NCBI RefSeq assembly: GCF_018977255.1
Contig: NW_024704743.1
Coordinates: 69,626,001 to 69,690,000, forward strand
DNA length: 64,000 nt
Reading direction: 5' to 3'
DNA from: Callorhinchus milii
Taxonomy: Eukaryota
Position numbers and translations under genes: made by a program. Of the stretch, positions 1-64,000 are shown one piece after another. Under the pieces are notes generated by a model. The model was not told the origin of the DNA. It saw only the letters and a program-made list of their open reading frames with translations, and did no database searches. Position 1 is the first letter of the stretch, and every line of letters begins with the position of its first letter.

Positions 1-300
1 CAAAGTGCTTCACAGAATATATTGTAAAGTGGATCGACTGCGTATTTGTGGGGGAAATGCGGTAGCCATTTGTGTACTGCAGTGTCCGACTAATAATCAT
101 GGATTGAGCAAACAAACTTTTTGGGGGAAGGAATTATTGGCGCTCTACTACTTGACTAATAACCGGGTTCCTAATTATTGTTAGTTAAACAGAGGCATGC
201 AAAGTAAGGAAACTTGCCTAAGGTTTCGCCCTGCCTCTAAATTGAACCTGGGTCCTCTCACTTGCGAGGCGAGTGCGCTAACCACTACATTTCAGGACCC
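1..300 (-). mobile_element. SINE family A copy cut by window edge
   Basis: Reverse complement of family A head and core. Confidence 0.85.
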
Positions 301-928
301 CATAGGGAAATTATTTCCAATGTATTATTAATTTACCACTTGATCTGATTTTGTTTACTGTGGAGGCTAACCAATGAAGCAATCTTTTGCGCAAACATCA
401 ATCTTTTAACAATTATGCACTAGATCATGAAGATTCAATTTCTAACATATTTTTAACACAATATTTCCCCACCAGCACCAATCTTTGATTACCCTCATGG
501 TTCTCATGACTTTGGATTTGGTATTAAAGTAAAATGAGTTGTATTGACTGCTTAGTATACTTATGCACATGTCTCACATCTGGGTGCACAACAGGAAGCT
601 CAAGTGGTTTTGCTGAGCCGCCACTTAATGTTGGCGAACAAACCTCTAGTTTGTTTTGAAAGCTGCACTCACACAGAGTGAATTAATTATTCATATTGTC
701 TAAAAGCATAGATAGGTGGAGCTCTGAACTTCATATGACCTAAATAAAATCTCCACAAGAAGCAACCTTAAAATATTCAACTTCTGTAAAAGCTCAGGTA
801 GACTAAATCTGTCTCTTGAAGTAATCATTTCAACAATGCTAAGGTAATTTTGATTGAAAGATGCATATTAACAATACAGTAGATAAGACTGCAATAGAAC
901 TTGTTCCTAACTGTCTGTATTCTCAGTG

Positions 929-954
929 TATATATATATATATATATATATATA
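929..954. repeat. (TA)n microsatellite
   Basis: Direct reading of the sequence. Confidence 0.95.
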
Positions 955-1328
955 TTTTACACAGGTAAAAATATAGACAAACTGTTTTCAGATATCCCAA
1001 TAGTATATTGGGAATTATAGAAGAGTTTGTGTTCCTAGAACAATATTAATTATATTTTTCGCTTGAGAGGTCTCTACACTCCATATGGATTTATGAACAT
1101 ATTAGGGTTGAAAATATGGAATTCGCAATAGGATTTGAAAGGGGTTCACCAATATCAGATCTCCCTATAAATGGATGTCTGTCAAGCTGACATGGAGATT
1201 GGAGTTTAGTTTTTATCGTGCTTGTATTTTAGAAATGATGGACCTGGCCAGTCTAAAGCAGATGGATGTTAACAGTTCAGTGTAGAGGTTTACAATGGAA
1301 AGCTCCTTTCAGCCCACTGCCAACTTAC

Positions 1329-1435
1329 ATTAATCACTGTCCATTGTTCTACAACTATTGCATCGTAGGTTTCACACTTGCCCTCAGATATTTCTTGAAA
1401 GATAAACAGCCCATCCACTGACTTTGATGCCGAAT
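1329..1435 (-). CDS. RFTN1: Raftlin-1 coding exon 6 (107 nt, phase 1 to 0); gene continues beyond the left edge
   Basis: DSASKSVDGLFIFQEISEGKCETYDAIVVEQWTVIN contains the conserved raftlin DAIVVEQWTV motif. aacag acceptor, AAT|GTAAGT donor. Confidence 0.95.
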
Positions 1436-4400
1436 CTGTTCAAACATAAAATATGTTTTGTCAGTACATATGTGTGCAGAACGTCAAAAAAGTAATTACC
1501 ATACAAATATCTGTGTATCTGCCAACCCTTCAACTGGTGATTTACATTTCTCTATGTTATTATTATATTAATCATAAAATAATGCATCACAGCTCTCACA
1601 AATGTCAAAAAAAGTTTATTCCGGTGCTCTACTTCCATTACAATTAACTGAAGAACCTCCATGCACTCTTGGTGTTTTCATTTGTTTTCAGGATAATCTG
1701 TGTTGTATAGAAAGCACCTTAACACATTAAAGATTGAGCTAGTAATGTGGGCTTAACAAGCACTCTTTCTAATTTACAAAATATTACTAACATCTTATCA
1801 AACAATGCTTTTTGATGACTGTACAATTTTAAGATATGGTTTATTCATGTCAAACTGTGTTGTCCTGTGCTATGGAACGATGAGTCCAAATGGATTAAAG
1901 TGCGTTGTTAACTTAAACCCCTCTTGCGAGGTATAATTCTAATTTCAAGTGGCTGATATGTGCTATTGGATGGAGTGGATGCACCAAGATACAAGAGACA
2001 TGGATCTCAGATTTCAGATTCAAGCTTCTGTTAACCAACAGCTCAGATATCTTGCAAGAAGTGGCAAACAGATTTTAGGCTGATCTGCCACGACACATCA
2101 ATAAACATGGTAATGAGCAGATATCAGGGCAGTGCCTCAGGTTAACTGTGCTCACAAAGGAGTGCTCGCTGTAATTCACATCGCATTGTATTTACCTCAG
2201 AAGTGAAGTGAACCAGAAAGTGCTAGACTGATGGATCAACACTCCAGTAACAGTTTGAAGCCGCTAGATGAATTACAGAAAGAAAGATGCCAGAGTTTGC
2301 CACCAAATTGAGGATTCATATATTTATGCAACTCAAAATGGCTTACTCGAGATCAACCAGAGGCAAGGGAGCTGTTTATCAGTTCACTCTCTCAGTGACT
2401 TGGGGAGATCAGTGATTGGGAAGAAAACTGCGGTGAAAAAGAGGATGTAGAACTTCCAAAATTGTACTTTCACCACTAAACATTCCACAGAGAGTACAGA
2501 GGGATAGTGATGAAAGAAACAGTGACCAAGGCAAGGAGGGGATAGAAACAAGGGATCAAAATGTGTTGTGATGTGACGATTATCCCTGTCTGAGTGAGTA
2601 CAGTATCCCTTGTGACAGCAATGAAACATGGAGCTTCATGTGCATCAAGAGCAGTGAAGCTTCAGACAGCGTCTGGCTAAACTACCAGTGTCCTAAAGTC
2701 CAACAGACGCTGGCAGGGGGAGAGTGGGATGAGGGGCGCGAGGGGAGTCACACTGAAAGCAGACAATAGCTAAAGACTGTTGGACAGCAATTTTCAGAGA
2801 GTTGATACTTACCATTTCACATATTTAATTTTTCAATCCAAATTTGGGAAAGGATTCGTGAACAAAGATCATAAGATTGGTTTGGATGAAGAAGGCTCTT
2901 CAGTCCATCTGGTCTCATCCTTCTAGAACACCCATCTTACCATCAACCTCAAGTGAGAGATGAGAAATGACCAGCAACAGCTTTGTATAACCCACATGCA
3001 CTATTACAGTGGGTCAGCTTACAGTCATAGGACAAGCTGCTATGTGTCTGGTAATGGAAGGGTAAGAAATCATTTTTCAAGGATTCTAATGAGTCCAGCA
3101 GACAAAATAACTTGCACTTAGATAGGACTTGAACAGCACTTTCACATAGGGAACGAGTCAAAGTGCTTCACAGACAAAGAGTGGCAACCCAAACACAGTG
3201 GGAGATAAGGTGAAAGGAAGGAGGTAGCTGAGGGCACAGTCAAAACGCGTTTTATATAGTTTAAGTGGAGTAGAGAGTGAGGGGGTAAGGCAGATTTAGA
3301 AAGAGAGGGGCAAGTAAATAAACAAAGCATGTGTGTCTATCATACAAATCCTGTACGTCTTGTATGGTATGTGTATATAATGGTATGTATATAAAGCAAA
3401 TGTGCTCATATGTCTCGATATAGCTCATCTCCAGCCCGTCACTTCTTAATCTCTTCTATCTGATTGTCAGGGAAAGCCTCAGACAGCGGTGCCAGCTATT
3501 ACCCGTGCAATGAGTATGTTCTGCAAATCTACATCCAAAACCCATCAGGATCTGTAAAAGTACCTGTACTTAAATCACCGCTAACTGTTAATAAGTAAGC
3601 TAGTACGTGTGAGATTTATTTGCTGCAAACGAGAATCTTGCCTAAATCAACAACATGATCCATTAGGAATGCACCCAGGGAAACCTAACTGTAGCTTGTT
3701 GGGTAGCAGCTATTATTGCACTACCTTGCTGTTGGCAAACCTCCCAAGCCATTTTCCTTTAGTTTTTATGCACTCAGTAACTATAAAACCACTGTGAATT
3801 ACATAACTGTTTGACATTTTCACAAAGGCCAGTCTACACATAATAATAACAGAAATAATAACAATAACTTATGCATTTGATATAGTGGCTTATTGTGTCA
3901 AAAAGTCTCAAAGCACTTCACAGAGGTTTATTATTAAGTGTTGTGACGTGTATTTGTAGGTGAACCACAGCATCAAATATGCTCACAGCAATATCCCACC
4001 AACAGCCGTGAACCATGAGGCGAATCTCTAATTGCTTTCAAATCAGAGAAGTATTGGAAATTCTCCTGTGATTTCAAATAGTGATATGGGTTCTTTAAAG
4101 TTCACCAGAACCCAGATCAGGCAGACAGGACCTCAGTTCAAAGTCTCATCCAAAGAATGGCACCTCCATCCGACGATGCAGTGTTCCACCAACACCTCAT
4201 TTGGAGTGCAAGCCTAGATTATTGGTCTGAGTACTAAGAACTGACTGACACCCTGCTTTTACAGAGCAGAAGGGAAACAAGAAGAATAGAGGATCATTTT
4301 CTCTGCAATATTGTCTCGTTCCTTTATCAAGTGTGAAGTTCAACTCTTTTTATCCAGATAGTCTCACAAAATCCCAAATCCATTCTATTTTTGGAGGTTT

Positions 4401-4609
4401 CAATTTATGTCTGTGTGTGGCTGTGCAAGTTTTTACATTTTATTGGCCGAATATCCTGTTTCCATGCTTTACATTCTTTGTAAATCTTTGTGTTTTGCCA
4501 ATATGAATCTGTGGAGAATCTGTGCATTGCAGAACTAGCGAACAAACACCTTGCTCTGAGAGTTCCCAGTAGTTGGTATTAGAAACTATTAAACATCACA
4601 GCAGGTCAC

Positions 4610-4975
4610 CTTAGTGGTTAGAGCACTCGCCTCGCAAGCGAGAGACCTGGGTTCGATTCCCGGCAGGGTGAAACGTTGGGCAAGTTTCCTTACTCCATAC
4701 GCCTTTGTTTACCTAGCAGTAAGTAGGAACCCGGTTATTAGTCAATAGGTGGATCACTTTTCCGGGGATAATAATCCCTCCAAAAAATAATAATAATAAT
4801 TTGGTTATTCAATCCACGACTGTTTGTGGGACACTGCTGTGTACGACTGGTTGCTGAGTTTTGCCCACAAAATACAGTCAGTTCACTCTACAGTGTATTC
4901 TGTGAAGTGCTTTGAGACGTCTTGAAGACGTGATAAGGCGCTATATCAAATGCAAGGGTTATTATTGTTATTTTT
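4610..4975 (+). mobile_element. SINE family A copy
   Basis: B box GGTTCGATTCC; same core and tail as 28290-28670. Confidence 0.9.
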
Positions 4976-5105
4976 CACAATTCTCAGATACACGGGTGAC
5001 CAAGTCCATCTCCAAACCAGATTGCTGTACAGTGTGTAATATTAGTGCAATCTATCATTGGAAAGAAAGCTACAGTAATTTTCTATAAAAGGTTGGTTTC
5101 AGTAC

Positions 5106-5309
5106 CTGTCAAGGTTCCAAGGCAGATCAAAGCGTCGACCAGCGAGGCTCCCTTTGTGAAGTGCTGGGTCATGTGTTCCAGCCAGTCTGCCTCAATACTG
5201 TTAATATCCTGTCCCTTTTTAAAGATCTTCAGGGGAATTGTAGCAGTGTAGTACTTGTAGCATTTCTGGTTTTCTTGCGGCTTATTAAAAAGGACAAAAA
5301 ACTCATTTT
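5106..5309 (-). CDS. RFTN1: Raftlin-1 coding exon 5 (204 nt, phase 1 to 1)
   Basis: Hand translation ENEFFVLFNKPQENQKCYKYYTATIPLKIFKKGQDINSIEADWLEHMTQHFTKGASLVDALICLGTLT matches RFTN1 LFNKP...WLEHMSDHFRKGG. cacag acceptor, G|GTAC donor. Absent from the ORF track. Confidence 0.95.
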
Positions 5310-8300
5310 CTGTGAAAAAGAAGGAACAAAACAGGATTAACTTATGCAGCTTTAAAGCATATTTCTACAATGTTAAAACCGAAATAATGGCATTGTCTCA
5401 TTTATGCATTTACTTAAGGTGTCTTTAATTCAATGCTCGTACAGTCGATCACGCCCCAGGGCTCTTGGCAAAGCAGTAATAGAAGAAGAGCTGCCAGTTC
5501 CGTCTACTTATCTATCGCTCAGTCAAAATATATTAGGTTTTGACTCATCTGGTAGATGGCACTGGTGGCTTCCATTGCAGGTGGACACAGTCCTTTGCTT
5601 TCTCTCGGTTTAATCCACACTAGGGGCCCCAAATACTTCATGTTCTCAGGCTTAACACCATTGTCTTTCAATGTGAGATAGTATGAAAAACCATCATAAA
5701 TTCAGTCTTAATTCAGAAGCTGTTCTTTTTCAGCATTGCAGAACATTGGCCAGGGTAGCACAGTCTTACACTATAAACCCTCTCTTTGGTTCAGTATTTT
5801 GTCTCCATCCTCACAGAGTCAGCTCTGAGCATTATTCATCAGTGAACTGCATGTGGGACCTCTTTAATTGGATTCAGGCTCAAGTTAATGAGTTTAATTG
5901 GAGTTTTGCCGACATCTTTGGCAAAAGTATTTCCGACAGCTGAAGTCCACGCAGGAAACGTTTAATCTGTATCCACAGCCAACCACTGTTACATTGCACA
6001 TGGCATTGCATCTGCGAGTGCCATTAGTCTCTAGGAAATATCTGTGACAGAGGGCCCTTCCCCTCCTCCACAGCAGGTCTCTGTGCATGCACAGTGCCTA
6101 TATGCTGGAAAACATATGGGAAAATAATCAGACCTTACTGGGATAAATAAGGACAAATAGTGGTCGGAAACTTCTTTTCATTTTTATGCTTCATAGTTTT
6201 AAATTTCATCAGGCACTAATACTAAATACACTGTATATTCTAGGATATGCCAATAGCTTGTATATATCTTAGATTAGCTACATTATTGCTATTATATATT
6301 TAAACATTTTAACATGGAGCCAAATATCTGAACTCCTGAATTTATTGTTCTATAGGTGCAGTACCTTCTGTGACATGTACTTTGAAACTATTTTTCTAGC
6401 CATTATGATCTGCAAATGACTAACATTTGGTTCATCATTTCAAACATCTTTATAAAAATAAAATAATGCACCATAAATCAAAGCCACAGAGCAGGAAAAA
6501 TACAATTTGCTAGTTAATCGATCCCTGTGCTTTATGAAGATTTAACAGCTCTAACAGCTGTCTCATTTTCATCTCAGGGCTCGCTTTATTATTGTTTTCT
6601 TTAAGATGTTGCTCTTCATCTTGGAAATTCATTCATCTCAGATCAGCATCCTCTTCACCCTAACTCACTGAGGGGTCAGATTTCCAGTCCATGTGATATT
6701 TATCACATCAAATGGCCACCAGTAGATACCCATCTCTCCTTGTATCCACCTTCACGGTGCTCTTCCAAATAGTGAAATCTGAGAATAGGTCCGCTTGTTG
6801 CATTTGTAGCTCATGAAACATGTCTTCTGTTGGAGAGTGTTAGAGAGATACCAAATTTTTCAGGTTTGGTTTACCAAAAGGATGGCAACCTTCTAGCCAA
6901 CAGCAGAATCCAATTCCTGAACTAGAATTCCAACCCGGCTACTCTGAGAACAGTAACAGGAAAGTCCACATTTGATGTGATCACACGGACTGTAAATTTA
7001 ACCCATTCACTTTTCTGGAACCTCATTTAAAACTTACATGAGGGAGAAGGGAATGAAGAGGAAAAAATAAGGGGATTTGGAGGGGTGAGGGCTTGTGTGG
7101 AGTATAAACACTGGCACAAACTAGTTGTTTGAAAGGCCTGTTTCTGTGCCTTTTCATTCTATGTAACGCACCTAGTGTTAAAGGTACTGTTTACTAAAGA
7201 TTCCTGCCACTCTGAGACAGATAAATCATTGGTTATTAATTGTTTTGTTCCTGAATTCATTGATATGAGCCGTCTCTTCTCAATTATTTAACATTAAAGC
7301 CATTAAAACAGTAAGGAGGGCTCGAGGTAGGGAGTCAAACTTTCTTGAAAACTTCACCAGAGCCACAGAAGGCAAGAATATGTTATTCATTTTAAAATAC
7401 ATTTTTTTTTGAAAGGTTAATAATCCCTTCAAAAATAAATAAATAAAATAATAATAATTTAGTCAATCCATGACTGTTTGTGGGACACTGTTGTGTGCAA
7501 TTGGTGGCCGCGTTTTTCCACAAAATAACAATAATAATAATCCTTGCATTTGATATAGCGCCTTATCACGTCTTTGAGACATCTCAAAGCTCTTCACAAA
7601 ATATACTATAAAGTGAATTAACTGTGAATGTTATTGGCAAAAGTATAAAGTCAATTCACATTAGAGCATATTCTGTGAAGTGTATTGGGATGTCTTAACA
7701 ATATGATAAGGTGGTATATCAAATGCAAGGATTATTATTATTAGTTAAACATTTCTGTTATATGTCCCATTCATCTGCTGGGATTGGCTCTCATGTTTCC
7801 TATTATTGCAACACTTAAGTTAAAGATCCATTCAAACTTTAACTTTAAATGCAATTTAGCAGTTGTGGTTTAATAGCATGTGGTATTTATTACGTTTTCT
7901 TTTTATTCTTCATTTTGATAATGAAAATGTTGATCAGTCTTTATGGTCCAAGATGGCAAATAAAGCTTTTGATTTATAGGTTGAAGGCAGAGGACTAATT
8001 GGATCCTTCTAGCCTTCTGAATTTACAGCCTGCTTTTCGGAAAGCAAATACCAAAAACAAATTGGTTGTCAAAGACAACAAGCAGATGCATTTGACTGAT
8101 GTTGCATTTCCAGCAGACGACATAAAACATTATTATTCAGCAACGTGAGAAGTTTAAGTCAACAAAATCTGAAATTGTTAATAGGATTTTAATTATAAAT
8201 TAATTAATTATAATATTTTCATTAAAATGGAAATTTTTAGCTGTTTATTATGCAAATATAAGAAATGTGTCTAAAATCTGAAGTAATGCTGTTTGTTATT

Positions 8301-8789
8301 GCCAGCTAAAACATTACAAACTTTTGGAGTGTCCTCATTACCATTAAAGGTCTGTGATCAGATATGAATCTTTTCTTATTTCTGCACCTGGAGATCTCTG
8401 TAAACAGCCCCCAGAAAAATCAGCCTGGTTTCGGACAGGAAATCATTAAAAAAGAAAGCTGGGGAATTGTCTTGTAAGAGGTGCCTTTGTCCTACAAGAA
8501 CAGTGTCAATATTCTAGACTGACTGCTGAAGTGTTTAGTATCTGTATAATTCTGGTATCCTTTAATGTATTGTACAATAAACAACATCAACTTATTTTCC
8601 AGCTAAAAGCAAAGTAACTGATGGAGGCATATAGAGGATGGATGTCCTGAGAAAACAACATGCTTGTTGAAGCAAAGACAGAAACTTGACACAAACACAA
8701 TGATGTTAAAAAGACATTCATCAGGAAACTGCCAAATTGTGCTAGAAATGAGGTCCCACAGATCAGGATTGGGACTCACTGCACAAAAT

Positions 8790-9500
8790 GCCAGTCAGAA
8801 ACCTGGGCGTCTTGTTTGACCCTGAACTGTCCTTTCTCCCCCACATCCGCACCATGACCGGCACTGCCTACCACCACCTCCGCAACATTGCCAGACTCCG
8901 CCACTGCCTCACCCCTCAGGCTGCCGAAACCCTCACCCACGCATTCATCACATCAAGGCTCGATTACGGGAACTCCCTCCTCATAGGCGTTCCCAACTCT
9001 TCCCTTCACAAGCTGCAGATCATCCAAAACTCTGCAGCTCGTGTACTCTCACGCACCAGGCTCCGTGACCCCATCACTCCCACCCTCGCCCGACTCCACT
9101 GACTCCCCATCCCCCAGAGGATCGAGTTCAAGATCCTCGTCCTCACCTATAAGACCATCCATGGCCTTGCTCCCTCCTACCTCTCTGACCCTCTCCATGT
9201 CTCCTGCCCGACCCGCCCTACCATTGGTGGCCGGGCTTTCAGCCTCTCTGCCCCCACACTCTGGAACTGGAACTCCATCCCACGGTCCCTTCTCCTCGCT
9301 TCCTCCCTTGCCTCCTTCAAGGCCGGTCTCAAGACCCTTCTCTTCGACCGTGCCTTTGGTCTCCCTCCCACCTCTCTGCCTTCCCTCACCCGTTCCCACC
9401 CCTCCCCCATGCTCAGGCCCCGATACCTGACTGCCCAGCGCTTTGGGACGTCCTTCCGACGTGAAAGGCGCTCTATAAATGTAATTTTGTTGTTGTTGTT
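8790..9500 (+). mobile_element. L2-clade LINE, 5'-truncated 3' end
   Basis: ORF VRNLGVLFDPELSF...HAFITSRLDYGNSLL...LQIIQNSAAR is the L2 ORF2 C-terminus; tail GTGAAAGGCGCTCTATAAATGTAA then (TTG)n. Confidence 0.93.
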
Positions 9501-9799
9501 TTTGTTGATGCACTTTATATCCCGAGACCCTATTTTGTCACAATTTGTGTTGCCATATTCGCAATTGTTGGAGCTGTTACTTGGATTGTTTCTCACCCGC
9601 ACAGACATTTTTTCCCTAAATTGGCTGATTGTGGCAATACACTGACTACTTTCGATTCATTTAAAATAATCCCCTCACCTCTGCAGATTCGATTGCTCTG
9701 TTTTACGACATTATCACTGGTGAAAATCATCATTTCACATCTCGCAATTTATTGACACTAGATAAATATCCCAAGCACGGCACAAGGACATCAACTCAC

Positions 9800-10418
9800 C
9801 CACTCCAGTTTTCTTTCCATCCTCTTCAGGCTTTCCTGTACTCGACTGGCCCTCATGTTTCCTGCTTTTAGGATCAGACTCAGAAGTGATCTCATCTGCT
9901 TCAATGCTTCCTGGGTTCTTCTCCACCTCAGGGTGTTCACTTGTCTCTATGACAGATTGCTCACCTCCAGCTGCCTCCCCACCCTGCAGTCCCTCTGCTG
10001 CTTTGGCTTTCTCTGCTTGAAGTGAAACTCCTTCTTCATCACTTGCTTTATCTTCCGTCTTATGACTAACTAAGCTCTCGTTTTTCATCAGTCCACTGTC
10101 TTCCCCGCTTGCCGAATCTGCCAGAGCTTGTCCATTGATTTGTCCTTCATCTTTCACTTGTTCCTGTTCTCCTTCAGATTGTGACCTCTCCTCTGGGCTT
10201 CTTTCCTGTCTTGACTCCCCATTTGTAGCCTCTTTTTCCTGATTCTCTGTACTTTCATCAGTATTCACACCATTTTGCACATTTTCCACAGATTTGCTTT
10301 CCTCTTTTGAGTCGCTACTCACTAAGGTCTCTGCGATAGTTTCAGCCAAATTTACCTTGGAATATTGACGCTGCACAAGTCCAACAAATTGTATCCCTTT
10401 TCCTGATCCTTCCTGCAC
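9800..10418 (-). CDS. RFTN1: Raftlin-1 coding exon 4 (619 nt, phase 0 to 1), long acidic low-complexity exon
   Basis: Starts VQEGSGKGIQFVGLVQRQY (cf. RFTN1 IQEAASQGLKFVGVIPQY), then an E/S/K/G-rich open frame. ttag acceptor at 10419, G|GTGAGT donor at 9799. Confidence 0.92.
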
Positions 10419-13400
10419 CTAATAATCAATAAGAAAGCCATTATTTTTCAAATAATGTGTTTTTTTTTCAGCTTTTTCTTATTTTCTCTCCTGGCATGAT
10501 AAGTATGCCGGATTATAATTCTGTAAACATCAAGAGCAAACACTGCCATTTAGTTACTGTTTATTTGCATCTACACTGTGGTGTTTACAAAGCATTTATC
10601 TGCATATCTGGAGCCTTGACATTGCAAAAGAACGCCTAATATAAATTATGATCTTAGCAGGGACCTCCATGTATGTCACAATGACCTGTGATATCCTATC
10701 TCTCACCATACAAGATCCTATTTGGTTTCTTTATTTTGGTAGCACTATTGCCTCTGGGTCAGACAATTGTGGTTTCAGGCTTTTGAGATTTTGCTTCAGG
10801 ATTTTGAGCTCACAGCCTGGACTAACACTCTAGTGCAGTGCTGGGGGAGTGCTGCGTTGTTGGAGGTGTGCTGTCCTTTGGATTAGATGCTAAATGAGAT
10901 CCTGTTGATGGAAGGTCAAAGTGACGCACACAGGGGTCATTGCTAAGATCATAATTTATTTCAGGTGTTTTTTACAATGTCAAGGCTCCAATTATGCAGA
11001 TGGACATTATAGATGTCATAAAAATGTTCAAAAAGAGAAGGGAATTTCTTCCAATGTCAGATCAATAATCCTCCAGATAAAAATTAGTCATTCTCTTCAT
11101 GGCTGTTTATGGGACATTGCTTTGTGCAAATTGGCTACCGCATTTTTCTACAAATATAGAATCACTGCACTTTACCACAATTACTTATGAGTATGTTGAG
11201 ATATTCTGACTTTTTTTTATTCATCTCGGGATGCGAGTGACACTGAGGCCAGAATTTCTTTCCCATCCCTGGTTGCCCTGAGAAGCGACTTCTCTTTAAA
11301 CTGCTGTAGTCCTAATATAAAGGCACTATATCAAATGCAAGGCTAATGTATTATTATTATTTATTGCTTTCTTTTCTTTCTACCTGGAAACTGTAACATT
11401 CCCTGCAAGGATATAGGCTTGTTTCCACCACAGCACATTACTTCTTTCCTGTTGCAAAGCATCTTTGCTCGCGATTTGACATTTAACTTCAGATAATATT
11501 TACTGCACAACTGTATTAGCCCCCGTTAGACTTTAAAGACCACTTAAATTCATTGATAATGTACCGTCATTGGCTGGTATACCTTTTTAACAGTGGGTAA
11601 ACTGTACATATTCAGGACCCAGTGCACACTACAAATCAGATCTGTTTATTCATAACTGTATTTTGTAATCATTACATTTCCTCACTGTACCATTGGTATT
11701 AGTTGGCTGTTTATAACAGAACAACCCACTCCCCCTTCCCCCGGTTACCATTATATGAAGTATGGTGACAAGTGCTGGTGATTCAGCACTGATGCTGAAC
11801 AACAAACATGGTTAAGGTTCCCATCTTTAAGCCATCCTTTGGAGAGCTGACAAAAACATTGATACAAACTTTTCTTCACTGTAGAATAATAATGGAATGA
11901 GCAGCAATGCAAATACAGTTTGCTCAGATTGGAAGCCACTGCGCTAATGGTAATTTCCTATTTGTGATTCAAATTGCAGAACTTTCTATGAAATTTGCTT
12001 AAAAAATGCAGGGGGAATAAAACTGAACCGGCAAGGTCTGCGTGTGACAGTCTGGCTCAGTTGGTAGCACTCTGAGTCAGAAGATTGTGGGTTCAAGTTA
12101 CACAGGAACTCATAAAGTCTAGGTTGACACGCTAAAGCAATGCTAGGGTTGTCCTGCATTGTTGGAGGTGGCATTCTTCAGATGAGACATTAAACCAAGG
12201 TCATGTCTGCCTGTACAGCAGGACATTACTTTCAAATATGCCAAGACAACAGGACAAGCTCAGGGTTGTGAAGTATAATTTTAGGAAGTATTAGTATCTG
12301 CACTCCCAGACCCTCTTCCCTCCAGCTGCCAATAGTTGCTACAATCATAACTCTGTCAGGATTAAAAATACACTGTTCTCATTTCTGATCACCTCCTCAC
12401 TACATTTCATCTTCGTAAACCTCACCAACTTCAGGCCTGACTCAGGATTCAATGCCGTATGCTTCCCTTCTCGTTTTGAGCTGTGCTATGGGATCTTTAT
12501 CCACCTGAACAGTTCGAAGGGTCTTTGGTTTAACATCTCAACCAAAGGACAGCATCTCTTATAATGCAGCTATCGGTGGGGTGGGGGGCGGGGGGTGGGG
12601 CGGGGAGGGGGTTTGAGGCAAGGGCCTTCTCCTTGCAGCTAAACTGGCCCCAAGGTGACATGCCTGGCAACATGCCTTCTGTAGCGGTCTCAGTTCCTGA
12701 GCCAGGGGGTCTGCAGTATTCTGGGACACTGGTGATGACAGCACAGCCAGCCTGGCTCATCGGCAGGACCTGGAAGGGTAGAGCAGTCACTGGGGGCAGG
12801 GAATACATCCCAATCAGTTCCTGTTAACCCCGCAAGCCAAAGTCCTAACAGGCTCCTTGCTTTGGAAATTTCTTCAACTCAGTCTTAATTTGGAAGCGAG
12901 TTCATTTTAAGAACCTTGAAAACTGACTTCCCACTGAAGATTGATGTCAGAATGTTAAACAATTCTGCACAATATTAAGCGTTTTTATGCCTCCTGGTGT
13001 TCAAACTACCACTGCCAGTAAATTAATAATGATTTGATTCAGAAAGCATCCATCCATTACATCAAGAAATAGTGGACATTTTTCCATTTTCTTTCAAGCA
13101 CAATTTAATCATACTCGTTGAACAGGACTCATGCTGAATACGTTCCCTCACTGTGTTTTCGTAGATTCAGCGATTTGGATTGTGCAACTGAGACACTCAA
13201 AAATAATCTCTTCAGATCTCAGAAAGTTAAAATGATTCTGTGTTTAATAAAATAACAATCTTTGTATTTAATCTAGAGATTTTAATGTCTCAAAGATTGA
13301 TAGGGAACCAAATTTTTACCAGGCAAGTTATAATAATCCTTGTGTTTAGTATTGTTTTTATCAAGGTGTCTCAAAGCGCTTCACAGGATATACTGTAATG

Positions 13401-13731
13401 TGATGTGGCCGTGTGTATTTTGTGAGCAGATTAGTTCAATACAGAAGTGCATTGCTGGTTGTATCTGAAGTTCTCCATTGATTTGAAAACAGTGTTTGCA
13501 GAAGAAAGTAAGCAGCCACATCGAGAGGAAGTTACATTTCCTGAGTGGAGGTGCCTTAATTCAGGGTGGAACTAAGCCAAGCCACTGAACACACAGGGTC
13601 TGGGGAATTTATCCAAGTTCCAGTTTGAAAGTCAACACCTGCAATTAGAAGGTCTTCAACAATGTTTTGGTTATGTGACAATAATGCAGTGTACAGGTTT
13701 AACAGAAAACAAAAATGGATTAAATTCTTAC

Positions 13732-13840
13732 TTTTTGTAGAACATCTGCTAGCAGTTTGGAGTTAAGAAGCTGCTCCGACTGCAAACACAATTCTACTTC
13801 CAGGCTGCATGGCTCCGTCTTGATATGATTGTCTTCAGAG
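13732..13840 (-). CDS. RFTN1: Raftlin-1 coding exon 3 (109 nt, phase 2 to 0)
   Basis: SEDNHIKTEPCSLEVELCLQSEQLLNSKLLADVLQK. ccccag acceptor, AAA|GTAAGA donor; phases fit both neighbours. Confidence 0.88.
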
Positions 13841-14607
13841 CTGGGGAGATTGTAGGGCAAGAAATAAGAGATAGAGTCATCCTCAAAGATATCTGTTTGG
13901 TAACAGAAATTCATGTTTTATTGCCTTTTAAAAAACTATTCACCGCCAGCATCAGCAACATCCCCCAGCAAAGGAGTCTCATTTAATTAGTTATTATTCA
14001 TATATGATCTTCGACTTCTAGTGTAAGCAGCCTTTTTAAATAATCTTATCATTTTATTGAGTCATCTCAAAGCGCTTCACAAGATTTGCTGTAAAGTCTA
14101 GTGACTGTGTATTTTGCAGGTGAACACAGCAGCTAATCTGAGCAAAGCAAAGTCCCACAAACAGCCAGGAAGTGTATGACCAATAGTGTCATGGGATCTT
14201 CAACGTCTATCTGAACAGGCAAACAGGTCATCAGTGTAACATCTCACCTGACCATGAAAGGGGGGAGGGATTCACAACCAAGTTGAATTCAACTATGACT
14301 CCAATATCCACACCTGAATAATGACCAGGAGCAGAAACACTGACTGATGTTCCCCTCCCAGTGACACTGAGGCCAGCTGAGATGAGATAACAGCACAGAC
14401 TATCACAGACTGAGACTATGGAATCTGGGACTACCTTTTCCGGGGACAATAATTCCTTTAAATAATTTGGTTACTCAATCCACAACTGTTTGTGGGACAC
14501 TATTGTGCACAATTGGCTGCCACGTTTCGCCCATAAAACACAGTATATTTTGTGAAGCGTTTTGAGACGTTTCGAAGACATGATAAGGCACTATATCAAA
14601 TGCAAGG

Positions 14608-14638
<31 letters not shown>

Positions 14639-15511
14639 TATTATCCAGTCTATATAGCCGAGTGGTGAATTGAGTAATTAGTACCTTTACCCACTAGGCC
14701 ACCTTTCGGAGCCTCTTACAGATTGCTGTGGGAATCTTACACACAAACACTTGAGCTATTAAATTACGATTTCCTAATTATCTTCATTAAGATTCTTAAT
14801 ACTGCTCTTATAAGATTATGAAACTGAATCATAAATCAATTCAAATTCATATTAAGCATTAATAAGCATTATTGGATTGCTCAGATGCACCAGTACTATT
14901 GAATAAAATCTTTAATGCTTGCATTTAATACAAAATCCTGTCACACTGAAACAGCTCAAAGTACTTTGCAGGAGGAAGCCATCACTATTATTATGTGACC
15001 AGTGAACCACAAGTCTATGCCAGCAATGAGACAAATGACGAACTGCCAGGTTCCATTATTATTAAGACAGCTATAAAAATCATTAAAGTATGCAAATAAT
15101 TCTAGAGGGATTTTCTAATCTACAGTTTCTACTTAATCATATTTTCCCCTAAAGTTTCTCACTTCTCCCTCTTCACCACTATATTTCCTTCCTTATTAAA
15201 CATCAGTTAGCGTTTGTATTCAGTCAAAAGGAGTTTGCCTCCCAAAATCCCTTACGCTGAAACTTGACCTGAATGATATTTTTGAATTAAAAAATGTAGT
15301 GGTCATGTCTGCCTGGTCAGATTGGCTTATTATTATCTGGTACTTTCCATTAAAATTGGATTAAAGATCCCATGACACTATTTGAAAAGTGAAGGGCGAT
15401 TTTCCTGGTATCATGGCCAACAATCTCCCAGATAAAAATTCACTTCATGGCTGTTTATGCAAATTGGCTGCTGCATTTGCCTACAAGAAAACATAGGCAA
15501 CTAATAATAAT

Positions 15512-15912
15512 AAGAAGAACATAAGAATTAGGAGCAGGAGTAGGCCATTCGGCCCCTCGAGCCTGCCCCGCCATTCGATAAGATCATGGCTGATCTTCAG
15601 ACCTAACTCTAATTACCTGCACTATCCCCATATCCCCTAATCCCTCTATTTTTTAAAAATCTATCAGTCTCAGCCTTGAAGATGTTCAAGGACTGAGCAT
15701 CTACAGCCTTCTGGGGTAGTGAATTCCATAAATTCACTACCCTCTGAGTGAAGAAATGTTTCCTCAACTCTGTTCTAAAAGGCTGACCCTTAATTTTAAG
15801 ACTGTGACCCCTGGTTATAGATTCTCCTACCAGGGGAGACAGACCCTCAGTGTCTACTTTATCCAGCCCTTTAAGAATCTTATGTTTCAATAAGATCTCC
15901 TCTAATTCTTCT
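15512..15912 (-). mobile_element. CR1-clade LINE 3' end (HER1-like)
   Basis: ILKGLDKVD...TRGHSLKI...FFTQRVVNLWNSLP...FKAETDRFL; 3' UTR ending GGCCGAATGGCCTACTCCTGCTCCTAATTCTTATGTTCTT. Confidence 0.93.
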
Positions 15913-15914
15913 GT

Positions 15915-16208
15915 ATTAATAATTATTAATAATAATCCCTACATTTGATATAGCTTCTAGACTTCTAGACGTCTCAAAGCCCTTCACAGAATAGACTATA
16001 AAGTGAATTGACTGTATATATTTGTGGGCGAAATGTGGCAGGCAATTGTGCACAGCAGTGTCCCACAAACAGTCTTGGATTGAAAATGACCAATTTTTTT
16101 TTGAGGGATTATTATCAGGCATGTGGAGTAAGGAAACTTGCCCAAGGTTTCACCCTGCTGGGAGTCAAACCCAGGTGTGTGCTCTACCCACTGAGTTACA
16201 GGACTCCA
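15915..16208 (-). mobile_element. SINE family A, internally deleted
   Basis: Reverse head and tail with part of the core missing. Confidence 0.85.
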
Positions 16209-17139
16209 TACTATCGGTAAATCCTGTGAAGTGCTTTCTGGCATTTTGACGATGTGATAATAATCCTTGTTATATCGAATACAAGGGCTATTATTATTCA
16301 TCTCCAAATCCTGATGTGAACAATATAGAGCACTATGCTGACACCCAGGGCTCTAACTGATGGACATCGGATGCCTGATAATATTTGTTCAGGCAGATTA
16401 AAACAGTCATGTTCCAGAGTCATTCACAACATGGTAGTGATGCCTTATTTGGGTAATTCTCCTCATTTTCTCTTTGACCAATGGTCTCTGTCCTGACTCC
16501 CAGTCTTCATTGCATCCTCATGCAACCATCTATGCTGTACTCCAGCATTAGCTGCAGGCAACCAGTGAAGTGACCGCAAGGTGTTGTGGGCAGTCAGGAA
16601 TGTCGGGGTTTGAGCATGCAGGATATAATTTAGAGTCAGCATTTGGTTCTCATATCCTGGATTTGTTACTTTCCATCTGGTACTTTCCATAATAATAATA
16701 CATTCCAAGTATACAAAACGCTGACCATTTTATAGAAATGATCTTTCAGGGCTGAATTACGTTTTAAGTAAAATGTCCTCCCGACGCGAAAGGCACTATA
16801 CAAATGTAATCTTGTTGTTGTTGTCTTGTGCTGATTGGGAAGACAAGGCAAGCATCAGTGATATAATAACAAATGCTTGGTTCATACCTTTGATGACACA
16901 CATAGTGAGTTCCTGATCAAAGCCAGAACGTCAGCTCTATAGGATTTTATATTTAATGATAACGGCATGGAAACATGTCACTTGGCTCAACTGGACTCTG
17001 TGGGTGTTTATATGCCACCCGAGCCCTCCTACACCCCTCTATCCCCTTAAGGGCAGCACCTCCAACAATGCACTATATTTAAATGTTAGCCTAGATTTGT
17101 GAGTTCAAAGTCTTGATGTGGGGCTTGAACACATCCTAG

Positions 17140-17716
17140 CGTTCTCGCTTCTGAGTCAGAAAATTGTGGGTTCAAATCCCATATTAGTCTAAGCTGACGC
17201 TCCAATGTAGTCCTGGAGTTGCGGGGGGGGGGGGGGGGGGGGGGGAAGGGTTGCATTGGCAGAGGTGCATTGACCTTGGATGAGATGTTAAAACCGAGGT
17301 CCCATCTGCCTGTTTAAATAGATGTTATAGATCCCATGGCACTATTCAACAATAGCAACAAGATTCCATTTATAGAGCGCATTTCACGTCAGGAGGACAT
17401 CCCAAGGCGCTGTACAGTTGGGTCAGGACCCGAGCAGGGGGAAATGATCAGGGTGAGGGGAGGGAAGGGAGGGAGCGAGAAGAGGGTAGAGAAAAGATTC
17501 GAAAAGAAAAGGGAGTTTTTCAAGCTGTCTTGGGCAACAATCTCCCAAATCTAAAATTGGTGACTCACTCCATGGTTGTTTATGGGACATTGTGTGCAAC
17601 TGGCTGCCATGTTTCACTCACAAAAAACACTTTACAGGAAATCCTGTGAGGCACCTTGAGATGTCTCGACGATGTGAAAGGCACTATATCAATTGCAAGG
17701 ATTATTATTATTATTA
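17140..17716 (+). mobile_element. Family B SINE interrupted by a reverse L2 tail (~17348-17500)
   Basis: Deu core GATCCCATGGCACTATTC breaks off and resumes as GAAAAGAAAAGGGAG after ~150 bp of reverse L2 3' end. Confidence 0.82.
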
Positions 17717-20700
17717 ACGCACAGATTTCTAACTCAGAGGAGAGAGTGCTACTAACCTAGCTCGGTTAACACATGGAAGCAGCGATTCAATTGAAGTAAT
17801 TTACTGACATTCACCACGCTGCAGAGAATCACTTCAATAATATGGAAGTATAAGGGTCAGAGAAACCCTTTGACTCTCACGCTGTAATTCCAGCTTCACG
17901 AACCACAAACTACAACGCTCTCCCTCAATTCCTCTGCTTTGTCCTCTCCCCTTCTTTTAGATCACAACTGAAGATCTTCTCTTCGACGTTGCTCATGGTG
18001 ACTTCCTCCCTCCCCCGACTCAGTGTCAGGCTTCCCCACTGTAAAGTGTTCTGAGACGCTACCCTGCATGAAGGGCAAGTTGTTGTTATTATTATGGTCA
18101 CACCCAAAAGTAGAAAACGCCAGCAAACTGCATGGTGGTGTTCTCAAGCCCCACAATAACAGAAACTGCTATTTTAATTAAACAAAGATTACATTAAATT
18201 AAACAACCACTGAATGTTTTACATCAACCAAAAACATTAACTTGAGACCTCCAAGCAAAGAAGACAGCAAGGGTATGGGGGAAGGCAGAGACATTTATCA
18301 CTGGTATAAAAGTGTCTTATTAATATTGTGCCTGAGGCAGGGCACTTGAACAGAGGCGGCCTTATCCTGCGCACTGCAATGATGACTTTTTAAACTCTTC
18401 TGGAGCAGAAATGATTCTATGCCAAGCCTCTGACCCAGAGTTTCTATGGGTTTTTGAAAGTCTAACAGTGCAGAACTTTACATTTGGATTAAATTAACAG
18501 TCTGGGTTCAATTAGAGAAAGAATGTAGCATGTTATTATCTTTTCCACAGTGATGGCAGAAGCTGATCATCCTGGTCACTGCTAATACCATTCCCCATTG
18601 TAAAATTGCTGGGATCACTGGAGCTTGGAATGAGTTACAGTTCCAACAAAGCTACAATAGCAGCACTCTCCACCTCTCTAATTTCTGCAGGCTGAGGTTC
18701 AATAAACTCAAATGCAACGATCCTGTGATTTGTCAAGTCTCCATCTTACATTCCTTCTTACACCGCACGGTGTTTGCATGCATTACAGTAATATGTGCGT
18801 GCTAACAACACAAATTCGTAAATTTGCTGTTTCCAAAGAAACATTGAAGCTGAAATGACATTAAAAACGAAATGTACTAACCCTTGGCTACTTGCTACAG
18901 TGCTCCATTTATCCTATAACAAACATCACATTGTTTATACTACTAAGTGTGCAGAAGTATACTTTTACTGGCTGAAAATGTCTCTGTGTTACTTTTTTTA
19001 AAAAAAATAAGACTTTAGATTTGTGAACGTGATATTTACTTGACTAAAACCTCTCCCAGACTAACTGTTCTATAACATAATTTCCTGAAGTTTGACATTT
19101 TTGCCAGATAACAATCTTATTAAAACTCCCACTACTGGGTGGAGAGGTTAAAATAATATGCTTGAATTATATTGAAAAATGAGAAAACGAGGCAAGAATA
19201 ATCGCTTCCATTTTTCATTCTTACGATCTTCCAAACACGTTCAGAGATCTTTCCCAAAGGAACTACATGAATTAAAACAATATTTACATGGAAAATGATT
19301 ACAGTGAAAAGTTTAAAACCCGCTATAATTTTCATATCAAACACAGCCTTTTCAAGGCGAGAATCACGAGAGGATAGCAACAGCTTCTAATCTAACTTGT
19401 GTTTCATAACATGAATTGCTAATGATTTCTCATTCTCTGATCCTTCAAGGAATGGTGATTGTGACAAATTGTAAAACATGCAAAAAAAAAATTGCCACGG
19501 TTATAAAGTAAGCATCAGACTTGATTAAATTGAAATGGACAGAATTATCATGGCTGCAGGCCAAAACTGAGAGATATACTGTGATATTAGAGCTGTGCTG
19601 TGATATTAGAAGCTGTCTGTTTTCATAAATATAATGGATAAAAGAGAACTGACCTCAAGTTCTGCTGGGTTTGAATTTTTGACTCCAGCACTGCCAGACA
19701 TTTGTAACAGTATTATCTATTATGCACTGAGTGAACTTTGCATTTATCACTTTTATACAATGGAGACACAGCACAATGCAGATACAGCCATTTAACTAAA
19801 CAGCATGATGGGACTAGTATAAGAGATGAAGTGTGTGGCTTGATACCAGGAAAATAAATATTGAGTTAATTAATTAATCATCACTTCTCCTTGCTAATTA
19901 ATGTCAGCAAACAGTAGATGTCAGCCTGCCTCAGTCTACACATAGTCTGGGCTGACACTCAGATGCAGTGCTGGGGTGTGCTGCATTACTGGAGGTGGCA
20001 AAGCTTTAGAATGACGTGTTAAATCAAGGCACCATCTGCCTGTTCAGGTGGGTGTTAAAGATCCCATGGCACTATTTGAAAGAAAAGGGAATTTCTCACA
20101 GTGGTTCTGGCCAAAAATCCCCCAAATAAAATGGGTCACCACTTCTTCGCTGTTTCTGCACAAATTGGCTGCTGTGTTCATCTACAAAATAGAGTCATAA
20201 CCCTTTACAGTAAACCTGTGATATCCTTTGAGATGTCTTCCTGACATGAAAGGTTCTACACCAAATATAAGCATTATTGTCAGTGTTTATTATGTAGGTT
20301 CAGTAGCTATTTGACTGCAAAGTAAACCAGTGCTCGTCGCTTATAGAAGTGACTTTGAACGGACAACTAATGCTGCACTCTATCTCTAGCCTGAGGAAGA
20401 ATGATTCACTGTGTTTAGCCCCGACTGCAATCTTTATTTCTATAAGATGCCACATGACAGTTTTTTGGACCCAAACATTTCAATGTTTTGTCCTGTCCTT
20501 AAATGTACTGGATAATCACTTCACGATGTTTCAATTTGGAAGCCAGGTTTTACTTTCAGTTAATTTGGGCCACACCAAGTTCAACAGTTCCCCTCCCCCA
20601 CCCCAGAGCTGGAAACCTGCCAGCTCCAGCAGAAACTGATTAAGTTGCCTTCGCTGAAATTGGACAAAAGTATTTTCTTTCAGCAAAAATTAAAATCCAG

Positions 20701-21894
20701 GAATTACAAACGATATTATCACAAAGCAACACATGTACTGTTATCAAGTGCAGCAGTATTAACTGTACAAATGGTTAAATATTCAGTGTTTTTCTTGAAA
20801 TTCTTTTGGGGATTGTTGAATATTTGTGCTGAACTTTCCCTCAGGAAATTCATTGGATGGAATAGGACCCACAACAGGATGGAATGTACCCAGTTCTTGG
20901 AAAAAGTGCCATTGAAGGCCCAAGTGATCTTTGGGTAACACATTTATAATGGGATTTCAGAGACCCCCAAGTGGGATCTGTGAAATCTCATTATAAACAT
21001 GTAACCCAAGTTTGCTATATTCGTGGTTATCACATGATAGACTCCCACTGTCTTTTTTCTGCAAAGCATACCTTTTAAAAATTATCTCCTAAAGATATTT
21101 TGCCCCAGCACTCCTTACGATGCTTGTTATCATTCCCCAAATATTTTTTTTCAGCCAGGTGTCTGATACATGTCTGTCCTGTCATTATGCTCTCAATGGA
21201 ATGGAATGGAAGCCACCTTCAATGGAAATGTCCTTGTGTCGAGAATGGAGTGCACACTCTCTCCCCAAAGGGATGCACCTTGCTTATCTAATTCCAGAAG
21301 AGAGTAACAGGCAAGAGGTTGGGAAGAGGCAAGGCTTGGGGACCACACAGTGTACGATGGGATATTGCTGGAGTTTATAACCATTAAATCCACGACGAGT
21401 GTCGATGAGAGCTCTAGCTGATAAGCCTTGTGCTATTTGTCCAGTTAGGACAACCCTCCCTACTAGGTCTTTAGCTCGCAGGGTAACCAGGAACTGAGTT
21501 AGAAGAATCCCTACCCCCAGTGTCTGGTTTGCCTACCACATCCTGCTGATGAGGCTGATCTGTCATCAACAGGTCCCTGCAGTACTGTGGACCTACTGGA
21601 TCAGGAACTGGACTACCGAGACCGCCACAAATTTGTGGCTCAATTGTGATCTCAGGTTGCCAAGCAAGTCACCTTGGTGCCAGCTCCAAGGAGGATCAAA
21701 AACATTTGGACTCATATTTCTTATTCTTTACACAAAGGTAAATTCTGCAGCTAATTACAAATAAAATCTTCTTAAATTGTCAGGTATACCCTTCGATTGT
21801 CTACAAACAGAAAGCTACCTGTACCATGGAAGCATGTGACCCCAGTGACCTTACAGTAATTTCCAATCCCACTTAGTTGACATGCTAAATTTAC

Positions 21895-22078
21895 CTCACT
21901 GCTGGTTTGATCAGAATGGCCCTGAACATTTGCTCTTCTGGAGTTATCGTCTGCTTATCCGTGGGCAGGACAAAGGGATGGAAGGCAGTCAAGACAAAGC
22001 CTTTCTGGTAGAGTTCCTGAAGCTGAGCTGGCAAATCCTGCAGAGATGAGAGTCTGCCCCCAGATAGCGTGGTTATCT
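21895..22078 (-). CDS. RFTN1: Raftlin-1 coding exon 2 (184 nt, phase 1 to 2)
   Basis: EITTLSGGRLSSLQDLPAQLQELYQKGFVLTAFHPFVLPTDKQTITPEEQMFRAILIKPAV resembles RFTN1 (LASLRDLPAQLLELYQQGF...IFRAILIK) much more than RFTN2. Polypyrimidine tract plus ttcag acceptor; AG|GTAAAT donor. Confidence 0.95.
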
Positions 22079-23229
22079 CTGAAGAGGCACCACAACAAAA
22101 GAGAAAAGAGGTTAGATATAGCGCACCATTGCTGAGCGCTTGCAAAACAACATTCATTTCACCAAACTGGAGTCTTTAGTTTTAAAAATATCATAAGGCA
22201 TTGCATAAGGAATTAAGTCTTAGAATGTGTTCAATATATTGAAACAGCCTTCACTGTTAATGTGAGGTGCAGTTGCTTTGGGATGTGTAGTTATTGTCAT
22301 TTTCACCAGAGATAGAAGTGAATTAATCCCCAGGTTTGGGAATTGTACTTGGATTGGAAAAAAAATTATTACACACATGCAATCAAATCTAATACATTTC
22401 TCAACAGGAGGTAAACCCACCCCAATGCAGTACACAGTATCCTCGGGGTGAAACATCTAGTTAGAACCATCATATCACATGCATTTCTCACCCCATATAT
22501 ACAGCCTACACAGAGAATTGATTTTCACTCAGTCCCATGTTTGAACAGTCATCACATTACGAACTGTGAGAATTAACTGTAGATAGCTGACATTTTTATT
22601 TTCTCTCCTCTCAATTATCATGTTCGCAGGCTTCGCAGAACTGAACAACATGTGCAGAACATACCAACTTGGAACATTTTAGCTTGATCACTCTTTCCAC
22701 TCAAGCAGGAAAGTGGCTCTATTACTTACCTCTCTCTCCACGATTCCCTGGCACAGATGCAGATTGATCTCTCTCTAAATACATGTTTATTGTATTTAAC
22801 CTCTTTGTGCCCTCCTGCTCAGTGCCTTGGGACATCCTCCCGATGTAAAAGAACTATACAAATGCAATTGGTTGTTGTTGTTGTATACCTTACATAATAA
22901 TAATGCTTGCATTTGATATAGAGCTGTTCACATCAGGAAGTCCTCTCAGAGCACTTCACAGAAATTACTGCAAAGAGTAGTGATTGTCTATTTTGTGGAA
23001 GAATATCATGGATACATTTATGCACAGGAGTATGTCAATGATCAATTAATTAGTATCTTCTTCCATCTAGATCAAACACCTGTATAACTCAATTTCAACA
23101 CCTGACAGTAACAACTTAAGTTTTTCAGACTTTGGAAAGAACTTCCAAAACACACTAGCACTGGTTGATGCTTAAAGGTACCGAGATTGCTTCCAATCTT
23201 TTTTAACGTGTGAGGGTTTGTGGCACTTG

Positions 23230-23560
23230 GTCCTGCAGGACAGAAAGTGATAGGTTTGAATCCTGCCCCATGCTTAGTTAGCTGATCTCAGCCTGACCTA
23301 AAACAGTACTACAACATGGGTTAGAGCCCTGGAGGAAAATCTGTCAGGGTTTCCACTCCTGAAACCTCTTTGCTGGGAGGTTCCTGTGGATGTTGGGTGA
23401 GAAGAGGATCAGGCTGCCCTCCGCCAACCCCACCCCCTTCAACCCACCCCCAACCTTGATTGCTGATTTCTTGCCTCAGTCACGATCAAGGCTTTACTCA
23501 GTACAAACATGTGGGTGATATTATGCTGCTTTGGGTTACTGGGTCTGCTCTCATCCAGAA
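23230..23560 (+). mobile_element. Old third SINE-like family; related fragments ~14270-14430(-) and ~45100-45230(+)
   Basis: B-box-like GGTTTGAATCC then AGTTAGCTGATCTCAGC...CAGGGTTTCCACTCCTGA...GTGGATGTTGGGTGA, with diverged counterparts at the other two sites. Confidence 0.55.
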
Positions 23561-25349
23561 TAGCATTCTGGACACGTTCTCACAATATGATCATAGTACA
23601 CATTTTTAATGATGTGCCTTTTAAAGATCTGGAATTTCACCTGGTATTAATCTGTGAGCCATTTTGCCTTAAAATTTAATTGCGTGCAGAATAGTGGAAA
23701 ATCCTTCAATTAACTGTTAGTTTGTCAACTGCAGCTCTTCACAGGAGCTGTCTTCCAAATTCAGACTGAATTTTAGGATTTGCCACAGTTTTTTGTGGTC
23801 TAAAATTATGAAACAAAATCACCGTACAGTTTAAGATCATGTTGTATTTCAGGCCTTTAGACTTGATATCTATCCTCCCAATAATAATCGGTGTTTTCAA
23901 TTAAGTATTAAATTGTTCATTTTTGTTTGCAAAGACTGAAAATATACAGTTAAAAAAAATATTGTCCCTTTCTGGTTTTAGATGTTATAATGGGGCCATG
24001 TTTTACAATGCCATAAATATTTTTATAAATGTGAAACAGATTAAAACAGATTAAAACCAGAATGTGATCCGCAATGACTGACAGGGCTGATTCCTCACTC
24101 TGAGATGAGCACCAACTCTGGTGTCATTTGTAAACAAAAGCTTGGTTCCGTGTCTCGGTTTTCTGCACAAAATATAGGCAGGCAAACAAATCAAATTTTA
24201 CATGTGTATTTTAGCATGTACATGGCACAGAAAGATAATGGAGGTTTAGGATTTTAAGGAAAATTCTGTTTCATAATTAGGTTTGCAAAGGGTTCAAACT
24301 GGGGCTTGAGAGGAGTGAGAGCTGATCTGTAAGTTGAGCTAATGCTGTTTCTCACAGACTGCCTGGCTCTCATGGGCAATGACAACCTACTGTACTTACA
24401 AAGAAAAGTGAAGCACTTTGCATGGTAATCATCCTTTCTTTGTCTCAGGGGACATGCAAGGAGAACAAACACAAAATGTCCAAGAAGCATATAATTATCA
24501 AATCTGTTTTGAAACATTGCATTTTTCATTCAATAATTACACTGATTATATCCCTCTTAAGTCTTCTCTTTAAGTCTGCTCAGGCCACAGATCATATCTT
24601 GCCTGAGACAGCAGGCAACCAGCCTCTTCCCTATCCGACCCATTAAAGCCACTCTCCTGTCAGGCCACTAATGCATGCACAGGAGCAGCCCATGGTAGAC
24701 TGTCCATTAATGTTCTGATAAGAATCAGGTCTGAAATATCCAACATTTTAAGGCTATTTACGACAAACAAGAATAATCCATACTCTCTTCAGCTTGTTTA
24801 CTGTGAGTTTATTTGACTCTCAGAGCGTTTCTTCCAATGCATCGAGACAACAATATGAGAAGGCATAGTAGGATTAAGGTTGCAAAGGGCAATTTCAGAA
24901 AAGATATCAGGAAGTATTTCTTTACCTAGAGGTTAATTAATGAGAATGAGATCACATAGGCCGAGAGGCCTTCTTGAACCAAACCTCTCTTGTGATGACT
25001 AACCTTTTTGACAAAAATATCTAATCAGGTGACCAGGTTTTCTCACAATACAGTTTACATAAGATCAAAGTAATTGCTTTGGAAACCAAAATACCAATTA
25101 ATAACAAAAATCAATTAGACACAGCTAGGTGTCAACCCCCTGGGCTTTCCTAAACTTTAGGCACTAGGGAGTTAAGAATAATGATACATAATAGGCATTA
25201 TTCATTTGCAAAACATAAAACAAATTTGATCCATAAATCATCAATTGAATCTTACTGCCTAAACCTGAGTGTTTGGATGAAATAAAAAGATCGCTATGAT
25301 TAGTGATCGCCAAATGATCACTAATAGATTAGATTCCGTTCCATTTTGG

Positions 25350-25695
25350 AGTTCTGCAGCGTAGTGTTTAGTCCGCTCGCCTGGCAAGCAAGAGGACCCG
25401 GGTTGGGTTCCATGCCCAGGCAAGACAAAACTTCGGCACGTTTCCTTACTTCACAGGCCTTTGTTTTACCTAGAAGTAAGTGGGAACCTATTTGTTAGTC
25501 GATTGGTGGATCGCTTTCCGGGGAAATGGATCGCTTTTCTAATCCATCCCCCCAAAAAAATTTGGTGACTGTTTGTAGGAAACTGCTGTCGCATTTCGCC
25601 CGCAAAATACACTTTACAATATATTCTGTAAAGCGCTTTGAGACATCTCAACTACGTGGTAAGGCACTATATCAAATGCAAGGAGTATTATTATC
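25350..25695 (+). mobile_element. SINE family A copy
   Basis: Same head, core and tail. Confidence 0.88.
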
Positions 25696-26834
25696 AGCTG
25701 TCACTACTCACCTTTTAACAGTGGCAAATTTAATACAGTGTGAATGGCTCTTTTGTTAAAGCTAGCTTCTAAAGAATAAAACCATTAAGCAGCTCACACA
25801 GCTAGGAAGGAAATCACAGCTGGAGCATTAACTTGCTTGCAACCCGGTCAAATCACGTTGTGGGGAATTTTGCTTAAATTACTTTAAAAAAAGATCAGAA
25901 GGAAACAAATAAAAAGAGAGGTGATCACATAACAATATTGAAAAGAGCTCACTTCCTGTGATTAGCTTTAGCGACTTCCAAAATCATGTTTAATTAATAC
26001 CATGCCGTCTGATAAAAATCAATTGCTCTTCATGGTCAAAATGACATTGATCCACTTTACAGGTAGTTCCTGCTATGTGCACCACACATGTATAGTGGCA
26101 CTATTAAGATGATTAAGATAGAACATTAATAACTAGCAAAACAATAAAACTAATTTTCCTTCTCTCTGGCCAACAGATTACATTTTTGAATCTACAAAGG
26201 AATACAAACTTTGAAATTACAGAAGAAATAATCTCTGATGCTTTGAACATTTGAGAGGACTATCTAAAATATAAAATGTGTTTGTTAAAGAGATTTCTAC
26301 TCAAATATAACAATATTTTTCAATCTCAGAGTAAAGTAGTAAGAAATTACTGATGGTGACTCCAATTGGGGATATTTAATTCATGATCAGCTACAAATCT
26401 ACATTATTCTTCACAGTAAATCATGTAAAGCACTTGGAGAGGTTCTTCAATTGGTAATATCAGCAGGACGTTGAGCTACTAATCTAGGCTGATAGTTCAG
26501 GGCAGTGTTGGGGAGCACTATAATATTAGAGGCACTGTCCTTCAGATCAGACAGTTGATAAGAGAAGGTGAGATTCGTTGGGTATCTGACCAACAATTGC
26601 AGCTTAATTGATCATTCACTTCATGGTTGTTTGCAGAATATTGCTGCACATCAATTAGCTGCCATGTTCATTTACAAAATACAGTCACTACACCACACTA
26701 AGAGTTGTTTCTGAGTTTTCCCCTCTCTTATTTTCTCAGTGTCAGTTTGGTTCAGTTATTTGCATTCTTGAGTCTAGGTTAGAAGGTTATTGGGTTCAAG
26801 CCCCACATAGTGACTTTGAGCTCATAGTCTAGGC

Positions 26835-27080
26835 CAGGGGTGTCTAACCAGTCGATTCCTGCTAGGTAGTGTCATTCTCAATAAAAACAAGAGGCAGGAG
26901 CAATAGTTACCAGAATTTAAATATTAAAGATTATATTTTTATTTCGAGATGCATGTAGTATTTTGTGTATCTGGCTTTGTTTTCAATAGGCTCAATAACA
27001 AGGCTGTTCTCCTTTCTCTTGTCTTTTTGATCGTGCACCAGAGCGCCACCTAGCAGGGATTGTCCAGTTGGAGACCCCCA
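26835..27080. mobile_element. hAT-superfamily MITE (246 bp) inside a family B SINE
   Basis: Exact 8-bp target duplication GTCTAGGC at 26827-26834 and 27081-27088; degenerate TIRs CAGGGGTGTCTAAC / GTTGGAGACCCCCA. Confidence 0.85.
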
Positions 27081-28289
27081 GTCTAGGCTGACAATGAAGG
27101 AACACTGGATGAGATGTGAAACCATTTTCCTGCCTGGCTGTTCAGATGGATGTTAAAGATCTCATGACAGTATTTGAAAAGGGAAGCAAATTGCTATGAC
27201 AGTATCATGGGAGTTTCGCTCAGTGGAGGATTAATCAGCAATTCACTGTGTTAATCGTGTCTTTCATTTCATGATTATTAGCGCAGCCTTGCTAAACATC
27301 AATTGGTTGCCATGTTTGCCTACAAATACACCACTTGAAAATTTTAACATGGTAGGCGGTATATTAAATGCACGGATTCATTTTATTATGAAATCCAGAA
27401 AAAAAATCCACTGAGAACTGAATATTTATAAGCTCATGATGAGATTTAAATCAGAAACATCAACATATATATATAATATATATTAATGAAGGCAACTTGA
27501 TATGAAAAAAAACAGTTCAAATGAAATAATTTGTTTCATTTTGAATATTAAAAGTAAATTTACAATAATTGTAAATGAGATTGTTTATCTCACCGATAAA
27601 CCAAGACGAGAAATTCCTCACATCATTAAAAGAAGCCGTTAAATCTTAATTCAACATTATCTTTTGACAGAATTTAATGAAAGTGTTCAAGTGCCCCACA
27701 GTGTTCAGTATAAAGCAATGTCATTGCTAGGTATGACCGCAAGGCAGTCAATCTAAGCCTCTGCTCAATAATAAGAGTATTAATAAAGCCTCAGTAGGCA
27801 CCGAGTCCACAATGATTGCAGCACATGGGTCCATAAAGCAGCCAACCTTCTGTATGCTGCTTTAGCAGACCTTCAGCAGAGCGCTTCAGAAGACCTTCTA
27901 AGCGCTCCGAGATGGCATCCGACGTGAAGGACACTTTATAAATGCAACTTGTTGTTGTTATCTGTATGTATTCTCTGCATGCTTGCAGATAGGAATGGGC
28001 TCACCCACCAGTGTAACTCCTGCAATTGGGAGGTGAACGCATCCATCAAGGAGATTTGCACACACATGAGTAAAATGCAGGAGCACATGACAATGAGCAC
28101 ATACTTCGGTCACACTGCACATCTCAGTACATATCTGTCAAGTGTCACTCATTACCTGTGCCTAAAGGAAAAGATCAGTTGTATAAAAGCAAAATAAACA
28201 AAAGTTTGAACAGTAAAAACTAAACAGGATATCCATCTATAGGTCAGAACTGTGAATGGCTCCATTTGATAATAAACCTAATGTATATG

Positions 28290-28670
28290 TGAGTCCTGTA
28301 GCTCAGTGGTTAGAGCGCTCACCTCCCAAGCGAGAGGACCTGGGTTTGATTCCCGGGCAGGGCGAAACGTTCGGCAAATTTCCTTACTCCACACGCCTCT
28401 GTTTACCTAGCAGTAAGCAGGAACCCGGTTGTTAGTCGATTGGCGGATGGCTTTTCCAGGGGTAATAATCCCTTCAAAATAAATAAACAATAATAATTTG
28501 GTCACTCAATCTATGACTGTTTGTGGGACACTGCTGTGCACAATTGGCTGCTGCTTTTCACGCACAAAATATAGTCAATTCACTTTACAGTATATTCTGT
28601 GAAGCACTTTGAGACGTCTCGAGAACGTGATAAGGTGCTATATTAAATGCAAGGATTATTATTGTATTAT
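28290..28670 (+). mobile_element. tRNA-derived SINE, family A, full-length reference copy
   Basis: Pol III A box TAGCTCAGTGG and B box GGTTTGATTCC; core GGCAAATTTCCTTACTCCACACGCCTCTGTTTACCTAGCAGTAAG; L2-like tail with (TTA)n. Confidence 0.92.
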
Positions 28671-31600
28671 TATAATGGCAGATTTCAACTGAGCAAACAA
28701 GCAGCAACTCTGGTAGATGAGTGCCTCCCTGCAGGGACTGGTCAGCGAGTACTGACTGCCCAGGTATATACAGTGACTGCCTGGCAATGTGAGGTTTCAA
28801 TTACCCCATTCATTACTTAACTTTCCAGAGAAACTGTGCAAAACAGAAAATAACAATTTGCTCTTGTAAATATTCCATTTACCGTTTTGAAATATCCATA
28901 CAATGAAAACAGCTTAGGAGGGGGTGACACCAGTTCAGGTGAGGGGTAACTGTTACTGTGGCCATCCCTGCTTTTAAATACAGTACTACAGTGGGATTGT
29001 GGGCATAATATTACAATCACTCCACTCTCTTCTGACTCTTGTGGTTCAAATCTCCCTTTCATTCTGGTCTGTACTAGTCATCATAAACTTTCCCAACTCT
29101 GCGCTCATATGAACACCATCAGTAGAAAGAAGATTAAACAGAGATGTCTGGCAATCTCTAGCCTTTAGGTTTCTAATTTACTATGTGCTGGGTGGGGGTG
29201 GCAGGCGGAAGACAGAGTGGGATCAGTTTTCCCTTAGCCTGCTTTAATCTCCTGCCATTTTATAGACTTTCCGTCTCAGTCAGCTATGATTCGTTTTTAT
29301 TTTGCTATCAGAAAGCTTTGCTTGTTAGGTTCTTCATCCAGTCTTGGCATAAGCAAGCGATCATTGACACTAATTCACTGACATCAGAGATCGTTTTGCC
29401 CACAAAATACACAGTCAATTGAAGCGCTTTGCAGGGTCTCGAAGATGTGATAACAACAACAACAACTTGCATTTACATAGTGCCCTTTACGCGGGGTAGC
29501 ATCATGGAGTGCTTAGAAAGTGCTATATCAAATGCAAGGATTATTGTTATTATTATCTATCAAAAATATATTAGCACGTGTTGAACCAAAATCAACTTAA
29601 GTTTTATTCCTTCCTGAAAGTTGGGCGATTTCCACACTGATGGCTATGTTTTTCACACTAGTTTTCAAGGGAGAAATATTAGGCTGGTAAAAGAGTAGTG
29701 AGTACAATTGCCTGAAATTGTGGTGTTTTACAAAAAATACATTGGCGCTCGTGTGTAAATTTTATTATCCTTATTCTTCATAGTGCAAATATTGCCAATA
29801 TTTTTTAGGGTGAGACAAAGGAACGTCTCATGAACATACTTAATTCATCATTTTATCTTTCTTTTATTGTACTTAGCAGTTTATCAGAAGCTCCCTAATA
29901 TAGAAAACAGCAGAAGAGACTTCTGTACATTTTGCATCAGTGGAGGAATTGTCTCTATGATACCTGGCAGCTAAGAACAGCTAAGAAGGGGGAAGAGTGG
30001 ATGATCTTTAATGTCCACTTGATCACACAGTAGACAGGACCTAAATTAACCTAAATGAATTTTGTGCCTGCTTTTTCTACAACAATAGCTACAGATAAAA
30101 TAACAACAGATAATTAAATTTGTGCTTAAGAGAAACAAAACAGATGACAGTATCTACAAGAGACCGGGTTATCTGGGGTTGACCTTCTGTGGGCGTCACT
30201 GTAAAATATTTTGTTAGTTCTATTTTCCTCCTGTTAAAAGAGAGACAACCTAGGTTGTGACTTTCTTCTCTGGATGGTGTTAGTGCTGCTCAGTGAATGG
30301 CTTCAGGATAGGGACTAAAGTGCAGAGGCACAAATCCAACCATTGTCCCATCAATCATAGATTCATTTGAATCTATGATTGAAACATTTGTTTCTGAGCT
30401 GGGAGTTAAGCAGCCTTATAACAGCAAAATATATTAATCCTTACATTTGGTATAGTACTTTTCACGTTGGGAGGACACTTCAAAGCACTTCACAGGATTT
30501 ACTATGAAGTGGAATGACTGTGTGTTTTGTGAACGAACTCATGTCAAACCATCTCAAAGCGCATTATAGGTAATTATCATCAAGAGACATAACAACTGGC
30601 CAACGTTGCTTGGGACATTGGGAGAAACTCCCTTCTCTTTAAAAATAGCTTTGTGGAATATCTACCAAAACAGACAGATTTAAGACAAACAAAATAATTT
30701 AAATGAAAATACTCATTAAAGATGAAAGCATCTTTTTACATGTTAATAAGGTTGATGTTTTGACGTTGTTTAAAGGAAAACAAGCTTGTCTCAATTCGTA
30801 GCATTTTCACCCTTTGGTCATTGTGGGTTCAAATCCCAAGTCAGCAGATCTTGATCTTATAGTCTCGGCTGCCACTCGAGTGTGGTGCTGAGGGAGTTCT
30901 GTAATGTCAGAGCTGCTGTCTGTCAGGTGAGGCATTGAATGAAAGTCGCATCTATGTGTTCATTTGCCTAACAGCTGTTTGTTGGACTTTGCTGGTGCAA
31001 ATGGCTGCTGTTTTTAACACTCTTGACAGTAAGTAGGTGAAGCACTTTGAGACGTTTTGACTTGATATGAAGCATTTTGAGATGTTTCAACGTGATAAGG
31101 TACTACGAAAATGCAAGTCCTTGCTTTCTTCAAGATGTAAGATTAGTCAGTGATTTCCCTTTGGAGCCTCTCTGGAAAGCTGCCACGAAGTCTTTAACAC
31201 GTTTTAACAAAAGATGCTCTGAGCAATGCCTCAACATTCTTCTGCAGTGATGTTGTACCGGTTGACCAATTAGTTTCTAAACATATCAACTGAACTGTTG
31301 AAATGTTTAGGTAAATACATTTTTTTTTAAAATTGCTGCTGCTTCATCAACTTCTTTGTAAACATATGAACTGAAGCGTAGATAGTTTAGAAATCAAATA
31401 CACAGAGGTTAGCTTTTAGTACCGGTTCATCAGCTACATATCAAATTAAGTCTTCACAACAGAGTGTGAGTGTTTTGAGTTCCATATGTTGCTGGGAATT
31501 CTGTATACGTTTGACTGTTAACAGCCTGTTCAATTCGAATAAAAACACAACAGACTCTGAACGGCATATGTTGCATTATCTTTTAGTGAATTTAATATTA

Positions 31601-32394
31601 AAGATACAGAATGTGTCGTGGGTTGTGAAATGTACAGACAGCCTGACTGCGTTAAGCTCTTTCAGCTGTCAGTATGGTTTCAACACTTAACTCCTGTTTT
31701 CCTTCCTTTCGTCTCCTTCTCATTGTATTCTGTGGCAGTGTCCATTTCCCCCAACAAACCAGGGCAATTAATAGTTTTTCTACCAAAATATTAATAGTAA
31801 TTTCTGGTCAAACATTACACCCCAACGCTTCCTACAGACTATGACAGGTCGATCAAGACTATTCGTTCGACTGAAAGACAGTGAAAGGTGGAGTTCGTCC
31901 ACTGAACTAATTCATTCATTGATGAACCAGTACCTTCACAAATATGATCTCTCAACCTTTACTTCGACTGCAGCTGGAGCATTATGTCCAGTTAATTTTG
32001 GATGCCTCTTTGTAGAAGGGATGTCAAGGCCGTATCTAGGGTGTAGAAGAGATTCACTGGGATGATATCAGGGATGATTCATCATTTGGGATTAAGGGAC
32101 AACCTTTTTCTGAATGTCATATAAAAATAAGATGTGAAAGCTCTTCAGTATTCACAGGGGCAGACTGGCTATATGAGAATTTAGGAAAGTATGTTCATGC
32201 ACATCAATGTCCCAGAAACAGCTGTGAAGTGAATAAGCAAATTTTCTGGTGGGAGGTGGGATTATCAACCACGACCCCAGAAAAACTTTCTTCTCTTTTC
32301 AAACAGTGCCATGGGAACTTTAGAGTCCACCTGAACAGGACCTTGGTTAAATGTCTCATCTAAAGCACAACACCTGCAACAATTCAGCATATCC

Positions 32395-32775
32395 TGTCTT
32401 GCATCTCAGTGGTTAGAGCACTTGCCTCGCAAGCAAGAGACCTGGGTTTGATTTCTGGGCAGAACAAAACCTTAGGCAAGTTTCATTACTCCACACGCCT
32501 CTGTTTACAAGTAGGAACTTGTAAGTAGGAGCACGGTTGTTAGTCGATTAGTGGATCGCTTTTCCGGAGGTAACAGTCCCTTCAAAAGATATAATAATAA
32601 TTTGGTCGCTCAATCAGGACTGTTTGTGGGACACTGCTGTGCAACTCGGCTGCCGCGTTTCGCCCACAAAATATACAGTCTATTCGCTTTACAATATATT
32701 CTGTGAAGCGCTTTGAGATTTCTCAAAGACGTGGTAAGGTGCCATATCAAATACAAGGATTATTGTTATTATTAT
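32395..32775 (+). mobile_element. SINE family A copy nested in a minus-strand family B SINE (32190-32975)
   Basis: Family B sequence stops at ~32394 and resumes at ~32776. Confidence 0.87.
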
Positions 32776-34744
32776 CCCCAGTATTGCATTGGAGTGTCAG
32801 TTTAGACACTACTAATGTGAGTTCAAAGCAGCCAGCAACTTAAGGCTTTAACATGCAACAACTTGCACTCATATAGTGCCCTCCATGCAGGGTAGGGTCT
32901 CAGAGCACTTAAAATCTTCTGACTACCTTCTGATTTAGAGGTGAGAGTGCTACTGACTACCCCAGGCTGACTCACAAGAAGATTGTGCCAGGCTGACAAT
33001 CCAGCACAGTACTAGGGGGAGGACTGCACGATCAAAGACATCCTCTTTTGGAAGATGACTGTTGAGGTGGGAGTTAAAGATCCTATGATATGATTCATAA
33101 GAGAAGGGAGTTTTTCCTGATGTCCTGGCCAACAATCCTTCAGATTCATTGGTCTTTCAATATGACTGCATGTGGGACCTGGCTAAGGCCTACAACAGCC
33201 TACAACTATATTTGCCTTATCTGTGAAATCTTTTGAGATGTTTTGACAATAATAAGGTTCTATGAAAGTACAAGTTCTTTCTTTCCAAGTAAGAGTTTCA
33301 GCAAGAGAACCCCCTCAAAATTACCCACGTGGTTTTTGTCATAGTTGTAATGATCACCAAACTAAACAGCAAATAACGTGCAGTTTAAATGTAGTACTCG
33401 CCTCTGAATCAGAAAGTTGTGGGTTCAAGCCCTCCATCGGGACTTTGAACTCACAGTCGGCTATTCAGATGGGTTTTAAAGATCCCATGCTACTGTTTGA
33501 AATGAGAAGAGAGTTTCTTCATGATGTCCTGGCTGACAATCCACCAAATAAAATTGGTCATTCACTTCATGGATGTTTGTGGGACATTGTTGTGTTCAAA
33601 TTGTCTGCTGTATTTGCCTAGAAATTCACAGTTACTACAATTTACAATGAAGAGCTTTGAAATATCTTGACAGTGTGATAAAGTGCTATATCAAAAATGA
33701 AGATTTTTATTAAATTTTTTAACTGTAGAATATAAATTACCAAACCTCACCCTGCCCCTCAAACTCTGCTTTCAGTGCTGATGTAAACAAAGCTGGGCCT
33801 GTAGATAGCCTTAGTGGTTAGTGGGATAGCAGCTTTTCTAATGCTATTTTTGTTAGTGAAAACTGTCATGTCACTAATCAGCAGTCAAAAGCCGGAAACC
33901 GAATGCATAACCTGGTTTCACTGACGTCAACTCGGAGCATGGTACCAAGGGAGGGGAAGTGAATACTGCTTGACGCATTGGAGTAATTCACGGTTAATCA
34001 ATTCAAAATTCAGATCAAATGTTAGACATCATTGTTAGCGTTTGCCTCTCTTTCTGTCTCAGGATGTGGGTATCGCTGGCATTTTGTCAGCATTTATTGC
34101 TCAACGCTGGTTATCCAGCGAAGGTGATATTTGCCCTTCTCTTTAACTGTTGCAGTTCTGATGGCGACAGTACTTCCCCAATGCTGTTTAGGAGGGAACT
34201 TATAGTTGGTTCAGTGCTTTGTTCTCTCTAACATAAAACACTTCTTTTACTGATCAGTGAAGCACTTGGACATAGGTATTGGTAGAACTGATGGAAGATG
34301 GAACATCATCTGGCAACAGCATCCAGAAAAACTGGAAGAGGATTTACAATGTAATAATAATAAATAATAATAATAATAATCCTTGCATTTGGTACAGCAC
34401 CTTATCTTTGAGACATCTTAAAAGTACTTCACAGAATATGCCGTCACGTTGTCAAATGTCTCAAATCGCTTCGGAGGATTTCATAACCAAGTATAGTGAT
34501 CTTATTTGTAGGCCAACACAACAGCTAATTTGTGTATAGCAGTATCCCATCAACAGCCATGAAGTGAGTGACCCATTTTATTTTGGGGATTGTTGGCCAG
34601 GACACCAATAAAAACTCCCTTCTCTTTTCAAAAAGTGCCATGGGTTCCTTAATGTGCACCTGAACTGGCAGAGTGGACCTAAATCACAAGGTTTGAGATA
34701 AAGGTCATTCAACCCATTTAATCTAATTATTTTAGAATATCCAC

Positions 34745-35000
34745 TCTAACAGCTTCCTATTACAGTATCAAGCTGCTTCGTAAATCTATAAAGTTCCCTG
34801 GCCTCTAGCACCCTTTCCTGGTAACCCATTCCAGCTGTTGGACACTCACTGTGTAAAGAACAGCTTCCATTAATATGACACACTTCAGGTGGGGTAATGT
34901 CTTGGAGAGCTGAAAATACTTTTTGGTATTTAGTCTTGGTGTAAATACTCATCGTGTGTCCTAAAAATATACTTCACATCCTTATTCTCTGGTCGACCCC
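34745..35000 (-). mobile_element. Old CR1 fragment
   Basis: RVLEARELYRFTKQLD resembles the CR1 ORF2 C-terminus. Confidence 0.6.
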
Positions 35001-35414
35001 TGTCTTGTTTTGGGCAATTACCAATTTTGGGCAACAACCACGGAAACTTATAAAATGGGCAAACTATACAGAGCTACAGTATTTGATTCATGTATTAATG
35101 ACCTCACCATAAAATGGAGAAAACACAAAGTTCAGTTACTGTAAATAATTTGAAACTGTTACATTTCATTATACTGAATCAATCATTTTTTATAGTCATA
35201 AAAGGAGACACGATATCTAGAAATCCAGCCTCCTTGTAGATGGCACAAACACACTAAATCAGCCTTGTCAGAGGGAGGTCTTGTCTCAGTGGCTTTTCAG
35301 ATACATAGACTCACAGTGGACTCTTATGGACTGTAATTTCTCAGCAGTAGGACAATGTCTTAAAACGTTATAGTTTGCTGAATTTTCAAGAATTCATAGA
35401 TTCAGTCTTAATTT

Positions 35415-35835
35415 GTCAGCCTAGCTCAGTTGGTAGCACTCTCACCTCTGAGTCGGAAAGTTGTGGGTTCAAGCCCCACAGCAGGACTTGGAACTCATAC
35501 AGTCTAAGTTGACGCTGGAACGCAGTGCTAGGAATGTGCTGCATTGAGATGTCGTCCTCCAGATGAGATGTTAAACCGAGTCTGCCTGTTAAGGTGGATG
35601 CTAAAAATTCCATGGCACTGTTCAAAAAGAGAAGGGAGTTTCTCCCAGTGTCTTGGCAAATAATCCCCCAAATAAAACTGTTCATTCGTTCCAAGGCTGT
35701 CTGTGCGACATTGCTGTTCGTAAATTGGTTGCAAATTGGTTTATCCGCAAAATACACGGACACTCCACTTTACAATATATCCTGTGAAGTCCTGATATGT
35801 AAGGTGCTATACTAAATTCAAGGGTTATTATTATC
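35415..35835 (+). mobile_element. tRNA-derived DeuSINE-like element, family B, reference copy. Other copies approx. 3870-4230(-), 10770-11190(+), 12045-12225(+), 19920-20280(+), 30785-31125(+), 33385-33710(+), 34365-34680(-), 38180-38540(+), 44810-45065(-)
   Basis: Head GCTCAGTTGGTAGCACTCTCACCTCTGAGTC...GGGTTCAAGCCCC; core AGATGAGATGTTAAACCGAG...CCATGGCACTGTTC...GTGTCTTGGCAAA resembles the Deu domain of AmnSINE1/SacSINE1 (recalled); (TTA)n tail. Confidence 0.88.
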
Positions 35836-36614
35836 CAGTTTGTGGCAGGTTTCCTCAAATTCTTAAAAACGACAATTTTTTTCAGGTCTACTAATAATTG
35901 CCTACCATCACTGGAATTCTCTTCCAAAAATATTTTTGCCTTACTATGTCTTTCCGTCCTACGAAAACCTTTGAAAAACACATCTTTTTCACCCTGTCTT
36001 TCATCAGAATTTTTGAATCTCCCTTTCCCTTTCTTTGAATGAAAGACATGATATGCCACCTAAGGAACCTAATGCATGTTTGGCATTGTACCACTATAAT
36101 TTTGCTTTCCAACAAGAAGTGTAAATTAAAGATGGTTTCAGCAGTGAGATTCATATCTGCACATAGTATAAATTGTGATGGGTACCAATCACACAGGGCT
36201 CCTTCTTTGTTCATACTTTGAATTGCAGCTGATCCCACGACCACCTCTTCTGCAAGGTTGAAATCTAACAGCTGATTTTGGTGCTGCTCTGCACAATATA
36301 TTCTGTGAAGCACTTTGTTATGTTTCAACAATGCAATGAGGTGCTATATCAAATGCAAGGATTAATATATTATTATTATAGATATTTGTTTTGTTCCTGA
36401 TTCACAGTAGTGTAGTGCAGGATGCATATATCAGACTTCACGCTCCACACTGATTTACTGGCGGGTGGTTCTGTTCCACAAAGCAAAACGTGTGTCAGTC
36501 ACAGGAATACTTGGCAAGTAACATATGCTTAGCAATACAGAGTGAAAAAATATTCCATTGTGTTCACAATTCATTAGTTTACTTTGCGGTAATGGGAACA
36601 GTTAAACCCCTTAC

Positions 36615-36759
36615 CATTCTGCGTTGTAGTGAAGTCCAGGAGTTTATACTCATATGCAATGCCCACTTTGGTTTCTACCTGTGCTCTCTTCAGTGTTGAG
36701 TAGATTTTGCCTGGGCTGTTTTCACTGGGCTTCTCCAGCTTTGGCAGTCCACAGCCCAT
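36615..36759 (-). CDS. RFTN1: Raftlin-1, first coding exon (145 nt, ends phase 1)
   Basis: Encodes MGCGLPKLEKPSENSPGKIYSTLKRAQVETKVGIAYEYKLLDFTTTQN, the raftlin N-terminus with G2 myristoylation and C3 palmitoylation motif. Acceptor ttag ends at 36771 (11 nt of UTR); donor G|GTAAGG at 36614. Confidence 0.96.
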
Positions 36760-37494
36760 CTTCTCAGTTTCTAATTTAAAGTAGAAAACACAAGATGTGG
36801 TAGAAATAGCAGCAATAAATGACACCTTCAGATTCCTTTCGGAAGTGTAATAAACCATAATCAAATAACTGGGCCAGTGGATGAATTCTATTTATCATAG
36901 ATGCCAAAGCCAGTTTCTGTTCAGTGCAATTCACCCTATAGCAGTACAGACATAAACAATAGATTTAACAGCATTAACAATGCATTGCTGCATCTCATTG
37001 ATAGGAGATTTTTTTTCTCCAGATTTAGTACTCTGGAATTCAGCCCTTTATGTTATTTCATACCACATCACAAATGCTGGGCTAAAATAGTTTGGAATCA
37101 ATGTAATTTTATTGGAAATTGGCTCACAGCTGCTCATTATCTGATACTTTAAAATGATTTTAGTTTCTTGAGCACTTTTTTTAAAATGATTGGAAAGGAA
37201 AAGTAACCCTTTGACAGCTGTTTTGTATATTCTAAATCTGCACATATTCTACTATGCATTTGCATCTGATGTTCTGTAAATGCCTAAAACTTAATACAAC
37301 CACAACAACTTGCATTTCACATAGGGTAACATCTCATAACCCTTTGCAAGGGCAGGATTGGACTCCGAAAAAGGGAGACATGATTCAAACAGATGGGATA
37401 TTCATCCGTTGGATCTACAAAGCTGTTAGTAACCTGAATTATATGTGACTGGAATTGATACTGTCCAAGGATCAGGAAACAAAAATTAATTTGT

Positions 37495-37930
37495 GTCAAC
37501 AACACATTACACTTGTATACCGCCCTTCACATCGGAAAGACGGCCCAGGGCGCTGGACAATCAGGGGTTTGGATTCGAGCTGGGAGTTGGGGTCAGGAGA
37601 GGTGGAGAGCAGGGAGGTTGGGGGTGGGGGTGGGAAGGTGGCCCAAGGCACGGTCAAAGAGGAAGGTCTTTAGACGGGACTTGAAACAGGCAAAAGAGGG
37701 GATGTGGGATAGTAGAGTTCTAGAGTGTGGAGACAGAGATGCTGAATGCCAGACCACAAATGTTGGGGCAGGAAGTGCAGGGGACCTGGAGCAGGAGGTG
37801 GGAAAGGCCTGAACGGGTCACGGCACGAATGTGGGGTATGAAGGATAGCTGAGGGTCGAACAGGACACAGGTTCCATATTGGTTTAGTGTGGTGTAGAGT
37901 GCAACCACAAATTGTGATACTGTCAGCTCC
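37495..37930 (-). mobile_element. L2 fragment, internally deleted
   Basis: VLFDPQLSFIPHIR motif plus reverse L2 tail. Confidence 0.8.
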
Positions 37931-39119
37931 TGAGGTTGGGTTTGCAAAAAAATAGAACTGAAAGTACTTCTTTTTTTCAGGAATGTAGAGTTTCTGCATC
38001 AAATTGCAGTGAGAAGATTATGTCTCTTTGAGTTACAAAGAACTAAGAAAATATAATGCCACACATTTTCCTGATTCCACTTGATGATAATTAGCATAAC
38101 AAATTACAATTTATCTTGCCATAAGCTGATAAAAAGCAGAACTCCTGATAACTCTGAAGAACAGTCACTACAGACAAAGATTCAGCTAGGCTTCAGTAGC
38201 ACTGGCTCTCTAGGTCAGAGCGTTGTTGGCTCAAGCTTCAAATTCATTGCTGGGGAGTGTTGTCCTTTGGATGAGACACTGAACCATTCAATCCCATCTG
38301 TCTGTTCATTAAGATGTTAAAGATCCTTTAGTACTTTTCTATACAGCCAACAATATTTCCAGATAAATGTAATTCATCACTTTACAAGGTTCACTGCACC
38401 ACTGTTTGTGGGATCTTGTTTTGCGCAAATAGCTGCTGTCTTTGTCTATACAAAGAGTCAATACACTTGATAGTAAATACTGCAAAACTCTTTTAGATGT
38501 TTCAACATGATAAGATGCTATAAAAATACAAATACTTTATTTTACTAAAAAGATAAACTAGACTTGGACAATAAATCAGTTTGTAGGGAACAGGTTTGGA
38601 CTAATATTCAAAAAAATATTGAGGAGAAAGGGCAGGGAAGTGTGACTAAATGGGTAGATTTTTCAGGGAGCTGACACAGCACAATGCACCAGGAAAACCT
38701 CCTTCTGTGTTGTAAATTCAACGATTCTATGTTTTTATGATTATAGATAGAATCTAATAGCCTGTCAGCCTGGTTGTGGGCTAACCTCAATCACATGAGA
38801 AGACTAATTCTATCATTTTGCCTAAGTCTGTTTTGGGGGAATTTTTTAAATAGTGGTAGTCAAGCGAGGTCTCGGGAATAAGGCCTGGACTAATTTGAAA
38901 ATTAATTTTTGCTGATTATTTCATAATCCATATAACTTCCCCAAAAGGAGATTGCTATGGTTTGATTCCCTTATGAATGCTAACATCGTTTTCATAAGCA
39001 GCAGAGTTTGGTCTATTCATTCGTAAGATCAGTTTTATTGTTATGCTTGGGAATGTTTCAGTCATTGAATAATATTAATTCTCCCATCCCTTATGGCACC
39101 AATGTTTTGTTCATTTTTG

Positions 39120-39425
39120 TGGAGTCCTGCAGCTCGGTGGTTAGAGCACTCGCCTTGCAAATGAGAAATCTGGGTTCGATTCCCAGCAGGGCAAAACCTT
39201 GGGCAAATTTCCTTACTCCACACCCCAGATAATAATCACTCAAGAAAAAAACAATAATAAATGAGGCACTTCAATCCACGACTGTTTGTGCTGTGCACAA
39301 TGGCTGCTGCATTTCGCCCACAAATATACAGTCTATTAACTTTACAATATATTCTGTGAAGCGCTTTGAGATGGCTAGAAGACATGAAAAGGGCTACATC
39401 AAATGCAAGGATTATTATTATTATT
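39120..39425 (+). mobile_element. SINE family A, internally deleted
   Basis: A and B boxes plus tail; distal core missing. Confidence 0.87.
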
Positions 39426-40395
39426 TTTATTTTCATCTCAGTTCACAGCCCATAGAAGAAAAAATGCATTTTTACAGCACCACAAAAGTCAACATATCTC
39501 AAATTGCCTTACAGTAACTACTCATGTTGTGATTGTTTTTTTGAAGACTATTAGATAGATATACTATCTATATAATAGAATCACGTATAGTCAATTAGCC
39601 CAGATTTACTTTGTCTTTCTTACCTTTAAGGTAATTGCATAATTTTGTTTCCACACAACCAGTCAAAACACAGTGGAGCTAGTAGAGAGAAAAAAAAGGA
39701 AGTCGACAAAGATATTTTGAAGTGGTTTGGGGTCTGGACTCTTGTGTTAACTAACAGAGTCACAGGACGTATCAGCTCTAACAGCTGTTCTAGTTTAATT
39801 TTTCCCCAGAAAACAAAAACAAAGACTGGCATAGCACTCAGTAGATCATATATCAGTCTCCGATGAAGTACATAACAGATTGCCCGATGCATACTTTGTC
39901 TAACAGCAGACAAAATGCAGCTGAGACTGAGACTTCCAGAAGACAGAACATCTATGGTTATATATGTGTGTGTGTGTATTGTGTATATATATAGTATATC
40001 AATAATGTGATTATACAGTTATTTCTGGAATTTGTGTAGAGAATTGGGGATCCATTAACAAACCTCAAAGGTGAAAGCATGCACACTCAGTTCAAGTGTT
40101 GTTCTGTTTTAGTGTTACAGGCTTTGCTGTCACAAGGCACTTGTATTTCCACACACGTCAGAGTCATGCAAACACTATTTGTGCATCCAATAAAAACTAC
40201 ACCGAAAGTTTAACTGAAGATGCTCAGTGTTGCTCTTCAACGTGTAATGCAAAAAAAAAACCACACACACAAACGTCAGTTTGCTGGTAAAAGGAGAAAC
40301 CAGTCTTCCTTTTGCTCGAAGCACTCTTTAAAACATTCAATGGAAATCCGCAGAATCCTATTTTTGCCATATAAATGCTGCTTTCAGGCTATATA

Positions 40396-40502
40396 CAGGG
40401 TGACAAAAAGTCGTGATATCTACCCTATTATCTAAAAAAAACCATAATTTATTTAAGATTGATTAGACATTGTAATGGTATCACGACATGTTGGTCACCC
40501 TG
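40396..40502. mobile_element. Tc1/mariner-type MITE (107 bp)
   Basis: TA|CAGGGTGACAAAAAGTCGTGATATC ... GGTATCACGACATGTTGGTCACCCTG; ~26-bp TIRs, left TA intact, right flank TT. Confidence 0.75.
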
Positions 40503-40909
40503 TTGTCTTTGAGGCTACAGGAAACTTATACAGGTTATGGTTAAAGACAGATCACACCACAGAGAGTTTCGCCCTTAGGATGTAACAAGCAGTTTGTAAC
40601 CTTTAATCACAGCAAATTGACGGTGCAATTTCAGCCACAAATCATTATTATATTGGAAGATCCCGGTTAAATGGCCATATACGTTTCCATTGCAATTGAA
40701 TACAGCCACAGTCACAACGCCTTAAACACAACTTATTTTAAACCCTTGATCCTGACGTTTAGACACACACAAGGGTACCTTTTTGTTTTGGAGGAGGGGA
40801 TGAAAGGGATGCCCTGATAATGTGGGTGAGGGAAGCACCCACATCCTTGGAAGGATCGTGAGCAGTTAACATACCATCACAGTTACACACACTCATTCCA
40901 GTGACTTAC

Positions 40910-41460
40910 CCCGAGGAAACTCAAACAGAGTTAGCAGCCACACAGTGGTCTTGATCAACACTGAACACAAAACAAGTACAAGCAGTGACTCAGGCTCAGG
41001 CTCAGGCTCAGGCTGGGGGGAGATCAGGCTGAATGCAAAAAAAAAACCCAATCCGAATAAATGTCCTTTGACAAACTTTACAATTCAAGCTTTTGGGGTC
41101 TAAATATATCCCTCGACTTCCTTCTGGCTGTTGAGAACGTCATGCACCAAAAATGTTCTTCTCTCGAGCAGTGCGTGTTCAGTAAAACCACATCCTGTGA
41201 CAGTTCAGTGTTTTTTTCTCTCTCTCTCTCTCTCTCTCATTCCCTCCTGCTTCTCCGCTCAAATCACAACTGCAGGCTCCTTGTCGTGCCAGAAATACTG
41301 CAATGAATGACCAGTGTACCAGGCGAAAGTGGGACTGGCCAGACAAGAATGCATTGCTAACATCTAACCAGCTGAGCTGAGCTGTGTGAGTGTGAGTGAG
41401 TGAGACAGACAGACAGACAGACAGACAGCATCAGCTTGCAGCCAGACAGGGTTGGCCAAC
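40910..41460 (-). promoter_or_regulatory. RFTN1: Probable non-coding first exon and promoter region of RFTN1 (5' end undefined)
   Basis: The ATG exon is preceded by an acceptor, so an upstream exon is needed. Consensus donor GG|GTAAGT at 40909-40904 lies in a ~4 kb SINE/LINE-free stretch with (CTCAGG)n, (CT)n and (AGAC)n microsatellites. Confidence 0.5.
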
Positions 41461-44400
41461 ACACTGACTTCACCACTCTTCAATGAAATTCATATTTGAA
41501 GACCCCTCCAGCAACCCCCCACCCCACTTCCAGGCTGAAATCCATTACTTGAATCTCTGGAGGAGTCTGTTAAAGGGGGGCAATCCCCCCCCCCCCCCCA
41601 CCCCCCCAGGACAGACTGGGACTAATTGAGATTTCGTTTAAATAAAACAAAAAAAAAAGATCTGGTTGTTTTGAAAAGAGAAGCCACCAGGGACTTAATT
41701 ATCTGGTCTATGTCAATGCCAGGAATTTTGAGGTTTAGCAGCCCTGAAAGGCTAATGTGTAATAAAAGGAGGAAAGAAAGTAGTTGTAAATGAAAAACAT
41801 CAGGTATTTTCAAAAATCCACACTCCCATCTAATTTCATTACTGAGCCCCCAATCCATTCAAAACGTTCAATCGAAACCGATTTCTTGAAATGCAAGGAA
41901 AATAGCCAATGTGTTATTGGTATATGAACATTTAGCAAAATCGACACAGTATGGAAAATACCAGACAAGTAATACAACATCAGCAAAATGAAATGTCAAC
42001 GTGACTGTAAGTACACAAATCTAAGCAGACTTATCTAATAAACTTGAAATGTGCAGTGATAAATTAAACATGCCATAAAACAGTATGTCACCTTGTGTAA
42101 ACTTAAATAATTTAACACAATCTTTAACCCAACTCTCTGCCAGAGAGAAGCATCTAAGGGAGGCGTTTCTCACTCCAGATTGCTGTTAGTGCAGATAGCG
42201 ACTTCTTAAAGAAAGTTATCTATTTATCTTTGTGAGGGAGGAGATGAGAAGTGAAGAGATGCGTGGTATTTTTATCACACCATCAAGTGGAAACGATCTG
42301 ATGATAGATTTCTACTACTTTCCGTCCTTGGTAAAACATGTTTGCCAGTGTACAAAACCACTTAAATATTATTTTCCATAAAAACCTTGCACCTTTAGTT
42401 GCACACCCCTGCTTCATTCTGCATGTGTACAGATCAGATACTTTAGCTTTCCTATCTATTGGCTGATATTTCTTACTGATCCACATCCAATTTGGAAAAG
42501 GTTTTTTTTTTGCAATTGTATTCATCCAATTCCGTTCGAGAAATTGGTGTTTGGTGACTTTGCAAAAGATGCTGGAAAATGTTTTAGTTCCTTTTAACCC
42601 CACCTCTGCCCCCACCAGCTGGCCTCAGTTTATCAAGGGCTTGAGCATGGTGTAAGTGTAGGAAAGGGAGAAATCTCAACTCCCTGAGGATTGTCTAAAA
42701 TCAATTCTTCACACTTCACACCAGTCAGTCGGAAGCGAACTATGCAGGGATGTTTTTAACAAAGGGTAAAACAGCACAAAGACAGGAAACTTTTGCATTG
42801 TATGCGATACTCCTTTTAGTTTCCAATTGGAACCTACATTTTCACAACCTACCTATTTCAAACTGATGAGTCAGTATACTTAAGGGCTGATTCACCAATT
42901 GCCAGTAAATGTACTGGCCTTGGTAGTGTGAAGTTATGCCAAGGATTTTGCCACTACTGTATAAACTGGTCATAAGATGTTCGGTAAATTTGCAAACCAA
43001 CAAAGAATAACATTTACTAAATTAAACAAAATAGCATCCCAATTACGTCTTCATAGGCAGCTAACTAGCCATTTAATACTATTTTATAAACTTAGCCACT
43101 TGTCCAATTGGAAGGACTGTTTTTCCGCTTGGCCCGCTCTTTGTGTAAGTGCATCCAGACTAACTTCTGTGATCAGGGTAAATTTGTGCTCATCTACAAA
43201 ATAAATAACAGCACATTGGGCACGAGCGATTTGGAACTAGACAATAAATTGGGTTGGAGGTTCAGCAGTGTGAGAGAGGCAAAGATTGTAGTGGCTAAAG
43301 TCAATCAAGCGAGTAGAAAGGAAAGTGCAATTTAATACAGATACCTGCAAGGCACTACATGTAGGAAGTAAAAATAGGAAATGTAGGAGACAACAACAAA
43401 TTGCATTTGAATAGCACCTTTCATGTTGTGAGGACATCCAAGGTGCGGAGGGAGCAGCCAGATTACAGCTCCTAGGGAGCTCCGTGAAGGCGGTGAGCGG
43501 CTGGTCAGGCATACTTGCCCATTCTCTCCCTTCCTCTCCACCTCTCCTCACACGCTAGCTGATTTGAGAAGGAAGTAATGCAGATAACTAAAAGTCACAC
43601 TGTGGCCACCAGTAAGTGTTGGTTGGCCATCCCCCCAGGAGGATAGTCACTAATGGTCATTTGACCGCCAACAAGAGGTTTGAGCCCTCACTCGTTGGAT
43701 GGTAGGACAAGAGCCACACAGCTCAGCATGAAATGCGTGAGGTCACCATCTTCCTATCCACAACTTAGACACACATTCCTTCCCAATGAGCGATGGTTCC
43801 ACCAGTTTGAGGTGTGAAGCTTAAGCAGCTCTCAAACCAATCAAGGCATTCCAGGCGCTGAACGTACAAATGCGTGATCAGGAACTCGGACTCCAGGCAA
43901 CGCCTTCCAACAGCAGCCCCAAGCCTCAGTTTCCTTACCAGTTATCTGGAGGACATCTGCCTTCGCAGGAGAGCTTGTGACGTGCCAGCCACCTTGATGC
44001 TCTCAAGGTCTAAATCCAATCCTGCACCAGCTGCTTAATCCAGGTCCTTGTGTGAGAGGCCTTGACTATGCACTTTGAGACTCAACCTGGCTGCCCTGGA
44101 TGGTGTTGTATTGAACGTAACTGAGCAGTATCTGTATACTGGCATTGAACTCATTTGAAATGCATTGACACTAAGAAATGTTCTTGATATTATTAATTTG
44201 GGCAGGCAAGTTAGACAGGGAATTACAATACAAATTACATTTGTATAGAGCCTTTCACGTCAGGAGGACCTCGCAAGACACCAGTGATGATGTGAAAGGT
44301 GCTCTACAAATTTAAATTTGTATTTTAATTTGTATTGTAAATATATTATTAAAAGTATTGAGCACTTTCAGAGATGCATGCAATTTTTCAAAAAAAGTTA

Positions 44401-45234
44401 AGTATGACCTTACTTTTAAGTGAGATATCAAAAGGCAAGCCAATTCTTCATTCTGATCACTGTAAAACAAGTCAAACTTCCCTTTCAGTTGTTCCTTCTC
44501 AAACAGTTCATCTTCACTCCTGTTAGTTTCCAATGTGTAAATCATAAATGAATCTCTCTTCTCTTCAGTGGCTTGAAAAGAACTTGCTCTGCCCTGTGTG
44601 AACTGTCTTTCACAGGATAGTGTCTCGGAGCGCTTAATATAAATGTAGATGTGGGGAATAGTTTATTCAGTTTATTCAGATCGAAGAGTACGTACTATTC
44701 TGTGAGTGGTGGCAGTACTCCAGATACTCCCCAATGGCCAGGGAAACACAGTAATTTAGAGCTGATTTCAATTTCAATTCATTTAGTCAGTAGTTTATGG
44801 CTGTCAAATTATAATAATATCCCTTGCATTTGACATAGCACCTTATCACATCATTGAGATATCTCAAAGCAATTCACAGAATATACTGTTTTGATTAGTT
44901 GTTTTGTGAACAAAATGTGGCAGCCAGTTTGCGCACAGCAATTGTCCCACAAACAGCCTAGAAGTGAACGACCAGTTTTAATGGGGGAATTGTAGGCCAG
45001 GACACTGGAAAAAAACTCCCTTCTCTTTTTGAATAGTGCCATGGGATCTTTAACATCCACCTGAACAATTCCTCTTAGTACCCCTACGTTTTTGAAGAAA
45101 TATGTTAACCACGGTTCCCACTCATGATTGCTAGTTCACTGACATCTGCTGGTGGACATTGGGTCTGAATGGATCATACTCAGTTGTGCTGATCTCCAGT
45201 TCAAATGATCGCTGATATTTCTAAGATCATTCAT

Positions 45235-45575
45235 AATAATAGTAATTCTTGCATTAGATATAGTGACTTATCATATTGTTCACAGAATGTATTGTAAAAT
45301 TAATTGACTGAATTTGTTGGCGAAACCCAATAGCGAGTTGCGCACAGCAGTGTCCCACAGTCGTGGATTGAGTAACCACATTTTTTTGGGAGGGATTATT
45401 ATCCCTGGAAAGCGATCTGCCAATCGACTAACAGCTAGGTTCCTATTTACTGCTAGGTAAACAGGTGTGTGTGGAGTAAGGAAACTTGCCTGAGATTTCA
45501 CCCTTGACTGGGAATTGAACCCGGGTTCTCTTAGGGGCGAGACGGATGCTCTAACCACTAAACTACGGGATTCCA
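45235..45575 (-). mobile_element. SINE family A copy
   Basis: Reverse complement of head, core and tail. Confidence 0.88.
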
Positions 45576-47964
45576 CATGAATCATGACAACCTGGGTGAG
45601 GTAGGAGAGCTGCCAGTATCCAGGGATTAACAGCCCAGCAAGAATCACCATGCCACAAGGAGGTAGCAAGACAATGAGTGAAAATACAAACAAGAAACAC
45701 ACCTTGTTTTGACTATTGTGTATCAGAAGAAACAGATGAACCTACCTGTTTAAACTGTTTCCAAAGTGATATTGTGGGTTACAGATTTCCCACCCTGGTG
45801 GCATTTGTAATTACGTGCAGCAAAATGGGAACCAGTGTTTTTTGCATTCCTTTTAAAATGCCCAATGCTTTGCAGTAGGAACGTGCCTATGCACTCTTGG
45901 CAATTAACTATATTATATGCAGCTTAATCATTATGTGCAAATTCCATTCCATTCTCAATTATCCATTAGTATCAAGTGCATTTTGTCCACTTAAAAATGT
46001 AACTTCTCAGTTGTTACTTAATTTTTCAATAATACATTATTCCACTGGTAATTTAATTTTAGCAAGTGGGGAGAGACGATTTGACCATCAGTTATGAATC
46101 CCAGATGTGCATTTGAAAGAAAGTGTTGTCAAGTGGTATAGATCTTTGGTGAGGCTACATTTGAAGGGTTGAAATGGGGTATATGATACAATAATTACAA
46201 CCGGTGATAAATTGTTAAACTTTTTTTAAAAAGAAGAAATGTTGGGATGTTTGCTACAGGAGAATCAAAAATCCTAACCGTCAGCTGAGTTGCTGCATTG
46301 GGGCAAAATTATTTTCAGTCAGGCACGACATGGAGGAGTTGAGTAATCCCCAACAGCAGTTGTCAGCCAGGAGTGGATGGCTTGATTGATAATTATCACA
46401 ATCATTTTTCAACCCATTGTATGCCATTTTGATCATCCTGCTTTGAGAAAGACACTTGTGCTTGGGACAGGAATCAGAGAAACAAGATCCAAACAATTCC
46501 AGGGTGTAGTGTCTAGGTTATGTTATGAAGTGAGACTCAAAACTGAACATATTTTTATTGGAGAAAAGGTGGAGGGCATTTTCCAAGCATTAAGAATCCT
46601 GACCTAGGCTGTGAGAGATGAACTGGAGATGACAAGTTTAAAGTTAACAAGTATAGAAGACTAGATTCGAAAAAATATTTTTCATGGAGTCGTGGGTTTG
46701 TCCAGGTGACTTCCAACAAAAGTAATCGAGGCTGAGTCAATTCCTTGACCAGAGGTGGATAAATATCTGGTAGGGAACAGATTGGCAGTTATCGCAACAG
46801 CTATAAACTAAAATATCAAATGTTTTAAGGGCAAGATGCTACTGGGACTGTAGTGGATGACTGCTCTCTGGAGTGCACAGACCATATTTAAAAATGGGAG
46901 ATGTGGAGATGGAAGAATATTCTGAAGTTTTGTTTGAATAACTTGGAAATATGTAAGTCCCATAAAAGAGTCACTGCACTTTACAGTATATCCTGTGAGC
47001 ATGTTGGGATGTCCCCCAGGCATGAAAGATGCAATATAAAATGTAAGGATTATTTTATTATTTATGTTGAACTTTTTCTCAGGACAATTGAGGGAGGATG
47101 AGTTAATCGTTACAAGGAAGGTGGAGTTCATTATGGGGTAGATAGCAAAGATAGCAGGTGCAGACTTGGAAGGAATGCCCTTTTCTCACTGGATATTTTC
47201 TTAAGATATCCCATTGTACATCAGTTTGGCCTATTTCATAAAGTCCCAACAGCGGGTTGACTCAGGATGAAACACCAAAGATGCCCTTGCTTCTGACAGA
47301 ACTAGTCTATTTGACTTTGTCAGTATTACATATGACAAGGAGTATACCCATCGATGCCATGGAGTACTCTGTAAAATTGATTCAGAATGTTAAGTGTGCA
47401 TACTGTACATCGCAACATCATTTTCTAAGATTGACATTCTACCAGTGTAATGCGCACATTTTATTAACGTTTTCCTGAATGCACGTATTGCAGTGACTGT
47501 GCATTAAAGCAGCATTAGTTACATTCAATACTGAATAGCCACACTACTATAGGACTGTATCTATTCACAAAAATTGAAAGCCTAATAGTGGAGGGGAAAA
47601 ATGTGCACTAAAGAGAAAAATCACTTTACATTTTAATTTAAAATGTTACATTACAGGATTTGAAATTGTGCGGTTACATAATGTACAAAGGTCAACAAAT
47701 GCATTTGCTAAATGGTATTTTCTAATAGGAGCATAAGGGAACCTTTATTCCTGAAGTCTCAGAAGTCAATTTGTAGTCATACATATATGTACAACAGTAA
47801 TACATCCATCAGGGGGAGCTCTGAACCACATTTATCTTAAACTTAAAACTAGGGATATTCATTTTGCACTTCTAAAATATGGAAATTTTTTTTTCCTTGC
47901 AAAAACATTTAGGTGATAAAATATTACACATCTGCAACATTTGTAAAAATATTAGTGCTTTAGT

Positions 47965-48335
47965 GCAATTTATATTTGCAAAGCGCCTTTCACATCCAGA
48001 GGACTTTACACAGCTGACCACACACTTCAGCTGGATGGGGGTGGGGGGTGGTTCAAAACGAGAAGACAAAGCAGCTAGCATTTAAATGGGAAGGCTGGAG
48101 AGGTGAAGGGACTCCAGGAATGGTGTTCCAGGAAGTGGGGCAGAAAAGTTGAAAGCTTACCCACCAACAATGGGGTAGACTGGGTGGAGGATGTGAAGCA
48201 GGTTGTGTTAGTTGAGCAGCAGGGTGATAAGAGCCACAGCAGGTCGCAGAACAGGCTGAGATTGTGGCACGATTGGAACATGAAAACAAGGATTTTGATT
48301 TTGATCGGGTAACTGTGAAGCCAGTGGAGCTGAAC
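47965..48335 (-). mobile_element. Old L2 3' fragment
   Basis: Reverse tail (AAAGCGCCTTTCACATCC) and diverged G-rich body. Confidence 0.7.
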
Positions 48336-48434
48336 AAGTCAAAATTGTGGTTGTAGGTATGTGTTCAACAGTATCACATCCACTAGGGGGAGTTCTGTAA
48401 GGGATAGGCTCACAGAGCCTGATGTAGGATCCTA

Positions 48435-49015
48435 GAATCATACGGCACAGGAGGCCATTTGGCCCATCGTGTCTGTGTTGATTCTTTGAAAAAAGCTATC
48501 CAATTCAATCCCACTCCGCTGCTGTCTCCCCATAGCCCTGCAAACTTGTTCTCCCCAAATCTATATCTAGGATGTTATTGAATTGTCTTCCACTACCCTA
48601 TCACGCAATGCATTCCAGATCCGAACAACTCGATGGATGAAAAAATCCCCTCCGTTTCTTTTAACGATTTTAAAATCGGTGTCATTCGGTTATCAACCCT
48701 CCCACCCGCCAGTAGAAATAATTTCTCCTTGTTCACCTTATCAAATCCCTTCATAATTTTGAAAACTAAGTCTCCACTCAACCTCCTCTGCTCCAAGAAG
48801 AATAATCCTAGCTTCCCTCATAACTGAAGTCCCTCATTCCTGGTACCATTCTGCTAAATCTCATTTGCACCCTCTCCAATGCCTTGACATCCTTCCTAAA
48901 GGGTGGTGAAAGACCCACGGTACTCTAGCTGAGGCCTAACCAGTGTTTTATAAAGATTCATCATAACTTCCTGAGTTTTACTCTATGCCCCTATTTATAA
49001 AGCCTATTATCCTGT
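48435..49015 (-). mobile_element. CR1 LINE 3' fragment
   Basis: EQRRLSGDLVFKIMKGFDKVNKEKLFLL; reverse CR1 tail at 48435. Confidence 0.88.
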
Positions 49016-49914
49016 AGGGTTCCTCAGTCTGTAAAGGTGAGGGAATATTCTGTATAAGGACTAAATGGGAAGAAGCAACTTTATTTGAAGTTTAATGTGT
49101 TATTGTGCTATGAGTTAAGAAGCTCAACTATATTCAGGAAAAGTTTGAAAGTTTTAAGTTTTCCCCAAACACTGCAGGGACAGGATGTACAGGATGGAAG
49201 TGTCAGAGCTCAATAGCTGCAGTTACCAATGTTTAAGCAAAATAATCTGGGGGGGGTGGTGATGTTCACCAATTGGAGTTATTTATTATAGCAAAGTGGT
49301 AATTTCTTTCACTTCTATTATCTACTGCTCTTGGTTCTCTTTTGAGTTTCAAAGCCTATAATATGGAAGACAGGATGATACTCATTTTAAGTGTTGTCTT
49401 TGAAATTCACATACAATTTTGAATTCTCTCTATCCTGTGTTAGGAGAGAAGGAAAGCAAAAAGTTAAAAATGCTGCATTTTCACCTCTTGTATATACTGA
49501 TTCACTAACAGCTCTGTTGCTTTGCAAGCTTGGTTTATCCTTCAGATAGTGAGAGATACTGGACAAGAGAGACCAACAGATAGTGAGAGAGACTGGGCAA
49601 GACACACACTGATAGAGAATATATTATAAAGTGCAGTGACTGTTTTGTGGGAGACACAGAAAGACTGAGAGACAGAGAAACTGAGGGAGATAGAGGAGGA
49701 GGAGCCTGGGAGAGAGACTGAGGGAGACAGAGAGAAAATATATTAAAGGAGTTCTCCCAGCTGAGTATAAAGACGAAATGTCTGCCTGTCAATCTACATT
49801 CTATATTGGATGCTTTGATTGCAAGCGAAGCTAGTTATAACAAGTTTGCTATAAGACTGGTCTCCATTAAAGGCAATAACAACATAACATGTTAATTTCC
49901 AAGTCTAACATTAA

Positions 49915-50385
49915 CCTCCCTGCTTGTTGGCCTCCCCAACTCCTCCATCTACAGGCTGCAGATCATCCAGAACTTTGCAGCCCGTGTCCTCTCCCGTCCC
50001 AGTCTCTGCAACCCTATCATCCCCATCCTCACCTGACTCCACTGGCTCCCCATCACTCAGAGGATATAGTTCAAGATCCTGGTCACCTTCAAAGCCCTCC
50101 AGTCTTGCTCCCCCCTACCAACCTGTCTACTCCCTTCTCTCAACAGGATCCGGCCTGCTTCACCCCCCCCCCGAACACCATTCCAGTCCTTCCAGCTGGC
50201 CCCTCCCTTGCCTCCTTCAAAACCAGTCTCACAACCCTTTGAATGTGCCTTTGGTCACTCTCCTACCCCTAGCGTGCCCCCTTCCTGATTCCAACCACCA
50301 CCTCGGGTGCGGATCCGACTGTCCAGCGGCTTGGAACGTCCTGACGTGAAAGGTGCTATACAAATGTAATTTGATGTTGATGTTG
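49915..50385 (+). mobile_element. L2 3' fragment
   Basis: Shares GCTGCAGATCATCCAGAAC and the GTGAAAGGTGCTATACAAATGTAA tail with the other L2 copies. Confidence 0.85.
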
Positions 50386-50769
50386 GCTGTGAGGAATGAC
50401 AGTTTAGATTTGCATATTTCCATTAAGACAACAGATTTAAGAAATGTTTAGAAGAAAAAGGTCACCTCACTCTTCAGTTGCCCCTTTTCTTCTCAAATAT
50501 TTCTTAAATGGGATTCTTCCTACTTGATCTTGATAATCCTGAAAGCCAACAGCGTAGATGGACATCCCACAGCCATCTTATCAGTTCCCTTCAGCGTTAA
50601 AGCCATATGGATTTTGGCTGATTCAATTCCAGTAGAATCCAATTCTGGCTTGGTTTCTACGAACCCACCCCTGTGTTTTTTGAACATAGAAAAGGATATA
50701 CCTTTTGCATTTCGTTCTAACTCCAATTTGCTACCAAAATATTTCTAAAACGATTTGCTGTAAGAAAAA

Positions 50770-53276
50770 CAATTAAACTTTAATGCAGTAGTTTATTCAA
50801 AAAAACAGATTTGCCTTCAAGCCATAGTATACAAGTCACTGAAGACTAATCTAATTATTTATTACTGGATCCAAGATATCTAGGGACAAAATGCACATAC
50901 AAAGACAAGCAGAAAGTATATGATACACAATTAAACACATTACACTTATAGAAAGGGTAAAGGTACATAACATTTACATTCAAAGTATAAAAGTTGCAAA
51001 AATTTGAGCACATCTATTATTAACATTTTAAATGTGCAAACTATTCACAGACAACAATAGAACAAATTTTCCACATTTTCAGCAGGGACAATAAGCTTAA
51101 TTTTTTAAAAATAAACTTATACATGTACCTTACATTCAAATAATTTGTTTTGTACATTTGTTAAGGCTTGTTTTCCATTAATATGGAGGAGGGTAGGTTT
51201 TAAAGTTTACACTGCATTTCTAGCAAAAACATTTTACTTGTTTCGACTACTGAAAAGGGGGGGGGTCTAGGCAATTTATCCAAGTAGGTATATTGTACGA
51301 TATAATATGAAGGAAGTACCGACCCTGCTTAAATCTGGGAAATGTGATCCCTAATCCAAGGTTAAAATTGGCATTGTCATTCAAGATTTTCTACACAGAA
51401 AGTTGATATCGCTTTCAGCGTCAAAGGAGTACTCGCAAGTCCAAGTTGGTACCAGACTACCAAACAAAAACCCGAATAGTTAAAATACACTTGAGGGAAA
51501 ACCTCCAAGCAAGTAATATTTAAAGATTCAGATGCCAATATCTAGTTGATAGTATAGATTCACTTGGGCACCTGGAAACCATGCTATAAACTGAGGTGGA
51601 GAATACCAAGCCTACAGAGTGGTTTCCTATGACTCCATATTAGTTCTCAGGCTGATTTGAAGATGTGGCTCCCGCTGTTTCCTGTGGAGCAGCTCCATGT
51701 AAGTGATATCACCAGAGCAACCGAGTTGGGGAGGAGACCCTGAAAGATGGGCTCCATGCTGGTAAGCAAATTGGCATTTTTACAAAAATTTGAAAAATTC
51801 CAATCAGTATATTTTTTTCCATAAAATGGGGGAATACTTTGAACAAAAAGATACAACCTGAGATGGTTATGTATTTCAGCCAGCAGGAACCAGCAAGACA
51901 TGATCTACAAACGGAAACCCACAATCTCTCTAAAGCAGTTAATGGCTAGATAAGTGGAGAATATCCCTTATCGTTTTCCTATACAGATGAAATAATTTCA
52001 ATCAAAAATAAATTACAGAAAATATCGGAGAATGATATTTACTATACTCAATAAAAGTTGCTTGTAGCCCAGAGTTTCATTTGAGAGTATTGCCATTGCT
52101 GCCTTATGAGTAAATTAAAAAGACATCCAGTTTCACAATATTAAAAACAGGCCCATTAAATAACTGTGGCCCACAGTTCAATTACTTTGTTGTGAAACTA
52201 CAAGACACTGCAAGAGAAGTATGTTAAAATGTTCGCTGGGTAGACTGAGTTTGAAGCGACAGTCTCCAAAAGATTTGAAAGTACAGCCTAATTAGGGCTA
52301 GAACAAGGATACCCCATTTTACAACAAAAATCAGCCCATCAATAAAAATGGCATGGATATAAATTACAGGATCTGAATCACGTGATTTGTAGTGAAATCT
52401 CAATACTTCCTCCTAAAGAGAATCTAATTGTTTTGGTAGACATTTTTAACAAATCATGAAATTCTACTACAATACGTGATATCTTCCACTAATGATAAAA
52501 TGTGCATTTATTTGAATCTTTATTTAAATTATTCTGTTGGTAGACATGAATTTTAAAATAAAAATATTGCTTCGTCAGCAAATAGACAACCCTGCATATT
52601 GCTATTTGGAACTGCAAAATAGCAATTTGGAAGGGAGTGTTTATAATGGGTTCTTGATTGGTCTAGGAGTCATAAAAAACAAAATGTATAGTTGGATCCC
52701 TTATAATTTAGGTTCAGAACTGCAAAAATTCCCTTATTATACCCTCCTGTGAATTAGGGCATTGAATCAGTGTAATGTCACCTGTTATTAGCATTCTAGT
52801 TTTATTCAGATTACATTACATTAAAAAAACAATGGTAGACAGCAGTAAGGATGCAATTTAATCTAGTGGACAAATTGTCCTTTGGCTTTATGGCCAATCA
52901 TCTGAACTTAAAATTACAGCCTTAAAGACTCATCCACCATCCATAAATCTGTACGTTAGAGATTGTGTGGTGCCTCCGAGCAATAAGAGGTGGGTCTATG
53001 GTACTTACTACGAAACGTGGCTGTAGATACAAGAGTGATTCAACTGGAATGTGACAAAGGAACACACAATTCAGTGCTTCCAGTAGGTAAACTGATTTAA
53101 GTGTTACATGATAAAAAGTGGTGCCTGACAAGACCAACGTAATAATGCTTCTCAATTTTTTGGATCAACAGTACAGATTAGTGAAAATCACATTTGAGAC
53201 TTAAAGATCAAGTTGTTTCATCCTTACTGTAGCCAGGACCAGTTACTTCACTTCAGATGTAGGTGGTTTACCTCTT
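50770..53276 (-). other. DAZL: Probable DAZL 3'UTR (~2.5 kb)
   Basis: U-rich on the minus strand and free of recognisable SINE/LINE, unlike its flanks; ends at an AATAAA with downstream GU-rich tract. Confidence 0.65.
50792..50797 (-). terminator. Candidate distal polyadenylation signal of DAZL
   Basis: AATAAA followed by ATTAAA and TTGTTTTTC about 20-30 nt downstream on the minus strand. Confidence 0.6.
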
Positions 53277-53306
53277 CTAGACTGTAAATCTGTGTACTCT
53301 TTTCTC
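53277..53306 (-). CDS. DAZL: DAZL last coding exon, EKRVHRFTV-stop
   Basis: cttttag acceptor then GAG AAA AGA GTA CAC AGA TTT ACA GTC TAG (cf. DAZL DKRVHHF). Confidence 0.85.
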   Translation of the reverse strand, partial: EKRVHRFTV

Positions 53307-55164
53307 CTAAAAGAATGCAATGTTTTTCAGCAAAAAATCGTATTCAAACAAATTGCATTTGTAATATTAATTAATAGAAGTGGCAGGTGAGCGCCGCAAA
53401 TAAATGAATTGTCTTACATTTAAAAACAATTGTCAAACTCTGAATCAGTACTGCCTTTGCCACAATACGAAAAACGAGACTCCGCAGTAACTATTCAGAG
53501 TCCTGAAGCAATTCACTTATATTGCAGTTGTTGGGATTCACAAAAAGAGACATAGTGCAACTTCTAATCAGTGGTGACTGATATCATGAGCTTTTCCAGC
53601 AGTTTCTGGGGATGTCATTAATGTCAGGAAGTCCTCTCTGGATACTGCAGGGCCACGGTGTACCAGTGTGCTCAACTCAGTTTATTGAAGCCCAGTATAA
53701 CTAGGTCACAATATAATTTCCAGGTTCATACCTTAGTGAATCCAATTGTCTACACTAATTGAACTGTCCCCATTTGGCAGATAAATGATCCCAACCACCA
53801 GCTCGGGTGTGGATCCCTGACTGTTCAGCGTCTTGGGACGTCCTCCTGACGTGAAAGGAGCTATACAAATGTAATTTGTTGTTGTCGTTGTTAGCACTGT
53901 CTGTGGGGGTGAGGGACGAAAGGAAAGAGAAGGCTGGCACTATCAAAGAGAGAGAAGCTATGTGAGGCAAGACAGGTTAAAATTGGACAATTGTTCCACA
54001 CACTGCTGAATACAAGGCTTTGTTTCATCTGTTGCATTAAACTCAATTGGCTGGTCCTTTCGGCTAATATCAAGTGTAGTATCTGTTCTTGTCAATTACT
54101 CCTTGGGATATGTGCCTGCCAGAAAGATCTCTTTTTCAGATTTGCTTGCGTTTACATGTCTACAAACAAATCTTCCCATAAAGCTTTGTGGGAGGATTCA
54201 GCTCCTGGCATTGATATTGCAGTACTTCTGATCTGAGGAGAGGAAGCCGAGGAAAATGGAACTAGTTTGAGCACTTGATCACTAGGGTCAGGCCGGACTT
54301 GCCTGGTGGGAGAGGTGATTCGGTCACCTGTCTTGCTCGGGTGGTTATGAAGACAGGTTTCACGTCTGCATCATCCTTTGACGATATGGGATCCAAGAGT
54401 GTTTAGGGGGTGGATGAGTGCATTCCTTGTTCCCTGGAGGAATGCATTTTGGTCTTATTCAGGATGAGTAGGGCCTAATTTCGCTTAACAAAAATAATTA
54501 GCTTAGTTGGCAGTATCCTCACCTTGTTCAGAAGCTTGAGGGTTCAAAACCTCATAGTGAGACTTAAGCTCTTTATCTAGGAAGAAATTCTAGTATATTA
54601 CTGGAGGAGTGCTGCATTAACACAAAACTCACACGTTTATTCTGGTCATTTATGTAAACTTTACAATGTAGTAGAATCCCATTATAACATGACATTGGGT
54701 TCATAAAATCCCAAGCAGCGTTATAATAGGGCATTACACATGCTCACAGAAAGCTGATTGGCGTCCACCACTAAAAATTGGCTCCACGTCTGAGTTCATC
54801 ATCATCATCGTCAATTACTGCACATTGCCATGACTGGCAAGTCTCCACTTTTTAACGTGATAAGACAGACAGCTTTTGAAGCAACATAATTTGAAACAAG
54901 CTTGCTGGCTTTCTGCAGTCTTTTTGGTAACTAATTATCAGGGTTTACATTCCAATCTCACTGTAAAACAACCCATGTTAAAAACAGGGATCTACTGTAT
55001 TTTGAAAAGCAGGAAATGCCCTCATGATAATCCTCCTCCATTCAAATTCCACAAAAAAGCTTGTTGGTCTTTCAATTAGTTTTTCTTTACAGGGCATAGA
55101 TGTTTGGTGCATTTATAAACCTGCTAAAGATGAAAGTACCTCAAGTATAAGCAATGTAGACATT

Positions 55165-55588
55165 TCAAGATCCTCATCCTCACCTACAAGGCCATTCACG
55201 GCCTCGCTCCCTCCTACCTCTCCGACCTACTATCCCCCTACCTACCTTCCCGTACCCTCCGTTCCTCTGGCTCTGGTCTGCTCCACATCCCCCGCCCCAA
55301 CTGCCCTACCATCGGTGGCCGGGCCTTCAGCCTCTCAGCCCCGAGGCTCTGGAACTCCATCCCCCAGTGCCTTCGCCTTGCTGCCTCCCTTTCCTCCTTC
55401 AAGGCCGGTCTCAAGACCTTTCTCTTTGACCGTGCCTTCAGCTCCCCTCTCGACTCTCTACCCCCCTCCTCGCTCCCTCCCCTCACCCTGACCATTTCCC
55501 CCCGCTCGGGTCCTGACCTAACTGTCCAGCGCCTTGGGACGTCCTCCCGACGTGAAAGGCGCTCTATAAATGCAATCTTGTTGTTGTT
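55165..55588 (+). mobile_element. L2 3' end
   Basis: Very similar to 9125-9500, same C-rich body and (TTG)n tail. Confidence 0.9.
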
Positions 55589-55719
55589 CAATGTGATCAA
55601 GCATTCTATCAAATATGATATTATAAGAGTTGCTCCTTCAACCACAACTATATCCATGTGAATAAGCTAGTTACTCAAAACAAACTTGTTTCAGGAAACT
55701 AAACCATACAGGTATTCAA

Positions 55720-55936
55720 TGTGGTTTAACATTACAATCTGGAATGCACTGCCTGAAAGGGTGGTAGAAGCAGATTCAATAGTAACATTCAAAAGGGAAT
55801 TGGATAGGTACTTGAAAAGTAAAAAAATTGCAGGGCTATGGGAAAAATGTGGAACTAACTTGGATAGCTCTTTCAAAGAGCCAGCACAGGCATGATGGGC
55901 CAAATGGCCTCCTTCAGTGCTGTAAGATTCTATGAT
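55720..55936 (+). mobile_element. CR1 LINE 3' end
   Basis: WNALPERVVEADSIVTFKRELDRYL and tail GGGCCAAATGGCCTCCTTCAGTGCTGTAAGATTCTATGAT. Confidence 0.88.
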
Positions 55937-56599
55937 ACAATACCATTTACATAGAGCCTTTCAATCTGGAGGACGTCTAAAAGCATGTCAGTGATGGATG
56001 GTCAGCCAGGCTGGAGTGTGGGAGGCGAGAGAGGTGGAGTGGGGAAAATTACACAAATTTTAAAAAAAACACAGAATTACAGTACAGAAGCCCATTCAGC
56101 CAATAAAGTCTATGCTGGCGTTAGCTTTTCTATTGAAGCTTCTGAACATGAACAAGTAATTATTTAATTTCTCTCAAGTGTTGTTAGAACAAATACCTGT
56201 TGAAGTTTAATCTAAGACATTCCATGTTCTAAAAGTCCTCTGTGTAAATGTTTCTTCCAACCATCCTCTTCTAGTAATAATCCTTAATTTTACATCTACA
56301 TTATTATTCAATTGCAGATTAGCGAAAATGATTTTTCTCCATTTGCCCTTTCAGAACTGTGAAAACATATTCCAACAACCTATCCCTGGAATTTCCATGT
56401 GTAGGTGGGTTGCATGGAAATCTCAGCTTGGTTTGGATACTCTTAAGCACAGTGATGGGTTTCTGCATGTGTCAAGACACTCAGCTGATCAAAAAAAACT
56501 TAAGATTTCACCACCTCCACCAACAACCAACTCTACCAGAAAAAAACTATGACCTCTCACCCCACCCTAGCACCCACTGCATCATTTCCAAGACTGTGA

Positions 56600-58480
56600 T
56601 GTCCTTGCTCCTTCAAATTACAGATCATGGAAAGACCAAAAGTGTGGTCAACTCCAAGCTCCTCTTCTCCATCACCAACCGACTCCTCCACCCACCCTCT
56701 CATGCCTCACCCATCCTCTCCTTCAACGCCAATTGATGCTGGACTTCTTCAAAACCAAAGTCGAGGGGATCCACTCAGCTACCTCTGCCCTTCCGTCTAC
56801 TAGCTCCTCGCCAACCACACCCCAGCCCCTACCCATCCCTCCGTCCACATCTTCGAACCCGTCTCGCCTTTCTCTCTCAGCACTACTATAGCCCACATGA
56901 AACTGACCACCTGCTCCCTCGACCACATCCCTACCCCTCTCCTGATCTCCCAGCTCCACCTCCTTGCCCCTCTACTCACATTTCAAAAACCTCTCCCTGT
57001 CCACTGGCACTGTTCTCACCCCTTTAAAAACATCCATCATCACTCCTATCCTTAAAAAAAAAACTCCCTGGACCCATCCCTGCATTCAAATTACCACTCC
57101 ATCTTCAATCTCCCTTTCCAAGATCCCGGAACAAGTAGTTGCTTCCCAGCTTCGTTCTTTCCTCTCCCGCCACTCACTTCACGCACCGGACCAATCAGGT
57201 TTCCATGCCGCCCACAATACAGAAACAGCTTTGGTCAAAGTGACAAAAGACATTTTGTCCATCTGCAACCAGGGCTACCTCTGCCTCCTCGTCCTCCTTG
57301 ACCTCTTTGCTGCCTTCGATACAGTTGACGGCTATCCTCCTCCACCGCCTTTTCTCTCACCTCAACCTTCATGGTTCTGACCTTGAATGTTTCAGATCCT
57401 ACCTCTCACACCATCTTCACTTCATCTCCACAAACAGCTTCTCCTCTCGCCCCTGCACCATCTTGTGCGACATTCCTCAGGGCTGTCCTTGGTTCCCTCT
57501 TCAATATCTATATGCTCCCTATTGGTGACATCATCCGCAGACATGGGTTAACTTCTACATGTATGAGGACGACACCCAACTCTACCTCTCTGCCTCCACC
57601 CTGGACTCCAGGACCACTGCAGTCATGACAGAATGTCTTTCAGACATCAAGTTATATTTGCAAGATATCTGAATGAGAGCTACCTTTGTACAGTTGAACA
57701 TCAACAAGTCCTAACCCTCATGATTGGCTGCCATCATCACCTCCACACATCAGGCACTGACAGCATCATCAACAAGGATGCACACTCCACCTCACTGAGC
57801 CATCCGGAACCTTGGTGTCTGGTTTGACCCTCAACTATCCTTTCAACCCCACATCCATGCCATGATCCACTTTGCCTTCCCCCACCTCCACAACATCACC
57901 TGGCTCCACCACTGTCTCACACTGCAGGCCGCCGAGACCCTCATGCACACATTCATAATATCCAGGCTTGACTACACAAACTCCCTGCTTATTGGCCTCT
58001 CCAACTGCTCCTTCCTTTGGCTGCAGATCATCCAGAACTCTGCAGCCTATGTCCTCTCCAGCACCAAGCTCCGTGACCCTATTACCCCCATCCTCACCCG
58101 ATTCCACTGGCTTCCCATCACACAGAGGATACAGTTCAAGATCATGATCCTCACCTTCAAGCCCTCCATGGCCTTGCTCCCCCCTCAGCATCCTCCAACC
58201 TGCTTCACGTCCCCCACCCCACCATTGGTGGACCTTCAGCCACTTTGTCCCCACCGTCTGGAACTCCACCCCACAGTCCCTCCACCTCGCTCCCTCCTTT
58301 GCCCCCTTCAAAACCAGTCTCAAGACCCTCCTCTTCGACCATGCCTTTGATCACCCGCCTTCCCCGTCCTCCACGCTCCCCGATCCCAACCCCCAGCTCG
58401 GGTCGGAAACAATGGTTGTCCAGAACCTTGGGATGTCCACCTGACATGAAAGGCGCTATACAAATGTAATTTTGTTGTTG
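56600..58480 (+). mobile_element. Degenerate L2 LINE (~1.9 kb) with frameshifted reverse transcriptase
   Basis: RT motifs QSGF..HNTETALVKV, LVLLDLFAAFDTVD, GDIIRRHG, ISRLDYTNSLL in shifting frames; (TTG)n tail. Confidence 0.93.
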
Positions 58481-59050
58481 TCAAAGAGATATGTTTTGAG
58501 ATGTGCCTTGAAAGAAGATGGGGAGTGAGTCAGAGGAACTCCAAGATGGAATTGCTGCCTCAAAAATAGCTTTCTCAGAAGCAAAGGAGACATTGAACAG
58601 GGAAGACATTTTACTTCCTCTACACAAGAGAACCATCTTTAAAATCAGTCGGGCACTGGACACTATTGATTCTATCGACTATGTACCAACATCTTTCCCC
58701 TTCCAATGAGGAATCAGGCAGCATTACGCACCTCCGGATTCCTCATTGGAAGGGGAGTCAGAATCTAGCATTCTCCATCAGGGTGGCCCAGCCCTTCCAC
58801 CCACAGGGCCAGATGAATTGTTAATCAAAACTGACAAAAAAGTTGTCCATGCTCATCAGGCTTTAGGAAAAGCAAGAGCCGATCAGGAGAACGTATTGTA
58901 CTACAAGTAGAACTGTTAGTTTAAACCTGCTGCACACTAAGTCTTATTAAGCTTTTGTAGTTACATTTTAAGATCTGATGAAAAATTGAAGGATTCCATA
59001 TTCAGATTAAAAATATAACTTGTAAGCATCTCACTGTGAATATAACTCGC

Positions 59051-59146
59051 CTTTACATAATCAGCTGATGTGCGACGATGGGTTCTGTGCCTATTCACAG
59101 GCAAATACATCCATGACTGTGTCTGCACTCCACGATCAACATAACT
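59051..59146 (-). CDS. DAZL: DAZL penultimate exon (96 nt, phase 0) with GC donor
   Basis: SYVDRGVQTQSWMYLPVNRHRTHRRTSADYVK (cf. KSVDRSIQT...QDDYFK). tttcag acceptor; homologous exon end is followed by AAG|GCGAGT. Confidence 0.87.
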
Positions 59147-59324
59147 CTGAAAAATAAACATTGAGCCTTAGGAATATAAGAATTTAAAAGGACTGACAAA
59201 GACCATTGCAGTCCATCTGGCCGATCCGAAAGAAAAAAAATGCTACTCTCTCTTTATCAGAGGAATTTGCAAATATTACGTCCCTTAAAATGTAGTTGAA
59301 TCCAAAAGCACCAACAGCAACAAA

Positions 59325-60325
59325 AGTACAACAACAACAAAATTATATTTGCATAGCGTCTTTCATGTCGGGAGGACGTCCCAAGGCTCTGAACAGTCAG
59401 TTTTGGACTCGAGCTGGGGGTTGGAATCAGGGAGGGTGGAAGGTGACCGAAGGCATGGTCGAAGAGGATTTTGAAGGAGGCCAGGGAGGGATTGAGGTGG
59501 AGGGTCTGTGGGATGGAGTTACAGAGGGTGGGGTCAGAGTGGGGCGGGAGTGGAACATGAAGCAGTCTGCTGAGAGGAGGGAGTGGAAAGTTGGTAGGGG
59601 GTTAGGAGGTGGCAGAGGTAGGGGGCTGCAAGGCCATGGAAGGCTTTGAAGGTGAGGACCAGGATCTTGAACTGTATCCTGTGTGATGGAAAGCTAGTGG
59701 AGGCAGGCAAGGATAGGCGTGATTGGGTCATGGCACCTGGTGAGGGAGAGGACTTCTGGATGTGCATCTGGATGATCTGCAGCCTATGGAGGTAGGAGTT
59801 GGGGAGGCTGAGAAGTAGGGAGTTTGTAGTCGAGCCTGGATGTTATGAATCCATGTATGAGGGTGTGGTGTGAGACAGTGGCGGACCCGGGAAATGTTGC
59901 AGAAGTGGAGGAAGGCAAAGTAGGACATGGCACGGATGTGGGGTAGAAAGGATAGTTGAGGGTCAAAAGGACAAGAAGTTTGGACTGGCTCAGTAAGATG
60001 AAGTGTGCATCCTTGGATGGTGACGCTCTCAGCGCCTGAGGTGTGCAGGCCTGACTGGAGCCAATCAGGAAAGCTTCCGTCTTGTTGATATTCAACTGCA
60101 GAAAGTTATCTCTCATCCAGGACTTGATGTCTGATAGACATTCTGTCAGGATAGCAGTTGTCCTGGAGTTGAGGGTGGAGGCAGAGGGATAGAGTTGGGT
60201 GTCATCCACATACATGTGGAAAATGACCCCATGCCTGTAGATGATGTCACCAAGAGGAAGCATATAGATATTAAAAAGGAGGGGACCAAGGACAGAGCCC
60301 TGAGGAACTCCACTGAGTGTTGGAG
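59325..60325 (-). mobile_element. Degenerate L2 LINE (~1 kb)
   Basis: SGVPQGSVLGPLLFNIYMLPLGDIIYRHGVIFHMYVDDTQLY RT core; tail appears as (CAA)n near 59330. Confidence 0.93.
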
Positions 60326-60758
60326 ACAATTGTTGATATTAACCAGAAAACACTACTACCCACCCTTTGCTTTCCTGCTTTCAAAATCTCACATGGCTCA
60401 GCACCTGTTGAAAGAACTGAAAGGCAATGCTTCTCAAAAATCTTTGCCCCCCACTCACCCACAATGAAACGGCACAATCTGAATCTTCCAATTATAGAGC
60501 AACATCTAAAAATGTATGTTTAATGTAGTCCTTTATAACGGTTATCACAATGCAGCACATAGAGGACAAGCACATATTTTTCCTCCCAAAAATGCAACAA
60601 ATTTCAATACTATTCAGAACAAAGCTACATCAGAAACAAAATAGTTGAAACAACTGGTTATCTGCCAGGTGTGAATCACACAAGAAAGACTGAATGTTTC
60701 ATCTAGAAAAATAGAACAAGTCAGTAAAATTAAGGAACAATAACCTGAAAAATAAAAA

Positions 60759-60855
60759 TCTAGAAGGGAGGGAGAAAATTTCTCTCCCTCCCTTCTAGAA
60801 AAATTTTCTTCCCTTGGGAAGGGAGGAGAGAAAATTTCTCTCCTCCCTTTCCAAG
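60759..60855. repeat. Two adjacent, related purine/pyrimidine palindromes
   Basis: 60759-60799: perfect 17-bp arms, 7-nt spacer. 60813-60855: 21-bp arms with one mismatch. Confidence 0.9.
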
Positions 60856-61485
60856 TGATGAAAGTTGAACAGATAACAAAGTTTACTCTATACTGGTGTG
60901 AAGTTGTAAATATAATCAAACGATAAAGGAGCTTTATTACATTCAAACAATATTAAGCTTAAACCACAATTTTAAACAATCCAATAAAACAACAGCTCAT
61001 TGATGTGTGCACCATAATATGGGGCATATTTAATTGAATAAAATGACTGCATATAGTTTCACATAAGACTTGCACAAATGTTCAGCATAAAAGACCATAC
61101 AATTCACTGAGCCTGCTCCTCTGCTACCTATATTATCACCTTTCAGTTCAGTAGAATGTCACATAACCACATGTTGATTATCCACAGGTCAACTTATTGG
61201 GATCTGCTGTAGAAATAGAACTGCAATGCCAGCCAAAAAAAACAGGTGTGCATGATTCCCAAAGTACATGATTTACATGTGCAGCATGATCGAACCAGCA
61301 GTGTTAAGTACATTTGTTATAGGTACAATGTGGAGGTAGGGAGATAAAGAAAAAGGCAGAAGAAAAAGACAAAGTGGTGGCATATTGTAATACAATTCCT
61401 GATGGAAGACGTTATCATTGTAGCCAATTTCTATTTTGCAGGATGACCCATTATTCATAGTCTTCATATCCACAAAAGGTCCTAC

Positions 61486-62150
61486 AACAACAACTTGCAT
61501 TTATATAGCAACCTTCACCAGAGCAATGAACAGTGCACTTAAATGTGCCAAAACTTGACGCCAAACTGGGGAGAAGAGGGAGATGACCATAGGCACAGTC
61601 GAAGAGGTTGGTGTTCAGGTATAATCTGAAGGCAGGGAAGGAGACATGGCGGAGGGATTGATGAATAGAGACCCATTGGTTCAGGACCATAGTGGCTGAA
61701 GGCATGGCCATTGATGAGGTGGGGATGAGGGGCACTCAGCATTCCATTCCAACAATTTACCTACGGAATTTCCATGTGTAGCTGGGATTCAAGGAATTCT
61801 GTTTGGTTTGGATACTCTTAAACACGGTAATGTGTTTCTGCATGTAACAGACACCCGGCTGCCAAAAAAAAGGGACATGCAGGGGCTGGAGACAGCAGGG
61901 AGTGGGGTGTAAGCAGTCGGAGAGATAGGGAGATGCCAGGTAAATAGTTGATTTGCAAAGGAGTATGAGGATCTTGAAATCAATCCATTCTGTGGCATGG
62001 AGCCAGTGAAAAAGGGAGTAGTTTGGTGCGTTGAGGACGCGGGGGGCAGAGTTCTGAATTAGCTGGATTTTGAGAATGGTGGAGTTGGGGAGACCGGCGA
62101 GGAGGGCAAAAATCGTAAGCGGAGATGAAGTGATGGTGATAATTGGTAAA
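61486..62150 (-). mobile_element. L2 3' fragment interrupted by a short repeat at 61746-61871
   Basis: LAGLPNSTILKIQLIQNSAPRVL...WLHATEWIDFKIL; (CAA)n tail near 61487. Confidence 0.85.
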
Positions 62151-62268
62151 GTCACTACAAAGCCCACTTTCCAACTCTTTCCATACATCCTAATATTTTT
62201 ACTGCTCAAGTGCTTATTCAGTTCCTATTTGAATGACTACTAATCCAGTCTCATCAGCCACTTATTAC

Positions 62269-62391
62269 CTTTTCCACAGGATCTAAAGCTGAAGACGGAG
62301 CCTGCTGTGCTTCACATTCTCTTTGAACAACTACAGGTCCTGGATTGATCATTTCAGGGTATGGAAAATTCATATAGGTTGCTGAGGTAGT
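62269..62391 (-). CDS. DAZL: DAZL exon (123 nt, phase 0)
   Basis: TTSATYMNFPYPEMINPGPVVVQRECEAQQAPSSALDPVEK (cf. DPGAEVVPNECSVHEATP...QK). attag acceptor, AAG|GTAATA donor. Confidence 0.85.
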
Positions 62392-63061
62392 CTAATATTG
62401 AAAAGAAATGAAACAATCTTTTAGTTTCTTGCAACTAGTTTGCACTTTAATTTGAAGTATAGAAACATCTGTTTGTTTCTCATTTATTGAACCAACTATG
62501 AAAAAGGAGTAAATCTGCATTGTATTTACTGATGGAAGTTAAACACTCCCATTATTTAAAAGGAAGGTAAAAGAGTTGATCACCTTCTCCCAACCATAGC
62601 CAAAGCTTGTTTCAATGCTTTGACTGCCATGTTTTGTAAGGATAGCCAAACAATTCTGGGTACACTGCATCATAGAAGAGATTAATACTTCACTAGTTGA
62701 TTTTTTTAAAAAAACATCCAATTTTTAAATTACAAGTTTGCTTTACAACCAACAACAAAAATTGCAAAACCAACTTTGATGAACAACTTCAGTCATCAAA
62801 TTTGCTATGAAACATGTGTAAAGAACTTGTTGCACTGATGCATTTACTGTTGACAAGGAAGAAAAAGGAAAGAGAAAAAACTATATGGTACAATGGGATA
62901 TGAACAAAAGGCAGAAATGAGATAAACAATCCAGCAAAAATGGCAAAAAGACTCAGCAATGGTCCTGTTGGATGCTTAGTGTATATTGACACCATTCAGG
63001 TTTACTCTCCATGGGTTTTGTTGTATTAGTCCAATTACCTTAATTGAAGTTGTATAATTAC

Positions 63062-63112
63062 CTGAGGTATCATCCATCTCCACTGACTTCCTGGAGGCCA
63101 TTGGGGTGGCAC
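63062..63112 (-). CDS. DAZL: DAZL exon (51 nt, phase 0)
   Basis: VPPQWPPGSQWRWMIPQ (cf. human DAZL MPPQWPVGEQRSYVVPP, also 17 aa). ttatag acceptor, CAG|GTAATT donor. Confidence 0.9.
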
Positions 63113-63575
63113 CTATAAATATCACAAATGTTAAAAAACACAAATGCAGATCATTAAGAAGATGAACATGGTCTTCATCTCTTCAGTGTTTTTAAAAAAA
63201 TCTACAACTAAAGCAGTGAGGTCAATATGTCCCAATACTGCATTTAATCTCAGCATTCCAGGACACTACTAATAACAGACTAACCAGATTCATTGACAGG
63301 ACTTGAAGGGTCAGACCTGTTACTGAGAATAGGGATTCTTGTCACTCAGCTCCTGCTCCAAGCCAAAAACATAACAAGTAGGTAGGTGGTCCTAGCTGGA
63401 CAAGCAGCAGGAAGCTGATTAGACAGGGCTCTCGGTAAACCCTTTTTGTCTTATTTGTTGCTGCTTCATACTGGTTTGACATGGTGAGCAATGAGTTAAC
63501 CATTCAATGCATATTAATCATTTTAAAGTATCAAGCCAACATTCATAGCACTGTTTATTAATTGCTAAAATTTAC

Positions 63576-63656
63576 CTGGTAAGCATAAGCAGGATACTGA
63601 TAACCCATTTGGACTTGTGGTACTGCTGCAGCTGGAGGGCTAGGGTATGAGTATGT
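63576..63656 (-). CDS. DAZL: DAZL DAZ-repeat exon (81 nt, phase 0)
   Basis: TYSYPSPPAAAVPQVQMGYQYPAYAYQ is a Y/P/Q-rich DAZ repeat ending in YxYQ. ctgtag acceptor, CAG|GTAAAT donor. Upstream RRM exons are outside the window. Confidence 0.88.
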
Positions 63657-64000
63657 CTACAGAAAAAAACTAGAATTAAAAGTTTCTACATACAAGGATG
63701 AAGCAATTTCAATAAAAGTGAAATCACAAGAAAAATCAAAATCCAAGGAAAACTGCATTAAGAATATAAGAAATGCTAGACAAAAAAAAGACCAAGGTCC
63801 ACCTTCCTGACGGTCGTATGCACATATGTCCTGAACTACCTATGTACTATATCCCATATTAAGAACAAAAGAGATGCTAGACAAAAAAAACAAGGTCCAT
63901 TTATGACTATTACTGCCATATCCAATTAATAACAGAATCATTTCCAGTTGGTTTAACAAACTTTAAACTTTCCTGAAAGAAAAGAACGACTGCTGAAATC

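What the first reader, a model, noticed from the sequence alone, without database searches (positions are those of the whole stretch)
53277..63656. DAZL-position gene whose protein is a DAZL/BOULE mosaic in a probable cartilaginous fish
Seen: five spliceable exons encoding 126 aa directly upstream of RFTN1 on the same strand. Known: RFTN1-DAZL-PLCL2 and RFTN2-BOLL-PLCL1 are paralogous blocks, so synteny says DAZL, as do PPQWP, VDR..QT, DYxK and EKRVHRF. However, YQYPAYAYQ, QWRWMIPQ and DRGVQ look closer to recalled human BOULE (YQQPAYHYQ, QWQWSVPQ, DHGVQ) than to DAZL (YQLPVYNYQ, QRSYVVPP, DRSIQ). Inference: a slowly evolving DAZL retaining pre-duplication residues. This would date the DAZL/BOULE split to the early vertebrate genome duplications, earlier than the bony-fish origin I recall being proposed.
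Basis: partly seen in the sequence, partly recalled or inferred. Interest (0 to 1): 0.7.

Follow-up and report, generated by a model that had tools for sequence, protein, structure and literature searches.

The report
Elephant shark DAZL keeping ancestral motifs
This is the already annotated germ-cell gene DAZL of the elephant shark, not a DAZL/BOULE hybrid; its few BOULE-like residues are likely leftovers from the common ancestor, and its position shows DAZL is at least as old as jawed vertebrates and likely arose in the first vertebrate genome doubling.

Summary
The five exons are real (126 codons) and are exons 7-11 of an 11-exon gene; exons 1-6, with the RRM, lie right of the window. The protein matches NCBI's Callorhinchus milii 'deleted in azoospermia-like'. 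It is a DAZL orthologue: RRM and tail trees both join it to bony-vertebrate DAZL (100/100), and a separate BOLL sits beside a second raftlin on another chromosome. It is not a mosaic: all 10 scored exons are closer to lobe-finned DAZL than to BOLL, and silent sites show no conversion (9 of 35 alike). Of the three 'BOULE-like' motifs, YQxPAY also occurs in lobe-finned DAZL, and a GVQ form in teleost DAZL. QWRW is special: 8 of 10 chondrichthyan DAZL, 21 of 51 invertebrate Boule, 0 of 106 lobe-finned DAZL, 0 of 120 BOLL, so probably ancestral. Raftlin-DAZL-PLCL-SATB1 and raftlin-BOLL-PLCL-SATB are parallel blocks whose neighbours are published as alpha1 and alpha2, pointing to the 1R duplication. 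This contradicts the 2010 bony-fish origin; I found no paper stating the correction. No cyclostome sequence was available. The scan had not noted this before.

The parts
63657..64000 (-). Intron 6; the gene continues beyond the window. Exons 1-6 in window numbering continued to the right: exon 1 ends 79407; exon 2 75962-75813; exon 3 71899-71808; exon 4 69651-69597; exon 5 67752-67686; exon 6 66993-66866. Exons 2-5 encode the single RRM.
   Evidence: Pfam RRM_1 at residues 46-114 of P0001
63576..63656 (-). DAZL exon 7, 81 nt, the DAZ-repeat-equivalent exon; same length as exon 7 of this genome's BOLL
   Evidence: no Pfam Daz hit, which amphibian and coelacanth DAZL also lack
63062..63112 (-). 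DAZL exon 8, 51 nt, carries the QWRW motif shared with invertebrate Boule
62269..62391 (-). DAZL exon 9, 123 nt; skipped in one database isoform (P0401)
61464..61481 (-). Alternative last exon (5 codons and a stop) used by NP_001279775.1
59051..59146 (-). DAZL exon 10, 96 nt, DRGVQ motif, GC donor; alternative, skipped in the transcript contigs seen, conserved in sharks and rays
53277..53306 (-). Coding part of DAZL exon 11 with stop codon
52496..53276 (-). Probable 3' UTR: covered by the same contig as exon 11, with poly(A)-signal hexamers at 52524 and 52512
1329..36759 (-). Raftlin gene (RFTN1 by position), neighbour; Pfam-matching exons at 36759-36616, 22100-21891, 5313-5107 and 1445-1329, continuing left of the window

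Best explanation
The exons are the 3' half of the elephant shark DAZL gene, an orthologue of bony-vertebrate DAZL that likely binds GUU-type motifs in 3' UTRs through its single RRM to promote translation in germ cells, and whose BOULE-like residues are likely ancestral states kept since a block duplication, probably the first vertebrate genome duplication (1R), split DAZL from BOLL. Shown: gene structure, splicing of exon 9 to 11, orthology, a separate BOLL, the two parallel four-gene blocks, the distribution of the motifs. Inferred: RNA target and function (from mouse DAZL), retention rather than regain of QWRW, the 1R date (synteny only), a burst of RRM change on the DAZL stem before sharks and bony fish parted, and later loss of the tryptophan motif in bony vertebrates.
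For: Exon 2 is 100% identical to NCBI C. milii dazl, and the other 9 of 10 hits are shark or ray proteins, 8 named dazl. RRM tree, 53 proteins: DAZL clade 100/100, chondrichthyans sister to bony vertebrates; chondrichthyan DAZL plus BOLL as one clade rejected, p-AU 3e-8; tail tree 100/100. All 10 scored exons have a higher median score against 106 lobe-finned DAZL than against 120 BOLL. Of 61 diagnostic columns chondrichthyan DAZL follows DAZL at 33, BOLL at 10, neither at 18; the 4 BOLL-like RRM columns and both tryptophans are also the commonest invertebrate state. Separate BOLL on C6. Same order and orientation of raftlin, DAZ-family gene, PLCL and SATB on C2 and C6. PLCL copies lie on 3 of the 4 Hox13-bearing chromosomes, and those on C2 and C23 are the closest pair (66.7% against 62.2% and 56.5%). 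The published table labels OXNAD1 and TBC1D5 as CLGB alpha1 and RFTN2 and HSPD1 as alpha2; 1R paralogon divergence about 527 Ma. RNP motifs align with the solved mouse DAZL RRM.
Against: No cyclostome or amphioxus sequence was identified, so no gene tree dates the split; BOLL monophyly in the RRM tree is weak (66/71) on only 91 columns. DAZL and BOLL themselves are not in the part of the published paralogon table that is held, and RFTN1 is 'nd' there. The raftlin was named by neighbours, not by a tree. Only 6 teleost DAZL models, several with odd tails, and no gar, sturgeon or bichir DAZL were seen, so the point of QWRW loss is bracketed loosely. No functional or tissue data for this protein were obtained.
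Confidence: 0.8

Rival explanations
1. Same DAZL orthologue, but the DAZL/BOLL split is younger than 1R: a gnathostome-only event (2R, a segmental duplication, or late rediploidisation of this segment after 1R).
For: No cyclostome DAZL was found in any call. Shah et al. found none in lamprey. The hagfish gene table has a single PTHR11176 model, beside genes labelled copy 2, the BOLL side. In sea lamprey chr2 OXNAD1 and TBC1D5 start 9.4 kb apart, leaving no room for the block there. Simakov et al. note possible prolonged exchange among Hox-bearing chromosomes.
Against: Flanking genes are labelled alpha1 and alpha2, and cyclostomes hold both 1R copies of the region. A four-gene block in the same order on two Hox chromosomes with a third PLCL on another is what genome duplication predicts; absence in cyclostomes is then simple loss.
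Confidence: 0.15
2. A true mosaic: gene conversion or recombination copied BOLL exons 7, 8 or 10 into the chondrichthyan DAZL.
For: Exon 8 scores nearly as well against the best BOLL (63) as against the best lobe-finned DAZL (70); exons 3, 4, 6 and 7 have the same lengths in DAZL and BOLL of this genome (92, 55, 128, 81 nt).
Against: The motif is QWRW, as in invertebrates (21 of 51), never as in vertebrate BOLL (0 of 120; QWQW in 68). Nucleotide identity to BOLL in exons 7, 8 and 10 is 47-53%, below the RRM exons 3-5 (56-63%); four-fold sites agree at 9 of 35. BOLL-like columns are scattered over RRM and tail. A very ancient conversion of a few codons cannot be excluded by these tests.
Confidence: 0.03
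3. The tryptophan motif was regained by convergence in chondrichthyan DAZL rather than inherited.
For: The motif is four residues in a low-complexity, poorly aligned tail; tunicate Boule (Styela) does not show it.
Against: It sits in the same exon and position, before PQ and an exon end, as QWQW in BOLL, and matches hemichordate, echinoderm, mollusc, nemertean and crustacean Boule. Two tryptophans regained in place is less parsimonious than one loss in bony vertebrates.
Confidence: 0.04
4. The gene is a BOLL, or a third paralogue, as the UniRef label 'Protein boule-like' suggests.
For: UniRef names 4 of the 5 cluster members boule-like.
Against: Trees and AU test; the BOLL-typical NGVAYF segment is absent and has one match in the genome, on C6; an exon-3 search finds 2 loci only.
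Confidence: 0.01

Closest known systems
DAZL of bony vertebrates (mouse RRM structures 2xs2, 2xs5, 2xsf)
   Same: 11 exons with the start codon in exon 1 and the stop in exon 11 (PMC12285545, passages); single RRM, E 4.5e-40 to 2xs2; DAZL-type N-terminal, RRM and C-terminal motifs; position between raftlin and PLCL.
   Different: Keeps GGIDF (10 of 10 against 0 of 106), one more residue at the end of exon 4, and QWRW where lobe-finned DAZL has a QR[SN]Y-type motif (102 of 106); DRGVQ instead of DRSIQ; exon 10 has a GC donor and is skipped in the contigs seen.
BOLL/BOULE of jawed vertebrates (C. milii copy on C6)
   Same: Matching exon phases, equal lengths of exons 3, 4, 6 and 7, GGIDF, YQxPAYxYQ, a QWxW motif and DxGVQ.
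   Different: Separate locus; DAZL lacks the NGVAYF segment; about half of RRM residues differ; silent sites saturated; the DAZL stem is 0.83 changes per column in the RRM against 0.05 for the BOLL stem.
Invertebrate Boule (Ptychodera, Anneissia, Patiria, Littorina, Tubulanus, Panulirus)
   Same: QWRW motif, 21 of 51 representatives.
   Different: RRM closer to BOLL than to DAZL; tails otherwise divergent.
Shah et al. 2010 (PMC2904765) model of DAZL origin in bony fish
   Same: Boule ancestral; DAZL vertebrate-only; Boule present in elephant shark.
   Different: The paper reports no Dazl in the elephant shark genome then available and dates Dazl after the cartilaginous/bony split (passages); this locus and 10 other shark and ray proteins contradict that.

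Membership tests
DAZ family | Single N-terminal RRM of DAZ type | tested here: met
   Pfam RRM_1 46-114; best PDB hits are mouse DAZL
DAZ family | One DAZ repeat | tested here: inconclusive
   Pfam Daz (PF18872) does not hit P0001, P0005, coelacanth or frog DAZL, or BOLL; it hits only the mammalian protein among 7 scanned. Exon 7 aligns with the repeat.
DAZL | Groups with DAZL in a tree of the RRM | tested here: met
   100/100; grouping with BOLL rejected p-AU 3e-8
DAZL | Tail groups with DAZL | tested here: met
   100/100, 31 proteins, 168 columns; per-exon scores
DAZL | 11 exons, start in exon 1, stop in exon 11 | tested here: met
   reference structure from PMC12285545
DAZL | Synteny OXNAD1-RFTN1-DAZL-PLCL2-SATB1 | tested here: met
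   NAD-binding oxidoreductase exons at C2 69.57-69.58 Mb (weak Pfam hits under the cut-off; the name OXNAD1 is recalled from motifs); PLCL at 69.905 Mb; SATB closer to PDB SATB1 on C2 than on C6, 103.9 against 79.4 bits. RFTN1 and PLCL2 are named by position, not by tree.
DAZL | A separate BOLL exists in the genome | tested here: met
   C6 18.25-18.27 Mb, upstream of a second raftlin, HSPD1 and SF3B1
DAZL | Germ-cell expression | tested here: inconclusive
   Spliced contigs in 2 of 3 probable RNA runs laid, one study, tissue not given. Dazl reads reported in bamboo shark gonads (bioRxiv 10.1101/2025.03.13.642935, passage).
DAZL | Binds GUU/UGUU motifs in 3' UTRs and raises translation | not testable with these tools
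   Known for mouse DAZL (PMC7445011 and PMC4884919, passages)
BOLL/BOULE | RRM groups with BOLL; NGVAYF segment in exon 6 | tested here: not met
1R ohnologue pair (DAZL/BOLL) | Parallel blocks on paralogons that split at 1R | tested here: met
   published labels alpha1 and alpha2 for neighbours
1R ohnologue pair (DAZL/BOLL) | Gene tree places the duplication before the cyclostome-gnathostome split | not testable with these tools
   No cyclostome sequence was identified among the 150 representatives listed; 28 of them were looked up by name

The most novel reading that the evidence does not exclude
DAZL and BOLL are 1R ohnologues about 527 million years old; cyclostomes lost the DAZL copy or hide it in germline-restricted DNA; DAZL's RRM was rebuilt in a burst on the jawed-vertebrate stem; and sharks, rays and chimaeras alone keep in DAZL an ancient QWRW tryptophan motif, older than vertebrates and next to the segment mapped for BOULE aggregation, making their DAZL a living intermediate for testing what Boule activity DAZL gave up in bony vertebrates.
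Probability: 0.45. Interest if true: 0.5.

Novelty: already known. Interest (0 to 1): 0.3.

Why it matters
The gene itself is ordinary and has been named dazl in NCBI for this species and other sharks and rays. What matters is the dating and one motif. A much-cited 2010 paper says elephant shark lacks Dazl and puts its birth in bony fish; this locus shows it is at least as old as jawed vertebrates, and synteny points to the first genome duplication. The QWRW motif, shared with invertebrate Boule and lost from the bony-vertebrate DAZL seen here, is a small, cheap target for asking what the DAZ-family tail does. A specialist would find this a useful correction rather than a surprise.

Tried and rejected
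Mosaic or conversion: rejected. First exon-9 borders were off by one base, corrected. Third DAZ-family or raftlin relic beside the third PLCL on C23: no tblastn hit at E 0.05 in 130 kb; genome searches gave 2 DAZ-family loci and 2 raftlin loci. Intron similarity between DAZL and BOLL: many short hits on both strands, read as repeats and not used. NCBIfam: no family over its cut-off. ESM Atlas: nearest clusters boule-like 0.97 and DAZL 0.96, not discriminating. A genome search with PF00970 did not show OXNAD1; motifs did. No run is on record as RNA; those laid are guesses, one probable RNA run (X8) did not cover the exon, and contigs give no tissue or level. The exon 10 to exon 11 join was not examined with reads. 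Hox naming by PDB is firm for neither C6 (no HoxD13 among hits) nor C27 (not tested); C2 favours HOXA13 narrowly, 123.2 against 120.9 bits, C23 favours HOXB13. The structure paper of Jenkins et al. 2011 is not held, so RNA-contact residues were not checked one by one. No structure or complex was predicted, as neither would change the verdict. Two look-ups of earlier findings gave nothing relevant.
Full report
Observation. The five minus-strand exons are at the stated place and join in frame to 126 residues, with AG acceptors, three GT donors and one GC donor. Six more exons lie within 16 kb right of the window; the eleven join without an internal stop, and the form lacking exon 10 reproduces the end of database protein P0001 exactly. 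Exon 2 is 100% identical to P0001, named by NCBI 'deleted in azoospermia-like isoform X1 [Callorhinchus milii]'; its cluster holds XP_007895787.1 and NP_001279775.1/AFK11595.1, while UniRef calls the same proteins boule-like. The species is thus a chimaera, a cartilaginous fish. A raftlin gene begins at 36759 on the same strand.

Splicing. Contigs of two probable RNA runs from one study cover exon 11 and the 3' UTR and continue into the end of exon 9, skipping exon 10; a third probable RNA run did not cover the exon, and a fourth run covers the stretch without that joint. Of 5 database isoforms one contains exon 10 and two end in a short alternative last exon at 61481-61464. Exon 10 is still conserved: 4 of the 9 chondrichthyan proteins printed carry a closely similar peptide. 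So the DRGVQ motif is real but sits in an alternative exon.

Orthology. A search of the genome with exon 3 gave 2 loci, this one and one on C6. The C6 gene has BOLL exons, its exon 6 matches UniRef C. milii boule-like at 100%, and most named proteins among the 120 listed hits (of 178) are called boule-like or BOLL, none DAZL. With a shark DAZL as query, the best 120 of 211 hits are DAZL or DAZ by name, apart from a few without an informative name. A maximum-likelihood tree of the RRM region (53 proteins that I chose for taxonomic spread from those fetched, 91 columns) joins the 8 chondrichthyan proteins to 19 bony-vertebrate DAZL at 100/100, chondrichthyans as sister group. Forcing them with BOLL costs 52.6 log units, p-AU 3e-8. 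A tree of the tail (31 proteins, 168 columns) gives the same split at 100/100. BOLL monophyly in the RRM tree is weak (66/71). The DAZL stem is 0.83 changes per column against 0.05 for BOLL, so most DAZL change predates the shark/bony fish split.

Is it a mosaic? No. Each of 10 exon peptides has a higher median local score against 106 lobe-finned DAZL than against 120 BOLL proteins. Of 61 columns where lobe-finned DAZL and BOLL consensus differ, chondrichthyan DAZL follows DAZL at 33, BOLL at 10 and neither at 18; the BOLL-like ones are spread over RRM (4) and tail (6), and the four RRM ones and both tryptophans are also the commonest invertebrate state. DNA identity between this genome's DAZL and BOLL is 47-53% in exons 7, 8 and 10, lower than in RRM exons 3-5 (56-63%), and four-fold sites agree at 9 of 35, the chance level.

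The three motifs. YQxPAY occurs in 39 of 106 lobe-finned DAZL and 41 of 120 BOLL, so it is not BOULE-specific. DxGVQ-type motifs occur in 5 of 10 chondrichthyan DAZL, 67 of 120 BOLL and 1 of 106 lobe-finned DAZL, but a seahorse DAZL ends with ECGVQT and 3 of 6 teleost models can encode VDCGVQT in a shifted frame, against 4 of 392 other proteins for the looser pattern (indirect). DRSIQ is therefore probably a lobe-finned change. QWRW is the interesting one: 8 of 10 chondrichthyan DAZL, 0 of 106 lobe-finned and 0 of 6 teleost DAZL, 0 of 120 BOLL (68 have QWQW) and 21 of 51 invertebrate Boule representatives, among them named hemichordate, crinoid, starfish, snail, nemertean and lobster proteins. 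The shark gene matches the outgroup rather than the paralogue, which is what retention predicts and conversion does not. GGIDF (10 of 10, 0 of 106, 90 of 120) and equal lengths of exons 3, 4, 6 and 7 in DAZL and BOLL are further retained states. Sampling limits: the BOLL set was found with a BOLL exon, isoforms lacking an exon lower the counts, the invertebrate set was defined from a quick tree, and no basal ray-finned DAZL was seen. Rate: RRM root-to-tip 0.24 here, 0.30 coelacanth, 0.42 marmoset, 0.55 or more in teleosts; in the tail 0.64 for a sawshark against 0.76-0.81 for coelacanth and marmoset, and 0.95 for this species, inflated by a read-through model. Slow only in a modest sense.

Synteny and date. 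C2 carries an NAD-binding oxidoreductase (OXNAD1 by recalled motifs), raftlin, DAZL, PLCL and SATB1 over 69.57-70.46 Mb; C6 carries SF3B1, HSPD1, raftlin, BOLL, PLCL and a second SATB over 18.18-18.63 Mb, the four shared genes in the same order and orientation. The four Hox13 genes lie on C2, C6, C23 and C27, and a third PLCL lies on C23, closer to the C2 copy (66.7%) than either is to C6. C2 Hox13 is nearest HOXA13 and C23 nearest HOXB13; calling C6 HoxD rests on elimination and recall. Simakov et al. place HoxA and HoxD on alpha segments (PMC7269912, passages). In the supplement of Marletaz et al. (PMC10972751; passages and supplementary files 5 and 6, file 6 cut when stored) OXNAD1, TBC1D5 and RAB5A are CLGB alpha1 and RFTN2 and HSPD1 are alpha2; the paper dates 1R paralogon divergence to about 527 Ma, before the cyclostome split. 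DAZL and BOLL have no row in what is held, so the 1R date is my inference from neighbours. For cyclostomes: the hagfish table has one PTHR11176 model (the Boule-related meaning of that id is recalled), without a Pfam RRM hit, next to genes labelled copy 2, and none so labelled between raftlin and SATB on chr1; lamprey chr2 has OXNAD1 and TBC1D5 9.4 kb apart, with a second OXNAD1 copy on chr10 unexamined. This fits loss of the DAZL copy in cyclostomes, but also a later origin.

How it works. By orthology and an RRM that aligns with the solved mouse domain over both RNP motifs, the protein likely binds GUU-type 3' UTR motifs and promotes translation with poly(A)-binding protein in germ cells, as reported for mouse DAZL (PMC7445011, PMC4884919, PMC12285545; passages). 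None of this was tested here. In mouse BOULE the segment needed for aggregation starts at the VPQ that follows the tryptophan motif (PMC9376728, passages); a role for QWRW in aggregation or partner binding is a guess.

Novelty. Shah et al. 2010 report no Dazl in elephant shark and date it to bony fish (PMC2904765, passages); Xu et al. 2009 date it before the fish-tetrapod split without mention of genome duplication (PMC2698988, passages). Eight searches on the origin (listings only, except the papers named here and PMC5080839, PMC8481613 and PMC9492771, passages) found no paper that corrects this or assigns the pair to 1R, but the library lacks most subscription journals, and a 2025 shark preprint already treats Dazl as a germline marker (passage; its supplements were not seen). 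The gene is known; the dating and the QWRW pattern are a modest addition. Interest 0.3.

Noticed in passing
G000:C6 about 18,259,644 (L032, BOLL exon 9): The BOLL exon 9 reading frame shifts by one base in this assembly relative to shark BOLL and to the UniRef C. milii model; assembly error or real allele not determined.
   Followed up: partly
G000:C23:8,741,000-8,744,200 (L054): A third PLCL-like gene on the chromosome with the HOXB13-like gene, with no DAZ-family or raftlin relic in 130 kb around it.
   Followed up: partly
window 10418-9738, minus strand: A 227-codon acidic, low-complexity open frame inside the raftlin gene, between Pfam-matching exons, probably a long raftlin exon.
   Followed up: no
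G000:C6:18,238,602-18,238,811: A raftlin-matching stretch of the C6 raftlin lies in an 855-codon open frame, suggesting a very large exon.
   Followed up: no
P0124 (Pristiophorus japonicus): A BOLL protein carries the name 'raftlin-2 isoform X8', probably from a merged BOLL-RFTN2 gene model, which fits the same adjacency in a shark.
   Followed up: no
P0304, P0339, P0356 (teleost DAZL models): Their C-termini look frame-shifted: a shifted frame can encode the conserved VDCGVQT motif, so these models are probably mis-spliced.
   Followed up: partly
window 60338-59430, 58350-56500, 15938-15612: Decayed reverse-transcriptase-like (LINE-type, by recalled motifs) and SINE-like repeats fill the DAZL and raftlin introns.
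   Followed up: no
window 52000-52409 and 53525-53820: Extra contigs of probable RNA run X1 lie just beyond the 3' UTR contig and inside intron 10; possibly a longer UTR and retained intron.
   Followed up: no
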